Shown here: one piece after another, positions 1 through 64,000 of the stretch
Layout: every line of letters starts with the position of its first letter
How positions within the stretch are numbered: position 1 is the first letter of the stretch
Origin: an uncultured delta proteobacterium
GTDB taxonomy: Bacteria > Desulfobacterota > Binatia > Binatales > Binataceae
Length of the DNA: 64,000 bases
Direction of reading: 5' to 3'
Assembly: GCA_963756155.1 (NCBI GenBank)
Contig: CAVWMQ010000001.1
Span: 423,592-487,591 of the forward strand
Notes under the pieces: generated by a model
Told to the model about the DNA's origin: nothing
The model's input: only the letters and a program-made list of their open reading frames with translations
Database searches by the model: none
Position numbers and translations under genes: made by a program

Positions 1-335
1 CCGTTCGCACCGAGCGCGGACTGGCCTCCAGCGAAGGCGCGCAGGTGTTCTCCGACGCAGAGGAAAAGCTGTTCAGCCGGGTGGTCAAGGTCTGCGAGGA
101 CCACGGTCGCGCGGTCAATCCGTTGGTGGTGGTGTCCAACGATCAGATCTTCGCGATCGCGCGAATCGCCTACCTGCTCGACGCCGACGAAGTCGTGATG
201 GGCGCCTCGGCGCGCTTCAACTCCGACACGCAGCTCGAGAACTTCGCGATGCATTGGGGTTCGCTCGCCGACTCGGAGCATCACGTGAACGTCCGCGTGC
301 TCTCCGACGATTTGGACATCCGCGCCGAACTCTGA
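1..335 (+). CDS. C-terminal fragment of an unidentified protein; the 5' end lies outside the window
   Basis: Open frame runs from base 3 with no stop until 335 and continues the listed ORF (…VRTERGLASSEGAQVFSDAEEKLF…). No family recognised by eye. Confidence 0.3.
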   Translation, partial: VRTERGLASSEGAQVFSDAEEKLFSRVVKVCEDHGRAVNPLVVVSNDQIFAIARIAYLLDADEVVMGASARFNSDTQLENFAMHWGSLADSEHHVNVRVLSDDLDIRAEL

Positions 336-449
336 CGCACGCATATTATCGTCGAGGGCCCGCGCCTCGGCGGTCGCTAATCCTTCGGTCGTTGCGGCCT
401 TGGGTCGTTGCGCGATTGCCGCTATGATCGATGCCTCGGACCGCCCATC

Positions 450-1070
450 ATGATCGCGATCGTCGACTACCGTGCCGGAAATCTCGCGAGCGTCGCGCGC
501 GCATTGGAGTACCTGGGCCATCGATGCGAAATAACCGACCGCGCGGAGCGCATCCGCTCCGCTGAGCGCGTGATTCTGCCCGGCGTCGGTGCGGCCGGCG
601 CCACCATGGAAAATTTGCGCGCGCTCGAACTGGTCGGCGTGCTGCGCGATGACGTCGCTGCCGCCGGCAAGCCATTTCTCGGCATCTGCATCGGCATCCA
701 GGTCCTGCTCGATAGCAGCGAGGAGGACGACGCGTCCTGTCTCGGCATCGTGCCCGGCCGCGTGACGCGCTATCCGCGCTCGGTTGATGGCCGCCCGCTG
801 AAGGTGCCGCAGATCGGATGGAACCGCGTCAGGCAGACGCGCGCGCATCCGGTGTTCGCGGGAGTTCCCGACAACACCCACTTCTACTTCGTGAATTCGT
901 ACTACCCGATTCCCGCCGATCCCAAGCTCACGATCGCGACTTCCGATTACGGCGTCGAGTTCGTCGCCGCGATCGCACGCGACAATGTCCTCGCCACTCA
1001 GTTCCATCTCGAAAAGAGCGGCGCCGCCGGACTCAAGCTGCTCGACAACTTCTGTCGCCTCAAGGCCTAA
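450..1070 (+). CDS. hisH: Imidazole glycerol phosphate synthase glutamine amidotransferase subunit HisH
   Basis: Class-I glutamine amidotransferase signature (IAIVDYRAGNL…ILPGVG…GICIGIQVL…QFHLEKS). ATG at 450 lies inside the listed 408..1070 ORF. Followed immediately by hisF. Confidence 0.85.
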   Translation: MIAIVDYRAGNLASVARALEYLGHRCEITDRAERIRSAERVILPGVGAAGATMENLRALELVGVLRDDVAAAGKPFLGICIGIQVLLDSSEEDDASCLGIVPGRVTRYPRSVDGRPLKVPQIGWNRVRQTRAHPVFAGVPDNTHFYFVNSYYPIPADPKLTIATSDYGVEFVAAIARDNVLATQFHLEKSGAAGLKLLDNFCRLKA

Positions 1071-1073
1071 TCG

Positions 1074-1874
1074 ATGCTGGCCAAGCGAATCATCCCATGC
1101 CTCGACGTTCGCGACGGCAAGGTCACGAAGGGCGTGCAGTTCGTCGAGAATATCGATGTCGGCGATCCGGTCGCGATGGCGCGTTACTACTACACTCAGG
1201 GCGCCGACGAGATAGTGTTCTACGACATCACCGCGTCCAGCGAGCGGCGCGGGATTATGCTCGAGGTGGTGCGCGCGGTCGCGCGCGAAATTTTTATTCC
1301 ATTCAGCGTCGGCGGCGGGCTGCGCACGCTGGACGACATGCGTGCGGTGCTGTTGGCAGGCGCGGAGAAAGTTTCGATCGATTCCGGCGCGGTGCGCAAT
1401 CCGAAACTGATCTCGCAAGGCGCGCGCGCGTTCGGCAGCCAGTGCGTGGTGCTCTCGATGCAGGTCAAGCAGGTCGGCGTGCGGCGCGAAATTCCCTCCG
1501 GTTACGAAGTCGTCATTGACGGCGGTCGCGTTTTCACCGGACGCGACGCGCTGGCGTGGTCGCGCGAGGGCGAAACGCTCGGCGCCGGCGAGCTGTGCAT
1601 CAACTCGATCGACCGCGACGGCACCAAGCTCGGCTACGATCTCGAGATCACCCGCCGCATCAGCGAGGCGGTGTCGATTCCGGTCATCGCTTCCGGCGGC
1701 GCCGGCGAGCCCGAGCATCTGCGCGACGCCTTTACCCGCGGCGCGGCCGACGCCGCGATCGTCGCGTCGATCGTGCACTACGGCCAGTTCCCGATTCCCG
1801 AGCTCAAGCGTTATCTCCGCAACTCCGGCGTCGAAGTGCGCGAGGCGGTCAGCCTCGACGGAGGCGGTTCGTGA
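1074..1874 (+). CDS. hisF: Imidazole glycerol phosphate synthase cyclase subunit HisF
   Basis: N-terminus [20 protein letters not shown]…, [13 protein letters not shown], and the C-terminal GGAG…ASIVHYG phosphate-binding motif are typical of the HisF (beta/alpha)8 barrel. Confidence 0.9.
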
Positions 1875-2284
1875 AGATCGCGTTCGTGGTCTCGGAGTTC
1901 AATTCCGAGGTGACCGCGCCGATGGAGGAGGCCGCACGCCGCCGCGCACAAGCACTCGACGTCGAAGTGAGCCGCACCATCCATGTCCCCGGCGTCTACG
2001 ACATGCCGCCGATCGTCAAGAAGCTGCTCAAGCGCACCGACATCGACGGCGTCGTCATGATCGGCGCCGTGATCAGCGGCGAGACTCATCACGACGAGGT
2101 GATCACGCACGCGCTTGCGCACGCGAGCGCGCTGATCGCGGCGGAGTTTGAAAAGCCGGTCGGCTTCTCGATCACCGGTCCCGGAATGACCGACACGCAG
2201 GCCGTCGCGCGCATCGAGAACGCCACGCGCGGCGTCGACGCGGTGGTGCGCGTCGCGCGCGAGCTTCTGAAACTCGACGAGTAA
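1871..2284 (+). CDS. ribH: Lumazine-synthase family protein of archaeal type (6,7-dimethyl-8-ribityllumazine synthase-like), 137 aa
   Basis: GTG start overlaps the hisF stop (GTGA). Protein reads [15 protein letters not shown]…[15 protein letters not shown]…[19 protein letters not shown]…[16 protein letters not shown]. My recollection is that this closely parallels the archaeal (Methanocaldococcus-type) RibH pattern VPGVFDMP…IGCVIEGETEHDE…GPGMT. The assignment is from memory of that family, not from a search. Confidence 0.65.
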
Positions 2285-2363
2285 CCCTACACTGCACAAG
2301 TTGTTGAGAACCCGCGCCGCCCGGCGTTGAGAGTCTGCCTGCGAGTTCCTATACTCATTTCGG

Positions 2364-3197
2364 TTGGCGGTGACGATGGTGGCAGAGGCGGGACGGCTCG
2401 AAACATTCTCGACACGCTCGGCCGCAAGAATTCTTGCGGTCTCTCCCGAGCGGATCCGTTATTGGGTCCGGCGCCGGCTGATCAGCCCTACGGCGACCCG
2501 CGGCCGCAACTACCGCTTCGCGTTTAACGATCTGCTGGTGATGCGCCTGGCCAAGGAGCTGCTGCAGTCGCGCCGCCATCTCGAACCGATTCAGCGCTGC
2601 ATCCTTCGGGTGCGCGAGTTCTTCGACGGCGAGCGATCGGTCACCGCGCTCAAGCTGGTCAACGACGAGGGCCGTATCGTGGTGCGCGACGGCGCGATTT
2701 TGTTCGAGGCCGAGACGGGACAGTTGCTGTTCGATTTCGCGCGCGACCGCGAGCCCGGCAAAGTCGAGGAGTCGTTCGGTCCCGCACGGGTGCGCGAACG
2801 GTTCGAGGAGGCGCGCCGGTTGGCGGAGCAGGATCCCCTCAAGGCGCTTACCATCTATAGCGAGCTGGTCGGCCGCGAGCCCGGCAATTTCGATGCGCAT
2901 ATGCGCCTTGCGACGCTGCTCGAGCGCGAAGGCGACCTGGGCGGCGCGCTGCGTCATCTGCTCGGCGCCGGTGCGATCGCGCCAGCCAACGCCGAGGTCC
3001 ATCTCAAGCTCGGACTGCTGTACCGCAAGCGCGGCGAGAGCCAGACCGCGCTGAAGAGCTTTCTGCGCGCGCTCGAATGCGATCCTGCATCGGTCGAGTC
3101 GCATCGCAACGCTGCCGAATTGTACGACGCGATCGGCCGCCGCCGCGACGCGCAAAAACACATGGGCGCGATTCATCGGCTGATCAAAGGCGACTGA
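2364..3197 (+). CDS. Transcriptional regulator with an N-terminal MerR-like HTH and C-terminal TPR repeats
   Basis: HTH-like segment AARILAVSPERIRYWVRRRLI. C-terminal repeats with TPR character (AHMRLATLLEREGDLGGALRHL…AEVHLKLGLLYRKRGESQTALKSFLRALECDP). Confidence 0.55.
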   Translation: MAVTMVAEAGRLETFSTRSAARILAVSPERIRYWVRRRLISPTATRGRNYRFAFNDLLVMRLAKELLQSRRHLEPIQRCILRVREFFDGERSVTALKLVNDEGRIVVRDGAILFEAETGQLLFDFARDREPGKVEESFGPARVRERFEEARRLAEQDPLKALTIYSELVGREPGNFDAHMRLATLLEREGDLGGALRHLLGAGAIAPANAEVHLKLGLLYRKRGESQTALKSFLRALECDPASVESHRNAAELYDAIGRRRDAQKHMGAIHRLIKGD

Positions 3198-3300
3198 CTC
3201 TGGCCGTCTGGCGTCGCTTCGATGCCAAACCGTTCGCTGCTTAAACGGCGCGCGGTGTGCGAGTTGTATCGACGCGGCGCGCGGCGATAAGCTCAGCGCG

Positions 3301-3642
3301 ATGTCACCTCGCGACACTCTCAAACGTATCGATATCCTGCGCCACGAGCTGAAGGCGCTGCGTTTCATCCTGGATAATTTTCACGGCGGCAAGCTTGATC
3401 GCTCCGCACTCCCGCCGCGCGATGACTTCCAGTCCGAGCAGGGCCGCACGCTCTACGACGTGATCACTGTCGCGCCGACGCGCGCTGGCGCCGAACAGCG
3501 GATCGCGGAGCTCGAGCTCGACGACGTCGACGTCGAATCGTTCCTGCGCCTTACCGGCGAGCATTACTACGCGTATCCGGCGCTGGTGCGCGAGCGCGCC
3601 GAGGCTATCCGCGCGGGACGGCTCAGGGTCGAAAGCGCGTGA
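3301..3642 (+). CDS. Hypothetical protein (113 aa)
   Basis: ORF with codon usage typical of the window. Its stop overlaps the start of the next ORF (translational coupling). No recognisable domain. Confidence 0.4.
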   Translation: MSPRDTLKRIDILRHELKALRFILDNFHGGKLDRSALPPRDDFQSEQGRTLYDVITVAPTRAGAEQRIAELELDDVDVESFLRLTGEHYYAYPALVRERAEAIRAGRLRVESA

Positions 3643-3992
3643 GCGGGGTCGGACACAAGGAACTTCACTTCCTGCTCGACAGCGCGGGCGCGCTGATCGT
3701 TTACCAGGAGAAAAAAGCATCGTGGGCCGGGGTGCTCGCCTTCTCCAGCGAGGACAAGGCGCGCGAGTTCTGCCGCCTGAGCAATCTCGACGTCAAGGAA
3801 ATCGGCGCGCTCTCGACCTCCGATCCCGAAGCGGTCGCGCAACTGGTCAACGCCGTCAAGCGCCGCGCGATTCGAAACCTGCTGCTCGATCTCGACTACG
3901 TGACTGGGCGCTGCGTCCAGGTCGAGTTCGAGGGCGACAGCTTCGGCAAGTCGGCGGAGCGCCAGTTTACGCCCGAGCATAATCCGGCCTGA
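3639..3992 (+). CDS. Hypothetical protein (117 aa), translationally coupled to the previous gene
   Basis: Start overlaps the stop of 3301..3642. No recognisable motif. Confidence 0.4.
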   Translation: MSGVGHKELHFLLDSAGALIVYQEKKASWAGVLAFSSEDKAREFCRLSNLDVKEIGALSTSDPEAVAQLVNAVKRRAIRNLLLDLDYVTGRCVQVEFEGDSFGKSAERQFTPEHNPA

Positions 3993-4063
3993 GATCGCTG
4001 CGCGCTCGCGGGAGCGTGTTCGACAAGTCGGCAACTCGGAACTCGACAAATCTCAATCCGAAA

Positions 4064-5296
4064 ATGGCTGTCACCTTGCAAGATATCGAGGCCGCGCGCG
4101 TGCGGCTGCGGGACGTAATCAAGCCGACGCCGCTGATGCCGAGTGCGACTCTTGCGCAGATGCTCGATGCCGACGTTCGTCTCAAGCCCGAGAACCTGCA
4201 GAAGACCGGCTCATTCAAGATTCGCGGCGCCTATAATCGCATCGCCGCGATGTCGCCGGTCGAGAAAGTGCGCGGCGTGATCGCGGCGTCGGCCGGAAAC
4301 CACGGACAGGCGCTGGCGTACGCGGCCTCGCACGCGGGCGTGAAGGCGACGATCGTGATGCCGACGACCGCGGCGACCGCGAAGATCGATGCGACCCGGA
4401 ACTACGGGCAGGCGGTGGTGCTCGAAGGCGCGGACTACCAGGGGGCGCGCCGCGCCGCCGAGCGGATTTGCATCAAGACCGGCGCGATATTCGTCGACGC
4501 ATACGACGATCCGTTCGTGATCGCGGGGCAGGGAACGATTGGACTGGAGATCGTCGACGAATTTGCGCCCCAGATCGTGATGGTGCCGGTCGGCGGCGGC
4601 GGACTTATAGCCGGCGTCACGGCCGCGCTTGCGGCGCGCGCGCCGACTGCTGAAGTGATTGGCGTCGAGGCGGCCGGCTCGCCACAATTGAGCGCGAGCC
4701 TCGCCGCGGGAGCGCCCGCATCGGTGGCGCGACCGGTCGACACGATCGCCGATGGTCTCGCGACCGGGCGCCTCGGCGCGCTCCCGTTCGAGATGATTCG
4801 GACGCGCGTGAAGCGCGTGGTCACCGTTGATGACTTCGAAATCGGCGAGGCGGTGCTGCTGATGCTCGAGCGGCTCAAGATGCTTGCCGAAGGCGCCGGC
4901 GCGGCCGCACTCGCGGGCGCGCTCAAAATCAAGGACCAGGACTACTTCAAGGGCAAGCGCGTGGTGCTGCTGATAAGCGGTGGAAATATCGACATCAACC
5001 TGCTCGACCGGATCATTGGACATGGACTGGTGAAGGTCGGGCGCCTGTACCGGCTCTCGGTCGACTTGCGCGACCGCCCGGGCGAGCTTGGCAAGCTGCT
5101 GTCCGCGGTCAGCGAGACGGGCGCGAACGTTCGCGCGATCGATCACGATCGGACCAGGCCCGATGTCGCGATCGGCGGTGCGCGCGTCATGCTGGAGCTG
5201 GAAACGCGGAGCCCCGAGCATATCGAGGCGATCCGCGCGCATCTCGCGCGCGCGGGTTATTCGATTAGTGAAGACGCTCAGATCCAGACCCGATAA
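4064..5296 (+). CDS. ilvA: Threonine ammonia-lyase (threonine dehydratase), PLP-dependent, with a C-terminal ACT-like regulatory domain
   Basis: PLP-lysine motif KTGSFKIRGAYN, SAGNHGQALAYAAS and the glycine-rich loop VPVGGGGLIAG. C-terminal roughly 80 aa resemble an ACT domain. Internal ATG at 4064 (MAVTLQDIEAAR) preferred over the listed 4016. Confidence 0.85.
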   Translation: MAVTLQDIEAARVRLRDVIKPTPLMPSATLAQMLDADVRLKPENLQKTGSFKIRGAYNRIAAMSPVEKVRGVIAASAGNHGQALAYAASHAGVKATIVMPTTAATAKIDATRNYGQAVVLEGADYQGARRAAERICIKTGAIFVDAYDDPFVIAGQGTIGLEIVDEFAPQIVMVPVGGGGLIAGVTAALAARAPTAEVIGVEAAGSPQLSASLAAGAPASVARPVDTIADGLATGRLGALPFEMIRTRVKRVVTVDDFEIGEAVLLMLERLKMLAEGAGAAALAGALKIKDQDYFKGKRVVLLISGGNIDINLLDRIIGHGLVKVGRLYRLSVDLRDRPGELGKLLSAVSETGANVRAIDHDRTRPDVAIGGARVMLELETRSPEHIEAIRAHLARAGYSISEDAQIQTR

Positions 5297-5308
5297 CGAT
5301 TGGACAGG

Positions 5309-6199
5309 TCAGGTGAACATCGCGGCGAGCCCTTTGGGGCGCACCAGCTTGCCCGCGGGCTTCATCCGGTTCGCCAGGTCCTCGAGGCCTTCGTTGAATG
5401 CCTCCATTTCGGCGGACTGACGAGCCTCGAAAGTGGCGGCTTCGCGCGCACGGCGGCGCTCGAACGCCTCGCGCTCGGCGCGGCGGCGATTGTAAAAATT
5501 TTCGAAGGTCTCTTTGACGGTGCGATACAGCACCGAATTAGGCACGAACGAACCCGAGCAGATCGGACAATAGAAAACCACGCCGGCCTGGAAGAGGCGG
5601 AACGGAACCGTGTAGCGCTCGTGGCAATCCTTGCAGATGATCGGCACTTCCCACGAGTTTGGATTCGCGTCGGCTGGCAATGATGCGGCCGCCGCCGATG
5701 CTGGAGCCGTCGCGGCTGCAGGTGCAGGCTTCGGCGCGGCGGGCGCGGCTGCCGCTGCTGGCGCGGCCGCGGCGCCGTTAGCGGCTGCGGGAGCCGGCTT
5801 CGGTGCCGGTGCGGCGCCTGCTTCCGATGGTGCAGCAGCGCCAGCTTCTGCGGGTGCTCCGGCTCCTTCTTTGCGGAAGCGCGAGGGCGCGTCATCGGCA
5901 AACGCCTCGTCAGGATGCAGCACGCGCGCTCGCGCGAGAAGCGTCGCCTCGGATTCGAGATTGGCTGGATCGGGGATGCAGCAATCGACCGGGCACACCG
6001 CTGCGCACGCCTCGTGATCATAGAAGCCCACGCACTCTGTGCACTTGGCGGGCGTGATGTAATAGATGTCCTGCGCGACCGCTGGATGTGTCTCGCCGTT
6101 TAATTCCCACGGCACGCCGCCGGCGTAGATCGCGGTGTTGGGGCATTCCGGTTCGCACGCCCCGCAGTTGATGCATTCGCTGGTGATAGTGGTCGCCAT
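5309..6199 (-). CDS. Multidomain protein: N-terminal dicluster [4Fe-4S]/7Fe-type ferredoxin, then an Ala/Pro-rich low-complexity linker, then a C-terminal Cys4 zinc-ribbon-like domain and a charged helical tail
   Basis: CINCGACEPECP and CTECVGFYDHEACAAVCP ferredoxin motifs. About 80 aa of A/P-rich linker (APAPKPAPAAANGAAAAPAAAAAPAAPKPAPAAATAP). CKDCHERY…CPICSGSF zinc ribbon. RRRAEREAFERRRAREAATFEARQ tail. Confidence 0.7.
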   Translation of the reverse strand: MATTITSECINCGACEPECPNTAIYAGGVPWELNGETHPAVAQDIYYITPAKCTECVGFYDHEACAAVCPVDCCIPDPANLESEATLLARARVLHPDEAFADDAPSRFRKEGAGAPAEAGAAAPSEAGAAPAPKPAPAAANGAAAAPAAAAAPAAPKPAPAAATAPASAAAASLPADANPNSWEVPIICKDCHERYTVPFRLFQAGVVFYCPICSGSFVPNSVLYRTVKETFENFYNRRRAEREAFERRRAREAATFEARQSAEMEAFNEGLEDLANRMKPAGKLVRPKGLAAMFT

Positions 6200-6383
6200 C
6201 AGATGACCTCGGCCCGCCTGCGGGTCAAGAGAAATTTCTTATCTACAAAATCGATCTTGTCCGATCTCTGACTTTAGCAACCGCGGATCGCCCTGACAAA
6301 TCGCTGGTCCCGAACAGTTCGTTGAGTTTTCGAGTTGGCGAGGTTTTGACTATGCTGAGCTCAAATCCTCGATCGTAATACGG

Positions 6384-7580
6384 ATGGCCGCGATGGATCT
6401 GAATTTCACTCCGGAAGAAGAAAAGTTTCGCCTCGAAGTCCGGCGCTTCCTCGAGGAGAACGTCCCCAAGAGCGGGCTCAGCAATCAGCGCGAAGGCCGC
6501 GAGGACAAGGACTGGCTCGCGCGCGCAAAAGCGTGGCAACGCAAGCTCTACGAGGCCGGTTACATCGCGCTGGCGTGGCCCAAGGAGTACGGCGGGCAGG
6601 CGATGGATCCGGTGCGCCAGTCGGTCGTAAACGACGAGGTGGTGCGCGCGCGTGCGCCGTATATGGTTGGCGGATCCGGTCTGGGCATGCTCGGCCCGAC
6701 GCTTATCTCGTGGGGCACCGAGGAACAGCGCCAACGCTATCTTCCGAAAATACTCACCGCCGAGGAAATCTGGTGCCAGGGATATTCGGAGCCGGGCTCC
6801 GGTTCCGATCTTGCCTCGCTCAAGACCCGCGCCGAAATCGTTGGCGACGAGTTCGTGGTCAACGGGCAGAAAGTGTGGACTTCGGGCGCGCAATGGGCGG
6901 ACTGGATGTTCTGCCTGGTGCGGACCGATCCCGAGGCGCCCAAGCATCGCGGAATTTCCTACATCCTGATCGACATGCACGCTCCCGGCGTCACCGTGCG
7001 TCCGCTGGTCCAGATGACCGGCGACCGCGGCTTCAACGAGGTTTTTTTCGATAACGTGCGGGTGCCGCGCAAGAACCTGGTCGGCAAGCTCAACGAGGGA
7101 TGGCTGGTCGCGAACGCGACTCTGTTCCATGAGCGCAACATGCTGGGCGCTTCGTCGGGCAGCGAGCAACGCTTCAACCGCCTGCTCGCGCTCGCCAAGA
7201 CGATCAAGCGCAACGGCCGCCCGATCACCGAGGATCCGGTCATCCGCCAGCGCCTGGTCGATCTAGAAATCCGCGTCGATGCGATGCGTTACCACTCGAT
7301 GCGCCAGCTAACCGATCAGATTCGCGGCAGGAACCCGGGCATCGAGGCGATGATCAACAAGCTGGTCGGCACCGAGCTCAATCACGACCTCGCAACTGCG
7401 GCGATGGAAGTGATGGGCGACTACTCGATGCTCGCGCGCGAGGACGAGCAGGCGCTCGATCACGCGTTCTGGCCGTACGAATGGATGTTCTCGCTGGGGC
7501 TGGTGATTGGCGGCGGCACCTCACACATCCAGAAAAACATCATCGCCGAGCGCGGCCTCAAGATGCCGAAATCGCGTTGA
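6384..7580 (+). CDS. Acyl-CoA dehydrogenase family protein
   Basis: ACAD fold motifs (YGGQAMDP…, WCQGYSEPGSGSDLASL, WTSGAQWADW). Length 398 aa. Confidence 0.85.
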   Translation: MAAMDLNFTPEEEKFRLEVRRFLEENVPKSGLSNQREGREDKDWLARAKAWQRKLYEAGYIALAWPKEYGGQAMDPVRQSVVNDEVVRARAPYMVGGSGLGMLGPTLISWGTEEQRQRYLPKILTAEEIWCQGYSEPGSGSDLASLKTRAEIVGDEFVVNGQKVWTSGAQWADWMFCLVRTDPEAPKHRGISYILIDMHAPGVTVRPLVQMTGDRGFNEVFFDNVRVPRKNLVGKLNEGWLVANATLFHERNMLGASSGSEQRFNRLLALAKTIKRNGRPITEDPVIRQRLVDLEIRVDAMRYHSMRQLTDQIRGRNPGIEAMINKLVGTELNHDLATAAMEVMGDYSMLAREDEQALDHAFWPYEWMFSLGLVIGGGTSHIQKNIIAERGLKMPKSR

Positions 7581-7614
7581 GCAGCGCGGCACACAACTCC
7601 GGATCGGTGAGCAG

Positions 7615-8736
7615 ATGGATTTCGGACTAAGCGAAGAGCAGCAGCAACTCAAAACCAGCGCGCGCGAATTTCTCGCCGGCGAGTGCCCCACCACGGAGGT
7701 GCGCAAGGCGATGGCGAGCGAGGACGGCACGCTCGCCGCACTCTACGGCGGAATCGCGAAGCTCGGATGGCACGGGCTGATGGTGCCGGAGCAATTCGGC
7801 GGCGCGGGACTGGGGATGCTCGACATGACGGTGCTGCTCGAGGAAGCGGGCTTTGCCGCGATGCCGGGGCCGTTCCTCTTTTCCTCGGTACTCGCGGCGG
7901 GCGCGCTCAGGCTCGGTGGCTCTGAGGAACTGAAGGCAAAGTTCCTGGCCGCGATCGCGGAGGGCAAGGCAACCGGCACGCTGGCGATCGTCGAGAGCGG
8001 CGACAGCCTCGCGGCGGCGGATATCGCGACCAGCGCGAAAAAAGACGGCGCCGGATGGCGTCTCAGCGGCACCAAGATGTTCGTGCCGTATGCCAACCTC
8101 GCAGACTTCGTGATCGTGGCGGCGCGCACGTCGAGCGCTCCCGACGCGGTCGGATTTTTCCTGGTCGAGACCAAGTCGCCCGGCGTGCGGATCAAGATGA
8201 TGAAGAACCTGGATCTCACGCGCCGCGTCGCGACGCTGGAACTCGACAACGTCGCTGCCGCGCCCAACGGCGAGCTAAAGGGCGGCGCCACGATGCTCGC
8301 GCGAATGATCGACATCGGCGCACTCGCGGTTGCGGCGGATTCGCTCGGCGGCTCCGAGCGCGCGCTGGAGATGGCGGTCGACTACTCGAAAGTGCGCGAG
8401 CAGTTCGGCAAGCCGATCGGATCGTTCCAGGCGCTCAAGCACGCGGCGGCCGAGATTGTCGCGGACCTGGAGCCAGCGCGCGCGCTGCTCTGGTACGCCG
8501 CCTATGCGCACGACGCGGTTCCGGAGAGCGCGCCGCGCGCCGCCGCGATGGCCAAGGCGCGGCTCAGCGATATCTACAGCCGCACTACTGATCGCGCGGT
8601 GCTGATGCACGGCGGAATCGGCTTCACCTGGGAGCATGACATTCATCTGTGGTTCAAACGCGCACGCTTTGACGAATCGTACTTCGGCTCGCCGTCCTAC
8701 CATCGCGAGCGCGTCGCGCAACTGGGCGGCTACTGA
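7615..8736 (+). CDS. Acyl-CoA dehydrogenase family protein, second of an adjacent pair
   Basis: MDFGLSEEQQQLKTSAREF… start, GLMVPEQFGGAGLG, and C-terminal ACAD helices. Begins 35 nt after the preceding ACAD. ATG at 7615 preferred over the listed 7507. Confidence 0.8.
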   Translation: MDFGLSEEQQQLKTSAREFLAGECPTTEVRKAMASEDGTLAALYGGIAKLGWHGLMVPEQFGGAGLGMLDMTVLLEEAGFAAMPGPFLFSSVLAAGALRLGGSEELKAKFLAAIAEGKATGTLAIVESGDSLAAADIATSAKKDGAGWRLSGTKMFVPYANLADFVIVAARTSSAPDAVGFFLVETKSPGVRIKMMKNLDLTRRVATLELDNVAAAPNGELKGGATMLARMIDIGALAVAADSLGGSERALEMAVDYSKVREQFGKPIGSFQALKHAAAEIVADLEPARALLWYAAYAHDAVPESAPRAAAMAKARLSDIYSRTTDRAVLMHGGIGFTWEHDIHLWFKRARFDESYFGSPSYHRERVAQLGGY

Positions 8737-8742
8737 AGGCTT

Positions 8743-9795
8743 TTGAAGTTCGACATCTTTTACCAACTGCCGCAGGCTGATTCGCAGATCCCAGCGCGGC
8801 GCTATCGCGACCTGATCGACGAGGCGGTCGAGGCCGAGCGGCTCGGTTTCGATACCTTGTGGTTGGCCGAGGTCCATTTCGCGCCGCGCTTCTCGCTGAT
8901 GCCCGCGCCGCTGATGCTGCTCGCCGCGATCGCCGAGCGCACCACCCGCTTGCGCCTGGGGCTCGCGGTCAACCTGCTGCCGCTGCATCATCCGGTTCGC
9001 CTCGCGGAGGAAACCGCGATGCTCGATGTGATCTCTGGGGGTCGCGCGGAGTTCGGCGCCGGACGCGGCGCGTTTCCGCTCAACTATCGCGGTTACAACG
9101 TGCCGCTGGCCGAGAGCCGCGGGCGCTTCGAAGAAACGCTCGAGTTCGTGAAGCGCGCGTGGAGCGAGGAGCGCATCACTTTTCACGGCCGCCATCTCGA
9201 TATCAATGTCGACAACCTTGCGGTGATTCCGAAACCGGTGCAGAAGCCGTATCCGCCGATCCGTCTTGCCGCGAACAGCGCGGACACCTTCGAGTTCGCG
9301 GGCGCGCATGGTTACCGGATTTTCGCGGGAGGCCCCGTGAACCCTATCCCGGTGCTGGGCGAGCGGCTTCAGATCTACGAGCGCGCGCTGAAGGAATCCG
9401 GCGCCGCGCGTCCCGAAGATTGGCTCGCAGGTCTCCTGATGGTTTCGGTAGGACGCGATCGCGCGTCGGTGCGCGCGGCGATCGAGCCGAGCCTGCGCAA
9501 CTATTTCAATTCGGTCAGCGAGACTATCGAACCCGAGAGCCTGGCGCCGGCGGTCAAGGCGGAGTTCGAAAAAGTGCAGACGCGGCTCAAGACGATCCAG
9601 TACGAGACCGTCGATTCGATCATGGCGGCGTTCGGCGATGCCGGGTTTTGCGCAGACAAAGTTGCGGAGGTCATCGACCGCTTCAAATGCACCCGGATGG
9701 TCTGTTGGTTCGAGACCGGCGGCATGATCGGGCACGAAAATATTCTGGATTCGATGCGCCAGTTCTCTAATCGCGTGATGCCTCGGTTCGGGTGA
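8743..9795 (+). CDS. LLM-class (luciferase-like) flavin/F420-dependent oxidoreductase
   Basis: MKFDIFYQLP…LGFDTLWLAEVHF…LAANSADTFEFAG pattern of the luciferase-like monooxygenase TIM barrel. Confidence 0.8.
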   Translation: MKFDIFYQLPQADSQIPARRYRDLIDEAVEAERLGFDTLWLAEVHFAPRFSLMPAPLMLLAAIAERTTRLRLGLAVNLLPLHHPVRLAEETAMLDVISGGRAEFGAGRGAFPLNYRGYNVPLAESRGRFEETLEFVKRAWSEERITFHGRHLDINVDNLAVIPKPVQKPYPPIRLAANSADTFEFAGAHGYRIFAGGPVNPIPVLGERLQIYERALKESGAARPEDWLAGLLMVSVGRDRASVRAAIEPSLRNYFNSVSETIEPESLAPAVKAEFEKVQTRLKTIQYETVDSIMAAFGDAGFCADKVAEVIDRFKCTRMVCWFETGGMIGHENILDSMRQFSNRVMPRFG

Positions 9796-9884
9796 ACGCG
9801 CGGCGCAGAGCAAATCGCCGGCGGGCAATCGGCGGCGGGGGAATCGGGCTCTGAATTGCGCGCGCGCGAGGGCGGCCTGATCGC

Positions 9885-11651
9885 TCAGGCGCGCGCGGGC
9901 AGCGAAGGTCCGCTGCTGCCGACGGCGCGCAGGATGTCAGTCTTGGTGACGATCCCCTGAAGAGCACCGTCGTCCGAGGTGACCAGCAGCATCTGCGGAC
10001 CGCCCTCGCGCGTGAGCAACCGCAACGCCTCGGTGAGATCGGAATCCTCGCGCATGCGAACCGCGTCGCGGTCGGTGAGGTCGTTGACTTTGGAGGTGTC
10101 CCAATTCTCGGGCGCGACGGTGCTGAGTCTCGACACCGAGATAGTTCCAGCGACGGTGCTCTGATCGTAGACCGGAAAAATATTGTGGCGATGGTGCGCG
10201 GCAACGCTCTGCGCGAATTCACGGAGCGTCGCATCGCCCTGCACTGATACCACCCGGCGCTGCATCACGTCCCGCACCATCATGCCGGCAAGATCCGCGA
10301 GCTTCGCGGTTTCGTGCAGATGCTGATCGCCGGAGACGGAGGCTTCGCCCGAGATCGCATAAGCGACCGCGGCGCCAATCAGGCTCGGGATGATGTAGGA
10401 ATGGCCGCCGGTGGTTTCGGCGACGAACACCACCGCGGTCAGCGGCGTCTTGTAGCCGGCCGCGATGAACGCCGCCATCCCGACCGCGGCATACAAATCG
10501 AATGCGGGAGTGTGGACGACCGATTGCGCATACGCGCTGCCGATCGCGCCGCCCACCAGCAGCAGCGGCACGAACATCGCGCTCACGCCGCCGGAGCCGA
10601 GCGAGCAGATCGTCGCGACCATCTTGAGCGCCGCGAACACCAGCAGCATCTGCGACGGATGCGGGTCGCTCAGCACGTAGCGCACCGCTTCGTAGTTGGG
10701 GCCGATCGGAATCAGCCCTCCATGATAGATGCTCACGAACAGCAGACCGCATAGCCCCGTGCCGAGACCGCCGGCCATCAGCTTGATCGTATGCGGCATG
10801 TCTGCGGTAAGAAAAAATCTGCGCACGCGGCGAAAAGTGATGTCGTAAACGAGTGCGATGAGGCCGATGCCCGCGCCGAGCAGCGCCGACCAGATCAAAT
10901 CGACATCCTTGAAGGTCGTGCTGCCGGCAAAGCCGAACAGCGGCTCCGCACCCACGATCGCGACCAGCGTAGCGTACGAAACCACCGACGCGATCAGCGA
11001 GGGCAGCAGCGCCTCGTGGGCGAGGTCGTCCTTGTAGGGCATCTCGAGCGCGAAGACCAGGCCGGTGAGCGGCGCGCGAAACACTGCGGCCATCCCGGCT
11101 CCCGCGCCGCTGATCAGCATGATGCGGCGATCGCGCAGCTCGAGGCCGAAGCGCCGCAGCCGCGTCCATAGCCACGATCCGATCGCGCCGCCGCCGTAGA
11201 TGCTCGGGCCCTCGAGCGCCGCACTGCCGCCAGAGCCGACCGTCGTCACCGCGGCCAGCAGCTTCCACCAGAATGGATGTACGTTAATGTCGCCCTGATG
11301 CTCGTGATAGGAGCGGATGATCTCCTCGGTCGAGTGCTCGTCGGGATCGGGTGTGCGGTACTGCATGATCAGCCCGGTGATCAGAAATCCGATCACCAGT
11401 CCCGGGACGATCGTCCAGTGATGCGCGAGGTAGAACGGCAGCACCCGAGGCCAGATCAGGCGCAGGATCAGCACCGTGATTCCGGTGATCACCAGGCCCG
11501 TGACGACTCCGATGATCGGGGCGACGAGCAGCCACTTTTGGATGTCGCGCGAGTAGGTCTCGGTCAGGTCTTCGTTGACCAGCGCGGTATATTTGCGCAG
11601 CCTCGGATGGCTGAGCAGCCTGGACTCGAAGACCCTCGTAAGCAAGCCCAC
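9885..11651 (-). CDS. ClC-family chloride/anion channel with C-terminal tandem CBS domains
   Basis: ClC motifs (GSGGSAALEGPS, FRAPLTGLVFALEM, many TM helices). C-terminal roughly 150 aa carry two CBS-like repeats. Confidence 0.8.
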   Translation of the reverse strand: MGLLTRVFESRLLSHPRLRKYTALVNEDLTETYSRDIQKWLLVAPIIGVVTGLVITGITVLILRLIWPRVLPFYLAHHWTIVPGLVIGFLITGLIMQYRTPDPDEHSTEEIIRSYHEHQGDINVHPFWWKLLAAVTTVGSGGSAALEGPSIYGGGAIGSWLWTRLRRFGLELRDRRIMLISGAGAGMAAVFRAPLTGLVFALEMPYKDDLAHEALLPSLIASVVSYATLVAIVGAEPLFGFAGSTTFKDVDLIWSALLGAGIGLIALVYDITFRRVRRFFLTADMPHTIKLMAGGLGTGLCGLLFVSIYHGGLIPIGPNYEAVRYVLSDPHPSQMLLVFAALKMVATICSLGSGGVSAMFVPLLLVGGAIGSAYAQSVVHTPAFDLYAAVGMAAFIAAGYKTPLTAVVFVAETTGGHSYIIPSLIGAAVAYAISGEASVSGDQHLHETAKLADLAGMMVRDVMQRRVVSVQGDATLREFAQSVAAHHRHNIFPVYDQSTVAGTISVSRLSTVAPENWDTSKVNDLTDRDAVRMREDSDLTEALRLLTREGGPQMLLVTSDDGALQGIVTKTDILRAVGSSGPSLPARA

Positions 11652-12088
11652 GCGATGGATCCTCCTCCCCCGGAGTGATTTTTTAATCTATCTCATCCGA
11701 ATGAGATTTTCGGCATCGACGGCCGCGCTTGTTCCTACCTGATACAAGTAGCGGACACCTGTGTTGCACTTCTGCTACATGGCCGCTCATTTTTGATCCG
11801 CTCGGATTTTCGAATCTGATAGCGCGGCGATGGAAAGGCGAGGCAACGACTAACAACATGAGAGTAATCCAACTTCGGGAGTCCACGCGTCGTTACGCAC
11901 TCTTGAGGAGTCATTAGCCGTGACAAGAGATGCTCCTGCACAGTGTATCTAGAAGGTTGCAATCTCTACCTTGTGGTGGCACGGCAATTGGATTGATGAG
12001 TGGAACTGGAGATGTTTGTCGCGGGTTTAGTCATCGTCATGAGGCATGAAACTTCGGTGACCCGAATTCGTCAAATCTTCATCACGTT

Positions 12089-12553
12089 ATGAGTATCGAA
12101 GACGAGAATCAGGAATCGACTAATCCGTGCGTGCGGATTTTTCTGGTCGAGGATAACCCCGATCACGTCTTCATCGCCTTGACTGTGATTCGGCAGGTTC
12201 TCGGCGACGGAATCGAGATGCTGCACGCGCAAAACGCTGGCGAGGCGCTCGACATGATCGGCCAATTCACCGAGCACGATCGCCCGGACCTCTTCCTGGT
12301 CGACTTGCGCCTGCCTGACAACGGCGGATTCTCGGTGCTGTCCGCCGCGCGCTCGAGCGAAGCCTGCGAGGGCGTCCCGATGTTCGTGATCACGAGCTCG
12401 ATGTTCGATCGCGACATCGCCGAGAGCTACGCCTTGGGTGCATCTGCGGTACTGTCCAAACCGCTCTCGCGCGCGCGGCTTCGCGAGGAGCTGGTAAGAA
12501 TCGGCGCGCTGCCGCTCAGCGCTAAGCCCCTCAACCCCACCTACCGGCAGTAG
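12089..12553 (+). CDS. Stand-alone response regulator receiver domain (CheY-like)
   Basis: IFLVEDNPDH…DLFLVDLRLPDNGG…PMFVITSS…ASAVLSKP receiver-domain pattern (acid pocket, phospho-Asp, conserved T/S and K). No output domain. Confidence 0.8.
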   Translation: MSIEDENQESTNPCVRIFLVEDNPDHVFIALTVIRQVLGDGIEMLHAQNAGEALDMIGQFTEHDRPDLFLVDLRLPDNGGFSVLSAARSSEACEGVPMFVITSSMFDRDIAESYALGASAVLSKPLSRARLREELVRIGALPLSAKPLNPTYRQ

Positions 12554-12733
12554 TCATCGCAATTCGACGGCCAGTTGAGCTTCGTCGCGAGTCGACTCCG
12601 CGCGATCGCCACCGTTCGTTCGTCAATCAACCTGAATTTCGTTAGCCACGTCACCCGCACGCTTGACGCTCGCGGCACGACGTAGGAATCTCGCTTCAGG
12701 ACACGGCGCATCTGGCGCATTCGAGGAGCGACT

Positions 12734-13975
12734 GTGAAGCCCCATACGTTCGACAACAGCAACGCGCTTTTTGAGCGCGCCAAAAAAGTAATACCCGGCG
12801 GAATTTATGGGCATCAGACGCCCTTGATGCTGACCAGAGGCGCGTTCCCGTCGTTCTTCGCGCGTGGCGACGGCTCCCACATCTGGGACGTCGATGGCAA
12901 CGAGTACATCGACTACATGTGCTCCTACGGTCCGATCGTGCTCGGCCATCGCCATCCCAAGGTCGAAGAAGCGGCGCGCCGTCAGGCCGAGTTGGGCAAC
13001 TGCTTCAATGCGCCCGGCCCTATCTGGGTCGAGCTCGCGGAGTACCTGGTTTCAATCACGCCATTCGCCGACTGGGTGGTCTATGCGAAGAACGGCTCCG
13101 ACGTATGTACCTGGGCGGTCGAGGTCGCGCGTCAGGCGACCGGGCGCCCAAAGATCGCGATGTGCACCGGCGCGTATCACGGCACGCACGCGTGGTGCAC
13201 GCCATTACCCGGCGGCGTCACGCCCGAGGATCGCGCGAACATCGCGTACTTCCGCTTCAACGATCTCGAAAGCCTGCGCCGCGTTGCCGAAGAAAATCGC
13301 GGCCAGCTTGCGGGCGTGATCATTTCACCGTTCAAGCACGACGCGGGACACGACTCCGAGCTTCCGGTCGAGGGATTTTTCAGTGGCGTGCGCAAACTCT
13401 GCGACGACTACGCAATGGTCTTCATCCTCGACGACGTCCGCGCGGGATTCCGGATCAATCTCGGCGGCTCGGGCGAGTCCTTCGGCGTGAAGCCCGACCT
13501 GTCGACCTACTGCAAAGCGATCGCCAACGGATATCCGCTCGCCGCATGCCTCGGCCGCGACAGCCTCAAGCAAGCCGCGCAGGAAGTTTTCTTTACCGGA
13601 TCATACTTCACCAGCGCGGTGCCGATGGCGGCGAGCCTGGCCTCTATCAAGGAGCTCGCCGCCTCTGACGGTATCGAGCGGATGCGCGCTCTCGGCGAGA
13701 AGCTGCGTGCCGGGATGCTCGCTCAGGCGCGCGACGCGGGACTCGAGGTCACCTACTCGGGGCCACCCGCGATGCCATACATGACGTTCAAGGACGATCA
13801 TGAGCGCTTCGATCGCGCCAAGCTGTTCGCCGGCGAGTGCTCGCTCCACGGCGTCTACCTCGCGCCGCGACATAACTGGTTTCTGTCGGCGGCGCATACC
13901 GAGAGCGACATCGCGCACACGCTCGAGGTTACCCACGATGCGTTCGCGGCGGTGCGCAAGCAGTTCGCCGCGTAA
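12734..13975 (+). CDS. Class-III (PLP-dependent) aminotransferase, glutamate-1-semialdehyde aminomutase-like
   Basis: IPGGIYGHQ…GSHIWDVDGNEYIDYMCSYGPIVLGHRHP…CTGAYHG…ILDDVRAGFR motifs of the class-III aminotransferase fold. GTG start with an upstream GAGGAG. Confidence 0.8.
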   Translation: MKPHTFDNSNALFERAKKVIPGGIYGHQTPLMLTRGAFPSFFARGDGSHIWDVDGNEYIDYMCSYGPIVLGHRHPKVEEAARRQAELGNCFNAPGPIWVELAEYLVSITPFADWVVYAKNGSDVCTWAVEVARQATGRPKIAMCTGAYHGTHAWCTPLPGGVTPEDRANIAYFRFNDLESLRRVAEENRGQLAGVIISPFKHDAGHDSELPVEGFFSGVRKLCDDYAMVFILDDVRAGFRINLGGSGESFGVKPDLSTYCKAIANGYPLAACLGRDSLKQAAQEVFFTGSYFTSAVPMAASLASIKELAASDGIERMRALGEKLRAGMLAQARDAGLEVTYSGPPAMPYMTFKDDHERFDRAKLFAGECSLHGVYLAPRHNWFLSAAHTESDIAHTLEVTHDAFAAVRKQFAA

Positions 13976-13999
13976 CCCGTGCGCCGGGCGAGCTCGCGC

Positions 14000-15407
14000 C
14001 TAAATCTCAGGCCACTTGTCGTTCCACGGGCGCGCTTGCTCGTACGCATACGACGCCTGCAGGACCAGATCTTCGCGATAGCGCTCGGCGACGATCTGCA
14101 AGCCGCACGGCAGTCCCGCGTCGGTGAATCCCGCGCGGACCGACGCCGCCGGATGCCCACTCATGTTGAACGGATGAGTGAACACGACCGTCCCCATCAC
14201 GTCGACCGGGATGCCGTTGATCTCGCTCGGATGCGGTCCTTTGGCAGGGAACGCTTCGATCGGCAGCGTCGGCGTCAACAGTAGGTCGAAGTGTCCGAAC
14301 ACGCGCTCGCACCATTGATTGAACTGCGCGCGCTCGCGGTAGGCCGCGCCGTAATGCTTCCAGGTTATGTTCGATGCGGCCTCGACGCCGCTCAGGTAGG
14401 CGCGGCCGAAGTCCTCGCGATGCTTTTCGATCCAGTCGTGCAGCGTCGCCAGCGCCTGGGTGCCTCCGACTCGTTGCCACGCGCGCGAGAGATCGACGGG
14501 CGTGTCGTCGAGCACCGTGATCTCGTGCCCCATGTCCTTGAACGCGCCGACTGCTTTCTCTACTTCGCGCGCGACGTCGTGCTGGACGATGCGGCCGAAG
14601 TGGGGATGAAACGCGATGCGCAGCTTCTTCGGCATCCGCTCGAGATTCGCGGCGTATGAAATTTCAGGAGCCGGGATCGAGTCAGGATCCGACGGATGGT
14701 AGCCGGCCGCCAGGTCGAGATGAATCGCGGCGTCTCGCACCGTGCGCGTCAGCGCGCCCAGCACCGAAGTGTCGTTCCATTGTTGCATTCCGAGCGACGG
14801 GCCGTCGGGAATTCGGCCCTTGGTCACCTTGAGCCCGTAGCATCCGACGAAGTGCGCGGGGATTCGGATCGAATCCGCCGCCATCGGAGCCGGTTGCCAG
14901 CGGTACGATGCCGCCCGCGATCGCCGCCGAGCTGCCGCCCGACGAACCGCCCGGGGTGCGCTCGAGGTTCCACGGATTGCGGGTCACGCCGAACAGCAGA
15001 TTCTTGGTGAAGTCGGTGTAGCCGAATTCGGGCGCGTTGGTCTTGCCCAGCACGATCGCGCCCGCCGCGCGCAGCCGCGCGACCTGCACCGAGTCCGCCG
15101 CGGGCAGGTTGTTGCGAAACGGTTTTGAGCCGAACGTCGTTGCGAGGCCGGCCGCGTCTTCGAGGTCCTTTACGCCGAGCGGTAGTCCGGCCAACGGGCC
15201 GAGCTCTTCGCGCCGCGCGATCTTTTCATCCATCGCGCGCGCCTCCGCCATCGCCTGCTCGGTGCGCAGCGCGCAGAATGCGTTGACCTTGGGATTGACC
15301 TGTTGGAGCCTGCGAATAGTCGCGTCCATCAGCTCGCTGGGCTTGAGCTCGCGGCGGCGAATCATCGCGGCGAGTTCGTGGGCGGGTTTCCACCATAGTT
15401 CGGCCAT
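14000..15407 (-). pseudogene. Amidase-signature family amidase interrupted by a +1 frameshift near 14873, inside the GGSSGGSxAA…GSDGGG|SIRIP catalytic signature
   Basis: Upstream ORF 14682..15407 reads …GGSSGGSSAAIAGGIVPLATGSDGGG then goes out of frame (FDPNPRAL…). ORF 14000..14884 resumes exactly with (M)AADSIRIPAHFVGCYG…. The junction sequence ggcggcggaTTcgatccg carries one extra T relative to the in-frame ggcggcggaTcgatccg. Sequencing error cannot be excluded. Confidence 0.75.
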
Positions 15408-15552
15408 CGCATTGACCTCGTGCGGGAGTTGGGGCTCGTCCGATTGCTACCTGCTATGTCCGGATACTTACTACGCGCGGACCGGATCGGGAAGCGCCGG
15501 GCTTGCGAGTTTGACACCCTAACATCCGTTAGATAGCGTTTGAGCTGACTCT

Positions 15553-16227
15553 ATGGCGGCGCGGAACAACAAGAGCAGTGCGCGCGCGAAGGTCGTCGAG
15601 TTCCGTCGCTCCAGCGACACCCGCGATCGCGTGCTGCATGTCGCGCAGGCGCTGTTCGCCGAGCGCGGCTACCGCGGCACCAGCCTGCGCGACATCGCGC
15701 GCCGAATCGGAATCAAGGCGCCCTCCCTGCTCCATCATTTTCCCTCCAAGCAGCAGCTCTACCTCGCCGTCCTCGATCGGATTTTCGAAGGCCTGCAGGA
15801 CGCTGCCAATGCGGTTGCGATGGGCCGTGGGAGCCGCCAGGACCGGATGCGCGAGGCCGTCGCCGGCGCCATCGACTTCATCGCCCGGCGCCCCGACTTC
15901 GTGCGCCTGATGTGGCAGGAGATGGCCGACGAGAGCGGAGTGGGGCGCCCGCTTCTGAAGCGGCGTGTGCCGCCGTTGTTCTCGATGGCGGTGAACTTCA
16001 TCTTCCGCGGACAGCGCGAAGGCGAGTTCCGTCCCGAGATCGAGCCGTTTCATTTTCTGATGAGCCTCAACTCGATCACCATCGGCTACTTCACCACTGC
16101 GGCGGCGGCGAAGAGACTGTGGAGCGTGAACCTGCTCGAACCCGCCGTGATCGAGCGCCGCAAGCAGGCGGTGATCGACATGGTCGAACGCACCTTGTTC
16201 CAGAGCGCACCCCCCGCCGAAAAATAG
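15553..16227 (+). CDS. TetR/AcrR-family transcriptional regulator
   Basis: TetR HTH signature RDRVLHVAQALFAERGYRGTSLRDIARRIGIKAPSLLHHFPSKQQLY. Confidence 0.85.
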   Translation: MAARNNKSSARAKVVEFRRSSDTRDRVLHVAQALFAERGYRGTSLRDIARRIGIKAPSLLHHFPSKQQLYLAVLDRIFEGLQDAANAVAMGRGSRQDRMREAVAGAIDFIARRPDFVRLMWQEMADESGVGRPLLKRRVPPLFSMAVNFIFRGQREGEFRPEIEPFHFLMSLNSITIGYFTTAAAAKRLWSVNLLEPAVIERRKQAVIDMVERTLFQSAPPAEK

Positions 16228-16283
16228 CGGCACATTTTGCTCGGCGACGCTCAATCAATTCCCTTGAAGGAGAACTCGCGTCG

Positions 16284-17477
16284 ATGAAACTGGGAACTTT
16301 TTATGAGCATCAGCTTCCGCGGCCGTGGACAGCCGGTTCGGAACTCAAGCTGTTCCAGGACGCGCTCGACCAGGTCGAGCTCGCCGACAAATTGGGCATC
16401 GATCATATGTGGGAAGTGGAGCATCACTTCCTGGAAGAGTACGCGCACTCCTCGGCGCCCGAGATTTTTCTCGCCGCCGCCAGTCAGCGCACCAAAAATA
16501 TCCGGCTCGGCCACGGCATCGTGCTGCTGCCGCCCAAGTACAACCATCCGGCGCGCGTCGCCGAGCGGATTGCGACGCTCGACCTGGTCAGCGGCGGGCG
16601 CGTCGAGTTCGGCACCGGCGAATCGTCGGCGGAGGCGGAGCTTGGCGGTTTCCTGATTCCGCGCGCCGACAAGCGCGACATGTGGCAGGAGTCGCTCGGC
16701 GCGATCGCGCGGATGATGGTCGAGGAGCCGTTCCAGGGAATCGAGGGCAAGTACTTCTCGATGCCGGTGCGCAACGTGGTGCCCAAGCCGGTCCAGAAGC
16801 CGCATCCGCCGCTATGGGTCGCCTGCTCGCGGCGCGAAACCATTCACCTCGCCGCCAAGCTCGGAATCGGCGCGCTGACTTTCGCATTCGTGTCGCCGGA
16901 AGAAGCCAAACAGTGGGTCGACGATTACTACACCACGCTCGCCAACGAGTGCGAGCCGGTCGGCTACGCGATCAACGCCAACATCGCGATCGTCACCGGC
17001 TTCATGTGCGACAACAACGAGGCGCGGGCGCGCGCGATGGGTGAGGAAGGCCTCAAGTTTTTTTCCTACGCGCTCGGCCATCACTACGCCTTTGGCCGTC
17101 ACGAGCCCGGCAAGACCAACATCTGGTCGTCGTTCAAAGACAGCCCGATCGCGATCCCGGGGCTCAACGGCGCCAACTCGTGCATCGGCACTCCGGATCA
17201 GATCCGCACGCGGCTTCGCGAGTACGAGGACGTCAGCGTCGACCAGGTCGTGTTCATCTCGCAGGCCGGCAACAACAAGCACGAGGACATCTGCGAGTCG
17301 CTGAACGCATTCGCCACCAGCGTGCTGCCCGAGTTCAAGGAACGTGAACCGAAGCGCGCCAAAGAGAAAGCGGAGCGCCTTGCCCCGATCCTCGAGCGCG
17401 CGATGAAGCGCAAGCCGGAGCCGAAGCTGCCCAAGTCCGACGGACCGACGGTGATCCAGGCCGGGATGCTGCCGTAG
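16284..17477 (+). CDS. LLM-class flavin/F420-dependent oxidoreductase (second copy in the window)
   Basis: MKLGTFYEHQLP…LGIDHMWEVEHHFLEEY…GHGIVLLP. ATG at 16284 is preceded by GAAGGAGAA, so it is preferred over the long listed ORF starting at 15912. Directly downstream of the TetR. Confidence 0.8.
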   Translation: MKLGTFYEHQLPRPWTAGSELKLFQDALDQVELADKLGIDHMWEVEHHFLEEYAHSSAPEIFLAAASQRTKNIRLGHGIVLLPPKYNHPARVAERIATLDLVSGGRVEFGTGESSAEAELGGFLIPRADKRDMWQESLGAIARMMVEEPFQGIEGKYFSMPVRNVVPKPVQKPHPPLWVACSRRETIHLAAKLGIGALTFAFVSPEEAKQWVDDYYTTLANECEPVGYAINANIAIVTGFMCDNNEARARAMGEEGLKFFSYALGHHYAFGRHEPGKTNIWSSFKDSPIAIPGLNGANSCIGTPDQIRTRLREYEDVSVDQVVFISQAGNNKHEDICESLNAFATSVLPEFKEREPKRAKEKAERLAPILERAMKRKPEPKLPKSDGPTVIQAGMLP

Positions 17478-17557
17478 CGAGCGGTCCGCCGCTCCTCTGA
17501 TCCGCCGCTCCAGGAGCGGCCGCTAGCGCTGTGATCGATCGTGAAGCGCGCGCCGCA

Positions 17558-18007
17558 CTATGGGCTCGGGAGGCGCGTCCAATTCACCGGGTAGCCTTTG
17601 CAGCTCCCCCGCACCGCCAGGATCTCGGTGAAGTGATTGGGGTCGGTGACCGTCATTACCACGTCGACCGTCGTCGCACTCAGCGAGCCGGCAACGCCGC
17701 ATAGCTGCTTGGCTCGAACCAGGTTGGGCACCGAGCGATCCCAGGTGCCGCGCCACACAACAGTGCCGGGATGCATCTCCGCATTCCCGGTTACCAGGGT
17801 CGCAACGTAGTTGATTCCCAGTACGTTGTTATTCAGGCCGATGACCACCTGGAGCGGCCCGTGCTTGTAAGTCGCGGACCAGTTTCCCACCAGCCCCTTC
17901 GCCAGGTTCGGCGGACCGCTCGGAGGCGGTGGCGGCGGAGGAGGCGGCGGCAGCGGGGTGATGGTCTCGGTGCACGACATCGCCGCGCACACGACAACCA
18001 CTGCCAC
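17558..18007 (-). CDS. Putative lipoprotein carrying an 11-residue polyproline tract
   Basis: N-terminus MAVVVVCAAMSC is lipobox-like. ITPLPPPPPPPPPPPSGPP is encoded by a ccg/cct/cca run around 17895-17945. Confidence 0.45.
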   Translation of the reverse strand: MAVVVVCAAMSCTETITPLPPPPPPPPPPSGPPNLAKGLVGNWSATYKHGPLQVVIGLNNNVLGINYVATLVTGNAEMHPGTVVWRGTWDRSVPNLVRAKQLCGVAGSLSATTVDVVMTVTDPNHFTEILAVRGSCKGYPVNWTRLPSP

Positions 18008-18348
18008 TATCGAGAGCAGGAATCTCGCGAACGGACGGCGCGATCATCGATTGCGCGAGTCGCTCGTGACTTCGGCGAGACTTCGAAAAATTCGGCAGAT
18101 CGCATGGCGCAAGAGCTTATGTGCGCCGCCCCAACTGTTCAAACGGGCAGGGGCAGGGATGACCCCTGCACTCACCTCCACACAAGAAGCCCGGCTCCGT
18201 TGTCGCCGGCAGAGAAAAGTGCGTCACATTCACAACCGCCCGAAACGCATCACAGGCGCATTCGATACAAGCTCTGACGTAATCGATCTCCGATAGCTGT
18301 GGCAGTCTGCCGCGTGTTGTACACTGCGCGCGGAGGCAAAGGACGCGC

Positions 18349-19539
18349 GTGCTTTTCGACATTTTCCGCCGAGACCAGAGGATTGACTTGATACGCAGCG
18401 CCGCGAGGCTGGTGATCGCGACGCTCATGATCGCCGCGATGCTTCCGGTGCCGCTGCGAGCCGCCGACCAACCCGCGACCTCCGCCGATTCCTCGGCGAG
18501 CAAAGCCGAACTGCTGCGCGACGTGATGCGCAAGTTCGCCGCCGGTCAGAAAATCCCTCCCGCCGAAATGCAGGAGTTCGTCAACGCGCAGAACGACGGC
18601 CTGATGAACGGCCCCGCGATCGGCGAGCCGGTTCCCGATTTCCATCTTCCCGACCAGAACGGCAAGGATTGGTCGCTCAATCAGCTGATGGGTCCCAAGG
18701 GCCTGCTGCTGGTCTTCACCCGGAGCGCCGACTGGTGCCCGTACTGCCGCACCCAGCTCGTCGAGCTCGAGCAGTCGCGCGCGGCATTCGCAAAACAGGG
18801 CGTCAAAATCGCCTCGATCAGCTACGACTCCGAGGCCGCACTCAAGCGCTTCGCCACCGCGCATCACATCGGCTATCCGATGCTCTCCGACCAGGGCAGC
18901 GCGGTGATCCGCAAATTTGGCATCCTCAATACCAACATCCCGAGCGACCACAAGTTCTACGGGATTCCGTTCCCCGGCGAGTACCTGATCGCACCCGACA
19001 CCATCGTGCGCGACAAACATTTCCTGCCCGACTTTCGCGATCGCGTGACCGCCTCCGAGGTGCTGCTCTACAATTTCGGCGCGGCGGCGGGAAATGATTC
19101 CACGAAGATCGGGACGGACGACGTGAAGGCGCTGGTCACGCTATCGGCCGATCATGCGGCCCCCGGCCACGAGCTGGGCATCGCGGTCGATTTCACGCTG
19201 CCGCCCGGCTCGCATCTGTACGGGCAGCCGCTGCCCGACAATTACATTCCACTCACTATCGCGTTGGCGCCGGAGCTGGTTGCAAATCAGAGGTTCGAGT
19301 TTCCCAAGGCGACGCCGATCAAGTTCGCCGCGCTCGGCGAGACGCTCCCCGCCTACACCGGCAAGTTCCGCGCGACCGGCCGCGTGCTGGTCAAGTCGGA
19401 CTTGAAGCCCGGCGACTACCAGCTCGAAGGGACGCTCCATTTCCAGGAGTGCAACGATCAGATCTGCAAGCTCCCGCAGACGCTACCCTTCGCGATGCCG
19501 CTTAAGATCGATCCGATGCAATTCCCGCCTGACCGTTAG
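18349..19539 (+). CDS. Secreted thiol-disulfide oxidoreductase: redoxin (AhpC/TSA-like) domain fused to a C-terminal DsbD-alpha-like domain
   Basis: GTG start with GGAGG 8 nt upstream. Signal-like N-terminus. Redoxin segment FTRSADWCPYCRTQLVELEQ…KIASISYDS. C-terminal roughly 140 aa (HLYGQPLPDNYIPLTIA…FQECNDQICKLPQTLPF) resembles the N-terminal immunoglobulin-like domain of DsbD with its Cys pair. Confidence 0.65.
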   Translation: MLFDIFRRDQRIDLIRSAARLVIATLMIAAMLPVPLRAADQPATSADSSASKAELLRDVMRKFAAGQKIPPAEMQEFVNAQNDGLMNGPAIGEPVPDFHLPDQNGKDWSLNQLMGPKGLLLVFTRSADWCPYCRTQLVELEQSRAAFAKQGVKIASISYDSEAALKRFATAHHIGYPMLSDQGSAVIRKFGILNTNIPSDHKFYGIPFPGEYLIAPDTIVRDKHFLPDFRDRVTASEVLLYNFGAAAGNDSTKIGTDDVKALVTLSADHAAPGHELGIAVDFTLPPGSHLYGQPLPDNYIPLTIALAPELVANQRFEFPKATPIKFAALGETLPAYTGKFRATGRVLVKSDLKPGDYQLEGTLHFQECNDQICKLPQTLPFAMPLKIDPMQFPPDR

Positions 19540-19561
19540 GCTGTGGCAGACCTCCGCAGCA

Positions 19562-19580
19562 GGGGCTGACCCCGCACCCA
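19562..19580. repeat. Imperfect direct repeat copy 1 (GGGGCTGACCCCGCACC), partner at 19980..19998
   Basis: 15 of 17 identical to GGGACTGACCCTGCACC at 19980. The two copies bracket the regulator gene remnant 19655..19972. A CAGCAG hexamer precedes copy 1 and follows copy 2. Confidence 0.5.
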
Positions 19581-19654
19581 GTACCACTTCGGAAGGGAAT
19601 GAAGCGGCCGAACATGTATTCACTCTTACGAGCGAACAACAACTCCCCCAATCT

Positions 19655-19972
19655 GTGGCCTTCGAAGAGATTGGAGAACATCAATTCTTTTTGCCTGCCG
19701 TGCTGTGGTGGAGAGGCGAATTGCATCTGTGGCGCGGCGATCAAGTTTCAGCGGATAGAGATTTTCGGGAGATGATCGCCGTTGCGCGGCGCATCGGTTC
19801 GAAAGCATACGAATTGCGCGCCACGACGAGCCTGGCGCGGCTGCTCGCCGAGCAGGGCAAGCGCGACGAGGCGCGTGCGATGCTCGCGGACATCTATAAC
19901 CAATTCACCGAAGGCTTCGACACCTCCGACCTGAACGACGCCAGGGCGCTGCTCGATGAGCTAGGGGAGTAA
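19655..19972 (+). pseudogene. Gene remnant: only the C-terminal roughly 105 aa of a large adenylate/guanylate-cyclase/ATPase/TPR-type (LuxR/SARP-like) regulator
   Basis: Sequence …ELRATTSLARLLAEQGKRDEARAMLADIYNQFTEGFDTSDLNDARALLDELGE is the very characteristic C-terminal tail of roughly 1000-aa regulators. No upstream body is present; the preceding gene ends at 19539. Confidence 0.55.
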
Positions 19973-19979
19973 CGCGGTA

Positions 19980-19998
19980 GGGACTGACCCTGCACCAG
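19980..19998. repeat. Imperfect direct repeat copy 2 (GGGACTGACCCTGCACC)
   Basis: See copy 1. Lies at the boundary where GC content drops to about 50%. Confidence 0.5.
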
Positions 19999-20022
19999 CA
20001 GATCGGTAACTCAGCCGCAATC

Positions 20023-20382
20023 TCACGGCACGCGCGGAGTATTCGCCGCTCCGAGGGTCTTCCGCGCCACATCAAATGCTTCCGATGCGGCGCGCCGACC
20101 CTCCAGAATGTCTTCGGCGGCTATGAGGAACTTTGACTCGATGTTCTGCGTCACACAAATATAGCGTCCGATCGTCAGAGTTTCTAGCTCTTCCAATTCA
20201 TCCTGCGTGAACACGGTTCGGAGCAGATTGAGTACATGGTCGTACTGCCACCAAGGTTGAAACTCCCCGTTCTGGCGACCGAAAGCGAGATGAAAGCCGA
20301 TGCTCCCAATAAATGCCTGATAGGCTTTGAATAAAGCATAGAGATATTCGCCGCTCACTAGGCGGGCCTTCTCCACGGGCAA
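20023..20382 (-). CDS. Hypothetical protein in the low-GC segment; possibly a longer gene starting at ATG 20500 with an internal frameshift
   Basis: ORF with a TTG start. An in-phase-shifted ATG ORF (MTDIVTTELYQQFFTYLAGSIPSIEELTEAFKRSIETAICP…) ends exactly where this ORF begins. GC about 50% versus about 68% in the flanks. Confidence 0.35.
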   Translation of the reverse strand: MPVEKARLVSGEYLYALFKAYQAFIGSIGFHLAFGRQNGEFQPWWQYDHVLNLLRTVFTQDELEELETLTIGRYICVTQNIESKFLIAAEDILEGRRAASEAFDVARKTLGAANTPRVP

Positions 20383-20475
20383 ATGGCCGTTTCAATGGAC
20401 CGTTTAAAGGCCTCGGTCAACTCCTCGATACTTGGAATCGATCCTGCCAAGTACGTGAAGAACTGTTGATATAGT

Positions 20476-20829
20476 TCAGTAGTCACGATGTCCGTCATTG
20501 CAATATGGGAGGGGCCTCAAGGTACGTCTGCGCGAGTGCATTCCATATTTTTGAATTGCAGCCAGTCGGTGTTCATTCGACGCGCGTCTTGCCTCTAGAA
20601 ATGCCGATGAAACCAGGTTCTGTTGAGTGTCGAGCGCATCGCCGAGACGCTTGAGTTCTTTTTCGTTATCGGTTCGCAGTTGCTCGAGTTTTACGTCGAA
20701 CGAATGCCGGATCGATTGGACAATCCATTCAGACACTGAACGGCGAAAGAGATAGATGAGGAGAGCGGTGACTGCACTGCTGCTGAGGAAACCCAAGAGC
20801 CATTTCAAAATGGACCTTATGATGGTCAC
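20476..20829 (-). CDS. Hypothetical membrane-anchored protein (N-terminal TM helix plus a coiled-coil-like region) in the low-GC segment
   Basis: GTG-start ORF. ILKWLLGFLSSSAVTALLIYLF hydrophobic segment, then KLEQLRTDNEKELKRLGDALDTQQ. Confidence 0.4.
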   Translation of the reverse strand: MTIIRSILKWLLGFLSSSAVTALLIYLFRRSVSEWIVQSIRHSFDVKLEQLRTDNEKELKRLGDALDTQQNLVSSAFLEARRASNEHRLAAIQKYGMHSRRRTLRPLPYCNDGHRDY

Positions 20830-20879
20830 CGAATCCGTGGGCAGGCTCCTAGGGAGATTGTCTATGAGGTCGTTAAGTT

Positions 20880-21421
20880 GATCCAGTACGGATTCGTCAA
20901 TCGAAACTCGCAGCGTGGACTAATTCCTCGCCAAACCGCGGGCTGCGCGAGTTCGGCCTGCTGATCGTGAGATTTGAACACCTCGGCACCGCTATAAACC
21001 TGCGGCCTATCGGTCAGCATCGCCTTCTCGAGCGCCTCGATCGAGCAGGCCGAGTAGTTGTTGATGATTAGATCAAAGTAGCTGCCAAAATACGGCGGGC
21101 TGGCAGGAGCAGATAATCCTCTGAAAGCGGTGTCAGTCGAAAGCGATCTCCTTGAAGGCGCACAAAACCTAGTGATGCGTTAACCGCGAGGATGGTTTCG
21201 GCGGGACGATGGGCGATCTTGAGTGCTTCGCAGATTTCCGCAAGGCTCCGAGGCTTCTCGTGCAATAGCGTAAAGAGTCCGAGCTTGTGCGCGAGCAGCA
21301 CGGCTGGACGGCCATAGACGCTGAAGATGACGTCCCAAAGCGGCTGGTCGCCGACGCGCGGCTTGCGAATCTTATCCGCCTTGGCCATCGATCGCTTCCT
21401 CCGAGTCACGGTTCGTCGCAT
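20880..21421 (-). pseudogene. O-methyltransferase-like gene remnant: N-terminal dimerisation/winged-helix domain only, frameshifted and truncated
   Basis: LWDVIFSVYGRPAVLLAHKLGLFTLL…SLAEICEALK…ETILAVNASLGFVRL…RLTPLSEDYLL matches the N-terminal domain of plant/bacterial O-methyltransferases. The reading continues in another frame (…SPPYFGSYFDLIINNY…) and ends near 20880. No SAM-binding domain is present. Confidence 0.5.
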
Positions 21422-21464
21422 GCGAGACGGTGGCGAAGCCCGAGGCCGGTCTTTCCGCGGCCTG

Positions 21465-22175
21465 CTAGCGCCGGTCTTCGACCTTCTCTACTTGCGGCGG
21501 CCCATGCGCGGAGGCGAACGACGCGAGTTGCGCGTCGCCGGCGATTTGGTGCGACAAGTCCTGCAGCGACGAGTCCAGCGGCGACTGAACCGCCTCGGTC
21601 AATTCGGCCAGGCCGTCCTGGTTGGCGATATATCCATGCACCGGAAGAAACGCATCGAGGCTCACGATGTCGACCGCCACCAGCGCCGCATGCTTCGGAC
21701 TCCACATCACCGGCTTCAGATGAATCTTCGCGACGCTGGTAACCTCGGACAAAATCTGGTTGGAGCGCGAATCTTCGAACGTGATCGTCACCCGGATATA
21801 CCCATCGAGGACCCCGTATGCGGGCGTGGTCGTGATGTCTTCCATCGCGACCAAGTCGCCGTCGCGCGCGGCGCTTTCGAGGTCCGGCGAATTCGCGACT
21901 TTCTGGAAGTTATTTTTCAGCACACTCTTGATCGCACCGCTGAGCGCGGGTTGCAGCACCACCGTGCAACTGTCCTCGCTGGTGCCGCATCCATACCATT
22001 GCAGGCCCGACGGCGGCGCCTCGAGCAGCGTTACGCTCGTCGCAATCGGCCGCGGCGAATCCGGCTGCTGGTGATAGAAGCTCGCGGGCATCGGGCCCGA
22101 GGTGTGAAAGCATCCTGCCGAGCCCAAGGGCAACAAGCCCAGGCCGGCCAGGATCGCGGTGCGAACGCGCGACAC
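21465..22175 (-). CDS. Putative lipoprotein (hypothetical)
   Basis: Signal peptide with lipobox (LGLLPLGSAGC). No recognisable domain. Confidence 0.5.
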   Translation of the reverse strand: MSRVRTAILAGLGLLPLGSAGCFHTSGPMPASFYHQQPDSPRPIATSVTLLEAPPSGLQWYGCGTSEDSCTVVLQPALSGAIKSVLKNNFQKVANSPDLESAARDGDLVAMEDITTTPAYGVLDGYIRVTITFEDSRSNQILSEVTSVAKIHLKPVMWSPKHAALVAVDIVSLDAFLPVHGYIANQDGLAELTEAVQSPLDSSLQDLSHQIAGDAQLASFASAHGPPQVEKVEDRR

Positions 22176-22246
22176 CCGAGTCTACTCGCCGAACCCGCGG
22201 TTCGACTCGACCGCCGTCCGCGCCCGGCGCCGCGAGACGCGGCGCT

Positions 22247-23446
22247 TCAGTTGAGCTTGTAGACCCGCGCGACGTTCTCCCCCAAAATCGCGCGGCGCCC
22301 CGAGTCCTTCATCGGCGCGATCATGCCCTCGAGTTCCTCGAGATAGTTCCCCGGATGATCGGGATGCGGATAGTCGCTGGCCCAGAAAAATTTATCCTCC
22401 CCCACAATTCCCATCAGCGCCGCGATCGTGCGCTCGTCAGGGTCGGCGGAGATATAGCACTGACGGCGGAAATAATACGATGGCTTCTCTTTGAGCCTGA
22501 CGGTCGCCCCCAGCGTGGTGCCGGAGTAGATTGCATCGCCGCGATCGAGAAAGTAGCCGATCCATCCGGCCTGCGATTCCAGCACAATCGTGCGCAGCTT
22601 CGGAAAGCGATCGAATACGCCGTACTGGAAGAAGGTTCCGAACGCATGCTGCACGCCCTGGCCGGCGAACAGATCGTAATACCACGACGCCCACGCGAAA
22701 TTATCGTAGCGATGATGAATTCCGAACTCGCGCGGCTCGAAGGTCGGATGAATCGCGAACGGCACGTCGAGATCCTGCGCCGCCGCGAACACCGCGTCGT
22801 GGCGCGGGTCGCCGTGCGGCACCCGCGAAATCGTGAACGGGCACACGAACGCGCCGCGGCATCCGTCCTTGACCGCGCGCTGCAGCTCGCGCGCCGCCTC
22901 GGCCGGATCACCCAGCGACAGATGCGCGATCGGGATCAGCCGGCCGCCGGAGTCGCGGCAGAAGTCCGCGATCCAGCGGTTGTAAGCGCGGCAGTATGCG
23001 GCCGACAGTTCCGGATCGAAGAGTTCGGCTTCCCAGAGCAGCCCGATGGTCGGATACAGAATCGCCCTGGCCATCTCCTCCCGATCGAGCAGCGCCAGGC
23101 GTTCTTTCATGTTCATAGTGCCGAACGCCGCGCCCTTCATGTAAGTGTCTTCGGGGCGCGGCTGGAAGCTGCGGATTTCCTCGGCCTTCAAGTTGCCGCG
23201 CATCACCATCTCGCGAAGTTTTTTCGAGTCCTCGACGCGCTTGCCCATTCCGCCGAGCGTGCCCAGCACCCCAGGCACCGTCATCTTGGCGCGCTGCCGA
23301 TCGATCTCCAGGTACTCGAAGCCGTCGTCGCCGACCCTGATGCGCATCGCGCGCTCGCGGTACTTGGGGTCGATATATTTCTCCCACAGGTCGGGCGGCT
23401 CGAGGATGTGTCCGTCGCAATCGATCACCATGTCTGTGGTCTTCAC
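22247..23446 (-). CDS. Amidohydrolase-2 family metal-dependent hydrolase/decarboxylase (ACMSD-like TIM barrel)
   Basis: MVIDCDGHILEPPDLWEKYIDPKYRERA… start and overall architecture typical of PF04909-type amidohydrolases. Confidence 0.7.
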   Translation of the reverse strand: MKTTDMVIDCDGHILEPPDLWEKYIDPKYRERAMRIRVGDDGFEYLEIDRQRAKMTVPGVLGTLGGMGKRVEDSKKLREMVMRGNLKAEEIRSFQPRPEDTYMKGAAFGTMNMKERLALLDREEMARAILYPTIGLLWEAELFDPELSAAYCRAYNRWIADFCRDSGGRLIPIAHLSLGDPAEAARELQRAVKDGCRGAFVCPFTISRVPHGDPRHDAVFAAAQDLDVPFAIHPTFEPREFGIHHRYDNFAWASWYYDLFAGQGVQHAFGTFFQYGVFDRFPKLRTIVLESQAGWIGYFLDRGDAIYSGTTLGATVRLKEKPSYYFRRQCYISADPDERTIAALMGIVGEDKFFWASDYPHPDHPGNYLEELEGMIAPMKDSGRRAILGENVARVYKLN

Positions 23447-23459
23447 GGCCTCTACTCCT

Positions 23460-24386
23460 CTAAAAGATCGCGAGCGGGTTTACCGGCGATGCGGTCCCTC
23501 TCTCGAGAATCAGCGGCGCCATCGTGAACAGGAACTGGTAGCGATTGTCCGCCGCCGCGACGTCCGCAACCGCGTCGAGGTCGGCGTTGTCGATCAGGTG
23601 GATGCCCATCATGACCAGCGTGCCAACGTGGATCGGCAGCGGGATGCCCTGGTAGCCGCTCGGCACGGCGTCGCTCACCGCGTCGCATCCGAGCACCGCA
23701 ATTTTGCGATCGTGGAGCCACGGCAGGCACTGCGCGTCGAGCCCCGGCATCCCCTCGCGAAATGGATCCCATCCGCCCTTCACCTTTCGCCGCGCCGAGC
23801 GCCCGGTGCGAAGCATCAGCACGTCACCCTCTTCGACGTGGACCTGCTGCGCTTTCTCCGCGGCCTCGAGGTCCTCGGGATAAATTCGATCGTTCGGCTC
23901 CAGCCATTCGATCTTTTTGAGCCTTGGGATGTCGAGCAGGATGCCGCGGCTGACAACCCCCGTGCGGGTCACGTCGATCGCGCATTTCTTCGCGCCGTGC
24001 GAGCCAACTTCCTTCGCATCGAAACCGTTGTACATCTTGCCCGCCCAGAACACGTGGCAGAGCGCGTCGAGATGGGTGTTGGCCATTCCGTGCGGCGCAA
24101 TCGCGAAGTAGTCGCCCGAGTACGGCATCGGCGTGGAGAGCGCGTCGTCGCCCGCTTGCACCATCAGATGGGTTACAGGATTCGGATTGTCGGCGGCGGG
24201 GATGGTCGCGAGCGGCAGCGCCATCGAAACGGTCTGGCCGCTCTGCACCAGCTTGGCCGCGGCGGCGCGTTTGGCGTCGGTGATGAAGTTGAGGGCGCCG
24301 CGCTCGTCCTCCTTACCCCATCGGCCCCAGTTGCTGATCTTGTCGAACAGTCCTATGACTTCCGCGGGGGTGAGCTTGGTTGGCAT
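23460..24386 (-). CDS. Cyclase-family protein (kynurenine formamidase/arylformamidase-like)
   Basis: GMANTHLDALCHVFWAGKMYNGF resembles the His-rich metal site of putative cyclases. ATG at 24386 is preceded by AAGGAGA, so it is preferred over the listed 24515. Confidence 0.7.
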   Translation of the reverse strand: MPTKLTPAEVIGLFDKISNWGRWGKEDERGALNFITDAKRAAAAKLVQSGQTVSMALPLATIPAADNPNPVTHLMVQAGDDALSTPMPYSGDYFAIAPHGMANTHLDALCHVFWAGKMYNGFDAKEVGSHGAKKCAIDVTRTGVVSRGILLDIPRLKKIEWLEPNDRIYPEDLEAAEKAQQVHVEEGDVLMLRTGRSARRKVKGGWDPFREGMPGLDAQCLPWLHDRKIAVLGCDAVSDAVPSGYQGIPLPIHVGTLVMMGIHLIDNADLDAVADVAAADNRYQFLFTMAPLILERGTASPVNPLAIF

Positions 24387-24480
24387 TGTGTCGTCTCCTT
24401 GCCGGGTTGCAGTGTCGGGCCGAAGCGCGAAAAATTCGTATAGCACAGGCCGCGCGCGAGCGAGTAACTGAACGCATGGT

Positions 24481-26037
24481 ATGCTGGCGCTTCGCCGAAG
24501 GAATCTTTTGGCCAACGATTACATCGAGGCGGCGCGCGCCTACCACGAAATAACCAAGCACTCGTATACGAGCGTCCGCAGCGCCGGTCACGCGCTCGAC
24601 TGGGACTCGAAGCCGCTCGCGTACAAAATTTATCCGGAGGCGGCGTCGCTCCTGCTGCCGCGCGACTTGAGCCTTTCCGCGATGCCCGCGCTGAGCGCGA
24701 TCGCGACCGACGCGCCCGCGGACTCGGCGGCGCCGCTCGGACTCGAGCAGCTCACGCGCATCCTGTTTTGCGCCGACGGTCTGACGCGCCGCAAGCGCGT
24801 CGGCAACGAGGACTATCACTTCCGCGCCGCGCCGTCCGCGGGCGCGCTCTATCCAATCGAGATTTATCTCGCCGCGGGCGAAGTCGACGGGCTGGAGGCG
24901 GGCCTTTACCACTTTTCGCCCGCCGATCTTAAGCTGCGCGGTCTGCGCCGCGGTGACGTGCGCGCGATACTCGCGCAAGCATCCGCGAATCGACCTTCGA
25001 TCGTTCACGCACGCGCGGCGCTGGTTCTCACCTCGATTTTCTGGCGCAGCGCATGGAAGTATCGCGCGCGCGCGTATCGATATTGTTTCTGGGATGCGGG
25101 CACGATGCTCGCGAACCTGTTCGCGGCCGCATCCGCCGACGCGGTTTCAGCCGAGGCGGTGACCGCGTTCACCGACGCTCCCGTAGAAGCGCTGCTTGGA
25201 ATCGACAGCGACCGCGAGGGAGTCGTCGCGATCGTCCCGCTCGGGAGCGGCGCGCGCGAGCCGGCGCCGCCGCCCGAAATCACGCCAATTCCGTTCGAGT
25301 CGATCGAGCTGTCACAGCGCGAAGTCGTCTACGACGACATCGTAAAGATGCATCGCGAGTCGCGGCTGGTCACCGAGGCGGAGGTCCGCGCCGTGTCCGA
25401 CGCGATGCTGCCACCATCGGCACCGTCATCCGCCACGCCGGCCCGCGCGTTGAAGTTCGACAGCGTCGCTCCCGCAGATGCGATGGGCCTGGGCGAGACG
25501 ATCCTGCGTCGCGGCTCGACCCGGACATTTGCGCGCGAAGCGATTTCCGCCGAGGAGCTCGCGGCGATCCTGGCGGCGTCCAGCGCGCATCCACGCGTGG
25601 ATTTCCCGCGTCTCACCGACACGTATCTGATCGTCAACGCAGTCGATGGGATGGAGCCGGGCGCATACTACTACGCGCCCGCCACCCGCGCCGCCGCGCC
25701 CGCCTTCGAGCTTGTCAACCTGGGCAACCTCCGCGCCCAGGCTGGCTACCTGTCCCTGGAGCAGCCGCTCGGGATGGATTGCTCTGTCCTGTTGGTTTAC
25801 ATGGCCGACCTGGAACGCGCGCTAGGCGCGCTCGGTAATCGCGGCTATGGCGACGCGCACCTCGAGGCGGGGATTCTCGCCGGGCGAGCGTATCTTTCCG
25901 CCTATGCGCTCGATCGCGGTGCGACCGGTCTCACTTTCTACGACGACGATACAACCCGCTTCTTCGAACCGCACGCGGCGGGCAAGAGTCCGCTGCTGAT
26001 GGTCGCGCTCGGCGTTCCTCTTGCCCGCTCTGCCTAG
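24481..26037 (+). CDS. SagB-type dehydrogenase domain protein (nitroreductase superfamily, tandem double-domain, 518 aa)
   Basis: N-terminal YHEITKHSY motif characteristic of SagB/ThcOx-type dehydrogenase domains. Two nitroreductase-like halves (…ADGLTRRKRVG…YHFRAAPSAGALYPIEIY… and …RGSTRTFAREAIS…). Confidence 0.6.
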   Translation: MLALRRRNLLANDYIEAARAYHEITKHSYTSVRSAGHALDWDSKPLAYKIYPEAASLLLPRDLSLSAMPALSAIATDAPADSAAPLGLEQLTRILFCADGLTRRKRVGNEDYHFRAAPSAGALYPIEIYLAAGEVDGLEAGLYHFSPADLKLRGLRRGDVRAILAQASANRPSIVHARAALVLTSIFWRSAWKYRARAYRYCFWDAGTMLANLFAAASADAVSAEAVTAFTDAPVEALLGIDSDREGVVAIVPLGSGAREPAPPPEITPIPFESIELSQREVVYDDIVKMHRESRLVTEAEVRAVSDAMLPPSAPSSATPARALKFDSVAPADAMGLGETILRRGSTRTFAREAISAEELAAILAASSAHPRVDFPRLTDTYLIVNAVDGMEPGAYYYAPATRAAAPAFELVNLGNLRAQAGYLSLEQPLGMDCSVLLVYMADLERALGALGNRGYGDAHLEAGILAGRAYLSAYALDRGATGLTFYDDDTTRFFEPHAAGKSPLLMVALGVPLARSA

Positions 26038-26304
26038 TGGCAAGCGTCCGCCTCCAATCTTGTGACTGAATATTGTGCGGATGCCCGCGCAGTGGGCATC
26101 GATCGTCGCGTCCCGAGCGACATTGCAGAATACAATTGCAGAATTCACGATGGCATTCTTCTTGCGCGATGCGGATGGTTCCCATGCTTACGATGGAAAG
26201 ACTCTAGGCCTTGAGACTGAGAAGAAATCAGCCTCGCGATCGAGGAGATCTTCTGACCGCGAAGACGTCCCGCTTCCAGAGAGCGGATACCGCAAGGAGG
26301 AGAA

Positions 26305-27966
26305 ATGGCCGAACCAGCTGAAAAACCCAAAATGGTGCCCACGCTGGGACTGACGGGTGTCACCGTCAACGCGATGGCGCTGATCGCGCCTGGAGCCTTT
26401 CTGTGGATCACATTCGTCGTTCAAGCGGGCTACGCTTATCCGTCCGGGATAACCATGTGGGCCGGTATTTTTGCCGCTCTCATGCTCGCGTACGCCACCG
26501 CTATCTCGTACTCGGAACTCGCTAAGCTCTATCCAGGAGCAGGCAGTTCCTATTTCTTTGCGGAACAGGCATTTCTCAGCAAGACGCACGCTTTCAAGTT
26601 TGCCCGCATCGCCAAATTCACGATGGGATGGGCGTCGCACCTGTATTACTGGGTCTACCCCGGCGCCATGGTTGCCACGATCGGGATCATGATCGGATAC
26701 ATCGTCGGCAACTTTTTTCCTAACAGCATGAACGCCGGAACGCCGGGCCCCGTGTTCATGGCGCTGGTCGCAGTCATCTCTTCTTTCGCAGTTGCATACA
26801 TCGCGTTTCGTGGTGTGAACGGCTCGACGATGGTCAACATCGTCATCAATGCGATCCAAATCACCGCGCTGCTGTTCTTCTCCGCACTAGCGATCGCGTA
26901 CCGGGTCGGTCATCCGGAAGGGTCGCACGGCCTGGCCCTCGATGGCACCACCAAGGTCTTGCACTACGCGTTGAGTGGCGACACGCCGGCACATCCAAGT
27001 GCGTTTTCGGTCATTGCACCGCACAACTTCAGCTATGTCATGCTGCAAGCCACGATCGCGATTTTCTTGCTGGTCGGCTTCGAGTCGATCACCTCGCTCG
27101 GCGAGGAAGCGAAGGACCCCAAGCGCGATATCCCGCGCGGGGTGCTGCTCTCGCTGACGATCCAGGGTCTGTTCTGCTACATGATCGAATACTTCGCCGC
27201 CAACTATTTCATGTCGAGCGCCTACAGCCTGGCCGACGCAAAAGGCTCAGCGGCGCCGATCGGCGACATGATGACGATCATCGGTAACACCCTGCTCGGC
27301 GGGCATGGCCAGGCGTTCATGATGATCGAGGCGCTGACCGTGTTCCTGGCCCTGATAGGCACCACCCTTAGCTGTATCAACACGGGTGCGCGCGTCACCT
27401 ACGCGATGGGACGCGACGAGGAAGTACCAGAGCATTTCGGCATGCTGCATGGCGAAAACCTGACGCCTCATCGTACGATCTGGACGCTTGCGGTTATTTC
27501 CGCGGTGCTGGGCGCGTACGCGGCGCTTTATTTCTTCGCCGGCAGTTCCGCGCCGGACGACAAGACGATCGCAACGCTGCCACATAACATATGGTACGCG
27601 GTCGGAATGAGCTCCAATGCGTCTCTTACGGCTTTGCCTAACGGACTGGCGCTGGTCACCCTGATTTCAAACTTTGGAACATTCGTGGTCTATGGGTTAA
27701 CCAATCTCTGTTGCATAGTTGCGTACCGCGAGCACCATCAATTCCACGGCCTGAAACACATGGTGATACCGGTGTTCGGCGCGGTTGCGAACTTTGCCTG
27801 CATGGCCTTCTACGTCATCGGCCCGATTGAGGGACTCGGCAGCGTAAAAGAGCCTCTGATGGCGGTCGCCATAGCCATCATCTGGGGCGTCTACGGAGCT
27901 TTCTACTTCGTCCGCAACTCGAGGAAGAAGGGCAAGGAGACGGTGTTGATTAGCAAGCCTGCCTGA
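26305..27966 (+). CDS. APC-superfamily amino-acid/amine permease
   Basis: 12-TM APC architecture. RBS GCAAGGAGGAG upstream. Intrinsic terminator downstream. Confidence 0.8.
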   Translation: MAEPAEKPKMVPTLGLTGVTVNAMALIAPGAFLWITFVVQAGYAYPSGITMWAGIFAALMLAYATAISYSELAKLYPGAGSSYFFAEQAFLSKTHAFKFARIAKFTMGWASHLYYWVYPGAMVATIGIMIGYIVGNFFPNSMNAGTPGPVFMALVAVISSFAVAYIAFRGVNGSTMVNIVINAIQITALLFFSALAIAYRVGHPEGSHGLALDGTTKVLHYALSGDTPAHPSAFSVIAPHNFSYVMLQATIAIFLLVGFESITSLGEEAKDPKRDIPRGVLLSLTIQGLFCYMIEYFAANYFMSSAYSLADAKGSAAPIGDMMTIIGNTLLGGHGQAFMMIEALTVFLALIGTTLSCINTGARVTYAMGRDEEVPEHFGMLHGENLTPHRTIWTLAVISAVLGAYAALYFFAGSSAPDDKTIATLPHNIWYAVGMSSNASLTALPNGLALVTLISNFGTFVVYGLTNLCCIVAYREHHQFHGLKHMVIPVFGAVANFACMAFYVIGPIEGLGSVKEPLMAVAIAIIWGVYGAFYFVRNSRKKGKETVLISKPA

Positions 27967-27989
27967 CGGGGCTGCTTTCTCCCGAAACC

Positions 27990-28026
27990 GGGGCGGGCCG
28001 CGGGCAACTGCGGCTCGCCCCTTTTT
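27990..28026 (+). terminator. Rho-independent terminator after the permease gene
   Basis: 12-bp stem GGGGCGGGCCGC/GCGGCTCGCCCC (one G-U pair), loop GGGCAACT, followed by TTTTT. Confidence 0.65.
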
Positions 28027-28082
28027 CACTTTCATCGCCTTCGACTGGCCGTAACTAGACAGCATCAGTAAGCTCTCCGCCG

Positions 28083-28913
28083 ATGGACTCGCCTCCCGAT
28101 CCTCCTATCGATCACCGAAGTGTATTCGATCTCGCGCTGTTGTCTGATGTCGGCACCAACCGGCCCGGCAACGAGGACTCGTGTGGGCACTTCGTCGAAA
28201 GTCCTCATTGCGTGGTCTTCGCGATCGCCGACGGCGTCGGTGGCTACGAAGGCGGTGAGATCGCCAGCAAGATCGCGGTCGACACCACGCTTGAGGTGTT
28301 CCGCGAAAGCCCCGTAGAGTGGGGCGGGGCCAAGCGCCTCTATCGCGCCATCCAGCGCGCCAACATCGAAATCCACAACAAGGCACTGACGGTTCCCGAA
28401 CTGGGCCGCATGGCGACGACGCTGACCGCAGCGGTCGTCGACAAGGGAATGGTCTCTGCGGTCCATGTCGGCGATTGCCGCCTTTACCTGGTCCGTCACG
28501 GCAAGATTTCGCAGGTGACCAAAGACCACACCATGGTTGGCGAGCGCGTTCGGATGGGCCTGATGACCCAGCAGGCTGCCAAAGAACATCCCGAGCGCTC
28601 GATGCTGCTGCGAAGCCTCGGCCATGAGCTTATCGTCTCGATGGACCGCATTTCCCTGCCGCTGATTCAGGACGACCGCCTGATACTATCCAGCGACGGG
28701 CTCTACAACGTGCTCGAGGACGGCGACCTCGAAGCTCTCAGTCGCGGACCCGCCGAGGAGGCCTGCCGCGAAATGATCCAGACCGCCAACCAACGCGGCA
28801 CCGCCGACAATCTGACGGTCGCCGTGTTCAAGATGATAGCTGCAACCGAACACCATCCCGCCTCGGGCGGCTTCCTCGGCCGGATCGCCGCGATGTTTCG
28901 CAGGGGTCGCTAA
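28083..28913 (+). CDS. PP2C-family Ser/Thr protein phosphatase (Stp/PrpC-like)
   Basis: FAIADGVGGYEGGEIAS, HVGDCRLYLVRHGKISQVTKDH, ILSSDGLYN metal-binding motifs. Confidence 0.85.
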   Translation: MDSPPDPPIDHRSVFDLALLSDVGTNRPGNEDSCGHFVESPHCVVFAIADGVGGYEGGEIASKIAVDTTLEVFRESPVEWGGAKRLYRAIQRANIEIHNKALTVPELGRMATTLTAAVVDKGMVSAVHVGDCRLYLVRHGKISQVTKDHTMVGERVRMGLMTQQAAKEHPERSMLLRSLGHELIVSMDRISLPLIQDDRLILSSDGLYNVLEDGDLEALSRGPAEEACREMIQTANQRGTADNLTVAVFKMIAATEHHPASGGFLGRIAAMFRRGR

Positions 28914-28993
28914 CGGAAACTCCATTGCTTGGCCGCGGCGGCGGGTGTTAACGTCCGCGCCAGACTGAATTTCCCCTCCGGACGGCACGATTC

Positions 28994-30013
28994 ATGCGCG
29001 AGGTCAGCGTTGGCGAAAAGCTCGATCAGTACCAGCTGACCGATCTCATTGCCCGCAGCGGAATGGCCTCGATCTTCAAAGCCACCGACCTCATCAGCGG
29101 CGACACCGTCGCCATCAAAGTTCCCTACATGCAGTTCGAGAGCGACGTCGTCTTCTACGGCCGCTTCCAGCGCGAGGAAGAGGTGGGCCGACGCCTCAAC
29201 CATCCCAACATCGTCAAAGTGCTCACCCCCAGGCGCAAAAGCCGCATGTACATCGCGATGGAGTACGTCGACGGCCTCTCGCTGCGCGCGATCATGCGCG
29301 ACCAGCGCCCGATGCCGGTCGACAAGGCACTCGGCTTCGCGCGCCAGATCTGTGAGGCGCTCATCTATATGCATGGCGAAGGCGTGGTGCATCGCGACCT
29401 CAAGCCCGAGAACATGCTGATCACCAATGACGGGGTGCTGAAGATCATGGATTTCGGCATCGCGCTCGACGAATCGGCTCGCCGACTCACCTGGTCGGGC
29501 CTCTCCTCGACCATCGGCACGCCCGACTACATGGCGCCCGAGCAGGTCAGCGGCCGGCGCGGCGACGCGCGCACCGACATCTATTCGCTCGGCACCATCC
29601 TGTACGAGATGCTTACCGGCGAGCTGCCCTATCAGGGCTCCAACGTTTACAACGTGATGAAGGCCAAGACTGCCGAGGATCCCCAGCCGCCCAGCCGCTA
29701 CGTTCCCGATCTCGATCCCCACCTCGAGGACATCATCCTGCATGCGATCGCGCGCAATCCGCGCGACCGCTACGCCACCGCGGCCGAGATGCTCGAGGAT
29801 TTACGCGACCCCTCGCGCGTGCAGCCCGGCAATCGCGCTTCGGCGCTGCATCCGCCGAGCATCCGCTTCAGAAAGATCAAGCGCGGAGTCAGCATCGCGG
29901 TGTTTCTGGTCTCACTGGCGGTCATCTTCGTGTTGATGATTTGGCTCGCCAACAAATACCCGGCTGCCCCGAACCAGAAGGCGCATCCATCCTTCCGCGG
30001 AGAGGTGAGATGA
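28994..30013 (+). CDS. Hanks-type Ser/Thr protein kinase with a C-terminal membrane anchor
   Basis: AIKVP (VAIK), HRDLKPENMLI, DFGIA, GTPDYMAPEQ motifs. C-terminal TM segment GVSIAVFLVSLAVIFVLMIWL. Stop overlaps the amt start (ATGA). Confidence 0.9.
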   Translation: MREVSVGEKLDQYQLTDLIARSGMASIFKATDLISGDTVAIKVPYMQFESDVVFYGRFQREEEVGRRLNHPNIVKVLTPRRKSRMYIAMEYVDGLSLRAIMRDQRPMPVDKALGFARQICEALIYMHGEGVVHRDLKPENMLITNDGVLKIMDFGIALDESARRLTWSGLSSTIGTPDYMAPEQVSGRRGDARTDIYSLGTILYEMLTGELPYQGSNVYNVMKAKTAEDPQPPSRYVPDLDPHLEDIILHAIARNPRDRYATAAEMLEDLRDPSRVQPGNRASALHPPSIRFRKIKRGVSIAVFLVSLAVIFVLMIWLANKYPAAPNQKAHPSFRGEVR

Positions 30014-31455
30014 CGAAGGCATTCGCAAAATCTCCCCTTCGACTCGGCGCTGTCGCCGCCATCGCCGCCGCCGTGATGCTCGCCGCCGGGGTCGCGCACG
30101 CCCAGGCGGGCGTTGCACAGGTCCCCTTCGATCAGTGGCTCAACCTCGCCTGGGTGCTGATCGCCGGTTTCCTCGTGATGTTCATGCAGGTCGGGTTCGC
30201 GATGCTCGAGACCGGCTTCACCCGCTCCAAAAACGCCGTCAACACGATGGCGATGAATCTCATCATTTATCCGATTGGTGTGATCGGATTCTGGCTCACC
30301 GGCTATGCGTTCATGATGGGCGGGGTGCATGCGTGGCCGTCGCTCGGCACCGCGGCGATCTCGCATCATGAGATCGCGATTACGCTCGGCGGTCATAAGT
30401 TCGGAATTCTCGGCTTCAGCAAATTCGCCCTGCTGAGCGTCAGCCACGATCCGGGCAGCCTCGGGATGTTCCTGTTCACCCTAGTGTTCATGGACACCGC
30501 GGCGACCATTCCCACCGGCGCGATGGCCGAGCGCTGGAAATTCTCCGCGTTTTTCATCTACGGACTGTTCATGTCGATGTTTCTCTACCCGCTCTACGGC
30601 AACTGGGTGTGGGGCGGCGGATGGCTCTCGCAACTCGGCGCCAACCTGGGACTCGGGCACGGCCACGTCGACTTCGCCGGTTCCTCGGTGGTTCACATGA
30701 CCGGCGGCGTCACCGCGCTGGCCGGCTCGTTGGTGCTCGGACCGCGGATCGGCAAGTTCCGCCGCGACGGAATGATCGGCCTGCTGCCCGGTCACAATCT
30801 GCCGATGGCGATGGTGGGGACGCTCATCCTCGCCTTCGGATGGTTCGGCTTCAACGCCGGCTCGACCCTGGCGGCCTCCGATTCGCGCATCGGGCTCATC
30901 GCGGCGAACACCATGCTCGCCTCCGCCGCCGGTGCGCTCGCGGCCCTGCTTTATCTGTGGGAGCGTTTCAAAAAACCCGACGTCGCAATGGCCTGCAACG
31001 GATTGCTGGGCGGCCTGGTCGCGATCACCGCGCCGTGCGCATTCGTTTCCCCGGTGACCGCGGTCCTGATCGGCCTCATCGCCGGCCTGATCGTGGTCGG
31101 CGCCGTGATCACGCTCGAGCGGCGCTTTCGCGTCGACGATCCCGTCGGCGCGATCGCGGTGCACGGCGCGTGCGGAGCGTGGGGCGCGCTCGCGGTGGGA
31201 ATTTTCGCCGATGGAAGCTACGGCGACGGATGGAACCAGGTCGGCGGCCCCGTGCGCGGCCTGCTCTACGGCGACCCCGGCCAGTTCTTCGCGCAGTTGA
31301 TCGGCATCACCGTCAACCTGCTCGTCGTGTTCAGCCTCGCGATGCTGTTCTTCGTGATCGTCGAGCGCTTGATCGGAAACCGCGTCCCCGCCGAAGTCGA
31401 ATGGACCGGCCTCGACGCGCTCGAGATGGGCAGCGACGCGTACCCCAACGTGTGA
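30010..31455 (+). CDS. amt: Ammonium transporter (Amt/MEP family)
   Basis: Signal peptide. Amt signature FAGSSVVHMTGGVTALAGSLVLGPRIGKF, twin-His region, and 11 TM helices. Translationally coupled to the kinase. Confidence 0.85.
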   Translation: MTKAFAKSPLRLGAVAAIAAAVMLAAGVAHAQAGVAQVPFDQWLNLAWVLIAGFLVMFMQVGFAMLETGFTRSKNAVNTMAMNLIIYPIGVIGFWLTGYAFMMGGVHAWPSLGTAAISHHEIAITLGGHKFGILGFSKFALLSVSHDPGSLGMFLFTLVFMDTAATIPTGAMAERWKFSAFFIYGLFMSMFLYPLYGNWVWGGGWLSQLGANLGLGHGHVDFAGSSVVHMTGGVTALAGSLVLGPRIGKFRRDGMIGLLPGHNLPMAMVGTLILAFGWFGFNAGSTLAASDSRIGLIAANTMLASAAGALAALLYLWERFKKPDVAMACNGLLGGLVAITAPCAFVSPVTAVLIGLIAGLIVVGAVITLERRFRVDDPVGAIAVHGACGAWGALAVGIFADGSYGDGWNQVGGPVRGLLYGDPGQFFAQLIGITVNLLVVFSLAMLFFVIVERLIGNRVPAEVEWTGLDALEMGSDAYPNV

Positions 31456-31693
31456 GGCCGGCGGGCGGAGCTTCAAACTTTCGCGCCAGTATGGATCATA
31501 TTGCGCGATGATTTCTCCGCATGACGCCGGGAATCGCCTGGTTCACCGACAGGTACCAGGTCTCGCTCGGCACCCAGGTCGCGCTCGACCGCACCGCGGT
31601 CAGCGTCGATCGCGAGTCGGTAATCATCCTGATCAATATCGTGCTGCCAAGGTTCTTTCCGGGTTTTCACTGGACGCCCTTCTAGAGCGCCGG

Positions 31694-32309
31694 CTAGAGT
31701 CCCGGAACCTTGGGAGTTTCCTTCCACGCAGTGCGCGCGCGGATCGCTTCCAGGTACTTGCGCGTCTTTGGGAAGTCACCGAGATTGAAACCCGCGCGGT
31801 CGATCACATTGAGCACGGGACCATAAGCGCAATCGACCAGCGTAAACTCATCGCCCAGCATCCATTTGCGGTTGGCAAGCTGGCCTTCGACGATCCTGAT
31901 CACGTCGGGTAAAGCCTTCTCGCCGCGAGCGATCGCGGCTTCGTCGGCGGGAGCGCCTGTTAGCTTCACCGCGATCCGGTTGAAGGCGAGCTCGGTCGCC
32001 GGCGGCGAGATGTGCGCGGACAGGAAGAAGAGCCAGCGCAGCGCGTCCGCACGGCCGGCCGCCGATGACGGCCACAGCTTTCCGGTCTTGTCACCGAGGT
32101 AGGCCAGGATCGCGTGCGATTCCCCACAGCGTAAGATCGCCGTCGGTGAGCACCGGTACGCGGCCAACCGGGTTGAAGGCCAGGAACTCGGGCCTACGCT
32201 GTTCGCGCTTTGTCAGATCGACCGGGACGATCTCGCAATCCAGTTTCATCTCGAGCATCGCGAAGCGGACCTTCTGCGGATTGGGTGACGGAAAATAGTA
32301 GAGTTTCAT
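31694..32309 (-). pseudogene. Glutathione S-transferase interrupted by a +1 frameshift (GGGG run near 32122-32125)
   Basis: N-terminal ORF MKLYYFPSPNPQKV…VLTDGDLTLW then goes out of frame. The C-terminal ORF resumes …ESHAILAYLGDK… (GST C-terminal domain). In-frame sequence would be ctgtgggaatcgcac; observed is ctgtggggaatcgcac. Confidence 0.65.
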
Positions 32310-32523
32310 CGCTGGTCTCCTCGACTGTTGACGTTACGGCAGATATGTAACCCAAGGGTTTCATATCTGTCAAGTCTTCGCTTCGGACGCCGCGTCTCCT
32401 TCTGCGCTCCTCGTCTCGAGTCATGCCGAGCGAGCTCCGGTAATCCGGTTGCGGGTCTTGATTGACTCCGATCGCTTCGATAGCCTTGGCGGTTTCGCGA
32501 AAGCAGCGACGGCTCGGGTGATC

Positions 32524-33516
32524 ATGCCGCAGATTCTTGTCCAAGATCTGGCGAAATCGTATCGCGTTTCCGAACGCGAACCCGGCGCGCTGGGCGCCCT
32601 CGCCGGATTGTTCCATCGCCGCTATCGCACCGTCGAAGCCCTCAAGGGAATAAGTTTTTCCCTCGAACGCGGCGAGCTGATGGGCTTCATCGGCCCGAAC
32701 GGCGCGGGCAAATCCACCACCATCAAGATTCTCTCCGGCATCCTGGAGCCGCTGTCGGGCCGCTGCGAGATCGACGGCCTGGTACCGTGGCGCGACCGGA
32801 TGCGTCATGTGGCGCGCATCGGCGTCGTCTTCGGCCAGCGCACGCAACTATGGTGGGACTTGCCGGTGGTCGACGGATTCGAGCTGCTGCGCGACATCTA
32901 CAATGTTCCCGATGCCGAATATCGGCGAACCAGGGACGCGATGGTTGCGCTGATGCGCCTGGAGCCGCTGCTCGATCAGCCGGTGCGGCAACTTTCGCTG
33001 GGACAGCGCATGCGATGCGAAATCGCGGCCGCGATGCTGCATCAACCGTCGATTCTGTTTCTGGATGAACCCACGATTGGGTTGGACGCGCCTTCGAAAC
33101 TGGCCGTACGCGACTTCGTGAAAACGCTGAATCGCGAGCAAGGCGTGACCGTCATTTTGACCACTCATGACATGCACGATATCGAGGCGTTGGCGCAGCG
33201 GGTCATCGTGATCGGCAACGGAGTCATCCTGGCCGACCGGCCGTTCGATTCCTTGCGCGCGGAGGTGCTGACCGAGCGTCGCCTGTTCGTCGATTTCGTC
33301 GGCGAGGCGCCCGCGCTCGAGATACCGGATGTCGCGATCGTCAATCGCGAGGGTAATTCGCTGGAGCTGTCGTTCGATCCGGCAGTCGTAGCGGTCGCGG
33401 AAATCATCGGCCGCATCACCGCCGAGTACGAGCTCGTCGATATACACGCGGAGCAGCCGCGGATCGAAGAGGTGATCGCCCGCTTTTACACAATGCACGG
33501 CGCGACCGAGGCGTGA
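32524..33516 (+). CDS. ABC transporter ATP-binding protein
   Basis: Walker A GPNGAGKST, ABC signature LSLGQRMR, Walker B ILFLDEPT. Has a C-terminal extension. Confidence 0.85.
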   Translation: MPQILVQDLAKSYRVSEREPGALGALAGLFHRRYRTVEALKGISFSLERGELMGFIGPNGAGKSTTIKILSGILEPLSGRCEIDGLVPWRDRMRHVARIGVVFGQRTQLWWDLPVVDGFELLRDIYNVPDAEYRRTRDAMVALMRLEPLLDQPVRQLSLGQRMRCEIAAAMLHQPSILFLDEPTIGLDAPSKLAVRDFVKTLNREQGVTVILTTHDMHDIEALAQRVIVIGNGVILADRPFDSLRAEVLTERRLFVDFVGEAPALEIPDVAIVNREGNSLELSFDPAVVAVAEIIGRITAEYELVDIHAEQPRIEEVIARFYTMHGATEA

Positions 33517-34343
33517 TGCCGTCGTTGGTGCAGCCCTACCTCGCGGTTTTCAGGATGCGCTTTTTGCTGATGCTGCAGTATCGCGTCGCCGCGGTCGCTG
33601 GCTTCGCCACTCAGGTTTGGTGGGGCTTCATCAAGGTAATGGTGTTGGTCGCTTTCTTCCACAGCAGCACCAGCCATCAGCCGCTCAACCTCGCACAGGC
33701 TATTACCTACACGTGGCTGGGTCAGGCATTCCTGGCGCTGCTTCCCTGGAACGGCGATCCGGACGTGGCCGAGATGGTGCGGACCGGCAACGTCTCCTAC
33801 GACCGTCTGCGCCCACTGGACACTTACTTCTACTGGTATGTTCGTGCGGTGGCGCTGTTGGCGGCGCGCACTCTCCCGCGCGCGATGCTCATGTTCGCAT
33901 TCGCCATCGTGGTTTTGCCGCTGCTCGGACTCGGCGCGTGGCGCCTGAGGCTTCCCCACGACATCGAGGCCGCGATCTTCTTCATCGCCGCGATGCTCGG
34001 CGTCGTACTCCTGGCGAGCGCCTTCGTCATGCTGCTCAACATCATGATTGTGCACACGGTCTCTGATCGAGGAGCGAACGCAGTGGCGCCGCCGCTGGTC
34101 AATATTTTTTCCGGCGCCATCGTGCCGCTGCCATTTTTTCCGGGCTGGGCGCAGCCGTTGCTTTTTCTTCAACCTTGCGCCGGATTGATCGATATTCCCT
34201 ATCGCATCTATTTCGGCAATTTGACCGGGATCGCCGCGGCCGCAGGGCTGCTCCAGCAAATCGTTTGGACGTCGCTGCTGATGCTGGCGGGACATCGATT
34301 GTTGAATCGCGTGATGAACCGCTTGCAAGTGCAGGGAGGCTAG
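33513..34343 (+). CDS. ABC-2 family transporter permease (uncharacterised ABC-type system)
   Basis: Six predicted TM helices. Start overlaps the ATPase stop. Confidence 0.65.
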   Translation: MMPSLVQPYLAVFRMRFLLMLQYRVAAVAGFATQVWWGFIKVMVLVAFFHSSTSHQPLNLAQAITYTWLGQAFLALLPWNGDPDVAEMVRTGNVSYDRLRPLDTYFYWYVRAVALLAARTLPRAMLMFAFAIVVLPLLGLGAWRLRLPHDIEAAIFFIAAMLGVVLLASAFVMLLNIMIVHTVSDRGANAVAPPLVNIFSGAIVPLPFFPGWAQPLLFLQPCAGLIDIPYRIYFGNLTGIAAAAGLLQQIVWTSLLMLAGHRLLNRVMNRLQVQGG

Positions 34344-34346
34344 CCG

Positions 34347-35150
34347 ATGAGCGGCCTTCGGCTCTACGGCCGCTATGTCGCGGCTTCGATGCGCGCGCAG
34401 ATGCAGTATCCGGCTGCATTCATTGTGCTCGTGCTCTCGCAGTTCGGCGCGACCTTCATCGAGTTCGTCGGCATTTGGATTTTGTTCCGACGGTTCGGTC
34501 AGCTCATCGGATGGACGTTTGGCGAAGTCGCGGTCTTCTATGCGGTCGTCAGCATTACCTTCGCCGTCGCCAACACCATATCACGAGGCTTCGATGCCTT
34601 CGGTCCGGAGTTCGTCAAAACGGGAAACTTCGACCGTCTGCTGTTGCGTCCGCGCACGACTGCGCTCCAGCTCCTTGGCTATGAATTGCGGCTGACTCGA
34701 ATCGGGCGCGGGCTGCAAGGCCTGGTCGTGCTCGCGATCGCCGCGAACCTGGTTCACGTCGATTTCGGCGGCGCGAATTTGATCCTGATGGTGGTCACAC
34801 TCGCAGGCGGAACGGCCCTGTTCGTGGGCATCCTGGTGTTGCAGGCAACCCTCGCGTTCTGGACCGTCGAGAGCCTGGAGATAGCCAATACTCTCACCTA
34901 TGGCGGCGTCGAGGCGGCTCAGTATCCACTGGATATTTATTCTCGATGGTTTCGCGACTTTCTGATTTTCGTAGTGCCTATTGGATGCGTAGTCTATTTC
35001 CCGGTCGTGCGGATGCTGGGACGCTCAGCGCGTCTGGGCGCGCCGGACTGGCTATTGGCCGCAAGCCCCATGGTCGGCTTTTTGTTTCTCGCCGTATCGC
35101 TGGGCGTCTGGCGCTTCGGCGTGCGGCACTATACTTCGACCGGCAGCTAA
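34347..35150 (+). CDS. ABC-2 family transporter permease, second subunit
   Basis: Paralogous membrane protein 3 nt downstream of the first permease. Confidence 0.65.
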   Translation: MSGLRLYGRYVAASMRAQMQYPAAFIVLVLSQFGATFIEFVGIWILFRRFGQLIGWTFGEVAVFYAVVSITFAVANTISRGFDAFGPEFVKTGNFDRLLLRPRTTALQLLGYELRLTRIGRGLQGLVVLAIAANLVHVDFGGANLILMVVTLAGGTALFVGILVLQATLAFWTVESLEIANTLTYGGVEAAQYPLDIYSRWFRDFLIFVVPIGCVVYFPVVRMLGRSARLGAPDWLLAASPMVGFLFLAVSLGVWRFGVRHYTSTGS

Positions 35151-35191
35151 ACCGCCGCGCCCGCGCGCGCAAGCTATAGGGGAGAACGCTT

Positions 35192-35962
35192 ATGGATCTC
35201 GGACTCAGCGGCAAGGTCGTGATGATTACCGGCGCGAGCCGCGGCCTCGGGCGTGCGATGGCCGCCGGCTTCGCGACCGAAGGCGCAAAGCTCAGCATCT
35301 GTGCACGCGGCGCCGAGGCGCTCGAACGCGCCGCGGCGGAGCTGAAAAATACCGGCGCCGAAGTGCTGGCGCAAACGGCGGATACCACCGACAGTGTGCA
35401 TATGGAACGATGGGTCGCAGCGACGCTCGAGCGCCTGGGCGGAATCGACGTGCTGGTGAACAACGCCGGCACCGCGCGGGTCGGAGCGCTACACGAGCTC
35501 GATGACGCGGCGTGGCGCGAGTCATTCGAGCAGAATTTCTTCTCCGCGGTGCGCCTTTCGCGGATGGCCGCCGCGCAAATGGAGAAGCGCGGCGGCGGCG
35601 CGATCGTCAATATCAGCTCGATCTACGGCCGCGAGGCCGGCGGTCCGATCACCTACAACGCGTCCAAGGCCGCGCTGATCGCGCTCACCAAGATGCTCGC
35701 GCGCGAGCTCGCACCCAAGCACATCCGCGTCAACGCGATCGCGCCCGGCTCGATCATCTATCCGGGCGGAGTGTGGCAGGAGATCTTCACGGCGAATCCG
35801 GCATTCGAGAAAGATTTCCTGAACCACGATTTTCCCTTCGGCCGTCTTGGCCGTCCTGACGAAGTCGCCAGCGCCGTGGTATTCCTCGCCTCGCCGCGCG
35901 CGAGCTGGATCGCCGGCGCATGCCTTCCGGTCGACGGCGCGCAAGGCCGCTCGAACATCTGA
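35192..35962 (+). CDS. SDR-family oxidoreductase (FabG-like)
   Basis: TGASRGLG cofactor motif, NNAG, and S…YxxxK (SSIYG…YNASKAAL). Confidence 0.85.
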   Translation: MDLGLSGKVVMITGASRGLGRAMAAGFATEGAKLSICARGAEALERAAAELKNTGAEVLAQTADTTDSVHMERWVAATLERLGGIDVLVNNAGTARVGALHELDDAAWRESFEQNFFSAVRLSRMAAAQMEKRGGGAIVNISSIYGREAGGPITYNASKAALIALTKMLARELAPKHIRVNAIAPGSIIYPGGVWQEIFTANPAFEKDFLNHDFPFGRLGRPDEVASAVVFLASPRASWIAGACLPVDGAQGRSNI

Positions 35963-36120
35963 CGTCGCGCGCGGGGGCTCGAACATCTGCTGGAGCGCGA
36001 TGCGCTCGAACATCTGATGAGAGTCGCGCGGCCGCGCACATCGCGGGTTGGCGGAATTCCCGCCGATTGCGCTAGCCTTGCGGCATCTGTTCAACCGTAT
36101 TGAGAGGAGTCGCGAAAAAC

Positions 36121-36927
36121 ATGGCTTACACCGATATTCTTTTCGACAAGCGCGACGCGATCGCGACGATTACCATCAACCGCCCGCAGGCGATGAACGC
36201 AGGCACCATCAAGACCTGGGCCGAGATCGCCGACGCGTTCCACGACGCGGAACGCGACGACGCGGTACGCGTGGTGGTGCTGACCGGAGCGGGCCGCGCG
36301 TTTTGCGCCGGCGACGACGTGAAGGAAATTTTTCTCAATCCGGAAGTGCGCGACGCGCGTCCGAACAAGCGCCAGGAAGTCGAAGATTGGCGCACACACC
36401 AACCGGTCGCGCTCGATTTCCTGTTCACCTATCCGAAACCCACTATCGCCGCCGTCAATGGCGCCGCGGTCGGGTACGGATGCGACATCGCGCTGATGTG
36501 CGACATGCGTATCTGCTCGGACCAGGCACGCTTCGGCGAAGTGTTCATCCGCCGCGGTCTGATTCCCGAAGCAGGTGGTCTGCTGGTCCTGCCGCGCCTG
36601 GTCGGCCTGGCGCGCGCCTACGAACTGATCCTGTCGGGCGACATCATCGACGCCGTCGAGGCGGAGCGCATTGGGATGGTCAACAAGGTGGTGCCGCATG
36701 CGCAGCTTGGCGAGGCGACCGCCGCGTTCGCCCGCAAGATCGCCTCGCAGGCGCCGCTCGCGCAGCGGCTGGCGAAGGAGGCGCTCCGCGTCGGACTCAA
36801 CATCAACCTACCGTACTTCTACGATTATCAGCGCCACGGCCAGCGCCTGATGCTCACGTCAAATGATCATATCGAAGGCGCGAAGTCGTTCGTCGAGAAG
36901 CGCGCGGCCAACTTCAAGGGCGAGTAA
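36121..36927 (+). CDS. Enoyl-CoA hydratase/isomerase (crotonase) family protein
   Basis: ITINRPQAMNA, VVLTGAGRAFCAGDD, AAVNGAAVGYGCDIALMCD crotonase motifs. RBS GAGAGGAG upstream of ATG 36121. Confidence 0.85.
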   Translation: MAYTDILFDKRDAIATITINRPQAMNAGTIKTWAEIADAFHDAERDDAVRVVVLTGAGRAFCAGDDVKEIFLNPEVRDARPNKRQEVEDWRTHQPVALDFLFTYPKPTIAAVNGAAVGYGCDIALMCDMRICSDQARFGEVFIRRGLIPEAGGLLVLPRLVGLARAYELILSGDIIDAVEAERIGMVNKVVPHAQLGEATAAFARKIASQAPLAQRLAKEALRVGLNINLPYFYDYQRHGQRLMLTSNDHIEGAKSFVEKRAANFKGE

Positions 36928-37266
36928 GGCCACCGCTGGCTGCGCTCCGGGCGCCGCAACCCGGCGCAGCGGCGGCACCCTGCCCTACTGTTAGGTATAA
37001 ATACTAACTTTACAGTTTGAGACCGGTCGGGTGCCTGCTCGTTGTGCAACGTCGGCGAGCATTGCGCACAGAGCTAACTAAAACGCCTCTAGGCTAAAGT
37101 TATGAAACTTAGGCTGCCGCGCCATGGTACCGCGACTTCGCCTGTTTTTCAGGCATCACGCACCCTGGAATCAACGTCGATCGTGCAGCCGTCCTCTGGA
37201 AGTTCGGCGGCGGCAGACCTAATTCAAATAAAATACTGTTTGAAGTATATTTTTCCTTACTTTCAT

Positions 37267-37295
37267 TTGACACATCTACCATTTGTCGTTATCTT
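37267..37295 (+). promoter_or_regulatory. Sigma70-like promoter upstream of lrp: TTGACA-N17-TATCTT
   Basis: Consensus -35 hexamer, 17-nt spacer and a near-consensus -10 hexamer. About 28 nt upstream of the lrp ATG, inside an AT-rich leader. Confidence 0.5.
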
Positions 37296-37322
37296 CATCG
37301 AACCCGACACGAGGTTAGCCTT

Positions 37323-37879
37323 ATGAAGTTCGGCGCTGACTCTCCGGATCTTGACGCCATCGACTTGCAGATTCTAGCCACCCTGCAAGAGCACGGCCGC
37401 ATCCCGCTGGTAAAGCTCGGCGAGCAGGTCGGGCTCAGCGCGCCGTCAGTGAACGAGCGCGTGAAGAAACTCGAAGATAGCGGCATCGTCACAGGCTACC
37501 ACGCGTCCGTCGACGCGCGCAGGCTCGGCAAGGACGTCGCCGCGTTCATCGGCGTTTCGATCGCGCATCCCAAGACCATTCCGCTTTTCGAGGAGACCAT
37601 CGAGCTGCTCGAAGAAGTCCTTGAGTGTCATCACGTGACCGGCCAGCACACCCTTTTGCTGAAAGTGAAAACCGACAACACCTCGTCGCTGGAGCGGCTG
37701 ATCAGTTCCATCCGCTCGATCGAGGGGGTGGCGCGGACTGAGACGATGGTGGTGCTGTCGACGCTGACTGAGCGCGAACAGATCGCGGTGCGTGCCAACG
37801 GCGAGTCGCACGAGGCCGGCAACGGCCGCCGTCATCGCCACGCGCCCACGCGCAACGCGCTCCCTGACACCAAGCGAGT

Positions 37880-37883
<4 letters not shown>
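37323..37883 (+). CDS. lrp: Lrp/AsnC-family transcriptional regulator with a C-terminal extension
   Basis: HTH segment LDAIDLQILATLQEHGRIPLVKLGEQVGLSAPSVNERVKKLEDSGIV plus a RAM domain. Stop overlaps the gltB start. Confidence 0.8.
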
Positions 37884-42564
<4,681 letters not shown>

Positions 42565-42651
42565 ACGAGCCGATGAGAACCGGCGTCGACTTGGCGATGA
42601 CGAAAATTCGCGAAACCACAAAAACCAGGACGGTCAGACGAGCGCACCGCG

Positions 42652-44097
42652 ATGGGTAAGATCACGGGCTTCATGGAGATCGGGCGGGAGACGCCGGAGC
42701 GGCGGCCCGTGAGCGAGCGCCTCAAGGACTGGCGCGAGTTCGATCTCAAGCTGCCCGAGGAGAAGCTCAGGGCGCAGGGCGCGCGATGCATGGATTGCGG
42801 GATCCCCTTCTGCCACAAGGGATGCCCGCTCGGGAACATCATCCCCGACTGGAACGATCTGATTTACCGGGGGCGCTGGCACGAGGCGATCGATCGCCTG
42901 CACTCGACCAACAACTTTCCCGAGTTCACCGGCCGCATCTGTCCGGCGCCGTGCGAAGAGTCCTGCGTCCTCAACATCAACAACGATCCGGTCACGATCA
43001 AACTGATCGAAAAGAACATCATCGATCACGCCTGGGGCGAGGGCTGGATCACGCCGCAGCCAAGCCCGCGTCCGAGCGGCAAGCGCGTCGCGGTGGTGGG
43101 ATCGGGGCCCGCAGGACTCGCATGCGCGCAGCAGCTCGCGCGCGCCGGTCACGCGGTCACGCTTTACGAGCGCTCCGATCGTCCCGGCGGTCTGCTCACT
43201 TACGGGATTCCCGATTTCAAGCTGGAAAAGTGGATGGTCAACCGGCGCGTCGAGCAGATGCAAGCCGAGGGCGTCGAGTTCGTCACCAATTGCCGCGTCG
43301 GCTTCGACGTGCACGGCGACGAGATGCGCAAAAAGTTCGACGCGATCTGCCTGACCATGGGCGCGACCAAGCCGCGCGACCTGCCGATCCCCGGACGCGA
43401 CCTCAAGGGCATCCACTTCGCGATGGAATTTCTGCCGCAGCAGAACAAGCGCAACTTCGGCGACACGCTCGATCCGAAACTCGAGCTCAGCGCGAACGGG
43501 AAGCGCGTCGTCATCCTGGGCGGCGGCGACACCGGCTCGGACTGCCTCGGCACGTCGAACCGGCAGGGCGCTCTCAGCGTGCATCAGTTCGAATTGCTCC
43601 CGATGCCGCCGGAGCGGCGCACCGCGGAGATGCCGTGGCCGGAGTGGCCGATGATCCTGCGCACCTCGAGCTCGCACGAAGAGGGCGTCGAGCGCGACTG
43701 GAGCATCAACACCATGAAGTTCAGCGGCGAAAACGGCGTGGTGAAAAAGCTCCACGGCGCGCGCCTGCAATGGAAGCGCGACAACGGGCGGATGGTGATG
43801 GAGGACATTCCCGGCACCGAGTTCGAGCTGAACTGCGACCTGGTGCTTCTCGCGCTCGGCTTCCTGGGGCCGGAGCCGGAAGGGATCGTCACGGAGCTGG
43901 GGCTCAAGCTCGACCCGCGAAGCAACATCCTCACCGAAAACTACATGGCGTCGGTTCCGGGCGTGTTCGCCGCAGGCGACTCGCGCCGCGGGCAATCGCT
44001 GGTGGTGTGGGCGATTTGGGAGGGCCGCGAGTGCGCCCGCGCCGTCGATGCGTACCTGATGGGCGCGACCTTCCTGCCCAGCAGTCCCGAAATCTAG
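42652..44097 (+). CDS. gltD: Glutamate synthase small subunit GltD (NADPH-dependent)
   Basis: N-terminal Fe-S Cys clusters ([26 protein letters not shown]) and FAD/NAD Rossmann motif [14 protein letters not shown]. Confidence 0.9.
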
Positions 44098-44149
44098 CTC
44101 GCGCGCCTCTCGCGCCGCGCGCGCCTCGCACGCGCAGAAAAGGACGCAT

Positions 44150-44758
44150 CATGATTCGCCTGTACGACTACCTGCCGTCCGGAAATGGCTACAAAGTCCG
44201 ATTGCTGCTGACGCAGCTCGAAGTGCCGTTCGAGCGAATCGAGCTGGACATCAATCGCGGCGAGACGCGCACGCCCCGAGTTCATCGCGAAATTTCCCAA
44301 CGGCAGAATTCCCGCGGTGCTGTTTGAAGACGATCGCCGGCTCTTTGAGTCCAACGCGATCATGTTTTATTTCGCCGAAGGCACGCCGATGCTCTCGGAT
44401 CACAAGTTCGAGCGCGCGCGCACGATGCAGTGGCTGTTCTTCGAGCAATACAGTCACGAGCCGTACATCGCCGTCGCGCGCTTTCTCAAGATGTATCCGC
44501 AGCTGGCTGACGATCGGCGCGCCGGGATGGACGAGGATCCAGAAGCTCGGGCGCGACGCGCTGGCGGTGATGGAAGGCCACCTGGCCGAGCGCGAATGGT
44601 TCGTTGGCGGGCGATATTCGATCGCGGATATCGCGCTGTATGCCTATACCCACGTTGCGGGCGAGGGCGGCTACGATCTGGCGCCGTATCCGGCGATCCG
44701 CGCGTGGCTCCAGCGGGTCAAGCAGCAGCCGCGACACATTCCGATCACCAAGGGATAG
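44150..44758 (+). pseudogene. Glutathione S-transferase with two frameshifts
   Basis: MIRLYDYLPSGNGYKVRLLL…GETRTP then out of frame at a CCCC run (44274-44277). Resumes EFIAKFPNGRIPAVLFEDDRRLFESNAIMFY… and shifts again near 44527. The C-terminal domain …EREWFVGGRYSIADIALYAY… is in a third frame. Confidence 0.6.
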
Positions 44759-44814
44759 CCACCGACCGCTCCTGGAGCCATCGTGGGGCTCTCGCGCCGC
44801 GCAAATCGACGTTG

Positions 44815-45417
44815 CTAGCGGCGCAGATCGAGCGCGTCGAGCTTTTTGACTACCCAGTCGATTCGATCTTCGCCCCAGAATGGCTCGCCGTCCACGACGA
44901 AGGTCGGGACGCCGAAGATCCGGTCGCGATCGGCTTCGACGAAACATGCGTCGAGGTCGGCGGGCGCGCCGCTGTCGACGTAGCGCTCGAAGTCCGCGCG
45001 GTCTAGTCCGACTTCCGCGACCACGGCTCCGATCGCGTCGCGAACGTCGACTTCGAGCTCGCGCTTCCAGAATCGTTCGAACACCCGCGCGGAGTACTCG
45101 CGAAACTGGCCCTGCTGGTCCGCGTAGAGGCCGCCATAAAAGGCGAGCCGCGCGCTGTAAATCTTTTTCGGCGGATGAATCACGACCCCGCGCTCTTTCG
45201 CGATGCGCCGCGCGTCGACATACAGGTAGCGGACCTTGCGCTGATCCGCCTCCGCGCGATCGACGTCGCCGTAAACCTTGCGGATATTGATTCCGTACGG
45301 GATGAACCTGACGCGCACGCGATGGGACTGTTCGAGCGCACACGTCGGCGCGAAAGCCAGGTACGAGTACGGGCTGGTGTACGCGAAGTAGAGCTTGATT
45401 TCGAATGGCGCGGTCAT
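44815..45417 (-). CDS. DsbA-like thioredoxin-fold protein (2-hydroxychromene-2-carboxylate isomerase / GST-kappa family)
   Basis: MTAPFEIKLYFAYTSPYSYLAF…GVPTFVVDGEPFWGEDRIDW pattern. ATG overlaps the glcF stop (ATGA). The listed 552-aa ORF is a read-through artefact. Confidence 0.65.
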   Translation of the reverse strand: MTAPFEIKLYFAYTSPYSYLAFAPTCALEQSHRVRVRFIPYGINIRKVYGDVDRAEADQRKVRYLYVDARRIAKERGVVIHPPKKIYSARLAFYGGLYADQQGQFREYSARVFERFWKRELEVDVRDAIGAVVAEVGLDRADFERYVDSGAPADLDACFVEADRDRIFGVPTFVVDGEPFWGEDRIDWVVKKLDALDLRR

Positions 45418-46697
45418 TGGCGTGATGCGAGCGCGAGGAAATCGGCGAGATGGATCACGCGGGTCTTGGCTCCGGCGCGGCGCAGCTCGGCCGCGATTTG
45501 AAATTCGCATCCGGGATTTGCGAGCACGACGTAGTCGGCGCCGGTCGCGCGAATGTTGTCGGCCTTGCGCTTGGCGAGCTCGCGCGACATCGCGGGCTCG
45601 GTCAGGTTGTAGCTGCCCGCCGAGCCGCAGCAAACGTCGGACTCCGCCATCTCGACGATTTTCACGCCCGGAATCGAGGCGAGCAGCTTGCGCGGCGCCT
45701 CGCGGACGCCGAGGCCGTGCACGAGGTGACACGCGTCGTGGTAAGTGACGGTGCAGTGGAATTCTCTGGCGGCGGTCGGGGGCCGCGCGAGGAGCATCGA
45801 GCTGAGATCTTTGACGCGCGCGGAAATCGCGCGCGCGTCTGCGGCCAGCTCGGAATCGTTTTTGAGCAACTCGCCGTATTCCGCGATTGCAACCGAGCAT
45901 CCGGAGGCCGCCGACAGGATCGCGTCGGCGCCACACGCCTTGAGCGCGCGGACGTTGGCGCGCGCGAATTCCAGCGCGCGGTTTCGATTGCCCGCGTGCA
46001 GGTCGAGCGCCCCGCAGCAGACGGTGCTGCCGAGATGCAGCACGCGGTAGCCGGACGCGGCCAGCGCGCGCTCCATGTTCAGGTTTTCCTCGTCGGCCAG
46101 CACCTGCGCGACGCATCCGTGATGCACCACGACGGTGGGCGCGCCGGCGGCGGGCTGCGCGCGCGGCGTTTCGATTTGCGCGTTGGCTCCGGCGGTGAGC
46201 GGCGGCAGCAGCTCGAGCCAGCCGCGCAACGCCGGCGGCATAATTCGCGTGACAAAGGGGCGCAGGCCAGCGCGCTCGAGTAGCCGGATCGGAGCAAGCA
46301 GCGCGCGCATCCGGTTCGGATAGGGAAAGATCGAGCTGACGGCGAAGCGGCGCAGGCGATCGCCGAGCGCGCGGCGATGCTCGCGCTCGACAAACGCGCG
46401 AGCGTCCTCGATCAGCCGTCCGTAGTGAACGCCGGAGGGACACGCGGTCTCGCATCCGCGGCATCCGAGGCACAAGTCGAGATGGCGCACGGCATCCTGA
46501 TCGAGATCAAGTCTTCCCTCGGCGAGCGCCTTCATCAGGTAGATCCGTCCGCGCGGCGAATCCATCTCGGCTCGCGTCAGCATGTAAGTCGGGCACGCCT
46601 CGAGGCACAGGCCGCAATGCACGCAGTCGAACAGGAGATTGTAGTCGACGACGTTGCGAACCGGCTGGGCGGGAGCGGCGGGTGCTTCGGGCGGCAT
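45414..46697 (-). CDS. glcF: Glycolate oxidase iron-sulfur subunit GlcF
   Basis: Two 4Fe-4S motifs (CVHCGLCLEACP, CLGCRGCETACP) followed by two CCG cysteine-rich domains. ATG at 46697 overlaps the glcE stop (TGATG) and is preceded by GGAGG. Confidence 0.8.
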   Translation of the reverse strand: MPPEAPAAPAQPVRNVVDYNLLFDCVHCGLCLEACPTYMLTRAEMDSPRGRIYLMKALAEGRLDLDQDAVRHLDLCLGCRGCETACPSGVHYGRLIEDARAFVEREHRRALGDRLRRFAVSSIFPYPNRMRALLAPIRLLERAGLRPFVTRIMPPALRGWLELLPPLTAGANAQIETPRAQPAAGAPTVVVHHGCVAQVLADEENLNMERALAASGYRVLHLGSTVCCGALDLHAGNRNRALEFARANVRALKACGADAILSAASGCSVAIAEYGELLKNDSELAADARAISARVKDLSSMLLARPPTAAREFHCTVTYHDACHLVHGLGVREAPRKLLASIPGVKIVEMAESDVCCGSAGSYNLTEPAMSRELAKRKADNIRATGADYVVLANPGCEFQIAAELRRAGAKTRVIHLADFLALASRQ

Positions 46698-47959
46698 CAG
46701 ATTCCTCCGACGAAGCATCCGGGGTTGAAGATGTTAGCCGGGTCGAACGCGGCCTTCATGCGCCGCATCAGCTTGAGCGCTCCGTCGCCCGGCTGATCGA
46801 AGAACTCGATCGAATCGCGCAGCTCCGGCGCGGCGGCGAGAACCCGCACGTGACCGCGCGCGGCATGAGCGACCGCGCGCCATCGCGCGAGCATTTCGCG
46901 TGCTTCATCGTGGGCTAGCTGGGGTGCGAAAATCTCCGCTACGCCCGAACCGGCGTGGGCGGCGAATTCGACGCCGCAGGCTTCCAGAGCAGCTCCCAGC
47001 TCCGCCGGCAGAACGGCGATGCGGGCGGCGAGCGCGGCTTCGGGGAGATCCAAGTCGCGAAGCCGCACATAGGCGGCTTCGCCCGCATCGGAAGGGAGGA
47101 AGTCGACTTCGGTCGCTGCAATCGTGGTGAGCTTTTCGATCTGATAGTCGAGCTCGCGGCGGTTTCCGTAGAAGCCCGCGATCAGCAGGAATTTTCCGGA
47201 GCGCTGGAACTCGCCCGCGAGCGCAGGACTCAGCACTTCGAGATGGGCGAGCGGGAGCTCGTCGTGGAGCGCGCGCGCGGCGGCAAACGCGTCGCCGATG
47301 CGATCGTAGGGCGCGATCGCGACGGAGTAATGCTCCAGGAGCGGGCGCACTTTGAAAGTCGTCTCGACGATAATCCCGAGCGTCCCGAACGAGCCGCCCA
47401 TCACCTTCATCAGATCGTAGCCGGCGACGTTTTTGACCACGCGGCCGCCGCCGTGCACCAGCTTTCCGCCGTGGCCGGCGAAGCGGATTCCGATCAAAAG
47501 ATCGCGCGCGCTACCGTCGGAGTGACGCATCGGTCCCGCGTGCGCGGCGGCCACCAGAGCGCCGAGAGTGGTCGCCTCGGGATCGCGCGGATCGGCGGTA
47601 AGCCGCTGCCCCGAATGCGACAGCACGCGGTTCAATTCCGCGACGGTCAGACCCGCCTCCGCGACCACCGTCATATCGTCGGGCTCGTAGGCGACGACGC
47701 GCCCGAGGCGCGCGAGCGAGACGCCGACCGCAACAGGAGTGCGGCGAATCTGCGCGAGAGTGCGAGCCGCGCCGATCGGCGCGAGTGCGATGCGGTCGGC
47801 TTCGCACGCGCGCACGATCTCGGCGGCTTCTTCGACGCTGGCGGGCTCGACGATCGCATTCGCGACGCGGGCTTCGAGTCCCCGCGGCGCTCGCACGCGA
47901 TCGGCGCCCAGCAACTCCGCAACGCGGTCCGCGTGATTCGATTCGACGGCTTGGGTCAC
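46697..47959 (-). CDS. glcE: Glycolate oxidase FAD-binding subunit GlcE
   Basis: FAD-binding PCMH-type domain (…VAYEPDDMTVVAEAGLTVAELN…KNVAGYDLMKVMGGSFGTLGII…). Likely GTG start at 47959, 24 nt after the glcD stop. The listed 926-aa ORF is a read-through of out-of-frame glcD sequence. Confidence 0.7.
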   Translation of the reverse strand: MTQAVESNHADRVAELLGADRVRAPRGLEARVANAIVEPASVEEAAEIVRACEADRIALAPIGAARTLAQIRRTPVAVGVSLARLGRVVAYEPDDMTVVAEAGLTVAELNRVLSHSGQRLTADPRDPEATTLGALVAAAHAGPMRHSDGSARDLLIGIRFAGHGGKLVHGGGRVVKNVAGYDLMKVMGGSFGTLGIIVETTFKVRPLLEHYSVAIAPYDRIGDAFAAARALHDELPLAHLEVLSPALAGEFQRSGKFLLIAGFYGNRRELDYQIEKLTTIAATEVDFLPSDAGEAAYVRLRDLDLPEAALAARIAVLPAELGAALEACGVEFAAHAGSGVAEIFAPQLAHDEAREMLARWRAVAHAARGHVRVLAAAPELRDSIEFFDQPGDGALKLMRRMKAAFDPANIFNPGCFVGGI

Positions 47960-47982
47960 GATGCGAACTGCCGGGGCCGCTC

Positions 47983-49440
47983 TCAGAGCGGGACCTGGCG
48001 GCGCGGCGCGGCGACCTCGACGCACGCGCCGGGAGTTGGAATGACCTTGTTGGGGTTGGAACGATTCATCGGATCGAACACGCGGCGCAGCTCGGCCATC
48101 GCGATGAGATCGCCGGGGGAGAACAACAGCGGCATCTCGGCAATCTTCTCGACGCCGATTCCGTGCTCGCCGGTGAGGCTGCCGCCCATCTCGACGCAGG
48201 CCTTCAGGATTTCGCGGCCGGCTTCGATCGCGCGGCGCACCTGGCCGGGCTCGCGCTCGTCGTAAAGAATTATCGGATGGATGTTGCCGTCGCCGGCGTG
48301 AAAGACGTTGCCGATCCTGAGATCGTAGCGGCGGCTCACGTCGCTGATCACGCGCATGATTTGCGGCAGACGGGTGCGCGGCACCACGCCGTCCTGGGTC
48401 GCGTAATTGGGTGCGAGGCGGCCGACGGCTCCGAAAGCGCGTTTGCGCGCCTTCCAGAGCGCGGCGCGTTCGGCTTCGTCGCGCGCGAGTTTCACTTCGG
48501 TCGCGCCGTCGTTGCGCAAGAGTTCCATTACCGCGGCGGCGCGATCGGAAAGCCCGGCCGCGAGACCGTCGAGCTCGACCAGCAGCACCGCGCCGGCGTC
48601 GGGCGGAAGGCCCACGTGAAAGGCGGCTTCGACGGCGCGAATGATGAGCTGGTCCATCATCTCGATCGCGCCGGGGACGATTCCCGCGGCGATGATCGCG
48701 GACACGGCGCGCGTCGCGGAGTCGACGTCGGGGAAGATCGCGAGAATAGTGGCGCGGCTCTCGGGCTCGCGCAGCAGCTTGAGCGTCGCACGCGTGACGA
48801 TTCCGGTGGTGCCTTCGGAGCCGACGACGGCGCCGGCCAGATCGTAACCGCATCGCTCTTCGCAGGCGCCGCCGAGCTCGACGACTTCGCCGTCGGGGAG
48901 CACCAACTCCACGCCCAGCACGTGATTGGTGGTGACGCCGTATTTCAAGGTGTGCGGGCCGCCGGAGTTTTCCGCGATGTTGCCGCCGATGGTGCAGGCC
49001 TGCTGCGAAGACGGATCGGGCGCGTAGAAGCAGCCACGATCGCGGACCGCGTTGGTCACGTGGAGATTGACGACGCCGCTTTCGACTTCGACGCGGCGGC
49101 TGGCGACGTCGATCGAGACGATGCGGTTCATCCGCGAGGTGCAGATCATCACGGGCGCATCGAGCGGGAGCGAACCGCCGGAGAGGCCGGTGCCCGCGCC
49201 GCGCGGAACGAACGCGACGCCGCGACGATGGAGCGCGCGCAGGATCGCGCTGGTCTCGGCGGTCGTGCGCGGCATCAGCAGAACGTCGGGCGCGCTCTTC
49301 TCGATCGTCCAGCCGTCGCACTCGTAGACCTTGAGCTCGCTCGCGCGCGAGACGATGCCGTCTGCACCGACGATTTCGGAGAGCTCGGCGACGAGGGATC
49401 GATCGATGGGGCTCGTTTGCGCGCCGTCGTTCACGTCCAA
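47983..49440 (-). CDS. glcD: Glycolate oxidase subunit GlcD (FAD-linked oxidase)
   Basis: FAD-binding domain RGAGTGLSGG and C-terminal FAD-linked oxidase domain (…GNVFHAGDGNIHP…GEHGIG…). Confidence 0.85.
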   Translation of the reverse strand: MDVNDGAQTSPIDRSLVAELSEIVGADGIVSRASELKVYECDGWTIEKSAPDVLLMPRTTAETSAILRALHRRGVAFVPRGAGTGLSGGSLPLDAPVMICTSRMNRIVSIDVASRRVEVESGVVNLHVTNAVRDRGCFYAPDPSSQQACTIGGNIAENSGGPHTLKYGVTTNHVLGVELVLPDGEVVELGGACEERCGYDLAGAVVGSEGTTGIVTRATLKLLREPESRATILAIFPDVDSATRAVSAIIAAGIVPGAIEMMDQLIIRAVEAAFHVGLPPDAGAVLLVELDGLAAGLSDRAAAVMELLRNDGATEVKLARDEAERAALWKARKRAFGAVGRLAPNYATQDGVVPRTRLPQIMRVISDVSRRYDLRIGNVFHAGDGNIHPIILYDEREPGQVRRAIEAGREILKACVEMGGSLTGEHGIGVEKIAEMPLLFSPGDLIAMAELRRVFDPMNRSNPNKVIPTPGACVEVAAPRRQVPL

Positions 49441-49573
49441 ACCTTAGCACAGGCGCCCGTGTTAGCGGTTTTGCCAATCTTCAGTTGCGGGTCATAATAG
49501 CGGGGCTCGAAATCAGCCCGGAGTTTCTTGAGTCGCGATTCGAGTCGCGGCGCGCAGGACAAGGGGAACAAAC

Positions 49574-50795
49574 TTGGCAGACACATATCCGGAACTCAGG
49601 CCCGCGGCGCGCGTGCTGCTCGGCCCCGGCCCGTCGAACGTGCATCCGCGCGTGATGAAGGCGATGCTGTCGCCTGTGGTGGGACATCTCGATCCCGATT
49701 TTCTCAAGGTGATGGAGGACATCAAGCGGCTGCTGCGCACGGTGTTCCGCACCGAAGAACGAGATCACGTTTCCGATCTCGGGGACCGGGTCGGCGGGAA
49801 TGGAAGCGGCGATGGCCAACCTGATCGAGGACGGCGATGAGATCGTGGTGGGCGTCGCGGGCGCGTTCGGCGGGCGGCTGGCGGAGGTCGGCGAGCGGCT
49901 CGGCGCGAAAGTGCATCGCGTCGACGCGGAGTGGGGGCGGATCGTCGAGCCCGCGAAGATCGCGGCGGCGATCAAGATCGCGAAGCGGCCGAAGCTGGTC
50001 GCGCTGGTGCACGCGGAGACGTCGACGGGGATGCATCAGCCGATCGAGGAAATTTCGGCGCTCGCGCATCGCGCCGGCGCGCTGATGGTGATGGACGCGG
50101 TGACGTCGCTCGGATGCGTGCCGGTCGAGATCGATCAGTGGCAGATCGACTGCTGCTACAGCTGCACGCAGAAGGGAATCGGCGCGCCGCCGGGGCTCGC
50201 GCCGGTGACGTTCAGCGCGCGCGCGATGGACGCGGTGCACAAGCGCAAGACGAAATGCCGCTCATGGTATTTCGACGTTGCGCTGATCGAGCACTACTGG
50301 GGGCCGGATCGCGTCTATCATCATACGGCGCCGATCACGATGAACTACGCGCTGTACGAGGCGCTGCGAATCGTCGTCGAGGAAGGCCTCGAAGCGCGAT
50401 GGCGGCGGCACGTCGCGAACGCGAGCGCGCTGGTGGCCGGGCTTTCCGCGATGGGGCTCGAGCTCGCGGCCGAGGAGGAGCATCGTCTGCCGCAACTGAC
50501 GGCGGTGCGGGTGCCGTCGGGCGTCGATGAAGCGGGGCTGCGCGCGGAGTTGCTGCGGCTGTTCAACATCGAGGTGGGCGCGGGCCTCGGACCGTTCAAG
50601 GGCAAGGTGCTGCGCATCGGGCTGATGGGCGAAGGATCGCGGCGCGAGAACGTGATGCTGATCCTGAACGCGCTCGAGGAGATCCTCGGCTCGATGGGGC
50701 TGGAGATCGTGCGCGGGCGGGCGCTGAGCGCGGCCGACGACGCATACGTCGCGCAGGGTCTGGGAGCGGGCGCGCCGCCGCCGGGCAGCGACTGA
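49574..50795 (+). pseudogene. Serine/alanine-glyoxylate aminotransferase (class-V aminotransferase) with a +1 frameshift near 49757
   Basis: N-terminal ORF …[17 protein letters not shown]…RTVFRTE| then out of frame. Downstream ORF resumes …[13 protein letters not shown]…SCTQKGIGAPPGLAP… (the PLP-Lys region). In-frame sequence would be accgaaaacgag; observed is accgaaGaacgag. Divergent from glcD. Confidence 0.75.
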
Positions 50796-50811
50796 GTCGA
50801 GGAAGCGGCGC

Positions 50812-51420
50812 ATGAAGATGTACGACTTCACGCTCGCGCCGAGTCCGCGCCGGGTGCGGATTTTCCTGGAGGAGAAGGGCGTCAGCGTCGCGCTGGAGCA
50901 GGTCGACCTCATGCGCAACGCGAATCGCACGCCGGCGTTCTACCGCATGAATCCGCTCGGCTCGCTGCCGATCCTCGAGCTTGACGACGGAACTTATCTC
51001 AGCGAGAGCGTCGCGATCTGCAGGTACTTCGAGGGCTTGCATCCTGAGCCGCCGCTGTTCGGCACGAGCGCGCTCGAGCAGGCGCGCATCGAGATGTGGA
51101 ACCGGCGCGTCGAGCTGGGGATTTTCGCGCCGGTCGGCCACGTCTGGTCGCATCTGAGCAAGGTGTCGGAGGGACGCGGGCGCAGGATTCCGGAGTTCGG
51201 ACGCATCGAGCGCGACGCGGCGATCGGAAGTCTCGCGATGCTCGACACGGCGTTGGGGGATAGCGACTTCGTCGCCGGCGCGCGCTTCTCGATCGCCGAC
51301 ATCACCACGCTGTGCATGGTCGATTTCGCGAGGACCGTCGCGATCGAAATTCAGCCGGCGCAGACGAACCTGTCGCGATGGTACGCGCAGGTCGCATCGC
51401 GCCCAAGCGCAAAGGCGTGA
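50812..51420 (+). CDS. Glutathione S-transferase (intact)
   Basis: Thioredoxin-fold N-domain (MKMYDFTLAPSPRRVRIFLEEKGV…LPILELDDGTYLSESVAICRY) plus a helical C-domain. Confidence 0.8.
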   Translation: MKMYDFTLAPSPRRVRIFLEEKGVSVALEQVDLMRNANRTPAFYRMNPLGSLPILELDDGTYLSESVAICRYFEGLHPEPPLFGTSALEQARIEMWNRRVELGIFAPVGHVWSHLSKVSEGRGRRIPEFGRIERDAAIGSLAMLDTALGDSDFVAGARFSIADITTLCMVDFARTVAIEIQPAQTNLSRWYAQVASRPSAKA

Positions 51421-51426
51421 CTCGAG

Positions 51427-53970
51427 CTATTCTTCGCTGTCTCCGGTCGTCGCGCCGTTGGAACCGTTGCCGTTGCCGCCGTCGTCCTCTTCTTTCTCCG
51501 CGAGGCCGGCTACCGCGCGGACTTTCTCGTTCGGTTCGAGCCTCACCAGATGCACGCCCTGCGCGTTGCGGCCGGTGAGGCGCACGTCCTTCACTCCGAG
51601 ACGGATCACCTTGCCGCCGTCGGTTATCAGCATCACCTGATCGTCGGAGCCGACCTGGCGAACGCTGACGACCTTGCCGGTTTTCTCGGTGACGTTCATC
51701 GTGATCACGCCCTTACCGCCGCGATGCGTCAGCCGATAGTCGGAGGCCGGCGTGCGTTTGCCGTAGCCGAGCTCGGAAACCGTGAGCAGCGTTTCGTCCT
51801 CGCGCGAGGTCGACATCGAAACGATTTCGTCCTCGACCAGGGTCACGGTCTTGCCTTCCTTGACCGGGTACGATTCCAGCTCCATGCCGAGCACGCCCTG
51901 GGTGTCGCGGCCCATCGGGCGCACTTCCTCTTCCTTGAACCTGATGGCCTGGCCCTCACGAGTCGACAGCACGATTTGCTGATTGCCGTCGGTGACGCGC
52001 ACGTCGACCAGGGAGTCGCCGTCATCGAGGCTCATCGCGATGATCCCGCTGGAGCGGACGTTCGCGAACGCGTCGATCTCGGTCTTCTTCACGCGGCCGC
52101 GGCGGGTGGCGAAGAACACGAACTTGCCCTTGAGATCGCGCGGCACCGGGATGAAGGCGGAGAGCTTCTCGTCGTCGGCAAGGCTGAGCAGGTTTGCGAT
52201 CGAGCGGCCCTTTGCGGCGCGGCCCGCCTCGGGAAGCTCGTAGGCCTTGAGCTGGTAGACCTTGCCCCGAGAGGTGAAGAACAGCAGGCGGTCATGCGTC
52301 GAGACGCGCTCGAGATGCTCGACGAAATCCTCTTCCGTGGTGGTCGCCCCGATCTTGCCGCGGCCCCCGCGCCGCTGCGTGCGGTAGAGCGAGAGCGGAG
52401 TACGCTTGAGGTAGCCGCCGTGCGTGATGGTGACCAGCACGTCCTCTTCGACGATCAGATCTTCGACCGAGAACTCGCCCTCCGCTTCGATGATCTGGGT
52501 GCGGCGCGGATCGGCGAATTCCTTCTTGATGTCCTCGAGCTCGGCCGAGATCAGTTTCATCAGCTCGCGCTCGTCGGCGAGGATCGTCCTCAGCCGCTTG
52601 ATGGTGTCGGTGACCTGCTTGTGCTCGGTTTCGATCTTGTCGCGCTCCAGCGAGGTCAGCCGGCGCAGCGTCAGGTCGAGGATCGCCTGCGCCTGCGGCT
52701 GCGACAGTTTAAAGCGCGACATCAGGCCCGAGCGCGCCGCCTCGGCATCCTTGGAGGCGCGAATCAGCTTGATGACCGCGTCGAGGTTCTGCAGCGCTAT
52801 CAGCAGTCCGTCCAGGATGTGCAGGCGCGCCTCGGCCTCGCGCAGTTCGAAGCGCGTGCGGCGTGTTAGCACCACTTTGCGATGCTCCAGGAAGGCGACC
52901 AGCATCTGCAGGAGATTCATCTCCTTGGGCCGCCCCTCGTGGATTCCAAGCAGGATGATGCCATAGCCGAGTTGCATCTGGGTGAGCTTGTAGAGCTGGT
53001 TGAGCACCACGCGCGGTTCGGCGTCGCGCTTGAGCTCGATCACGATCCGCATTCCGTCGCGGTCCGACTCGTCGCGCAAGTCGCTGATGCCTTCGATCCG
53101 CTTTTCGTTGACCAGCTCGGCCATCCGCTCGATCAAGCGCGCCTTGTTCACCTGGTAGGGGATCTCGCGCACGATGATCGACGCGCGTTGCGAGCGCTTG
53201 TCGGTCTCGATCGCCGCCAGCGCGCGCATCGTGAGCGTTCCGCGCCCGGTCAGATATGCCTGCCGGATGGTGGCGCGGCCGAGCAGCTGTCCGCCGGTCG
53301 GGAAGTCGGGGCCGGGAATAATGTCGAGGACTTTCTCGAGGCTCAAGTCCGGGTCCTCGACCAGCGCGAGCAGCGCGTCGCAGACCTCGCCGAGATTGTG
53401 CGGCGGAATGTTGGTCGCCATCCCGACCGCGATACCGTCGGAGCCGTTGATGAGCAGGTTGGGCACCTGCGCCGGCAGAACTTCGGGCTCGTCCTGCGAG
53501 CCGTCGTAGTTAGGAATGAAATTGACGGTGTCCTTTTCGATGTCGGCGAGCAGGCGCGCGGCCAGCGGCGTGAGCCGGCACTCCGTGTAGCGCATTGCAG
53601 CGGGCGGGTCGCCGTCGACCGATCCAAAATTTCCCTGCCCGTCGATCAGCGGGTAGCGCAGGGTGAAGGTCTGCGCCATGCGCGCGAGCGCGTCGTAAAC
53701 CGCGGTGTCGCCGTGCGGATGGTACTTGCCGAGGACGTCGCCGACTATCGACGCGCACTTGACGTGGCGATGGTTGGGGAGCAGGCCGGCGCGGAACATC
53801 GCGTAGAGAATCCGCCGGTGCACCGGCTTGAGGCCGTCTGCGATGACCGGCAGCGCGCGTCCGATATTCACCGACATCGCGTAGTCCAGGTAGGACTGCC
53901 GCATGTCGTCTTCGATATTCAGCAGCGCGGGCTCGTGACGGGTCGGTTCGTTGCCGTTGGTCTCAGCCAT
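51427..53970 (-). CDS. gyrA: DNA gyrase subunit A
   Basis: [12 protein letters not shown]…[14 protein letters not shown], active-site Tyr region, and C-terminal beta-pinwheel repeats. 847 aa. Convergent with the GST, stops separated by 6 nt. Confidence 0.95.
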
Positions 53971-54026
53971 AAAATTTTTAGTTCGCGATCGGAAGGCGCG
54001 GCGCCATCAGATTTCGCGCGTCGCGA

Positions 54027-56546
<2,520 letters not shown>

Positions 56547-56575
56547 TTAATCAAACGGTATTTCTATTCATCACC

Positions 56576-56584
56576 TGTGGATAA
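56576..56584. promoter_or_regulatory. Perfect consensus DnaA box (TTATCCACA, read on the minus strand) in the AT-rich gyrB upstream region
   Basis: tgtggataa lies on the plus strand. The surrounding 340 nt (56445-56786) are about 45% GC. Confidence 0.4.
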
Positions 56585-56786
56585 TAAACGGTCCGAAATC
56601 AGGGAACTATTTGCAAGCACAAGCGCTATACTCTAAGGCCGCGAACAAGCAAGTGAATGTTGTCATAATAAAACCCAATTCTGGCAATCGTCAGGGCCTG
56701 TTTGAGTGTTCGGAAACGCTCGCGTTTTGGTATCGCCGGACGAAAGAAAAGTAAGCTGCTCGCCTCGCCTCCGCGCGCACTCGGCG

Positions 56787-57179
56787 TCATAAGAGTTGGA
56801 ATCCATTACGACGCGCTGCCTTCTGGTCGAACGTCACCGTATACTCGCAGCCCATTCTGCGGTTGATAGCTGCGATCAAACTGTCCGAGAAGTCGGCACC
56901 CTCTCGATACTCGCGGAGTGCGATGAGTGCTTCATCGCGATCCTCGATCGCCAATTGCTGAACCAGAAGCAAATTGTCCAGAACCCGGAAAACCACCTCC
57001 CTCGAATAGGCGTAGCCGCGTTCGAGCACCCAGACCGTCTCGCACAGCACGATACGATTAATGAACCCGGGATCTTCCGGACTACACTCACGGTCGATAA
57101 AAGACTTGGCACTACGCGCCTGGGCGGGATCGTCTCGTAGCAGATAGCGGAGCAGGACGTTGGTGTCGAGCGCTTTCAA
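56787..57179 (-). CDS. vapC: PIN-domain toxin VapC
   Basis: MKALDTNVLLRYLL…D…E…D pattern of PIN nucleases. 4-nt overlap with the upstream antitoxin. Confidence 0.85.
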   Translation of the reverse strand: MKALDTNVLLRYLLRDDPAQARSAKSFIDRECSPEDPGFINRIVLCETVWVLERGYAYSREVVFRVLDNLLLVQQLAIEDRDEALIALREYREGADFSDSLIAAINRRMGCEYTVTFDQKAARRNGFQLL

Positions 57180-57424
57180 CGCCGCGAGCGTTCCACCGCC
57201 CGCGTCGCGATTGCGTCGTTCATATCATCAATCGACAGCCGACGTGGGGCTGGAGCAAGGAATCCGTATAGGTCCTTGATGTGGACGGTCATGGGAACCA
57301 CCACTACGGTTCCGTCTCGTTCGATCACGAAGTCGACCCGGTTTCCCGGCTTGAGCTTCAGGTGATCGCGGATCTTTTTAGGCATCGTGAGCTGCCCCTT
57401 GCTGGTTATGGTTGCAGTCGGCAT
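57176..57424 (-). CDS. vapB: AbrB/SpoVT/MazE-family antitoxin VapB
   Basis: ITSKGQLTMPKKIRDHLKLKPGNRVDF swapped-hairpin beta-barrel motif. 82 aa. Confidence 0.8.
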   Translation of the reverse strand: MPTATITSKGQLTMPKKIRDHLKLKPGNRVDFVIERDGTVVVVPMTVHIKDLYGFLAPAPRRLSIDDMNDAIATRAVERSRR

Positions 57425-57446
57425 ATGGTTCCTTACTCTGACAAGA

Positions 57447-57468
57447 TATCCTTACTTACGTGTAAGGA
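57447..57468. promoter_or_regulatory. Perfect 8-bp inverted repeat ATCCTTAC-N6-GTAAGGAT, 23-44 nt upstream of vapB; candidate antitoxin operator
   Basis: Read directly from the sequence. One of four perfect palindromes in 57425-57634 (see findings). Confidence 0.5.
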
Positions 57469-57634
57469 TTTTAGCAGTCCCAGCCTCGAATACCAAGTAC
57501 TTGGCTCACTCGGTAGAAAGCACAGAACCAGGCATGCGAAACCCACCCCGGTTTCGCGCTTCCCTTTCGTCAAGACTGGAAACCTCGATGAGGTTTCCAT
57601 GCGGAGCGTGGCCGCGTGACGGAGTTCGCCGCTT

Positions 57635-58372
57635 CTATCTGGCGATAGCGGAGCCGGCTTCGCCGCCTGGAGTTGGCAGCGCATTGCAGGCGCGCTGGAT
57701 TCCGTCGAAGAACTGCCACCACAGGTCGAGCGAACGCTCCGCAGCGCCCCAGACCCGCGCGCGCTCCACTTCGCCCAGCGGGGTGCGGCTCAGGATATGG
57801 TCGCCGACGTCGCTATGATCGCGATCGGCGATCTCATGCACGTCGAAGAATGCGACCTGCTCGCGGCTGAGGCCGTAATGCTTTTCCAGCGCGCGTGCGA
57901 AACCGGCGAAGTTGCCCGGGACCTGGCCCTCGGCGGCGATATTGATCGCGGCTACACCTTCGGCGAACGAGCGGTCCTTGGTCGACAGCTCGAACCAATC
58001 GATCAGCGATGCGGTAGACGCCAGCGGCTTGCCCTCGATCAGATCGGAGCGGCCCAGGCCGACGCCCAATCCGATCCGCATGAAGAGCTCCGGATGCGGC
58101 GCGCTGCCGGAGATTTTTCCGGTCTCCTCTTCGTAGAGGCTCTCGGCGAGCTTGACGCGCTCCTCCGCGCTGGTGCATCGCGAATGCAGCGCGCTGAGCG
58201 CGCGCGGGAACTCGCGCACCTGGAGGAAGAACTGGGTCGCGAAGATGCTGAGGCCAGCCTGCGAGACTTTGCCATCCTGGATCTCGAGCCACAGCGGATG
58301 CCGTCCGAAGGAGCGCCGCTCCTTCACCATCGCGAACAGCTCGCGCACAAAACCGTCACTCACATGGGCCAT
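57635..58372 (-). CDS. PqqC/TenA/CADD-like heme-oxygenase-fold di-metal enzyme family protein
   Basis: HPLWLEIQDGKVSQAGLSIFATQFFLQVREFP… resembles PqqC/CADD helices. Candidate metal ligands are E…E (LYEEE), H (HPELF) and an HEIADRDH motif with the H-x3-D-x2-H spacing I recall from CADD. Confidence 0.55.
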   Translation of the reverse strand: MAHVSDGFVRELFAMVKERRSFGRHPLWLEIQDGKVSQAGLSIFATQFFLQVREFPRALSALHSRCTSAEERVKLAESLYEEETGKISGSAPHPELFMRIGLGVGLGRSDLIEGKPLASTASLIDWFELSTKDRSFAEGVAAINIAAEGQVPGNFAGFARALEKHYGLSREQVAFFDVHEIADRDHSDVGDHILSRTPLGEVERARVWGAAERSLDLWWQFFDGIQRACNALPTPGGEAGSAIAR

Positions 58373-58593
58373 AGTCGGGAACCTCGTGGGTCAGTCGCGC
58401 ACGTACTCGAAACGTACAAAACCTGCGGAGCAAAGTGAAGGGTAAGGCACGACGAAGCGGATCGGCTGAGCGCGAAGCGCGCATCTTGGCCTACCGGGAA
58501 GCGCGAAACCCGTGAGGGTTTAGCATACCGCTCTGCTTCTTTTGCCGACAGGATCGGAGCTATGACGTTTCGGTGTCCGCGCCGGTCCGTGCG

Positions 58594-58974
58594 TCACGCG
58601 GCGGGGCGGGTGGTTAGTTCGCCGCCGCAGTTCGGACATATGTGCTGGTAGCCCGAGGCGCACGCGGGGCAAAAGGTACATTGGAATGAACAGGACTCCG
58701 CGCTGCTGTCGCGGGCGACCGGCGTATGGCACTTCTCGCATTCGTTCTTGAAGGTACTCATCTGCAGCAGCAACTTGCCGTTGGCGTCCTCGCGATCCGC
58801 CGCCGCCAGGAGCTGCTCGCGCGCCTTCTCGTTGCGCTCCGACGCGGCCCACGCGCGATACATCGCGCCGCCGCCGTACTCCAGGCGCCCGAGCAGCGCC
58901 ATCGATTCGAGCCTCGGTTTGCCTTCGAACAGCGCTGCGATCATTTGCTCGGGCGCGACGGTTTCGTTTTTCAT
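58594..58974 (-). CDS. Hypothetical protein with a C-terminal 8-Cys zinc-ribbon-like module
   Basis: CEKCH…CSFQCTFCPACASGYQHICPNCGG. N-terminal half unassigned. Confidence 0.4.
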   Translation of the reverse strand: MKNETVAPEQMIAALFEGKPRLESMALLGRLEYGGGAMYRAWAASERNEKAREQLLAAADREDANGKLLLQMSTFKNECEKCHTPVARDSSAESCSFQCTFCPACASGYQHICPNCGGELTTRPAA

Positions 58975-59146
58975 CTCGAGTACCCTCCCGGACTGGTTCA
59001 GCCTCGCGTTAATTGAATTGAATTGAGATATGATGCGGCGGCTCAGATCGTTCGACTCCCGCGTTCGCGGTACGACCGCGCTTCTTTTGCCGGCGACAGC
59101 GGAGCCGGCTTCCTGCGTGGCCCTCCGGTGCAGGGGCCGGCCCCTG

Positions 59147-60976
59147 CTAATCCACGCGATGCAGGTCGGCGAGCAGTTCCTTGGCGTCGATATAGCCGAC
59201 TTTGCGCTCGAATACCCGCCCGCGTGAGTCGATCAGCATCGTGGTCGGCACGCCCTGGATTTCATACTTGCTGATGAGCGCCTCGTTGGCCGTGTCCTGC
59301 GCGGTCAGGTTGGCGCGCAGCCTCACGAAACGCGCGGCCTCTTTGACCACCGACGGATCGACGAAGGTCGAATGCTCCATCTCGCGGCATGGGATACACC
59401 AGTCGGCGCTGAAATCGACCAGCACCGGCTTGCCTTTGGACGCCGCCGAGTCGAGCAGCGCGGGATTGAAGGCTTCGAACTCGAGCATTCGCGGAGCGCT
59501 GCCGCGCGCAATCGTCATATAGATGAGCGCCAGAACCGCGGCCACGCCGACTGCCGACCGGAAAACCAGGAACGGGCGCCAGTTGCGGCCCACCGGCGTG
59601 AAGAAGCCCAGGTAAATCGCGGCCAGGGCGCCGTAGTACGGCAGTATCCGCGTCATCAGATGGTTGGGCAGGACCGGGTCGAGAAAATAGATCGCAAGCC
59701 CGATCAGGACGAAGCCGAACAGGCGCTCGACCCACGCCAGCCACTCGCCCGAGCGCGGCAGGTTTTTTATCGAGCCCGCTGCCATCGCCAGCCCGATGTA
59801 TGGAAGTCCCAGCCCTATCGCGAGCGTGAAGAACAGCGCGAAGCCGAACACCGGGCTCCGGCTCCGCTCGACCATCAGCAACAGTCCGAGCACGATCGGC
59901 CCGATACACGGCGCCGCCACCACGCCCATGCCGAGTCCCATCAGCATCGAGCCCGCGTAGCCGGGGCGCGCGGCACCCGCCCATCGCATCATGAATTGCG
60001 GCGGCTGCAGCGTGAACACGCCGAAGCAGGAGGCCGCGAGCAGCAGCATCGTCGCGGCGATCGCGGTCAGCACGTACGGGTTCTGCAGCGCCGCGCCGAA
60101 AATTCCGCCCGACAGCGCGACCGCGACTCCGACCGCCGAGAACATCAGCGCGATTCCCATCACGTAGCAGACCGCGAGGACCAGCACGTTGCGCGGTCCG
60201 CCGCCCTGCCTGCCGAAGTACGCGATCGTGACCCCGATCAGCGGGTACACGCACGGAGTCAGATTCAGCGCGAGGCCGCCCAGCAGCACGACCAGGAAGC
60301 CGAGAATATTCCCATGCTTGTCGAACACGCGGGCGAGTGCCTCGCCGGCGTCATCGCCCGCGTGCTCGGCGTCCGATGCGATCGCGCTCGCGACGGCGCC
60401 ACCGCGACCGTCGGAGGCGGCAAGCGTTCCGAGGTCGACCGTCGAGCTGACCGACGCCGGCTTCAGGCACAGGTTGTCGTTACAGGGCTGGTAGTCGATG
60501 GTGACGGTGAGGTTATGGCCGGGACCGGCGCTGAAATCGGAGGCGACCGCGAGCGGCACTTCGAATGCGATCGAGCCGCCGAAGACGGAGAGCTTTCCGC
60601 CGCCGGAAAAATCGAGCTTCAGCTCTTTGGCTTCGGGATACTTGACCGCGCCGGCGGTGATTCCGTTCGGCGCGCTCACCCGCAGATCGGTCGCGATATA
60701 GTCGTCGCTCAGCGGATGGTTCGAATTGATATGCCATCCCGCGAGGACGAGCGCGTCGACCTTGAGCGCGCTGCTCGCGCCGGGCTGGAGCGGACGCTCG
60801 AGGGTGACCGACTTGATGAAGACGACCTGGCCGGGCGACGCCGCCCACGCCCGCGGTGCGCCTGCCGCGGCGATCGCCAGAATCACCGTGACGATCGCGA
60901 TCATGATCGTCAGTCGATTCAATATTCGCAGCGCCGGCGCTCGGCTCGTCGAACTCGAAATCGAATCAGGAATCAT
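59147..60976 (-). CDS. dsbD: Thiol:disulfide interchange protein DsbD (full three-domain form)
   Basis: N-terminal DsbD-alpha domain (…YQPCNDNLCLKP…), central 8-TM domain with the TPCVYPLI Cys pair, and a C-terminal thioredoxin domain (DWCIPC). Confidence 0.85.
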   Translation of the reverse strand: MIPDSISSSTSRAPALRILNRLTIMIAIVTVILAIAAAGAPRAWAASPGQVVFIKSVTLERPLQPGASSALKVDALVLAGWHINSNHPLSDDYIATDLRVSAPNGITAGAVKYPEAKELKLDFSGGGKLSVFGGSIAFEVPLAVASDFSAGPGHNLTVTIDYQPCNDNLCLKPASVSSTVDLGTLAASDGRGGAVASAIASDAEHAGDDAGEALARVFDKHGNILGFLVVLLGGLALNLTPCVYPLIGVTIAYFGRQGGGPRNVLVLAVCYVMGIALMFSAVGVAVALSGGIFGAALQNPYVLTAIAATMLLLAASCFGVFTLQPPQFMMRWAGAARPGYAGSMLMGLGMGVVAAPCIGPIVLGLLLMVERSRSPVFGFALFFTLAIGLGLPYIGLAMAAGSIKNLPRSGEWLAWVERLFGFVLIGLAIYFLDPVLPNHLMTRILPYYGALAAIYLGFFTPVGRNWRPFLVFRSAVGVAAVLALIYMTIARGSAPRMLEFEAFNPALLDSAASKGKPVLVDFSADWCIPCREMEHSTFVDPSVVKEAARFVRLRANLTAQDTANEALISKYEIQGVPTTMLIDSRGRVFERKVGYIDAKELLADLHRVD

Positions 60977-61047
60977 CGGTAGCTAGAACAATAGCAGTGC
61001 ACACGCGGTTCCGCTCGTCCTGGCGCGGCGCTAACGATTCACATCGG

Positions 61048-62232
61048 CTAGCTGGCGGCGGAGGCCGAAGAGTTGCCGTTGCTGGCCGAAAGCGGGACTG
61101 AGCCGACGATCTCGAGGCCATAGCCGGGCAGGTTGGCCAGCCGCGGCGTCGCGTCGGACATGATGATCATCTTGCGCACGCCCATGTCGCGCAAAATCTG
61201 CGCGCCAATTCCGTAGTCGCGGAAGTCGGCTTCCGAACCGCTCATCCGGGTGGTGGCGCGGCGCACGTGGTGTCCTGAAGGGGCGTCGAGCTCGGAGGCG
61301 ATCGCGTTGGATTCGCGTTTCAGATAGAGCAGCAGGCCTTCGCCGGCCGCGGCGATTTTTTCCATCGCGGAGCGCAGCAGGCTGCGCGTGTTGCGGTCGG
61401 AGTAGCCGAATACGTCGCCGGGCAGGTACTCGCGATGCGCTCGAACCAGGATCGGCTTGGATGAATCGACCTTGCCCATCACCAGCACCAGGTGCTCGGT
61501 GTAATCGACCAGGTTGCGATAGACGACCGCCCTGAAGTCGCCGTAGCGGGTGGGCAGGAGCGCTTCGGCGATCCGCACCACCATCGTCTCGTTGCGCAGC
61601 CGGTATTCGATAAGGTCGGCGACGGTGACGATCTTGAGGCCGTGCGCGCGCGCGAATTCGACCAGGTCGTCGCGCCGCGCCATGGTGCCGTCTTCCTTCA
61701 GGATCTCGCAGATGACGCCCGCGGGCTTGAGCCCCGCCATCCGCGACAAGTCCACTGCGCCCTCGGTCTGGCCGGTGCGCACCAGCACGCCGCCGTCGCG
61801 CGCGCGCAGCGGATAGACGTAGCCTGGGGTGATGAATTCGGAGCCGCTGGCGTCTTCGCGCACCGCCTGCTGAATGGTTATCGAGCGATCGTGCGCGGAG
61901 ATTCCAGAGCCCGCCGCGCGTCGCGCCGTGATCGCGGTGGTGAACGCGGTGCCCAGCGGAGCCTGGTTGTCGCCGACCATCATGCTGAGGCCCAGCCGGT
62001 CGATGCGATCGCCTGACATCGGCAGGCAGATGAGGCCTCGCCCGTGCCGGGCCATGAAGTTGACCGCCTCGGGGGTGACTTTTTCGGCGGCCATGCAGAG
62101 GTCGCCCTCGTTCTCGCGCTGCTCGTCATCCATCAGGATGAGCATGTGGCCGCGGCGAGTTTCCTCGAGCGCTTCTTCCACCGAGATGAAGGGCGCCTTG
62201 GCTCTCGCGCGAGGGGAGATTTCACCGAACAT
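61048..62232 (-). CDS. ribBA: Bifunctional 3,4-dihydroxy-2-butanone-4-phosphate synthase / GTP cyclohydrolase II
   Basis: DHBP synthase N-terminal half (…RENEGDLCMAAEKVTPEAVNFMARHGRGLICLPM…) plus GTP cyclohydrolase II C-terminal half (…CDCGEQL-type Zn Cys region, IMSDATPRLANLPGYGLEIV). Confidence 0.9.
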   Translation of the reverse strand: MFGEISPRARAKAPFISVEEALEETRRGHMLILMDDEQRENEGDLCMAAEKVTPEAVNFMARHGRGLICLPMSGDRIDRLGLSMMVGDNQAPLGTAFTTAITARRAAGSGISAHDRSITIQQAVREDASGSEFITPGYVYPLRARDGGVLVRTGQTEGAVDLSRMAGLKPAGVICEILKEDGTMARRDDLVEFARAHGLKIVTVADLIEYRLRNETMVVRIAEALLPTRYGDFRAVVYRNLVDYTEHLVLVMGKVDSSKPILVRAHREYLPGDVFGYSDRNTRSLLRSAMEKIAAAGEGLLLYLKRESNAIASELDAPSGHHVRRATTRMSGSEADFRDYGIGAQILRDMGVRKMIIMSDATPRLANLPGYGLEIVGSVPLSASNGNSSASAAS

Positions 62233-62457
62233 TTGTTATGGCACCGACATCACTTACTTAACTGAGATCGACGGCCTCGAACAGGGCCACGGGATCAATT
62301 GGCACAGGCCGCACCCGCATTCGGATTCTATATCGGTCTCGATAACTTAGTGAACCCCCGCGGGGGAGCCTCGGACGCGCGCCGGGAACCATCGAAAGGC
62401 AGGCGGAAACCTCGCGCAGCCTCTTCTCAAGACGCGGCGAAGCGGTATTCTCGCTGC

Positions 62458-63276
62458 GTGACCGACCAACCCCAGCTCCGCAAAGCCGTTCTGCTCGCGG
62501 CCGGCCGCGGCACCCGGCTCGGCGCGCTAACCACGCAGACGCCGAAGCCGATGCTGGAGGTCGCGGGCGCGCCGATCCTCGAGCATATCGTGTCGGGGCT
62601 GGCGGAGGCGGGCATCACCGAATTTGTCGTGGTGACGGGGCATCTCGCGCGGCAGGTCGAGACCTGGTGCGCGAGTTACGCGCGCGCGCATCGCAGCGTG
62701 CGCATCGCGACCGCGCGGCAGGAAAAGCGCGACGGCACCGGCGGCGCGATGCTGGCTGCGATGCGCCGGGTGGCGGGCGAGGGGCGCTTCATTTTCGGAT
62801 GGGGCGACGTGCTGATGGATCGCGCGAACTATCCGCGCTTCCTGGTGCGCGCGCGCACCGAGCAATACGATCTGATGCTCGCGGTGAACCGCGTGCGCGA
62901 CCCCTACCGCGGCGCGGCGGTGTACGTCACGCCCGACATGCGCGTGGAGCGAATCGTCGAGAAGCCGCTGCAGGGCGCATCGACCACCACCTGGAACAAC
63001 GCCGGCCTGTTCGCGGCGGGGCCGAGTCTGTTCGACTACCTCAAGCGCCTCAAGCGCTCGCCCCGCGGCGAACTGGAGCTTCCGGCCGCAATCGAAATGA
63101 TGATCGCGGAGGGCCGCCTGGTGCGTGCGGTCGACACGCGCGGTTTCTGGAGCGACGTCGGCACGCCCGAGGACCTCAAGAAAGCGCGCGAGCGTTTCAG
63201 GCCGCAATCCGCGGAGCAGGTGCGGGCGGCGAACGCCGCCAGCGTCGGGCAGAGCGGCAAGGCGGACAAAGAATGA
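62458..63276 (+). CDS. Sugar-phosphate nucleotidyltransferase (NTP-transferase domain)
   Basis: AVLLAAGRGTRLG…TPKPMLEVAG glycine-rich NTP-binding loop. GTG at 62458 chosen because the listed upstream extension (62299) is Arg/Pro-rich nonsense. Stop overlaps the next gene's start. Confidence 0.65.
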   Translation: MTDQPQLRKAVLLAAGRGTRLGALTTQTPKPMLEVAGAPILEHIVSGLAEAGITEFVVVTGHLARQVETWCASYARAHRSVRIATARQEKRDGTGGAMLAAMRRVAGEGRFIFGWGDVLMDRANYPRFLVRARTEQYDLMLAVNRVRDPYRGAAVYVTPDMRVERIVEKPLQGASTTTWNNAGLFAAGPSLFDYLKRLKRSPRGELELPAAIEMMIAEGRLVRAVDTRGFWSDVGTPEDLKKARERFRPQSAEQVRAANAASVGQSGKADKE

Positions 63277-64000
63277 CCGACGGCGATGGCTGGGACAGCG
63301 GCGAGCTCGAACGCGCGGGCGCGCTCGCGCGCCAGGTGCGCGCAGTGGCGGGCGCGGACGCGAGGCTGTTCGCGATTCGTGCGCCCGGCCGCGTCAATTT
63401 GATCGGCGAGCATACCGACTACAGCGGACTGCCGGTGCTGCCGGTGGCGATCGATCGCGCCACGATAATCGTCGCGGCTGCAAACGCATCGCGCGAGATC
63501 GAAATTCGCAACGCCGATTCCGCCTATCCGGCGCGCCGTTTTCGAATCGAACGCAAGATACCGCCGTACCCGGACGCGGACTGGGGTAACTACGTCAAGG
63601 CTGCGGTACAGGGCGTGATCGATCATTTCGATACGCGCGGCGCCGGCGTTGCGCGTTTCCGCGGGGCGACGATGGCGGTCGACAGCCGCGTGCCGCCTGC
63701 GGCGGGAGTCTCGTCGTCGGCCGCGCTGACGGTCGCGTCGACGCTGGCATTCATGGCCGTCAACGCCCTCGAACTGCCGCCGATCGAGACGGCTGCGATG
63801 GTTGCGCGCAGCGAATGGTACGTCGGCACGCGCGCGGGCGGCATGGACCAGGCGGCATCGCTGCTGGGGCGGCGCGACCACGCGTTGTTCATCGAGTTCG
63901 AGCCGCTCCGCGTGCGCGCGGTCAGGATGCCGGCCGAGGCGGCACTGCTGGTCGCCGACAGCCGCGAGGTGGCCGACAAATCGGGCAAGGTGCGCGCCGA
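63273..64000 (+). CDS. GHMP-family sugar kinase (galactokinase-like); 3' end outside the window
   Basis: Galactokinase signature APGRVNLIGEHTDYSG, GHMP ATP loop PPAAGVSSSAALTVA, and GTRAGGMDQAAS. ATG overlaps the nucleotidyltransferase stop (ATGA). Confidence 0.75.
   Translation, partial: MTDGDGWDSGELERAGALARQVRAVAGADARLFAIRAPGRVNLIGEHTDYSGLPVLPVAIDRATIIVAAANASREIEIRNADSAYPARRFRIERKIPPYPDADWGNYVKAAVQGVIDHFDTRGAGVARFRGATMAVDSRVPPAAGVSSSAALTVASTLAFMAVNALELPPIETAAMVARSEWYVGTRAGGMDQAASLLGRRDHALFIEFEPLRVRAVRMPAEAALLVADSREVADKSGKVRA

Follow-up and report, generated by a model that had tools for sequence, protein, structure and literature searches.

The 1925-nt segment at positions 19540..21464 of the window (the whole 64-kb stretch of DNA that was analysed) separates two convergent core genes and is very probably a non-functional patch of decayed accessory DNA that comprises three pseudogene remnants and a spacer. 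The first remnant would be the 3' end of a paralogous cyclase/AAA/TPR regulator gene. The second may be a horizontally acquired low-GC single-gene cargo, later killed by three 1-nt deletions, whose predicted product is all-helical, has a membrane anchor and belongs to an unnamed family (designated family X below). The third appears to be the 5' half of an O-methyltransferase (OMT) gene with a 1-nt deletion of its own; its 3' half was probably lost at the junction with the cargo, at 20944/20945. All three remnants are broken, and the apparent orphan genes proved to be one frameshifted gene. Therefore we regard the locus as a product of ordinary genomic decay and infer that no working protein is expressed from it. 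The supposed orphan two-gene module is one dead gene between two dead stubs, and thus it should be dropped as a candidate system. The locus remains useful as a small, well-bounded case of decay of accessory DNA between convergent genes in an uncultured member of Binataceae.

Limits and composition of the segment

The segment extends exactly between the stop codons of two intact genes. The left one (18349..19539, plus strand) encodes a 396-aa AhpC/TSA peroxiredoxin fused to a DsbD_N-like domain (Pfam PF00578 with E = 6e-31, and also PF11412). The right one (21465..22175, minus strand) encodes a 236-aa protein with a lipoprotein-like signal, in which the Pfam scan found no domain. The closest genome, a Candidatus Binataceae metagenome-assembled genome (MAG; L004), is syntenic with the window at 85-87% nucleotide identity: blastn aligned positions 18414-19527 of the window with positions 5380-6499 of L004, and positions 21493-23462 with 6575-8538. 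The amino acid identity with the L004 counterparts is 82% for the peroxiredoxin and 69% for the 236-aa protein. The stop codons of these two genes are 17 nt apart in L004 and 1925 nt apart in the window.

A preliminary description of this DNA, made from the sequence alone, regarded the locus as a scar of insertion or recombination and proposed an alignment to related genomes. That alignment supports the idea of a scar, be it of insertion, deletion or recombination: the whole 1925 nt is missing from the closest syntenic genome, and the comparison with L004 shows the borders of the indel to be the two stop codons. The set available for such comparisons comprises, besides this close genome, no more than a few short contigs from metagenomes. 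Two more distant relatives (L005 and L006) are non-syntenic and therefore uninformative on the history of the segment. A metagenome scan for syntenic relatives with the peroxiredoxin retrieved a single distant, non-syntenic locus, and an exact look-up of the peroxiredoxin returned no record.

The GC content of the segment is 55.7%, compared to 63% in the flanks. The 800-nt stretch of lowest GC content in the whole 64 kb lies at 20107-20906 (49.7%, against a mean of 63.7% with a standard deviation of 3.3%). The GC trough described earlier is thus real, and it is the deepest in the window, but it descends from a baseline of about 63-64% and not from 68% as had been given. The GC content at third codon positions (GC3) is 0.84 in the peroxiredoxin gene and 0.81 in the gene of the 236-aa protein, compared to 0.54-0.61 in the pseudogene of family X, 0.64-0.76 in the OMT remnant and 0.71 in the TPR remnant.

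An Rfam scan of positions 18000-23000 found no RNA family, and no promoter- or terminator-like site in 19300-21700 scored above the shuffled expectation. There is no tRNA or tmRNA gene in the whole 64-kb window. Neither the open reading frames (ORFs) nor the Pfam matches within 19540-21464 include a recombinase or a transposase, and a paralogous source for any of the three remnants was not found inside the window.

The remnant of a TPR regulator and the direct repeat

The leftmost remnant (19601..19972, plus strand) comprises the last ~105-125 codons of a cyclase/AAA_16/TPR-type regulator gene. Such a C-terminal-only remnant had been recognized before as the ORF 19655-19972 (105 aa); the ORF and its homology to the C-termini of regulators were confirmed, and the beginning of the homology was moved to ~19601. 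The first homologous TPR residue is located 62 nt downstream of the end of the peroxiredoxin gene. High-scoring segment pairs (HSPs) against three proteins (P0191, P0193 and P0194) are split at ~19658-19660, where ~65 aa, corresponding to two TPR units, have been lost in frame. The Pfam matches TPR_12, TPR_10 and TPR_MalT are all under the curated cut-offs. The remnant resembles large zinc-ribbon/guanylate-cyclase/AAA_16/TPR signalling proteins (annotated in JGI as "predicted ATPase" or "adenylate cyclase"), being 73-80% identical to their last ~105 residues, including the end ...FTEGFDT.DL.DA.ALLDEL. Unlike these proteins, it consists of the internally deleted tail only: the Guanylate_cyc and AAA_16 domains are absent upstream of it. 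The full-length architecture is present in the locus L017.

The imperfect 17-bp direct repeat reported at 19562 and 19980 is indeed there, with the motif GGGRCTGACCCYGCACC and 15 of the 17 bases shared. Copy 1 (19555..19578 with the core 19562-19578, plus strand) starts 16 nt past the stop codon of the peroxiredoxin gene. Copy 2 (19973..19996 with the core 19980-19996, plus strand) directly follows the stop codon of the TPR remnant. In the extended form the copies agree at 20 of 24 bases. They enclose the TPR remnant only, not the 1925-nt indel. Among dinucleotide shuffles of the segment, 21 of 100 contained a pair with at least 15 matches in 17, and one of 100 reached 20 in 24, i.e., the excess over chance is at best marginal.

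It is therefore improbable that the TPR fragment arrived in a small mobile insertion of which the repeats are the att cores or the target-site duplication. Their position would suit such an origin, since copy 1 stands at the upstream edge of the TPR-derived sequence and copy 2 right behind its stop codon; besides, this is the best pair of direct repeats in the segment, and the rarity of the 24-nt form among the shuffles speaks in the same direction. But the core is matched by shuffled sequences too often to carry such a reading, and neither an integrase or transposase nor terminal inverted repeats occur in the bracketed 401 nt. No further copy of the motif was detected in the rest of the window, and the 17 retrieved loci (L001-L017) yielded it only in L009, which is a copy of the same locus. 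Moreover, four mismatches in 24 nt would imply an age beyond the split from L004, yet the segment is missing in L004. The same scan ruled out that the motif is a conserved 3' flank of TPR genes, as it is missing in L016, L017 and the rest of the set except L009.

The broken gene of family X

The middle remnant is a pseudogene on the minus strand (20023..20829; frames 1, 0, 2, 1) of a family of ~270-aa proteins. In its place, the preliminary description listed two orphan ORFs, a membrane-anchored one with a coiled coil (20476-20829) and a soluble one (20023-20382). Both ORFs exist, but they are neither separate genes nor orphans: according to a three-frame translation, they form one gene of ~270 codons together with a 46-codon ORF at 20358-20498. 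The accompanying guess that the second ORF extends upstream through a frameshift was right, as 20382 does join an ATG at 20498. The conceptual fusion across frames has 14 protein matches, of which nine are near-full-length (266-292 aa, 45-56% identity, 94-100% coverage) and the other five are shorter, covering 48-69% of it. The closest intact family member is thus 56% identical to the pseudogene. A tblastn search with three members (P0001-P0003) spans 20859-20029. The product would have an N-terminal membrane helix, a long helical stalk and a C-terminal helical bundle.

A single uninterrupted frame of ~260-295 codons is not found at this place, and three 1-nt deletions, all on the minus strand, account for the breaks. 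The first (20548..20552) is a homopolymer deletion that leaves a run of five A on the coding strand, one short of the six that the frame requires, between ...AIQK and IWNA.... The second (20505..20507) is between ...EAPP and IAMTDIVTTELY..., and the third (20381..20383) is in a T run of the coding strand, between ...SIETAI and LPVEKARL.... As judged by these alignments, the three ORF pieces are shown to be one colinear gene, presumably inactivated by the deletions.

Three of the four 1-nt deletions in the segment are in short homopolymer runs, which are a typical site of error in long-read assemblies. Nevertheless, it is hardly credible that the frameshifts arose through errors of assembly or sequencing and that the real genome has intact genes here. 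Independent short-read assemblies of other runs (L009-L012) are 99.7-99.96% identical to the sequence and show the same frameshifts, and the genes on both flanks are undamaged and keep their colinearity with L004. In particular, frameshifts 1 and 2 are the same in L009, a Logan assembly of run ERR10755937 that matches window positions 19103-21491 at 99.96%, and frameshift 3 is the same in L009 and L010. The frameshifts are, on the evidence of these assemblies, real. The sole difference between L009 and the window is a 1-nt deletion at 20828 that abolishes the GTG start codon of the pseudogene; L010 has it too.

The 117-codon N-terminal ORF and the 119-codon C-terminal ORF are still open, and their translation is possible in principle. 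Accordingly, one may ask whether the pieces still function as a split gene or a pair of small proteins, the membrane-anchored coiled-coil one (20476-20829) and the soluble one (20023-20382). Gene callers annotated a 117-aa product of 20023-20376 in L009, and a periodicity of GC content by codon position is still detectable in the pseudogene pieces. However, most of the best 150 family members listed are single colinear proteins of ~255-295 aa. The breaks fall within conserved blocks, the 46-codon piece between the two ORFs occupies a third frame, and the final ~22 residues of the 117-codon ORF are out of frame. The GTG start of this ORF is lost through the 1-nt deletion in two independent population samples, and there is no promoter-like site upstream of either ORF. 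We consider a functional pair very unlikely. The earlier suggestion of a two-gene cargo is not supported, given the three deletions within one gene and the polymorphic loss of its start codon.

The remnant of an O-methyltransferase

The rightmost remnant (20943..21388, minus strand) corresponds to residues 1-149 of an OMT of ~322 residues and contains one frameshift, a 1-nt deletion near 21105-21108 (CCC to CC relative to L014). The truncated and frameshifted OMT fragment described previously is thus confirmed in its nature (PF08100 with E = 3.9e-9 and 36.6 bits against a cut-off of 25.6) but not in its extent: the homology runs from 21388 to 20943 instead of 20880. In tblastn the HSPs are in two frames and stop at 20943. 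Two related loci, L014 and L015 (96% nucleotide identity), carry a nearly full OMT gene that includes the Methyltransf_2 half; they align with the window as far as 20945 and no further. As shown by these alignments, the breakpoint lies at 20944/20945 and would be the junction with the cargo. Upstream of the pseudogene, an unassigned spacer of 113 nt (20830..20942, 54% GC) adjoins it; the spacer's right end is the OMT breakpoint, and no promoter-like site was found in it. The SAM-binding Methyltransf_2 half is missing, and the 3' half of the L014 gene has no match anywhere in the window. Residues 1-149 are 52-94% identical to class I SAM-dependent O-methyltransferases (PF08100 and PF00891), and PF08100 is above its cut-off. 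In contrast to those proteins, the remnant lacks the catalytic PF00891 half and is frameshifted, and therefore it cannot be an enzyme.

Origin and history of the segment

The order of events may be reconstructed as follows: the OMT gene would have been there first, and the cargo would have arrived with or after a deletion. A horizontal transfer of the cargo is suggested because members of family X show a GC trough in every host checked and frequently have neighbors from mobile elements. The low GC content of the pseudogene could partly result from AT-biased decay rather than from foreign origin, but intact members show the same trough.

A different history, which we find less probable but worth serious consideration, is that the lineage of L004 lost an ancestral segment by a clean deletion; in the window, an old neighborhood of three genes (the regulator, the family X gene and the OMT gene) would then have slowly decayed in place. 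An OMT gene adjoins the gene of the 236-aa protein in a second lineage (L014 and L015); thus at least a part of the segment is older than the strain of the window. Independent frameshifts also affect the OMT gene of L014 and L015, and in L013 this gene is split, all of which fits long-term relaxed selection. On the other hand, only 17 nt separate the intact convergent genes of L004, and an ancestral site that was empty is a more parsimonious explanation than so clean a deletion. In addition, the pseudogene has a much lower GC3 than the host genes. If the segment were ancestral, its history alone would change, and the verdict of three pseudogenes would stand.

The decayed patch is similar to pseudogene debris and strain-variable accessory islets between convergent bacterial core genes in that its limits coincide exactly with two stop codons and the nearest relative lacks it. 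The atypical GC content, the presence of truncated or frameshifted genes only and the polymorphism of a start codon in the population are further common features. Unlike such islets, it has no recognizable mobility gene, tRNA or convincing flanking repeat, and it is a mosaic of one foreign-looking gene and remnants of two host-type gene families.

Family X

A profile search with family X found at least 1385 cluster representatives at 50% identity (E <= 1e-3); the length is mostly 255-295 aa among the best 150 of these at least 1385 matches. Profile searches had been recommended for the two supposed orphan proteins. Scans against Pfam, NCBIfam, PADLOC and PHROGs gave no family assignment for the separate ORFs, close homologs or 61 diverse members, and PADLOC-DB 2.0 gave no consistent match among these 61 members. 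A DruG match was restricted to one longer member (P0112), where it covers residues 29-155, largely upstream of the family X match. A TrgA match was found in a single member, in its N-terminal region and outside the conserved C-terminal domain. A profile search of PDB sequences found nothing. An AF2 model built from 10 sequences was too poor for use (pLDDT 59.8), whereas a model from 61 sequences (pLDDT 94.4) predicts an all-helical protein with a membrane anchor; in a fold search with the latter the best matches had E = 0.3 (PDB) and E = 0.15 (BFVD). A family of this breadth without a counterpart in Pfam, NCBIfam, PADLOC, PHROGs or the PDB is the useful by-product of our analysis. An intact member in E. 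coli prophages, URC09965.1 of phage vB_EcoS-733R5, can be tested at the bench, and a characterized intact member would name, and perhaps give a function to, many "hypothetical proteins".

The broken gene may be a relic of a widespread, as yet undescribed family whose members, solitary all-helical proteins with a membrane anchor, are carried as low-GC cargo of mobile elements. Speculatively, and with the odds rather against this reading as a whole, the family could act in conflicts, for example by phage exclusion, by abortive infection or by another defense that acts at the membrane. The preliminary description had suggested a small defense or toxin-type module here; the comparison with PADLOC gave no match, and the support at the level of the family is circumstantial (integrase neighbors, a Gamma-Mobile-Trio (GMT) island and a prophage). 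The neighborhoods of the members resemble those of the single genes ("morons") that prophages, plasmids and GMT islands carry as cargo beside an integrase or recombinase gene (Mahata et al., bioRxiv 10.1101/2023.03.28.534373). Family X is not among the GAPS systems with a predicted domain reported in that work. Unlike such cargo, the copy in the window is dead and has no mobility gene nearby, and the family matches no PADLOC or PHROGs model.

Integrase, recombinase or transposase genes are often neighbors of family X genes. The member WP_109376121.1 on a Photobacterium damselae plasmid is the first gene after GmtY/VPA1269/GmtX of a GMT island, that of an E. coli lambdoid phage adjoins int, and those of Thauera and Ewingella plasmids adjoin integrase or recombinase genes. 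Another member lies beside transposase genes in metagenome contigs, and some are located among housekeeping genes. Candidates for a conserved partner were rejected. AurF genes neighbor family X in L003 and the OMT gene in L013, but they are only 21% identical to each other. The 188-aa downstream genes of L003 and L007 are unrelated, and so are the neighboring HNH genes of L008 and the Thauera plasmid. The family X gene was solitary and low-GC in every case, and the GC content of intact members was 4-16 points lower than that of their surroundings in all eight loci checked.

Boundaries and composition of the segment

Using the flanking peroxiredoxin as a query, we scanned species-representative genomes and found the Candidatus Binataceae MAG DATDGX010000052.1 (L004), whose synteny with the window extends for at least 13 kb at 85-87% nucleotide identity. 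Window positions 18414-19527 correspond to 5380-6499 of L004, and 21493-23462 to 6575-8538. The stop codons of the peroxiredoxin gene and of the convergent lipoprotein-like gene (240 aa in L004) are 17 nt apart in L004 and 1925 nt apart (19540-21464) in the window. Compared with the nearest genome, therefore, the whole segment, including the remnants of a TPR protein and of an O-methyltransferase (OMT), is an indel, and the two stop codons are its borders. This agrees with the recombination scar proposed in the preliminary description. Judged by this one outgroup, the segment was either always missing from L004 or cleanly deleted there.

The surroundings of the peroxiredoxin gene vary at either end. 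A second indel lies beyond its opposite end (window 18210-18414 versus L004 1788-5380), where L004 carries about 3.6 kb extra against about 200 nt in the window. The extra sequence includes two ORFs, of 707 aa (with a DUF2141 domain) and of 174 aa.

Nowhere in the 64 kb does the GC content fall lower than at 20107-20906 (49.7%, about 4 standard deviations under the mean of 800-nt windows). The reported GC drop is thus real, but the baseline of 68% given with it is too high, as the mean of the window is 63.7%. Other 800-nt troughs are found at 56380-57179 (53.1%), 11477-12276 (53.4%), 26056-26855 (55.1%), and 36984-37783 (55.2%).

ORF listing and Pfam scans bore out several features of the preliminary description. 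A plus-strand ORF of 105 codons (19655-19972) has weak TPR matches. A minus-strand ORF of 117 codons (21068-21421) matches the PF08100 dimerisation domain above its cut-off. Three minus-strand ORFs have no domain: 20023-20382 (119 codons), 20358-20498 (46 codons), and 20476-20829 (117 codons). An Rfam scan of 18000-23000 matched no family, promoter and terminator counts in 19300-21700 did not exceed the shuffled expectation, and no tRNA gene was detected in the whole 64-kb window.

The orphan reading frames as a single broken gene

The three-frame translation of the minus strand over 20023-20829 gives three head-to-tail pieces, in frames 1, 0, 2, then 1 again. We joined these pieces across the frames into a 268-aa conceptual protein and used it as a search query. 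It matched 14 proteins, nine of them near-full-length (266-292 aa, 45-56% identity, 94-100% query coverage), and the alignment is colinear over all three junctions. In the reverse search by tblastn the homologues cover 20859-20029, with the mismatching stretch falling exactly at the frame loss. Each junction is explained by one 1-nt deletion on the minus strand: in a coding-strand A run at 20548-20552, between ...EAPP and IAMTD... at about 20505-20507, and in a coding-strand T run at 20381-20383. So 20023-20829 is the pseudogene of a single gene of about 270 codons; the two orphan genes of the preliminary description are parts of it, and there is no two-gene cargo.

The frameshifts are real and not errors. 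Window 19103-21491 is 99.96% identical to L009, a 2388-nt contig assembled from run ERR10755937, which has every frameshift. Three further assemblies of the locus are 99.7-99.9% identical to the window: L010 spans 21491-20282 and takes in all frameshifts, while L011 and L012 cover only that of the OMT, as they end at 20829 and 20845, respectively, as though the assembly graph branched there. The 106-aa OMT stub is thus recorded in assemblies other than that of the window. The sole indel of L009 and L010 relative to the window is a 1-nt deletion at 20828, through which the pseudogene loses its GTG start codon. Found in two independent assemblies, this start-codon loss is a population polymorphism, as is expected of a gene no longer under selection.

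Remnants of the OMT and TPR genes

OMTs of about 322 aa match the window over residues 1-149 only, in two frames (21388-21107 and 21104-20943) and therefore with one frameshift, and the catalytic PF00891 half is absent. Thus the OMT fragment is N-terminal, frameshifted, and truncated, as was first described. Window 21683-20945 shares 96% identity with two JGI contigs (L014 and L015), on which a nearly full-length OMT gene comes after the lipoprotein-like gene; compared with L014, the window's frameshift is a CCC to CC deletion. The similarity ends exactly at 20945, and neither the 3' half of the OMT gene nor the downstream sequence of L014 was found anywhere in the window. So the OMT gene is older than the strain of the window and was cut at the junction with the low-GC piece.

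The OMT of L014 (296-1320) and L015 has its own frameshift elsewhere, between ...SISM and APALAWP..., which leaves 177 + 163 aa. In a more distant relative (L013, 6414-7442) the OMT is in 167 + 147 aa. This suggests that the OMT is decaying repeatedly, by independent losses, in this clade.

Many proteins with the annotation TPR repeat protein, predicted ATPase, or adenylate cyclase share 73-80% identity at their C-termini with the TPR ORF, which confirms the ORF as a C-terminal-only remnant of such a regulator. One locus (L017) has the complete set of domains (zinc ribbon, guanylate cyclase, AAA_16, and TPR), though the gene itself is fragmented; another (L016) has a short TPR remnant with transposases alongside. 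The homology in the window begins near 19601. In the homologues the motif EAAE..TL.SEQQLP..VA is 63-68 residues upstream of AFSAVGE, whereas in the window the two directly adjoin; therefore about two TPR units were lost in frame.

C-terminal-only or fragmented genes of this large cyclase/AAA/TPR type seem common in these soil genomes. Of the 120 proteins that match the TPR tail best, none is longer than 257 aa, and many are encoded on contigs of 50-435 kb. The L016 stub (4001-4390) has 129 aa, and the L017 gene (920-4276) is in pieces of 704, 330, and 91 aa.

The direct repeat and the probable history of the locus

The 17-nt direct repeat reported at 19562 and 19980 is present, matching at 15 of 17 bases. 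In a longer form (19555-19578 versus 19973-19996) the pair agrees at 20 of 24 bases, and it is the best direct repeat within the segment. The longer form, reached in one of 100 dinucleotide shuffles of the segment, would speak for an att or target site. That explanation is nevertheless weak: a pair of at least 15/17 arose in 21 of the shuffles, and the motif has no further copy in the window. Nor was it found in L001-L017, which take in the 3' flanks of related TPR genes, except in L009, a copy of this locus. Moreover, the copies bracket the TPR-derived 401 nt alone and not the 1925-nt indel, with no mobility-like gene between them. We treat the repeat as chance or microhomology.

The most likely history would begin with an OMT gene downstream of the lipoprotein-like gene in the lineage of the window and L014. 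A low-GC gene would then have come by horizontal transfer and joined the OMT gene at 20944/20945, the catalytic half of the OMT and the sequence beyond being lost at that junction. On the other side a cyclase/AAA/TPR paralogue would have been cut down to its tail. Finally, 1-nt deletions, mostly in short homopolymers, probably inactivated the acquired gene (three deletions) and the OMT stub (one deletion). The GC3 values fit this order: 0.81-0.84 in the flanking genes, 0.71 in the TPR tail, 0.64-0.76 in the OMT remnant, and 0.54-0.61 in the pseudogene. Most of what the preliminary description observed is right, but the locus consists of accessory DNA in ordinary decay and holds no working system.

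The family of the broken gene

The one result worth keeping is the unnamed family of the pseudogene (family X); E. coli prophages and a Photobacterium GMT island provide intact members that can be tested. A search of 1.84 billion cluster representatives with a profile of close homologues of the pseudogene gave 1385 proteins at E <= 1e-3 and 576 at E <= 1e-10; among the 150 matches listed, most are of 255-295 aa. Source names, where given, are "hypothetical protein", and 61 diverse members matched no Pfam, NCBIfam, or PADLOC family. AlphaFold2 with an alignment of these 61 sequences gave a confident model (pLDDT 94.4), in which a predicted single helix (residues 3-103), opening with a hydrophobic membrane-spanning stretch and then basic residues, is followed by a predicted helical bundle (107-273). 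Foldseek of the model against PDB and BFVD found no significant match, nor did a profile match any PDB sequence.

At each of eight loci studied, the GC content of the intact gene is 4-16 points under that of its surroundings, and tests of neighbouring genes for relatedness revealed no conserved neighbour across the compared loci. Mobility genes are frequent among the neighbours, which include a serine recombinase and transposases (L001), a transposase plus Bro-N (L019), and recombinases on an Ewingella plasmid. On a Thauera plasmid a member (hhalign probability 99.2%) stands between an integrase and an HNH endonuclease. On a Photobacterium damselae plasmid a member (hhalign probability 99.6%) is the first gene past the GmtY/VPA1269/GmtX trio of a GMT island; Mahata et al. 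(bioRxiv 10.1101/2023.03.28.534373) include the GMT system of this plasmid in their supplement, and by their account such islands abound in defensive and offensive cargo. Other members stand alone amid housekeeping genes. The genomic behaviour of the family is that of horizontally moving single-gene cargo, and a putative role in defence or exclusion is a reasonable guess.

In an E. coli lambdoid phage (L023, ON470608.1, 39997-40857) a distant member of 286 aa, annotated as hypothetical (hhalign probability 96.6%), directly adjoins int beside tRNA-Arg. Among 5426 complete E. coli genomes, 11 have the int-adjacent gene (chromosomes H8-H18). This member is a convenient candidate for experiments on the family.

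The closest intact homologue (P0001) is present in two contigs, and in each it is followed by a candidate ORF of 72 codons with no Pfam match (L001 11281-11499, L002 2252-2470), which has no counterpart in the window. A few members, such as P0040 (412 aa) and P0112 (337 aa), have N-terminal extensions of about 95-150 residues without a Pfam match. The extension of P0112 has a weak PADLOC match to DruG/LeoBC (residues 29-155), mostly upstream of its family X match (97-332).

Follow-up and report, generated by a model that had tools for sequence, protein, structure and literature searches.

The nearest characterised structural relatives of the protein described here are McbC, SagB and ThcOx, FMN-dependent azoline dehydrogenases that act alongside a YcaO cyclodehydratase to process a precursor peptide whose gene lies close by and that are either homodimers or carriers of RRE/peptide-clamp domains. 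In McbC, the catalytic pair is Lys201-Tyr202 (PMC6395948). BmdC, the tailoring oxidase of the bacillamide NRPS, and AlbA/AlbB, the cyclodipeptide oxidase, are nitroreductase-fold flavin oxidases that carry out alpha,beta-dehydrogenation outside RiPP pathways, and this chemistry is therefore not confined to YcaO products. Both depend on partners, in the case of BmdC an NRPS module that it docks on and in that of AlbA and AlbB each other, co-assembled into a hetero-filament, and both are encoded within biosynthetic clusters, unlike the solitary SagB-like gene. The classical nitroreductases NfsA and NfsB are homodimers of ~220-250-aa subunits, and for nitroreductase-fold enzymes in general a role as NAD(P)H-dependent reductase is equally possible. 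A full-length relative is Ava_2154 of Anabaena variabilis, known from an unpublished crystal structure (PDB 3EO7, JCSG 'putative nitroreductase'), in which FMN is contacted by R98, P101, S102, D188, H191 and R334 (PMC7538488). Like the gene under study, it stands alone.

The window, meaning the whole 64-kb stretch of DNA that was analysed, carries a SagB-like gene divergent from a cyclase and an amidohydrolase gene. All open reading frames of the initial annotation were recovered in place, and those of the locus are as follows.

24481-26037, + strand: SagB-like tandem nitroreductase-fold ORF (518 aa, maximal ORF)
24508-26037, + strand: SagB-like gene, probable CDS (509 aa, TTG start)
23460-24386, - strand: cyclase-family (PF04199) metal hydrolase (308 aa; longest ORF 23460-24515, 351 aa)
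22247-23446, - strand: amidohydrolase-2 (PF04909) protein (399 aa)
21465-22175, - strand: hypothetical protein with a signal-peptide/Cys-like N-terminus (236 aa)

TTG 24508, and not ATG 24481, is the most likely start of the SagB-like gene. The protein read from the TTG opens with MANDYIE, matching its orthologues, and an AAGGA Shine-Dalgarno sequence lies ahead of it at 24498-24502; ATG 24481 falls within a conserved promoter-like box, and residues 1-8 are the sole low-confidence stretch of the structure model. For the cyclase, the most likely start is ATG 24386, preceded by AAGGAG, which gives the 308 aa annotated in all relatives. With these revised starts, the SagB-like and cyclase genes do not overlap. 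The 236-aa protein, a presumed 'lipoprotein', has no Pfam or NCBIfam match and, among the compared loci, a homologue only in the closest relative (L001/L007); it belongs to no conserved unit.

A fused pair of nitroreductase-fold halves

The features of the SagB-like protein are listed below.

24541-24633, + strand: N-terminal family-specific extension (residues 21-51, YHEITKHS...LDW..P...K.Y)
24646-25266, + strand: N-terminal nitroreductase-fold half (residues ~56-262), with FRAAPSAGALYP (R115, S119), WKY (K193-Y194) and D205
25057-25062, + strand: Lys193-Tyr194 codons, putative catalytic base pair by alignment with McbC Lys201-Tyr202
25267-25485, + strand: variable inter-domain linker (residues ~263-335)
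25486-26034, + strand: C-terminal nitroreductase-fold half (residues ~336-518)
25507-25530, + strand: RRGSTRTF motif of the C-terminal half (residues 343-350)

The protein had been described as a tandem SagB-type dehydrogenase, and the domain searches bear this out: Pfam returned two Nitroreductase stretches and NCBIfam two stretches of the SagB family domain TIGR03605, which scored 157.7 bits where the cut-off is 78.4, the best stretch covering residues 88-255. TIGR04511, a putative peptide maturation dehydrogenase, was rejected, as its score of 119.3 bits lies below the curated cut-off of 240. Outside the two halves, neither Pfam nor NCBIfam gave a match, including to RRE/peptide-clamp domains, and the alignment with ThcOx is restricted to the ThcOx flavin domain. 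The similarity to 3EO7 spans the ~500-aa tandem architecture at 28% identity; phmmer with the single protein aligned residues 17-492 with 9-490 (E 8.7e-49), and a profile search gave a collinear full-length match (E 3.8e-98). The AF2 model (pLDDT 92.5) superimposes on 3EO7 with Foldseek TM-scores of 0.76/0.80, followed by the oxidase clade of ThcOx, BmdC, McbC and AlbAB; BmdC and AlbA/AlbB were both recovered as sequence or fold neighbours. The classical enzymes NfsA, NfsB and NfrA appear further down (E ~1e-4, TM ~0.24), and membership of the NfsA/NfsB group was discarded on account of these weak matches, the closer oxidase clade and the fused chain.

Alignment of the N-terminal with the C-terminal half by hhalign gave a probability of 99% (E 8e-18). 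The linker between them is gap-rich and weakly conserved in alignment A1, with pLDDT down to 65-75 around residues 310-330. The SagB-like protein is thus a fused pseudo-dimer of two homologous, complementary nitroreductase-fold halves, in contrast to the homodimeric NfsA and NfsB. Two halves that normally form a homodimer would here have been joined in one chain and specialised, the N-terminal half retaining the putative flavin-ring pocket (R115, S119, D205) and Lys193-Tyr194, and the C-terminal half, which has neither the K-Y pair nor the RAAPS segment, retaining the putative flavin-phosphate motif RRGSTR. Since each half is missing the reciprocal elements, one composite FMN site per chain is predicted, and hence a single active site.

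The key residues expected at this site hardly vary across 120 diverse family members. The six FMN contacts of 3EO7 correspond to R115, P118, S119, D205, T208 and R344, of which five are identical, the exception being Thr208 in place of the ligand H191. R344, S346 and R348 are kept in 115-119 of 120 family members. In the profile alignment, which is the only basis for this correspondence, K193-Y194 fall on McbC Lys201-Tyr202, whereas McbC Arg233, the proposed stabiliser of flavin N1, falls on a variable column. Tyr194 is a tyrosine in 118/120 members; position 193 is Lys in 103/120 and Arg in 14/120. 3EO7, too, has Arg-Tyr at this position, in contrast to the Lys-Tyr of the SagB-like protein and of most members, so a mechanism based on Lys-Tyr may not hold family-wide.

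The YHEITKH motif (residues 21-27 of the 518-aa ORF) had been taken as diagnostic of SagB/ThcOx-type domains. This does not hold, as the motif lies outside the TIGR03605 match. The N-terminal extension that contains it has no counterpart in the C-terminal half or in the McbC, ThcOx and BmdC alignments, the last of these having been checked for YHEITKH itself. 3EO7, on the other hand, shares the YHE.TK motif, as HYHERTKY. In alignment A1, H22, T25, P45, K49 and Y51 do not vary, and each is kept in 108-118 of the 120 members (H22 and T25 in 108 each). From these alignments, YHEITKH is a hallmark of the ~500-aa tandem family and not of the SagB domain.

This family comprises 863 clusters at 50% identity (E<1e-30), named 'SagB/ThcOx family dehydrogenase' by PGAP, with members across many phyla. 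Cyanobacterial members share at least 78% identity across Nostocales, including the reduced-genome Richelia, and a plant member is Arabidopsis At1g02020 (PMC7538488). Within the family, the window protein falls in a branch of Binatia/Acidobacteriota type, with 42-48% identity to members from those phyla, and not to the cyanobacterial/plant branch. No informative domain fusions were found in the family. A literature search returned no paper giving a function to orphan SagB-type proteins of this kind, in agreement with the initial annotation, which considered their function essentially unassigned. The SagB-like protein is unexceptional within this large and catalogued, but functionally uncharacterised, group of two-domain flavin enzymes.

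The same fold could belong to a conventional reductase of nitro compounds, quinones or flavins that uses NAD(P)H in detoxification or redox stress and resembles SagB by ancestry only. The nitroreductase fold with its RRGSTR motif, the replacement of Lys193 by Arg in some members, and the Hsp20 or cytochrome c peroxidase genes that adjoin in some lineages are consistent with such a role. These stress-gene neighbours, however, occur in just 2-3 loci each, and sequence and fold place the protein far nearer the oxidase clade than NfsA/NfsB. In addition, Tyr194, which is almost invariant, and the N-terminal extension peculiar to the family point to a specific substrate, and we regard a general reductase as possible but unlikely.

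Gene neighbourhood and the divergent intergenic region

The cyclase matches PF04199 in Pfam, the family of KynB and isatin hydrolase, and has what is presumably a recognisable His/Asp metal-binding motif, HGMANTHLDALCH. It matched no NCBIfam family at E<=0.01 and no curated formamidase model, and its best PDB match is 5IBZ, an 'uncharacterized protein' (E 2.6e-40). Its assignment as a kynurenine formamidase is thus not supported, the match being to the generic PF04199 only. The 'kynurenine formamidase' labels on cyclase relatives at JGI are automatic names. The amidohydrolase, 13 nt downstream of the cyclase, matches PF04909 (Amidohydro_2), which it shares with ACMSD/LigW-type decarboxylases and PtmU3, and has no NCBIfam match. 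PtmU3 (1e-24) and LigW/2,3-DHBA decarboxylases are its best PDB matches, and it is distant from any characterised enzyme.

The intergenic region contains two conserved boxes.

24387-24507: intergenic region between the divergent SagB-like and cyclase genes
24437-24446: box 1, CGTATAGCAC, reading TGCTATAC on the - strand
24477-24485, + strand: box 2, TGGTATGCT

Both boxes are invariant across the Binataceae loci while the flanking sequence varies. At loci without the cyclase pair, both are missing upstream of the SagB-like gene, though L019 retains TGCTATGCT. A simple sigma-70 scan gave no hit. The boxes may be back-to-back extended -10 promoter elements, one per gene.

We considered whether the SagB-like enzyme, the cyclase and the amidohydrolase form a three-enzyme heterocycle or aromatic-amide pathway, divergently transcribed from a shared control region, as had been suggested. 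In the window the genes lie next to each other and are divergently oriented, 17 of the 21 informative Binataceae-type loci have the pair beside the SagB-like gene, and the ~120-bp intergenic region holds the two conserved boxes. The boxes, however, read as separate -10 elements and not as a shared operator, and the pair is missing in four Binataceae loci (L013, L019, L024, L026). Cyclase and amidohydrolase co-occur at every locus carrying either and thus move as a unit of their own. In the Binataceae loci, the whole block is collinear from a luciferase-like monooxygenase to an ammonium transporter, so that adjacency is expected from descent alone. Beyond this family, neither hydrolase occurs within 6 kb of the SagB-like gene in any of 57 loci from Acidobacteriota, Methylomirabilota, Dehalococcoidia, Dadabacteria and other Binatia, the pair was not found in the three cyanobacterial contexts examined (four loci), and none of these loci or contexts revealed another conserved partner. 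A joint pathway is unsupported because of these absences; the conserved linkage to the hydrolases expected from the initial annotation did not extend past Binataceae-type loci, and what backs the pathway is solely lineage-specific synteny. In two Binataceae loci (L021, L025), the pair is still adjacent although the remaining, downstream synteny has decayed, and a functional link specific to this lineage thus keeps a small probability. Overall, we consider the three-enzyme pathway improbable; the pairing is a matter of local gene arrangement within a single bacterial family, without evidence of a conserved pathway.

A candidate function for the SagB-like family

In light of these data, the SagB-like protein is probably a member of the Ava_2154/3EO7 family that forms a pseudo-dimeric FMN flavoenzyme from one chain, encoded by a stand-alone gene, and acts as a RiPP-independent dehydrogenase or oxidase. 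By analogy with McbC, ThcOx and BmdC, alpha,beta-dehydrogenation would be the most likely reaction: Tyr194, activated by Lys193, would abstract a proton, a hydride would pass to FMN N5, and O2 or some other acceptor would then reoxidise the flavin. The substrate would be something other than a RiPP azoline made by a YcaO enzyme. The SagB-like gene would be monocistronic with its own promoter, and the cyclase/amidohydrolase-2 pair a separate two-gene unit that lies back-to-back with it in Binataceae by chance.

A genuine TOMM/RiPP azoline dehydrogenase, acting in trans after a YcaO enzyme from another part of the genome has cyclised the peptide, would fit the TIGR03605 domain, the Lys-Tyr pair aligned with that of McbC and the nearest characterised structures (ThcOx, McbC, BmdC), but is very improbable given that no YcaO, TfuA, ThiF/E1-like, LanB or radical-SAM gene was found among the coding-like ORFs of the window, where the initial annotation had likewise seen no YcaO, E1-like or precursor gene nearby, that the cyanobacterial contexts examined contain no YcaO, E1-like or precursor partner, that none of these, nor TfuA, is present among the families listed for 109 immediate neighbours at the 57 loci in other phyla, that the protein has its family-specific extension in place of ThcOx-type RRE/peptide-clamp domains and fails the TIGR04511 cut-off, and that the family is single-copy and highly conserved, in plants and the reduced-genome symbiont Richelia, unlike accessory RiPP genes.

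The SagB-like protein thus differs from McbC, SagB and ThcOx in its fused dimer, its unique N-terminal extension and a locus without YcaO, precursor or conserved partner, and members of its family stand alone in genomes from bacteria to plants. As a tentative extension, which we hold with low confidence, the family as a whole would be a RiPP-independent, McbC-type Lys-Tyr/FMN dehydrogenase for a substrate shared by bacteria, cyanobacteria and plant organelles, and the Binataceae hydrolase pair would supply or consume that substrate. Candidate substrates on this proposal are small-molecule dihydro-heterocycles, damaged metabolites and side chains of proteins. If the Binataceae pair does supply or consume the substrate, it would provide the first genomic handle on the function of this family.

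The SagB-like protein, its family and its predicted flavin site

The SagB-like gene is a Binataceae orthologue belonging to a large family that already has a name and a solved structure, and whose function is uncharacterised. A scan of 1.84 billion representative proteins returned 863 clusters at E < 1e-30, and the best 150 of these are nearly all full-length matches of ~500 aa; the names in existing databases are 'SagB/ThcOx family dehydrogenase' or 'SagB-type dehydrogenase family enzyme'. The closest relatives belong to Candidatus Binataceae/Binatus (99%, 86%, then ~66-71% identity), and members with 41-48% identity are found in Acidobacteriota, Methylomirabilota/Rokubacteria, Dehalococcoidia, Dadabacteria and other Binatia. 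A cyanobacterial branch shows at least 78% identity throughout Nostocales and is retained in the reduced-genome symbiont Richelia, and a model of the plant homologue At1g02020 has been built on the crystal structure 3EO7 (PMC7538488). Longer family members carry no domain besides Nitroreductase. The initial annotation had called the function of orphan SagB-type proteins essentially uncharacterised, and our literature search agrees with this, as we found no paper giving any family member a function. All four open reading frames (ORFs) that it had claimed were found; they have a GC3 of 0.79-0.81 and a composition typical of coding sequence, in a window of 64% G+C.

ORFs and intergenic boxes (residue numbers in the text follow the 518-aa frame)
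24481-26037, plus strand: SagB-like ORF, 518 aa, two Pfam Nitroreductase and two TIGR03605 stretches
23460-24515, minus strand: cyclase ORF, PF04199 Cyclase
22247-23446, minus strand: amidohydrolase-2 ORF, 399 aa, PF04909 Amidohydro_2
21465-22175, minus strand: 236-aa ORF, no domain match
24437-24446: box CGTATAGCAC, reading TGCTATAC on the minus strand, ~50 nt upstream of the cyclase start
24477-24485, plus strand: box TGGTATGCT, containing GGTATG, ~25 nt upstream of the SagB-like start

The paired Pfam and TIGR03605 matches, the latter to the NCBIfam 'SagB family peptide dehydrogenase' domain with 157.7 bits against a cut-off of 78.4, bear out the earlier assignment of a tandem SagB-type protein. 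It aligns end to end with 3EO7, the 511-aa 'putative nitroreductase' Ava_2154 of Anabaena variabilis, a structural-genomics deposit that was never published, and a profile of 28 diverse relatives matched 3EO7 with an E-value of 3.8e-98. The AlphaFold model computed from the alignment of these relatives (pLDDT 92.5, pTM 0.94) was compared with the PDB by Foldseek; 3EO7 was the only full-length match (TM 0.76/0.80), followed by the flavin domains of ThcOx, BmdC, McbC, BT_0217 and AlbAB. An ordinary NAD(P)H reductase is an unlikely identity for the protein, since classical NfsA/NfsB-type reductases ranked behind these oxidase flavin domains, with E-values of only ~1e-4.

An hhalign comparison shows the two halves to be homologous (probability 99%, E 8e-18), and they have kept complementary parts of the site. 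The N-half retains the FRAAPSAGALYP segment and the WKY motif and has lost the RRSxR flavin-phosphate motif, whereas the C-half, which retains RRGSTRTF, has neither the RAAPS segment nor the Lys-Tyr pair. The FMN contacts reported for 3EO7, R98, P101, S102, D188, H191 and R334 (PMC7538488), correspond to R115, P118, S119, D205, T208 and R344 in the window protein, so that the flavin site would be built from the N-half core and the C-half phosphate motif. Each chain would accordingly hold a single composite FMN site, with the second site degenerate.

Lys193-Tyr194 coincide exactly with Lys201-Tyr202 of McbC in the profile alignment. In McbC-type chemistry the lysine activates the tyrosine, which takes the alpha proton, and hydride is transferred to FMN N5 (PMC6395948). 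Among 120 full-length family representatives with at most 50% mutual identity, Tyr194 is conserved in 118 and Lys193 in 103, with Arg in 14, 3EO7 among these; the flavin-site positions are similarly constrained (R115 in 119, D205 in all 120, R344 in 118, S346 in 119 and R348 in 115). The alignment of the Lys-Tyr pair and the residue conservation indicate that the azoline-oxidase machinery is retained in the window enzyme, the geometry of its predicted active site being read from the alignment. At the flavin-pocket position of Ser119 (Ser102 in 3EO7), 63 of the 120 representatives have Cys, within the motif FRAAACTGALY, and a conserved flavin-adjacent Cys could be relevant to mechanism or redox sensitivity.

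The motif YHEITKH, which had been taken as diagnostic of SagB/ThcOx domains, does not serve as such: it lies outside the TIGR03605 match (residues 88-255) and neither the C-half nor the alignments to McbC, ThcOx and BmdC contain an equivalent. It is part of an N-terminal extension (residues ~17-55, with H22, T25, P45, K49 and Y51 near-invariant) that, judging from these comparisons, is characteristic of the ~500-aa tandem family.

Gene starts, the divergent region and the window

The true start of the SagB-like gene is probably downstream of the first ATG of the ORF, at TTG 24508, which is preceded by AAGGA at 24498-24502 and yields the N-terminus of the orthologues (annotated as 502-509 aa, beginning MANDYIE or MGNDYIE). 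ATG 24481 falls within box TGGTATGCT, which in all orthologous loci is found ~25-30 nt 5' of the start codon, and residues 1-8 are the sole low-confidence segment of the structure model. In every relative the cyclase is annotated as 308 aa, which corresponds here to a start at ATG 24386, with AAGGAG upstream on the minus strand. With starts at 24508 and 24386, the divergent genes are ~120 bp apart and do not overlap.

Alignment of 11 Binataceae loci revealed two invariant boxes in this region, CGTATAGCAC and GGTATG, amid variable sequence. They may represent extended -10 elements of back-to-back promoters, with transcription predicted to begin near 24492 on the plus strand and near 24430 on the minus strand; a simple sigma-70 consensus scan gave no promoter, and the boxes emerged from the comparative alignment only. 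A shared operator was considered and rejected, since loci without the cyclase pair also lack the TATAGCA box and one of them, L019, still has TGCTATGCT 5' of the SagB-like gene, a pattern that two separate promoters fit better. No Rfam families or tRNAs were detected anywhere in the window and thus no riboswitch between the cyclase and the SagB-like gene.

The window is otherwise ordinary chromosome, encoding hisH/hisF, threonine dehydratase, acyl-CoA dehydrogenases, an amino-acid permease, PP2C, a Ser/Thr kinase, an ammonium transporter, glutamate synthase, gyrA/gyrB and ribBA. Compared with intact Binatus orthologues, four genes are frameshifted: an amidase (14003-15416, minus strand, near 14873), a glutathione S-transferase (31697-32309, minus, near 32123), a second GST-like gene (44154-44601, plus, near 44280) and the glutamate synthase large subunit (37886-42564, plus, two frame changes, near 38.7-38.9 kb and 39.9-40.6 kb). 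Four such genes in 64 kb point to assembly indel errors more than to pseudogenes; the SagB-like, cyclase and amidohydrolase genes are all intact. The segment 19600-22200, flanked by the AhpC/DsbD_N and amidohydrolase genes, has a G+C of 0.56 (against ~0.64), contains short hypothetical ORFs and is the most variable part of the block among Binataceae genomes; its 117-aa ORF (21068-21421, minus) matches an O-methyltransferase dimerisation domain only and is probably a gene remnant.

Neighbouring genes across the family

A gap of 13 nt separates the cyclase and amidohydrolase genes, which always co-occur, and we treat them as a two-gene unit of their own. For the cyclase-family protein no curated NCBIfam model matched, and the best relative of solved structure, 5IBZ (E 2.6e-40), is itself uncharacterised; the 'kynurenine formamidase' names in JGI records are automatic labels. 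A homology search with the cyclase returned relatives only at the Binataceae level (at least 70% identity) and did not reach distant contexts. The amidohydrolase-2 protein is distant kin of PtmU3 (1e-24) and of LigW-type and 2,3-dihydroxybenzoate decarboxylases. In its residues 9-35, DCDGHILEPPDLWE aligns with SADSHVLEPDDLWE of PtmU3, replacing the classical HxH metal motif, which hints at a non-canonical metal site.

We scanned one genome per GTDB species with a nine-sequence alignment, which returned 80 loci, and the window proteins were run against these by tblastn. The cyclase adjoins the SagB-like gene in 17 of 21 informative Binataceae-type loci, with the amidohydrolase next to it wherever the contig extends far enough, and both are missing in the other four (L013, L019, L024 and L026). 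A functional link with the hydrolase pair specific to Binataceae would account for this adjacency; we nevertheless regard it as improbable, because neither hydrolase was found within 6 kb in any of the 57 loci of other lineages. Three Binatus genomes share the gene arrangement of the window, but in them the block as a whole (luciferase-like monooxygenase, hypothetical, amidohydrolase-2, cyclase, SagB-like, amino-acid permease, PP2C, kinase, ammonium transporter) is collinear, so adjacency there says little. In the loci compared, the linkage does not extend beyond one family-level clade, which is the outcome that the initial annotation had itself named as counting against its proposal, and the heterocycle or aromatic-amide pathway proposed in the initial annotation is unsupported.

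Clustering of neighbour ORFs over the 80 loci gave no conserved partner outside Binataceae. The 109 immediate neighbours comprise 118 different Pfam families, each in at most four loci, with no YcaO, Cyclase or Amidohydro_2 among the 25 families listed. Recurrent neighbours were rejected as a family-wide signal, each group being confined to a single lineage: IF-2B/MtnA-like genes in Methylomirabilota, a TonB-dependent receptor in Acidoferrum, Hsp20 in Terriglobales, NMT1-like binding proteins and metallo-beta-lactamase in other Binatia, and the likewise restricted GNAT and cytochrome c peroxidase. The three cyanobacterial contexts are unlike each other and all other loci.

Two local arrangements were observed. 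In three Methylomirabilota/Rokubacteria loci (L040:3126-4190, L041:4931-5995 and L055:728-1747) an IF-2B-family gene, methylthioribose-1-phosphate isomerase-like, lies on the strand of the SagB-like gene and stops only a few bases 5' of it, which suggests a lineage-specific operon. In a non-Binataceae 'delta proteobacterium' MAG (L075:778-7539) a unit of a 214-aa protein, an NMT1/THI5-like binding protein and the SagB-like gene is apparently in tandem duplicate, the first SagB-like copy being split; five other Binatia-type loci (L031, L032, L060, L073 and L081) likewise have NMT1-like binding proteins close to the SagB-like gene.

A Pfam scan of every coding-like ORF in the 64-kb window detected no YcaO, TfuA, ThiF/E1-like, LanB or radical-SAM gene, which upholds the absence of YcaO and E1-like partners nearby noted earlier. 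We consider a RiPP dehydrogenase acting in trans highly improbable.

Proposed activity and its implications

Taken together, these data lead us to favour, as a reasonably probable reading taken as a whole, a stand-alone pseudo-dimeric FMN dehydrogenase/oxidase with a single active site, in which a Lys-Tyr base of the McbC type would drive catalysis on a substrate other than a YcaO product. Its fold, predicted cofactor site and solitary genomic habit are well supported; the catalytic direction and the substrate assignment are not.

The window itself adds little, being a further orthologue of a widespread, pipeline-named family with a crystal structure since 2008. The family-wide result is that orphan ~500-aa 'SagB/ThcOx family dehydrogenases' are most probably not cryptic RiPP genes, and they are therefore unfit as TOMM markers in genome mining. 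They form a family of solitary, strongly conserved pseudo-dimers with a single predicted active site that keeps the azoline-oxidase catalytic pair. Gene neighbourhoods being without signal, deorphanisation is better pursued via tractable hosts such as Anabaena/Nostoc and Arabidopsis (At1g02020).

Follow-up and report, generated by a model that had tools for sequence, protein, structure and literature searches.

In a Candidatus Binataceae soil bacterium, an ammonium transporter (Amt) gene directly follows the genes for a PP2C phosphatase and a membrane-anchored Hanks-type Ser/Thr kinase, and this kinase-Amt pairing is a conserved, probably translationally coupled unit rather than a one-off arrangement. 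The reading favoured here, to which the sequence data give about an even chance, is that the kinase and PP2C reversibly phosphorylate the co-encoded transporters, with Ser475 as the probable site in Amt and a tail that switches between docked and undocked states. No earlier description of such regulation was found in the literature, and the arrangement suggests that ammonium uptake may, in some bacteria, be switched through phosphorylation of the transporter tail, as in plants and fungi.

Organization of the locus

Within the window, as the whole 64,000-nucleotide stretch of DNA analysed is called here, a sigma-54-type box, an APC-superfamily permease gene, a hairpin, and the genes for PP2C, kinase and Amt follow one another in this order. 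The initial annotation had described PP2C, a C-terminally anchored Hanks kinase and Amt on one strand, with an ATGA overlap between the last two, and every one of these sequence-level statements was confirmed, PP2C occupying 28083–28913, the kinase 28994–30013 and Amt 30010–31455 on the forward strand. In the overlap (30010–30013, + strand), the kinase stop codon TGA occupies 30011–30013 and the Amt start codon ATG 30010–30012, with GGAGAGG just upstream of the latter, an arrangement presumed to couple the two genes in translation.

Judging from the neighbourhoods compared, the unit is larger than PP2C, kinase and Amt, and starts at a candidate sigma-54-type promoter and the permease gene (26305–27966, + strand). 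The candidate −24/−12 element, TGGCATTCTTCTTGCG (26151–26166, + strand), lies approximately 140 nt upstream of the permease gene and was found by pattern matching with TGGCAC-N5-TTGCW; its GG-N10-GC spacing is correct, and matches to the pattern are no more numerous in the whole window than expected by chance. In 16 further Binataceae loci, the gene for the orthologous permease is preceded, at a distance of 60–155 nt, by a TGGCAY-N5-YTGC box, and an equivalent sigma-54-type box precedes glnK-permease in Verrucomicrobia. None was found before PP2C. Two loose matches to the box are located some 320–330 nt upstream of the kinase genes in L018 and L039.

Between the permease and PP2C genes, a GC-rich hairpin with a T-run (27990–28026, + strand) has a stem of 14 bp, 12 of them GC; the hairpin itself spans 27990–28021 and is followed by TTTTT, with the PP2C start 60 nt further on. 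Its position is kept in nine of nine other Binataceae loci (L003, L007, L008, L009, L012, L020, L022, L023 and L031), in which the stem sequences differ, and most relatives have a weak T-run or none, a clear one being confined to the window and L007, its closest relative. No promoter-like site was found between the hairpin and PP2C in the window, and the element may be an intercistronic stem-loop or a leaky terminator. The proposal that a terminator isolates PP2C, kinase and Amt as a unit is not upheld, because the permease gene before the hairpin belongs to the same conserved cluster.

The 553-residue permease is assigned to the APC superfamily by Pfam AA_permease_2 (E 1.5e-21), scores far below the cutoffs of all NCBIfam subfamilies (e.g., 94.5 against 556.8), and has GkApcT/CAT-type transporters as its closest solved structures, albeit with a weak match (E 5e-8). 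Its basic C-terminal tail carries an invariant Ser. Orthologues were found in 18 of the 21 Binataceae loci and in 31 of the 37 from other phyla, so that no other gene accompanies the PP2C/kinase pair as constantly across phyla, and the most widely conserved core, as read from gene content, is the permease, PP2C and kinase with the candidate sigma-54-type promoter upstream of the permease. Fused kinases that lack this permease have other uptake systems as neighbours, in some cases an NMT1-type ABC transporter together with an OmpL-like porin and in others a different AA_permease.

The phosphatase and the kinase

Both enzymes appear from their sequences to be catalytically intact. PP2C is a PPM-type Ser/Thr phosphatase of 276 residues (Pfam PP2C_2 and PP2C), predicted to be soluble with no transmembrane (TM) segment by hydropathy, which scores 71.5 bits against the PP2C_2 profile (cutoff 24, E 1e-19) and can be aligned over its full length to active bacterial PP2C structures (E 4e-31), including the NED, DG(V/M)GG, SDG and DN motifs. 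It reaches 210 bits against the NCBIfam Stp1/IreP equivalog, below the cutoff of 230, and is therefore not called an Stp1 orthologue. The kinase (339 residues; Pfam Pkinase, 170.9 bits, E 4.5e-50) contains all of the catalytic motifs VAIK, HRDLKPEN, DFG and APE when aligned to PknB, and consists of a PknB-like catalytic domain, a linker of ~25 residues, a single C-terminal TM helix and a 20-residue external tail; its domain architecture includes no sensor domain. The anchor, GVSIAVFLVSLAVIFVLMIWLA (residues 298–319; 29885–29950, + strand), has a hydropathy peak of 2.98 and is preceded by RFRKIKR. Assignment to the PknB/Stk1 PASTA type (NF033483) was rejected: the kinase scores 304 bits against a cutoff of 450, covers only model positions 7–277, and has just 20 residues after the TM helix.

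The one-TM, short-tail architecture is common to all relatives, fused or split. Kinase orthologues of 337–339 residues and ~75% identity were found in more than 100 Binataceae-named clusters. In 32 loci of other phyla, PP2C is fused N-terminally to the kinase in one open reading frame of ~600 residues, the carriers being Verrucomicrobiota, Planctomycetota, Nitrospirota, Acidobacteriota, Geomonas, Desulfobacteraceae and Eremiobacterota. The fused form is the rule in most of the other phyla recovered; its neighbour is usually the same permease, and glnK and amt are often close by.

Conservation of the kinase-Amt linkage

The adjacency of kinase and Amt is not unique to this genome, the neighbourhood comparison having shown it to be conserved in Binataceae and Myxococcota. 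Amt immediately follows the kinase in 19 of the 20 informative Binataceae loci; among Myxococcota-like loci, the figure is 11 of 13. Among metagenome Amts, the kinase lies upstream in all 31 members of the clade (at least 67% identity) and in none of 32 Amts at 56–65% identity, all of which had at least 1.1 kb of upstream DNA. Seven more distant kinases (44–46% identity), serving as an internal control, have none of the partner genes. The ATGA overlap recurs, beyond what chance would give, at the kinase-Amt junction of ~25 species-level genomes. Two phylum-level lineages retain an ATGA or GTGA junction, which is present at almost every Binataceae locus as well as in L024, L027, L030, L032 and L034; the other Myxococcota-like loci have gaps of 1–20 nt. 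Overall, linkage of the kinase is kept in at least eight phyla through divergent, convergent, fused and split arrangements. The carriers include a cultured bacterium, Anaeromyxobacter oryzisoli SG63 (L038). The kinase also occurs without Amt, in L033, in L035 and in the Binataceae locus L019, where permease, PP2C and kinase remain together.

PII proteins in related clusters

The absence of a PII partner, which the initial annotation had emphasized, holds for the window, where no PII gene was detected by tblastn with E. coli GlnK and GlnB (best E 1.5), and, with one exception, for the clade, in which glnK adjoins amt in 1 of 31 cases as against 12 of the 32 nearest non-kinase Amts; it does not extend to the clusters of relatives. 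Of 73 kinase-family loci, 19 contain glnK, in many cases immediately before the permease, and the notion that the kinase has replaced PII at the system level is not supported. In Binataceae, glnK is directly upstream of the permease in L009, L023 and L088, and stands in the cluster beside other Amt genes in L037, while in other phyla (L057, L068, L072 and L076) the Amt downstream of a fused PP2C-kinase has its own glnK. Many of the cluster-linked GlnKs, including those of L009 and L023, carry the T-loop sequence YRGSEY, with Ser49 as in Synechococcus PII, and position 49 is occupied by Ala, Leu or Arg in several others (L040, L051, L054, L058, L059, L068, L072 and L076). Tyr51 is kept in all linked GlnKs, and uridylylation is therefore still possible. 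The glnK and extra amt genes of these clusters, together with the conserved sigma-54-type promoter candidate upstream of the permease, point to a nitrogen context.

The transporter and its C-terminal tail

The 481-residue Amt, which carries a signal peptide at its N-terminus and is shortened in its C-terminal region, fits the family profiles well (Pfam Ammonium_transp, PF00909, 371.6 bits, cutoff 23.2, E 5e-111; TIGR00836, 382 bits, cutoff 343.3). The pore residues (E. coli numbering), namely the Phe gate, Trp148, Asp160, the twin His168/His318 and Ser219, are all present, and are kept in 30 of 30 clade members except for one replacement of Ser219 by Ala. The nearest solved structures are Ks-Amt5 (E 2e-67) and Sd-Amt1, with AmtB well behind (E 1e-43). 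Classification as a sensor Amt was nevertheless rejected, as the N1/N2 signature QX6EX15NX2D[F/T]X54-60TX2[S/T] (PMC11152129) is incomplete: Q60, E67, N83, T166 and T169 are found, whereas in all 30 clade members Ile or Val stands in place of the Asp (Ile in the window) and Tyr stands at the F/T position. A periplasmic insertion of ~25 residues also lengthens the distance to the TxxT pair. No transducer domain is fused to the C-terminus of Amt, which ends three residues past a conserved Tyr.

The search for a phosphorylatable residue in this tail revealed a clade-specific, strictly conserved Ser/Thr. In the window it is Ser475 (codon 31432–31434, + strand), a candidate phospho-acceptor in the tail GLDALEMG-S-DAYPNV, lying between ExxGxD and the conserved Tyr, three residues before the latter, and aligned with Glu401 of E. 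coli AmtB (SHGENAY). The tail type EMG[S/T][D/E/Q]AY plus 2–3 residues is shared by all 31 informative Amts with at least 67% identity. Among kinase-adjacent Amts, all 30 from genomes and all 31 from metagenomes have Ser or Thr at this position (52 Ser and 9 Thr, interchangeably), as against 2 of 31 and 3 of 32 non-adjacent ones, respectively. The hydroxyl residue thus co-varies with kinase linkage (Fisher p = 7e-15, uncorrected for phylogeny), a statistic whose observations are not phylogenetically independent, as the residue is a feature of one clade. The closest non-linked Amt, that of L122 (65% identity), has Ala; Ser occurs without an adjacent kinase in L158 and L161; and the L057 Amt, adjoined by both a fused kinase and glnK, has Ser. 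In the fused-kinase lineages, the tail of the linked Amt is EV[SA]V[TNA]AYPDF, in which none of the hydroxyl residues is strictly conserved. The sequence S-D-A-Y(+3)-P(+4), with Glu at −3, agrees with the mycobacterial STPK motif, XααααTX(X/V)φ(P/R)I (PMC6888350), over the C-terminal half of the latter.

Proposed mechanism and alternatives

In the favoured reading, the operon would serve nitrogen scavenging, and the kinase and PP2C would act as an antagonistic pair held at the inner face of the membrane by one C-terminal helix. The Amt site would probably be Ser475 (EMG-S-DAY), at the position that the Glu of H-G-E occupies in canonical GlnK-partnered Amts and close to the universally conserved Tyr through which the tail docks onto intracellular loop 3. 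The phosphorylation state would then decide whether the tail is docked (open) or undocked (closed), a role comparable to that of the GlnK plug for AmtB, of CIPK23 for plant AMT1 and of Npr1 for fungal Mep2. If phospho-Ser mimics the canonical Glu, the kinase would activate uptake, although this direction is a guess. In Mep2 and AMT1, opening and closing are governed by this C-terminal segment between ExxGxD and the conserved Tyr (PMC4852598). It should be noted that the most constant partner of the kinase is the permease rather than Amt, that the fixation of the tail Ser/Thr could have a structural reason, and that the proposed site is not general to the whole family, as the fused-kinase lineages have a different Amt tail.

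Alternatively, Amt, and possibly the permease, might be the sensor, with its substrate-dependent conformation activating the kinase toward soluble nitrogen-assimilation regulators or enzymes and PP2C resetting the system. The kinase itself lacks an input domain and appears translationally coupled to Amt, whose nearest solved relatives are the ammonium receptors Ks-Amt5 and Sd-Amt1, ahead of AmtB, and five residues of the N1/N2 site are in place. Moreover, there is a precedent in actinobacteria, where a membrane protein, GlnX, and a binding protein, GlnH, provide the input for PknG, which in turn controls glutamate metabolism via GarA. Against this, all 30 members deviate from the sensor signature at the Asp and at the next residue, which weakens the idea; in addition, the transport residues are all intact, no conserved FHA-domain or regulator gene was found in the cluster, and the clade-specific tail Ser/Thr is left unexplained. 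Such sensing is therefore considered unlikely. Of the two roles that the initial annotation had offered for a eukaryote-like phospho-module, regulating Amt or being fed by it as an ammonium transceptor, the former is thus preferred and the latter is the weaker.

It is less probable still that kinase and PP2C modify Ser49 in the GlnK T-loop, thereby setting the plugging of permease and Amt and regulating both transporters indirectly. The frequency of glnK in kinase-family loci, often just upstream of the permease, agrees with this, as do Ser49 in both GlnKs directly before the permease in the Binataceae genome loci L009 and L023 and the presence, among the top solved relatives of PP2C, of entries that we take to be of the tPphA type. 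PphA, a PP2C, is the cyanobacterial PII phosphatase, and the PII kinase has not yet been found (PMC11863333). However, PII is absent from the window and most Binataceae loci, several linked GlnKs lack a hydroxyl at position 49 (Ala, Leu or Arg), Tyr51 is kept throughout, PP2C scores the same against Stp1 and PstP as against tPphA, and neither the kinase-Amt overlap nor the tail Ser/Thr would be accounted for. The least probable explanation is that kinase and PP2C are general signalling enzymes with unrelated substrates, merely co-transcribed with nitrogen-uptake genes. Bacterial Hanks kinases are often pleiotropic, and the three loci with a kinase but no Amt would fit, but the linkage lasts over at least eight phyla despite rearrangements, the kinase-amt overlap is conserved, and the Amt tail type tracks kinase linkage exactly. 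Regulation of the transporters by direct phosphorylation remains the preferred reading.

Comparison with known systems

The E. coli AmtB-GlnK pair resembles the present system in having a constant regulatory partner at the cytoplasmic face, the same pore residues, the ExxGxD...Y framework and a nitrogen-regulated context with a sigma-54-type promoter, a candidate in the window. In contrast, the partner here is a Ser/Thr kinase with PP2C, adjacent glnK being found in only 1 of 31 cases, and within H-G-E-x-A-Y of AmtB, His399 is replaced by Met and Glu401 by Ser/Thr in every clade member, with the protein ending 2–3 residues after the Tyr.

In plants, AMT1;1 and AMT1;3 undergo C-terminal phosphorylation, at Thr460, by the kinase CIPK23. 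The AMT1 phospho-acceptor is situated in the C-terminal region near ExxGxD, in a segment that docks on ICL1/ICL3 (PMC4852598, PMC6760267). The candidate here lies in the same region, albeit four residues further on (GLD-x-x-x-x-x-S versus GMD-M-T), and the kinase proposed for it is itself membrane-anchored and encoded beside the transporter. In the N1/N2 motif analysis, AMT1 proteins are grouped with Ks-Amt5 and Sd-Amt1 in 'cluster 2' (PMC11152129); the window Amt has the latter two as nearest solved relatives, yet the cluster 2-defining Asp is missing. Ks-Amt5, an Amt-histidine kinase fusion, and Sd-Amt1 (Amt-HAMP-GGDEF) likewise couple one Amt to one signalling enzyme, whereas here the transducer is a separate polypeptide, a Hanks kinase, and the N1/N2 Asp is lacking in 30 of 30 members.

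The switching of fungal Mep2 involves phosphatases as well as a kinase. Mep2 is activated by Npr1 phosphorylation of Ser457 with a conformational change of the C-terminus (PMC4852598), and if the proposal is true, both systems would have a kinase switching an Amt-family protein via the C-terminal region around ExxGxD. The Mep2 site, however, is part of an autoinhibitory extension specific to fungi. The Amt of the window lacks this extension, and its tail is shorter than that of any canonical Amt.

Among mycobacterial pairs, PknF with the ABC transporter Rv1747 and PknG-GlnX-GlnH, PknG being tied to nitrogen and glutamate metabolism, also have a Hanks kinase encoded beside its membrane transport or sensing protein, but they involve other transporter families without Amt, and docking through FHA domains, which is absent here. 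The cyanobacterial PII Ser49-PphA system shares a PP2C in nitrogen signalling and Ser49 with many cluster-linked GlnKs, but no PII is encoded in the window and Ser49 is inconsistent among the linked GlnKs. Finally, PP2C-kinase fusion proteins of Pseudomonas and Deinococcus were reported in 2005 (PMC1262709), with the same PP2C(N)-kinase(C) order as in the 32 loci, whereas the window has two separate genes. One of them, gi|9947763, is probably the product of PA1782 in the nas cluster of P. aeruginosa. PA1782 is predicted to encode an STPK (PMC11197903), and its locus number puts it between nasA (PA1783, nitrate transporter) and nirB (PA1781), both NtrBC-dependent (PMC7214821), and thus also in a nitrogen transporter neighbourhood.

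Organization of the gene cluster

On the + strand of the window, open reading frames and profile matches define a run of five genes from a SagB-type nitroreductase-fold protein (24481–26037) through an APC-superfamily permease of 553 aa (26305–27966), a PP2C phosphatase of 276 aa (28083–28913), and a Hanks-type Ser/Thr kinase of 339 aa (28994–30013) to an ammonium transporter (Amt) of 481 aa (30010–31455). The stop codon of the kinase and the start codon of Amt overlap in ATGA, with GGAGAGG immediately 5′. The kinase combines a PknB-like catalytic domain, complete in its catalytic motifs, with one hydrophobic helix (residues 298–319) followed by 20 residues; the PP2C of the window has no membrane segment. 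A 14-bp GC-rich hairpin followed by a T-run lies between the permease and PP2C genes (27990–28026), and tblastn found no PII gene within the 64-kb window. Thus, the initial annotation, which had placed PP2C, a kinase with a C-terminal membrane anchor, and Amt in this order behind a hairpin and with an ATGA overlap, was correct in every sequence detail. No second Amt, kinase, or PP2C was found within the 64 kb, and the whole window is devoid of Rfam structured RNAs or riboswitches and of tRNAs.

In NCBIfam, among solved-structure sequences, and in a large protein search, the permease receives 'APC family permease' as its sole label. The PP2C scores alike against tPphA-type entries, Stp1, and PstP among solved structures, which is uninformative on its substrate. 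Orthologues of the kinase (337–339 aa, ~75% identity) form more than 100 clusters, the named ones being Candidatus Binataceae, and the whole cluster is matched at 99–100% identity by three JGI soil metagenome contigs (L004–L006). CIPK23 and CIPK24, the best eukaryotic solved relatives of the kinase, were set aside as reflecting the usual CAMK-group likeness of PknB-like kinases.

The SagB-type gene (24481–26037, +) encodes a 518-aa 'peptide dehydrogenase' with the nitroreductase fold in two stretches. It is a conserved upstream neighbor of the cluster throughout Binataceae and lies directly 5′ of the kinase in two loci (L001 and L014); neither a cyclodehydratase nor a precursor peptide is evident with it. 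On the other side, 3′ of amt, a glutathione S-transferase gene on the − strand (31694–32309) is split into two frames by an extra G in a G-run near 32125. As the gene is intact (204 aa) in the near-identical contig L004, the split points either to a sequencing error in the homopolymer or to a pseudogene of recent origin.

Conservation of the kinase neighborhood

The kinase was scanned against one genome per GTDB species, and the window's proteins together with GlnK were placed by tblastn in each of the best 80 loci kept. Among the 21 Binataceae loci, PP2C is separate and adjacent in 19, the permease is present in 18, and PII in 3; Amt is next downstream in 19 of the 20 informative loci, 18 of which were scored by script and one, L041, with a frameshifted kinase still followed by Amt. 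The single exception, L019, has permease–PP2C–kinase followed by a convergent radical-SAM gene. Among 15 Myxococcota-like loci (53–67% identity), PP2C is separate and adjacent in 6, the permease is found in 7, PII in 2, and Amt is next downstream in 11 of 13 informative loci. The ATGA/GTGA overlap is kept in nearly all Binataceae loci and in five Myxococcota-like ones (L024, L027, L030, L032, and L034), the others of the latter group having kinase–Amt gaps of 1–20 nt.

A further 37 loci belong to other phyla and groups, namely Verrucomicrobiota, Planctomycetota, Nitrospirota, Acidobacteriota, Gemmatimonadota, Eremiobacterota, Chloroflexota, Geomonas, Desulfobacteraceae, and Roseiarcus. Here, PP2C is fused to the kinase in 32 loci and adjacent in 4, the permease is present in 31, Amt is next downstream in 2 and anywhere in 22, and PII is found in 14. 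The fused ORFs are ~600 aa long and keep the C-terminal anchor, and both domains were confirmed by Pfam in L053 and in L072 of Geomonas. The remaining seven kinases, distant (44–46% identity) and serving as an internal negative control, have no PP2C, permease, Amt, or PII nearby. Cultured carriers exist for both forms: Anaeromyxobacter oryzisoli SG63 has the split kinase–Amt arrangement, and Geomonas sp. Red32 the fused PP2C–kinase. Thus, the kinase–Amt adjacency noted in the window recurs in relatives and is conserved across two phylum-level lineages, yet the deepest conserved core is permease, PP2C, and kinase.

Some Myxococcota-like clusters are rearranged (L034, 9929–16906; L038, the A. 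oryzisoli locus, 5670–12852; L105; L106), keeping the gene set in an altered order, such as kinase–Amt–permease–PP2C–Amt, or PP2C divergent from the kinase with a second Amt behind. In some long-read MAG loci (L037, 10948–12449; L041, 9037–11015), Amt, kinase, or PP2C is broken by frameshifts, which are probably assembly errors. In Binataceae loci L001 (15660–17017) and L003 (12040–17017), an AsnC-type regulator and the glutamate synthase gene gltB lie a few genes 3′ of kinase–Amt, in place of which the window has the glutathione S-transferase and an ABC-2 transporter.

Candidate promoter and hairpin

A candidate −24/−12 element, TGGCATTCTTCTTGCG, lies ~140 nt 5′ of the permease (26151–26166, +). 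Sigma-54 box matches across the window are not above chance (16 vs 22 expected), so the element draws its weight from positional conservation and not from the window-wide count: TGGCAY-N5-YTGC is found in the corresponding position in 16 other Binataceae loci and also 5′ of glnK–permease in Verrucomicrobia and Roseiarcus. No such box was found 5′ of any PP2C gene in the loci examined; two loose matches lie ~320–330 nt 5′ of kinase genes (L018 and L039). The hairpin 3′ of the permease is conserved in position among the relatives' loci with stem sequences that differ by compensatory changes, and of the relatives examined only L007 shares the clear T-run of the window. Between the hairpin and PP2C, the window has no sigma-70-like promoter. 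The initial annotation had taken PP2C, kinase, and Amt for an isolated unit; on the simplest reading, permease through Amt would form one sigma-54-dependent operon, in which the intercistronic stem-loop would cause the regulators to be expressed less than the permease.

The kinase-linked Amt clade and its tail

In a reciprocal scan, metagenomes were queried with the window Amt, giving 80 loci. The kinase lies directly upstream of 31 Amts with 67–84% identity to that of the window, and 32 Amts with 56–65% identity have no kinase within at least 1.1 kb of upstream DNA; L090 (81% identity) was left unjudged because its upstream DNA is too short. The two sets differ in the C-terminal tail. When the window tail LIGNRVPAEVEWTGLDALEMGSDAY is aligned to that of E. 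coli AmtB, TVGLRVPEEQEREGLDVNSHGENAY, the ExxGxD motif corresponds to E390/G393/D395, Met473 to His399, Ser475 to Glu401, and Tyr478 to Tyr404. A phosphorylatable residue, looked for in the Amt tail, is found at the Glu401 position in all 31 linked Amts of the metagenomes (29 Ser and 2 Thr) and in all 30 kinase-adjacent Amts of the genome set (23 Ser and 7 Thr), vs 3 Ser/Thr in the 32 unlinked metagenomic Amts, where Val, Ala, Ile, or Met occupies it in 29, and 2 Ser in the 31 others of the genome set. Ser/Thr at this position and kinase linkage go together with a Fisher p of 7 × 10−15, but all linked Amts belong to one clade, so that the test is not phylogenetically independent. Ala is found instead in L122, which at 65% identity is the closest of the unlinked Amts. 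Past the conserved Tyr, linked Amts have 3 residues in 30 loci and 2 in one, vs a median of 15 in unlinked ones, and glnK is adjacent to 1 of 31 linked vs 12 of 32 unlinked loci.

The linked tails share the consensus E-M-G-[S/T]-[D/E/Q]-A-Y, and the window peptide with Ser475 reads LDALEMGSDAYPNV. According to the structural study of Mep2, Arg, ExxGxD, and this Tyr are universally conserved in the C-terminal region and, in open transporters, hold it docked on ICL1 and ICL3 (PMC4852598). Thr460, the phosphosite of plant AMT1;1, is placed in this segment as well (PMC4852598). Ser475 sits in S-D-A-Y(+3)-P(+4) with Glu at −3. For PknB-like kinases, a single broad motif has been reported, XααααTX(X/V)φ(P/R)I (PMC6888350). 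The fit of Ser475 to the C-terminal half of this motif is consistent with phosphorylation, albeit non-diagnostic.

Regulation, reception, and PII

We give an even chance to the proposal that the kinase and PP2C reversibly phosphorylate the co-encoded transporters, with Ser475 as the candidate switch of the clade that would functionally replace the GlnK plug. The kinase would add phosphate and the phosphatase remove it, and, as a guess on direction, phospho-Ser would mimic the canonical Glu and open the transporter. The proposal has its weaknesses, since the Ser/Thr evidence comes from a single clade, Amts that are linked to fused kinases do not conserve the site, and the universal partner of the kinase is the permease rather than Amt.

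The initial annotation had also considered that Amt acts as a transceptor, a role that we regard as unlikely. The closest solved structures to the window Amt are the ammonium receptors Ks-Amt5 (E = 2e-67) and Sd-Amt1 (4e-60), with Af-Amt1 (2e-48) and AmtB (~1e-43) more remote. The receptor signature is QX6EX15NX2D[F/T]...TX2[S/T] (PMC11152129), of which the window Amt keeps Q60, E67, N83, T166, and T169; however, the Asp is replaced by Ile (Ile or Val in 30 of 30 clade members) and is followed by Tyr (likewise 30 of 30), and none of the transport residues (Phe gate, Trp, Asp, twin His, and Ser) is missing. According to the authors of the signature, many proteins of the receptor-type sequence cluster are working transporters (PMC11152129). 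Given that the signature Asp and the residue after it are missing and the transport residues are kept, membership of the sensor Amts (N1/N2) was rejected. Relative to Ks-Amt5 and Sd-Amt1, the window Amt has a ~25-residue insertion, VHAWPSLGTAAISHHEIAITLGGHKF, at residues ~105–130 (30322–30399), which follows the second hydrophobic segment and is probably periplasmic.

PII itself is the other conceivable target. The claim that the unit lacks a PII partner holds for the 64-kb window but not for its relatives, as glnK lies directly 5′ of the permease in three Binataceae loci (L009, L023, and L088) and several Verrucomicrobia, and L037 has amt–glnK–amt just 5′ of PP2C–kinase–amt; where PP2C and kinase are fused, a separate glnK often accompanies the downstream Amt (L057, L068, L072, and L076). 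Many linked GlnKs carry YRGSEY, with Ser49 as in cyanobacterial PII, whereas others have Ala, Leu, or Arg, Tyr51 always being kept, so that Ser49 is a mixed and largely lineage-bound marker of PII-kinase function. Because the kinase of cyanobacterial PII is still unidentified (PMC11863333), this role stays alive as a minority hypothesis. We judge it improbable, as it explains neither the kinase/Amt stop–start overlap nor the Amt tail; mere co-regulation of the genes is slightly less probable still.

Specialists in nitrogen regulation would find the Ser475 switch of interest. Textbooks name GlnK as the regulator of ammonium transporters in prokaryotes, Amt gating via phosphorylation of the C-terminal region is known in plants and fungi, and mycobacteria have kinase–transporter gene pairs. 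The literature searched, including a 2023 review of prokaryotic Amts, yielded no account of a bacterial Amt–Hanks kinase pair; GlnK and fused histidine kinases are the only regulators listed in that review (PMC10433425). Here, a discrete Amt clade of abundant soil and peat lineages (Binataceae, Polyangia, and Anaeromyxobacter) is tied to a kinase/phosphatase pair, with a candidate phosphosite in the region by which AMT and Mep2 of eukaryotes are gated. If true, this would be the first Amt known to be gated by Ser/Thr phosphorylation in bacteria, in convergence with plants and fungi; transporter phospho-gating would not be a eukaryotic invention, and a large family of orphan PP2C–kinase proteins would gain a function.

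The wider kinase family

The only related literature item found is a 2005 list of PP2C–kinase fusions in Pseudomonas and Deinococcus, which were never characterized (PMC1262709). P. aeruginosa PA1782, a predicted STPK (PMC11197903, PMC8560001) and, we infer, the fusion listed in 2005, lies, judged by locus number, between the nitrate transporter gene nasA (PA1783) and nirB (PA1781), both of which are strongly NtrBC-dependent (PMC7214821). Fused kinases without an orthologous permease are found beside an OmpL-like porin and an NMT1-type ABC transporter (L064 and L067) or another AA_permease (L061). The porin, a β-barrel of the BBP2 family (PF07642; L064, 7227–8624, −; L067, 7247–8557, −), also lies between the permease and PP2C in several Binataceae, e.g., L010 (7203–8537). 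These contexts together suggest that membrane-proximal kinase/phosphatase enzymes form a family dedicated to nitrogen-uptake systems. More tentatively, a widespread membrane-tethered PP2C/Hanks-kinase module, often a single bifunctional protein, may switch nitrogen-uptake transporters by phosphorylation and have taken control of the Amt clade from GlnK. In Binataceae and Myxococcota, phospho-Ser/Thr would then take the place of the Glu that is canonical in the AmtB tail; where glnK is linked, the family may also act as PII kinase, and the orphan kinase of Pseudomonas nitrate-assimilation operons may be explained as well.

Ser537 of the permease (27913–27915), in the basic cytoplasmic tail F-x-R-N-S-K-K-K-G-K, is invariant in 25 orthologues from at least 8 phyla and is a possible second phosphosite for the kinase. 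Non-Binataceae permeases carry a K/D/G/P-rich insertion of ~80–130 aa between the fifth and sixth hydrophobic segments (genes at L053, 7143–9065; L072, 7072–8982; L045, 7016–9076), which is probably extracytoplasmic and was either lost from Binataceae or never present there. In Nitrospirota, Geomonas, and an unclassified MAG, a YnfA/UPF0060 small membrane protein of ~107 aa is encoded between the fused PP2C–kinase and Amt (L053, 11147–11470; L072, 11216–11545; L042, 10944–11345).

Follow-up and report, generated by a model that had tools for sequence, protein, structure and literature searches.

A predicted CADD-like heme-oxygenase-like di-metal oxidase at a conserved position in Binataceae that lacks the self-sacrifice residues of pABA synthases

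The window, by which we mean the whole analysed stretch of 64,000 nucleotides from an uncultured member of the Binataceae, carries a gene for a 245-aa protein, assigned below to the heme-oxygenase-like di-metal oxidases/oxygenases (HDO), and a gene for a 126-aa protein separated from it by a short spacer. These genes and their neighbours are located as follows.

51427-53970: gyrA, after gyrB (Pfam domains)
54027..56477, minus strand: gyrB, conserved downstream of the HDO gene (tblastn synteny)
56787-57179, minus strand: vapC, a PIN domain protein (Pfam PIN)
57176-57424, minus strand: vapB, MazE/AbrB-type (Pfam MazE_antitoxin)
57635..58372, minus strand: HDO gene, 245 aa (PF14518, TIGR04305, PDB matches, AF2 model)
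58373..58593, minus strand: 221-nt spacer separating the HDO and 126-aa genes
58594..58974, minus strand: gene of the 126-aa two-domain protein (PF06906, homologue alignment, AF2)
59147..60976, minus strand: dsbD, thiol:disulfide interchange protein, 609 aa (Pfam DsbD_N, DsbD_TM and thioredoxin domains)
61048..62232, minus strand: ribBA (DHBP synthase / GTP cyclohydrolase II), first gene of the array (synteny)

Both the 245-aa and the 126-aa reading frames have a coding-type codon bias (GC3 of 0.82-0.83 versus GC2 of 0.47-0.52). An earlier note on this DNA had described these two frames, an HEIADRDH motif, a Cys8 module and the neighbours vapBC and dsbD; all were found to be present, and the gap between the two genes measured 221 nt. 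Exact-sequence look-up of the window's 245-aa protein returned no record, and its closest homologue shares 99% identity with it (E 2e-158).

The HDO gene is a conserved, single-copy member of a ribBA-dsbD-HDO-gyrB array in about 59 Candidatus Binataceae loci. In the syntenic loci dsbD is preceded by ribBA homologues of 75-94% identity, and the ribBA orthologue of one locus (L001) matched both PF00926 and PF00925 of Pfam. On the upstream side dsbD is conserved next to the HDO gene, at a gap of no more than 30 nt in 17 of the 59 loci, and in Binataceae the HDO gene is often near enough to dsbD for co-transcription; on the other side, the HDO-gyrB gap has a median of 264 nt over 54 loci (tblastn synteny). 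The earlier note saw no obvious pathway context here, which is true of this window; the HDO gene does, however, have a fixed place in the array. Only in this window do the vapB and vapC genes, which overlap by 4 nt, separate the HDO gene from gyrB; the pair is absent from 84 of 84 related loci and coincides with a local GC dip (0.578). It is a lineage-specific insertion and not a functional partner of the HDO.

Within the 126-aa protein two parts were delimited.

58756-58914, minus strand: N-terminal two-helix half-ferritin-like hairpin, residues ~21-73 (AF2, EncB/EncFtn superposition)
58627-58740, minus strand: C-terminal Cys8 DUF1272 domain, residues 79-116 (PF06906)

PF06906 (DUF1272; Cys-rich, ~57 aa) matches the protein with an E value of 7e-18 and 64.9 bits, against a gathering threshold of 25.3. 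Eight cysteines (C79, C82, C95, C99, C102, C105, C113 and C116) are invariant in 23 homologues, the closest of which is 96% identical, and so are E32, Y39, E62 and N65. Pfam found nothing in the N-terminal 78 aa even at E 10. From its alignment and its AF2 model (pLDDT 93), the protein looks like an encapsulated-ferritin-like half-ferritin hairpin fused to a Cys8 domain. E32, Y39 and E62 are spaced like the residues Glu32, Tyr39 and Glu62 of the EncFtn ferroxidase site, whereas the position of EncFtn His65 is an invariant Asn, and neither an encapsulin nor a targeting peptide, as in EncFtn/EncB systems, was seen with the protein. The order of a ferritin-type module followed by a Cys-rich metal domain is that of rubrerythrin, but here a Cys8 DUF1272 domain stands at the C-terminus in place of a Cys4 rubredoxin.

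Two further comparisons of the 126-aa protein were recorded. Its hairpin superposes on EncB with an rmsd of 0.9 A over 55 residues, at an E value of about 0.7 (the Foldseek E values for half-ferritins are poor, 0.6-1), and its best PDB profile match is the ferritin-like TM1526, which is marginal (E 0.027).

The 221-nt spacer was searched separately. No promoter- or terminator-like site was predicted on its minus strand, an Rfam scan of positions 56400-61200 for a riboswitch or leader gave nothing at E<=1, and a blastn comparison of the spacer with the upstream sequences of 59 loci found no similarity. A conserved 5′ element ahead of the HDO gene was therefore rejected, since the spacer does not resemble the upstream regions elsewhere.

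Profiles, ligand mapping and a confident structure model together identify the 245-aa protein as a predicted CADD-like HDO. The family was assigned because full-length profiles match: PF14518 (E 4.7e-26, 92 bits), TIGR04305, which is the sole NCBIfam match although its 126.3 bits fall below the curated cutoff of 200, and, with the clade profile, the pABA synthases of the PDB (E 1e-29 and 2e-23); with that clade profile PqqC and FlcD gave about 1e-8 and UndA 1e-4. The H-x3-D-x2-H motif, short enough to arise by chance, was not made the basis of the assignment. The best PDB sequence matches were 9pj4 (NePabS-like), 1rcw and 8va9. The AF2 model (pLDDT 88.5, pTM 0.86) has the seven-helix heme-oxygenase-like fold, with residues 237-245 at pLDDT <50; the C-terminal ~15 residues are a disordered, lineage-specific tail. 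Crystal structures of CtCADD were the top Foldseek match (TM 0.80/0.90, rmsd 2.0-2.3 A), and PqqC, FlcD, UndA, BesC and HrmI ranked lower. The earlier note had proposed CADD/HDO membership, which PF14518, the PDB pABA-synthase matches and the CtCADD superposition support; of the checks that it suggested, a predicted structure superposed on CADD gave the TM values above, and profile placement among PqqC, TenA and HDO favoured HDO, with the pABA synthases closest (E 1e-29).

The predicted metal site was mapped to the following positions.

57815..57838, minus strand: HEIADRDH motif, residues 179-186 (direct sequence reading)
57929-57931, minus strand: codon of ligand E148, aligned to CADD E142
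58094-58096, minus strand: codon of ligand H93, aligned to CADD H88
58127-58129, minus strand: codon of ligand E82, aligned to CADD E81

Residues H179, D183 and H186 of the motif are equivalent to CADD H174, D178 and H181, so that a set of three His and three carboxylates (E82, H93, E148, H179, D183, H186) is complete. The CADD/HDO arrangement suspected earlier, upstream Glu and His included, is thus conserved at all six CADD ligands, and the six predicted ligands are kept in 116-117 of the 117 clade members. From alignment and model we infer that this clade binds metal, activates O2 and oxidises a substrate: the predicted site would hold two metal ions, Fe/Fe or Mn/Fe, and O2 activation would take place at the reduced site.

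CtCADD (CT610) and NePabS (NE1434) are self-sacrificing HDO pABA synthases (PDB 1rcw and 8va9; 9pj4 is NePabS-like), in which roles have been assigned to a sacrificial Tyr and a sacrificial Lys, to an essential Tyr43/41 and to a Tyr/Trp hole-hopping relay, to which Tyr141 and Tyr170 belong in CtCADD (PMC11965152, PMC13108848). The 245-aa protein resembles them in size (~230 aa), seven-helix fold and the same ligand set and spacing (E...H, E, H-x3-D-x2-H), and shares with CtCADD the Cys65/66 position, its C66, the sole invariant Cys, aligning with CADD C65. It differs in having only ~25% identity, in its lack of a folate gene context and in the substitution of the sacrificial Tyr and Lys and all relay residues. 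The sacrificial Tyr27 of CtCADD (Tyr25 in NePabS) is replaced by W28, a Trp in 117 of 117 clade members, and the amino-donor Lys152 (NePabS Lys159) by F158, a position at which F (108), M (4) or L (4) but no K occurs in the clade. Tyr43 (41 in NePabS) has become F44 (F in 114 of 117). Among the relay residues of CtCADD, Tyr47 corresponds to F48 and Tyr170 to F175 (F in 117/117 at both), Trp92 to F97 (F in 116/117) and Tyr141 to A147 (A in 117/117). An NJ tree shows the clade as monophyletic and apart from 36 representatives with a 'YYYEHWEK' signature.

With Trp, Phe or Ala in place of both sacrificed residues, Tyr and Lys, and of the hole-hopping relay, the protein should be unable to use the CADD/NePabS mechanism; as far as sequence can tell, the 245-aa protein is not a pABA synthase. 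A link to self-sacrificing pABA synthesis, implied in the earlier note, fails at the same residues, which are gone in every clade member. Self-sacrifice of the tryptophan W28 was considered separately and judged unlikely, because Phe or Ala occupies every relay position in between. Since the protein lacks every residue that CADD sacrifices for pABA, it is placed in an orphan sister subfamily of the pABA synthases, here called 'WFF...F' and previously uncharacterised.

Two readings of the 245-aa protein would take it back to an established enzyme. A self-sacrificing pABA synthase like CADD or NePabS might be argued from the closest solved relatives, which are CADD and NePabS-like proteins, from the identity of the six ligands to those of CADD and from TIGR04305 being alone among NCBIfam models in matching. 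However, the residues found in place of Tyr27, Lys152, Tyr43, Tyr47, Trp92, Tyr141 and Tyr170 are unfit for those roles, the 126 bits of TIGR04305 lie under its 200-bit cutoff, and the clade does not fall within the uniform 'YYYEHWEK' sequences. Folate genes are absent nearby in the window and ~90 loci; folate/pab genes were found neither in the annotated parts of the window nor beside any homologue. This reading is extremely improbable. The chance that the protein is a paralogue of PqqC, the metal-free PQQ synthase, or a TenA-type thiaminase is next to nil, although JGI labels clade members 'pyrroloquinoline-quinone synthase', one NCBI record carries the name 'TenA family', and PqqC structures are among the secondary Foldseek matches. 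PqqC and TenA are metal-free members of the PF03070 superfamily, with the helical fold in common, weak profile similarity and no metal ligands. The PF03070 match itself is partial (42 bits), spanning residues 22-143 only, and the invariant C66 aligns with CADD C65. In a profile alignment to 3hlx, five of the six ligand positions are His, Gly, Ser, Asn or a gap in PqqC, and the PqqC catalytic residues H154, Y175 and R179 (K. pneumoniae numbering) are not conserved, being F, F and E/H in the clade. The NCBIfam models of neither family match at E<=1, no pqq genes lie beside the HDO gene in the window or ~90 related loci, and thiamin genes occur in none of the loci. A simple pqqC paralogue, which the earlier note had allowed for, is thus contradicted by the different active-site residues and the silence of the NCBIfam PqqC model.

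The two remaining readings concern partners and role. The earlier note saw an arrangement consistent with co-transcription of the small Cys8 protein and the HDO, and the two might form a two-gene module in which the half-ferritin/Cys8 protein delivers iron or electrons to a labile cofactor. The genes are adjacent and co-directional in the window and in one other locus, from a close relative (L007, with gaps of 36 and 72 nt), the 221-nt gap has no predicted terminator, both proteins look like carboxylate-bridged metal proteins, and partner-dependent HDOs such as MboA/MboB exist (PMC13108848). But a DUF1272 gene stands beside the HDO gene in these two alone of ~60 Binataceae loci (59 of them syntenic), and elsewhere the same slot holds unrelated cargo (a metallophosphoesterase, a PIN toxin, a secreted protein). 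Homologues of the small protein lie in unrelated contexts, adjoining 4HBT thioesterase, PEP mutase or MOSC genes, and on the 3.24-Mb contig_37878, where the homologue is beside a MOSC gene, 1.1 Mb separate the two genes. A module is very improbable on this evidence; the 126-aa gene is a lineage-specific chance insertion between dsbD and the HDO gene and not a functional partner. It is also quite unlikely that the 245-aa protein is a protective factor, acting by iron sequestration or ROS scavenging, instead of a biosynthetic or catabolic enzyme. Such a role would suit a conserved, single-copy, housekeeping-like gene without pathway context in Binataceae that has the redox gene dsbD beside it, in many cases no more than 30 nt away, and it has a precedent in DtpC, an HDO-domain protein of Acinetobacter (PMC13232832). 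DtpC, however, is much larger, distantly related and without an established mechanism, and outside Binataceae the orthologues share tightly packed operons with catabolic enzymes. Taken as a whole, the locus is probably explained by a cytoplasmic, non-self-sacrificing HDO on a CADD scaffold, with the 126-aa gene and vapBC as non-partner insertions.

For such a non-self-sacrificing HDO, the oxidant would most likely attack a free small molecule bound next to the cluster, because the replacement of the self-sacrifice residues and the relay would close the CADD/NePabS route. From the CADD alignment we infer a hydrophobic pocket beside the cluster, with walls of Phe and Trp, which the Tyr141-to-Ala change would widen. 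The Binataceae neighbours ribBA, dsbD and gyrB are uninformative on the substrate. Contexts were also compared around orthologues of 58-66% identity, with neighbours clustered under a GC3-GC2 filter against spurious high-GC ORFs; these loci are related by descent and their gene contexts vary by lineage. Of 21 loci, 12 have a divergent acyl-CoA dehydrogenase, and AMP-ligases, P450, enoyl-CoA hydratase, aldehyde dehydrogenase and amidohydrolase_2 genes recur. DUF1330 lies 12-18 nt downstream of the HDO orthologue in three loci, a P450 gene 26 nt downstream in another (L090), and a further locus (L091) has an alpha/beta-hydrolase-HDO-OYE-type reductase operon with gaps of 2-3 nt. Folate, PQQ and thiamin genes were found in no orthologue context. 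The neighbourhood signal is weak, as acyl-CoA dehydrogenase and P450 genes abound in the orthologue genomes. The aromatic residues of the pocket and the lipid- or xenobiotic-oxidation genes around the ~60%-identical orthologues weakly suggest, as a best guess, a hydrophobic and possibly acyl-derived small-molecule substrate.

Substrate-oxidising HDOs, namely UndA, BesC, FlcD/FlcE, HrmI/BelK, AetD, SznF and RohS, are all among the fold matches and share with the 245-aa protein the superfamily, the fold and a predicted O2-activating di-metal site for a free small molecule. They are far more distant from it than the pABA synthases (profile E 1e-8 to 1e-4, 13-21% identity), and they act in defined natural-product or alkene pathways, whereas the 245-aa gene has no biosynthetic cluster. 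A bolder version, which we regard as rather unlikely, is that the clade swapped self-sacrifice for turnover of a free hydrophobic substrate in a reaction new to the superfamily, as a core gene of Binataceae that has here perhaps acquired a mini-rubrerythrin-like iron or electron donor.

The HDO superfamily comprises >10,000 sequences, with about a dozen characterised members and unusual chemistry (2026 review, PMC13108848), and the 245-aa protein would otherwise be a further orphan HDO without a pathway. The analysis corrects the database names 'pyrroloquinoline-quinone synthase' and 'TenA family regulator', which are misleading for PQQ and thiamin metabolism in Binataceae. The locus defines a clean, well-populated subfamily in which the CADD scaffold and metal site are kept and the self-sacrifice elements are all lost, and which is therefore a natural comparison for the question of how a catalytic HDO becomes a suicide enzyme.

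Reading of the open reading frames in the window confirmed the two genes of the earlier note, with exact coordinates and both on the minus strand. The features of the locus are:

57635-58372, minus strand: gene for the 245-aa heme-oxygenase-like di-metal oxidase (HDO), by ORF reading
58594-58974, minus strand: DUF1272 gene, 126 aa, by ORF reading and Pfam (DUF1272, E 7e-18)
56787-57424, minus strand: vapBC pair between the HDO gene and gyrB, coinciding with a GC dip (0.578 versus about 0.64)

The spacer between the HDO and DUF1272 genes is 221 nt. Residues 179-186 of the 245-aa protein read HEIADRDH and the C-terminal end of the 126-aa protein holds eight cysteines; vapB and vapC (MazE-type antitoxin and PIN toxin), then gyrB and gyrA, lie downstream of the HDO gene, and dsbD and ribBA lie upstream of the two ORFs. 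The motif, the Cys8 module and the vapBC and dsbD neighbours were all found where the earlier note had placed them. A GC3 of about 0.82 by codon-position GC and homologues in the hundreds show that both ORFs are real genes. The source names of the homologues assign the window to Candidatus Binataceae. Elsewhere in the window, low GC was seen at 20001-22000 (0.563) and 26001-28000 (0.578), the latter containing an amino-acid permease gene (26305-27966). At 45414-49477 (minus strand), a gene for a 434-aa CCG/4Fe-4S protein adjoins a co-directional 926-aa ORF; together they may form a unit resembling glycolate oxidase or heterodisulfide reductase.

Database searches placed the 245-aa protein near the self-sacrificing 4-aminobenzoate (pABA) synthases. 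It matched Pfam PF14518 ('iron-containing redox enzyme', 92 bits) and part of PF03070 (42 bits), and its top PDB sequence matches were the NePabS-like 4-aminobenzoate synthase 9pj4 and CtCADD (1rcw, 8va9). A profile built from 67 members of its clade of 117 aligned relatives found the pABA synthases (E 1e-29 and 2e-23) ahead of PqqC and FlcD (near 1e-8) and UndA (near 1e-4). The AlphaFold model is an all-helical bundle (pLDDT 88.5) that superposes best on crystal structures of CtCADD (query TM 0.80, target TM 0.90, rmsd 2.0-2.3 A), followed by PqqC, FlcD, TenA, UndA, BesC and HrmI. By alignment, the CADD ligands E81, H88, E142, H174, D178 and H181 correspond to E82, H93, E148, H179, D183 and H186, and these six predicted ligands are kept in 116-117 of the 117 clade members. 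Therefore, the CADD-like heme-oxygenase fold and six-ligand site proposed in the earlier note are correct. A C-terminal tail of about 15 residues (231-245; window 57635-57679, minus strand), predicted to be disordered with pLDDT below 50, is found in this protein and its orthologue at L007, the locus most closely related to the window, and is absent from the usual 230-aa homologues.

PqqC shares the fold, but the profile alignment places His, Gly, Ser, Asn and a gap of PqqC opposite five of the ligand positions, and the PqqC active-site residues H154, Y175 and R179 are unconserved in the 245-aa protein. The NCBIfam PqqC and TenA models were unmatched at E<=1. PqqC identity is thus ruled out at both residue and model level, so the database names carried by members of the clade (P0002-P0120), 'pyrroloquinoline-quinone synthase' from JGI and 'TenA family transcriptional regulator' in one NCBI record, are misleading.

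The pABA chemistry implied in the earlier note did not hold. In CADD and NePabS, pABA arises from the enzyme itself, through cleavage of Tyr27/25 and de-amination of Lys152/159; the reaction also requires Tyr43/41 and a redox-active relay of Tyr47 and Trp92, which in CtCADD additionally includes Tyr141 and Tyr170 (PMC11965152, PMC13108848). The 245-aa protein shares the fold of these enzymes and six ligands, but CADD Tyr27, Lys152, Tyr43, Tyr47, Trp92, Tyr141 and Tyr170 are replaced by W28, F158, F44, F48, F97, A147 and F175, substitutions that are near-universal across the clade. Its sole NCBIfam match, TIGR04305 (CADD family), scored 126 bits against a cutoff of 200. When sequences were clustered at 50% identity, 36 cluster representatives shared the uniform signature of the pABA synthases, YYYEHWEK, together with the ligands; WFFEHFEF marked the query clade, and dozens of further small HDO subfamilies had other combinations. 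By neighbour joining, the query clade came out monophyletic and apart from the pABA-synthase group.

Scanning a single genome for each species yielded 78 loci. The order ribBA-dsbD-HDO was found in 59 Binataceae loci, with gyrB next in 54 of them (median 264 nt). dsbD and HDO are separated by no more than 30 nt in 17 loci, by 31-150 nt in 18 and by more than that in 24, where the longer spacers carry unrelated cargo that varied by locus:

L042, L043 and L045: calcineurin-like phosphoesterase
L029: PIN toxin
L002: secreted 295-aa protein with no Pfam match
Window 58373-59146 and L007 (gene at 5548-5928): DUF1272 gene

This intergenic slot is a hot spot of variable cargo in Binataceae. The DUF1272 gene occupies it only in the window and L007 (HDO 91% identical), and vapBC adjoins the HDO gene in the window only. 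Downstream of HDO, L007 has NHL-repeat/ice-binding-like and TPR proteins, with no gyrB within 6 kb.

The 126-aa protein is more than the zinc ribbon described earlier: the Cys8 module stands, but the model (pLDDT 93) places two long helices before it. This hairpin superposes on the Myxococcus xanthus EncB half-ferritin (0.9 A over 55 residues), and also on sulerythrin and rubrerythrin, all with poor E-values; the top PDB profile match was the ferritin-like di-iron protein TM1526 (E 0.027). E32, Y39, E62 and N65 are invariant in the family and spaced exactly as Glu32, Tyr39, Glu62 and His65 are at the EncFtn ferroxidase site (PMC5012862), except that Asn replaces His65. The N-terminal module, unrecognised by Pfam, was found in about 250 proteins, nearly all with DUF1272 as well. 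With a ferritin-like hairpin fused to a Cys8 domain, the predicted architecture recalls a rubrerythrin in miniature. Such half-ferritin/DUF1272 genes were located at:

Window 58594-58974, minus strand
L007, 5548-5928
L085-L088, other homologous loci, flanked in L085 and L088 by 4HBT thioesterase and PEP mutase genes
L092-L095 (6001-7258, Candidatus Binatus), with a MOSC-domain gene 16 nt downstream

The 126-aa protein has many homologues in Binataceae, but their genes lie away from the HDO gene, adjoining 4HBT thioesterase and PEP mutase, upstream of the MOSC-domain gene, or standing alone; on the 3.24-Mb contig_37878 the two genes are about 1.1 Mb apart. Since the pairing occurs only in the window and L007, it is regarded as a lineage-specific insertion and not a conserved module, and the Cys8 protein is not the HDO partner that had been suggested. 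Because no terminator was predicted in the 221-nt spacer, the two genes may be co-transcribed in the window, but this would be incidental.

The ribBA-dsbD-HDO-gyrB array is uninformative on substrate. Orthologues of 58-66% identity in other Binatia and Myxococcota-labelled MAGs have surroundings that differ from it. A divergently transcribed acyl-CoA dehydrogenase gene was present at 12 of 21 such loci, and AMP-dependent ligases, cytochrome P450s, enoyl-CoA hydratase, aldehyde dehydrogenase, amidohydrolase_2 and AveC-like (PF17198) membrane proteins recurred nearby. A P450 gene lies 26 nt 3′ of HDO in L090 (7001-8972), an alpha/beta-hydrolase-HDO-OYE/Pyr_redox reductase operon with gaps of 2-3 nt is found in L091 (6093-9675), and the neighbourhood at L089 includes luciferase-like monooxygenases and a CoA transferase. 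At three loci a DUF1330 gene follows HDO by 12-18 nt. Across L062, L064, L071, L075 and L080 (about 4700-7300), L090 and L091, the arrangements that recurred included the divergent acyl-CoA dehydrogenase with HDO-DUF1330.

Taken together, the orthologue contexts and the Phe/Trp substitutions read from the alignment point weakly to oxidation of a free small molecule, hydrophobic and possibly acyl-derived, in the manner of UndA-type HDOs. The evidence is weak: genes of these kinds are plentiful in the genomes concerned, and the loci are related by descent. It is also possible that the HDO is a protective or iron-handling factor, for which the Acinetobacter HDO-domain protein DtpC offers a precedent (PMC13232832). 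The HDO gene belongs to a known superfamily, and its subfamily has no characterised representative.
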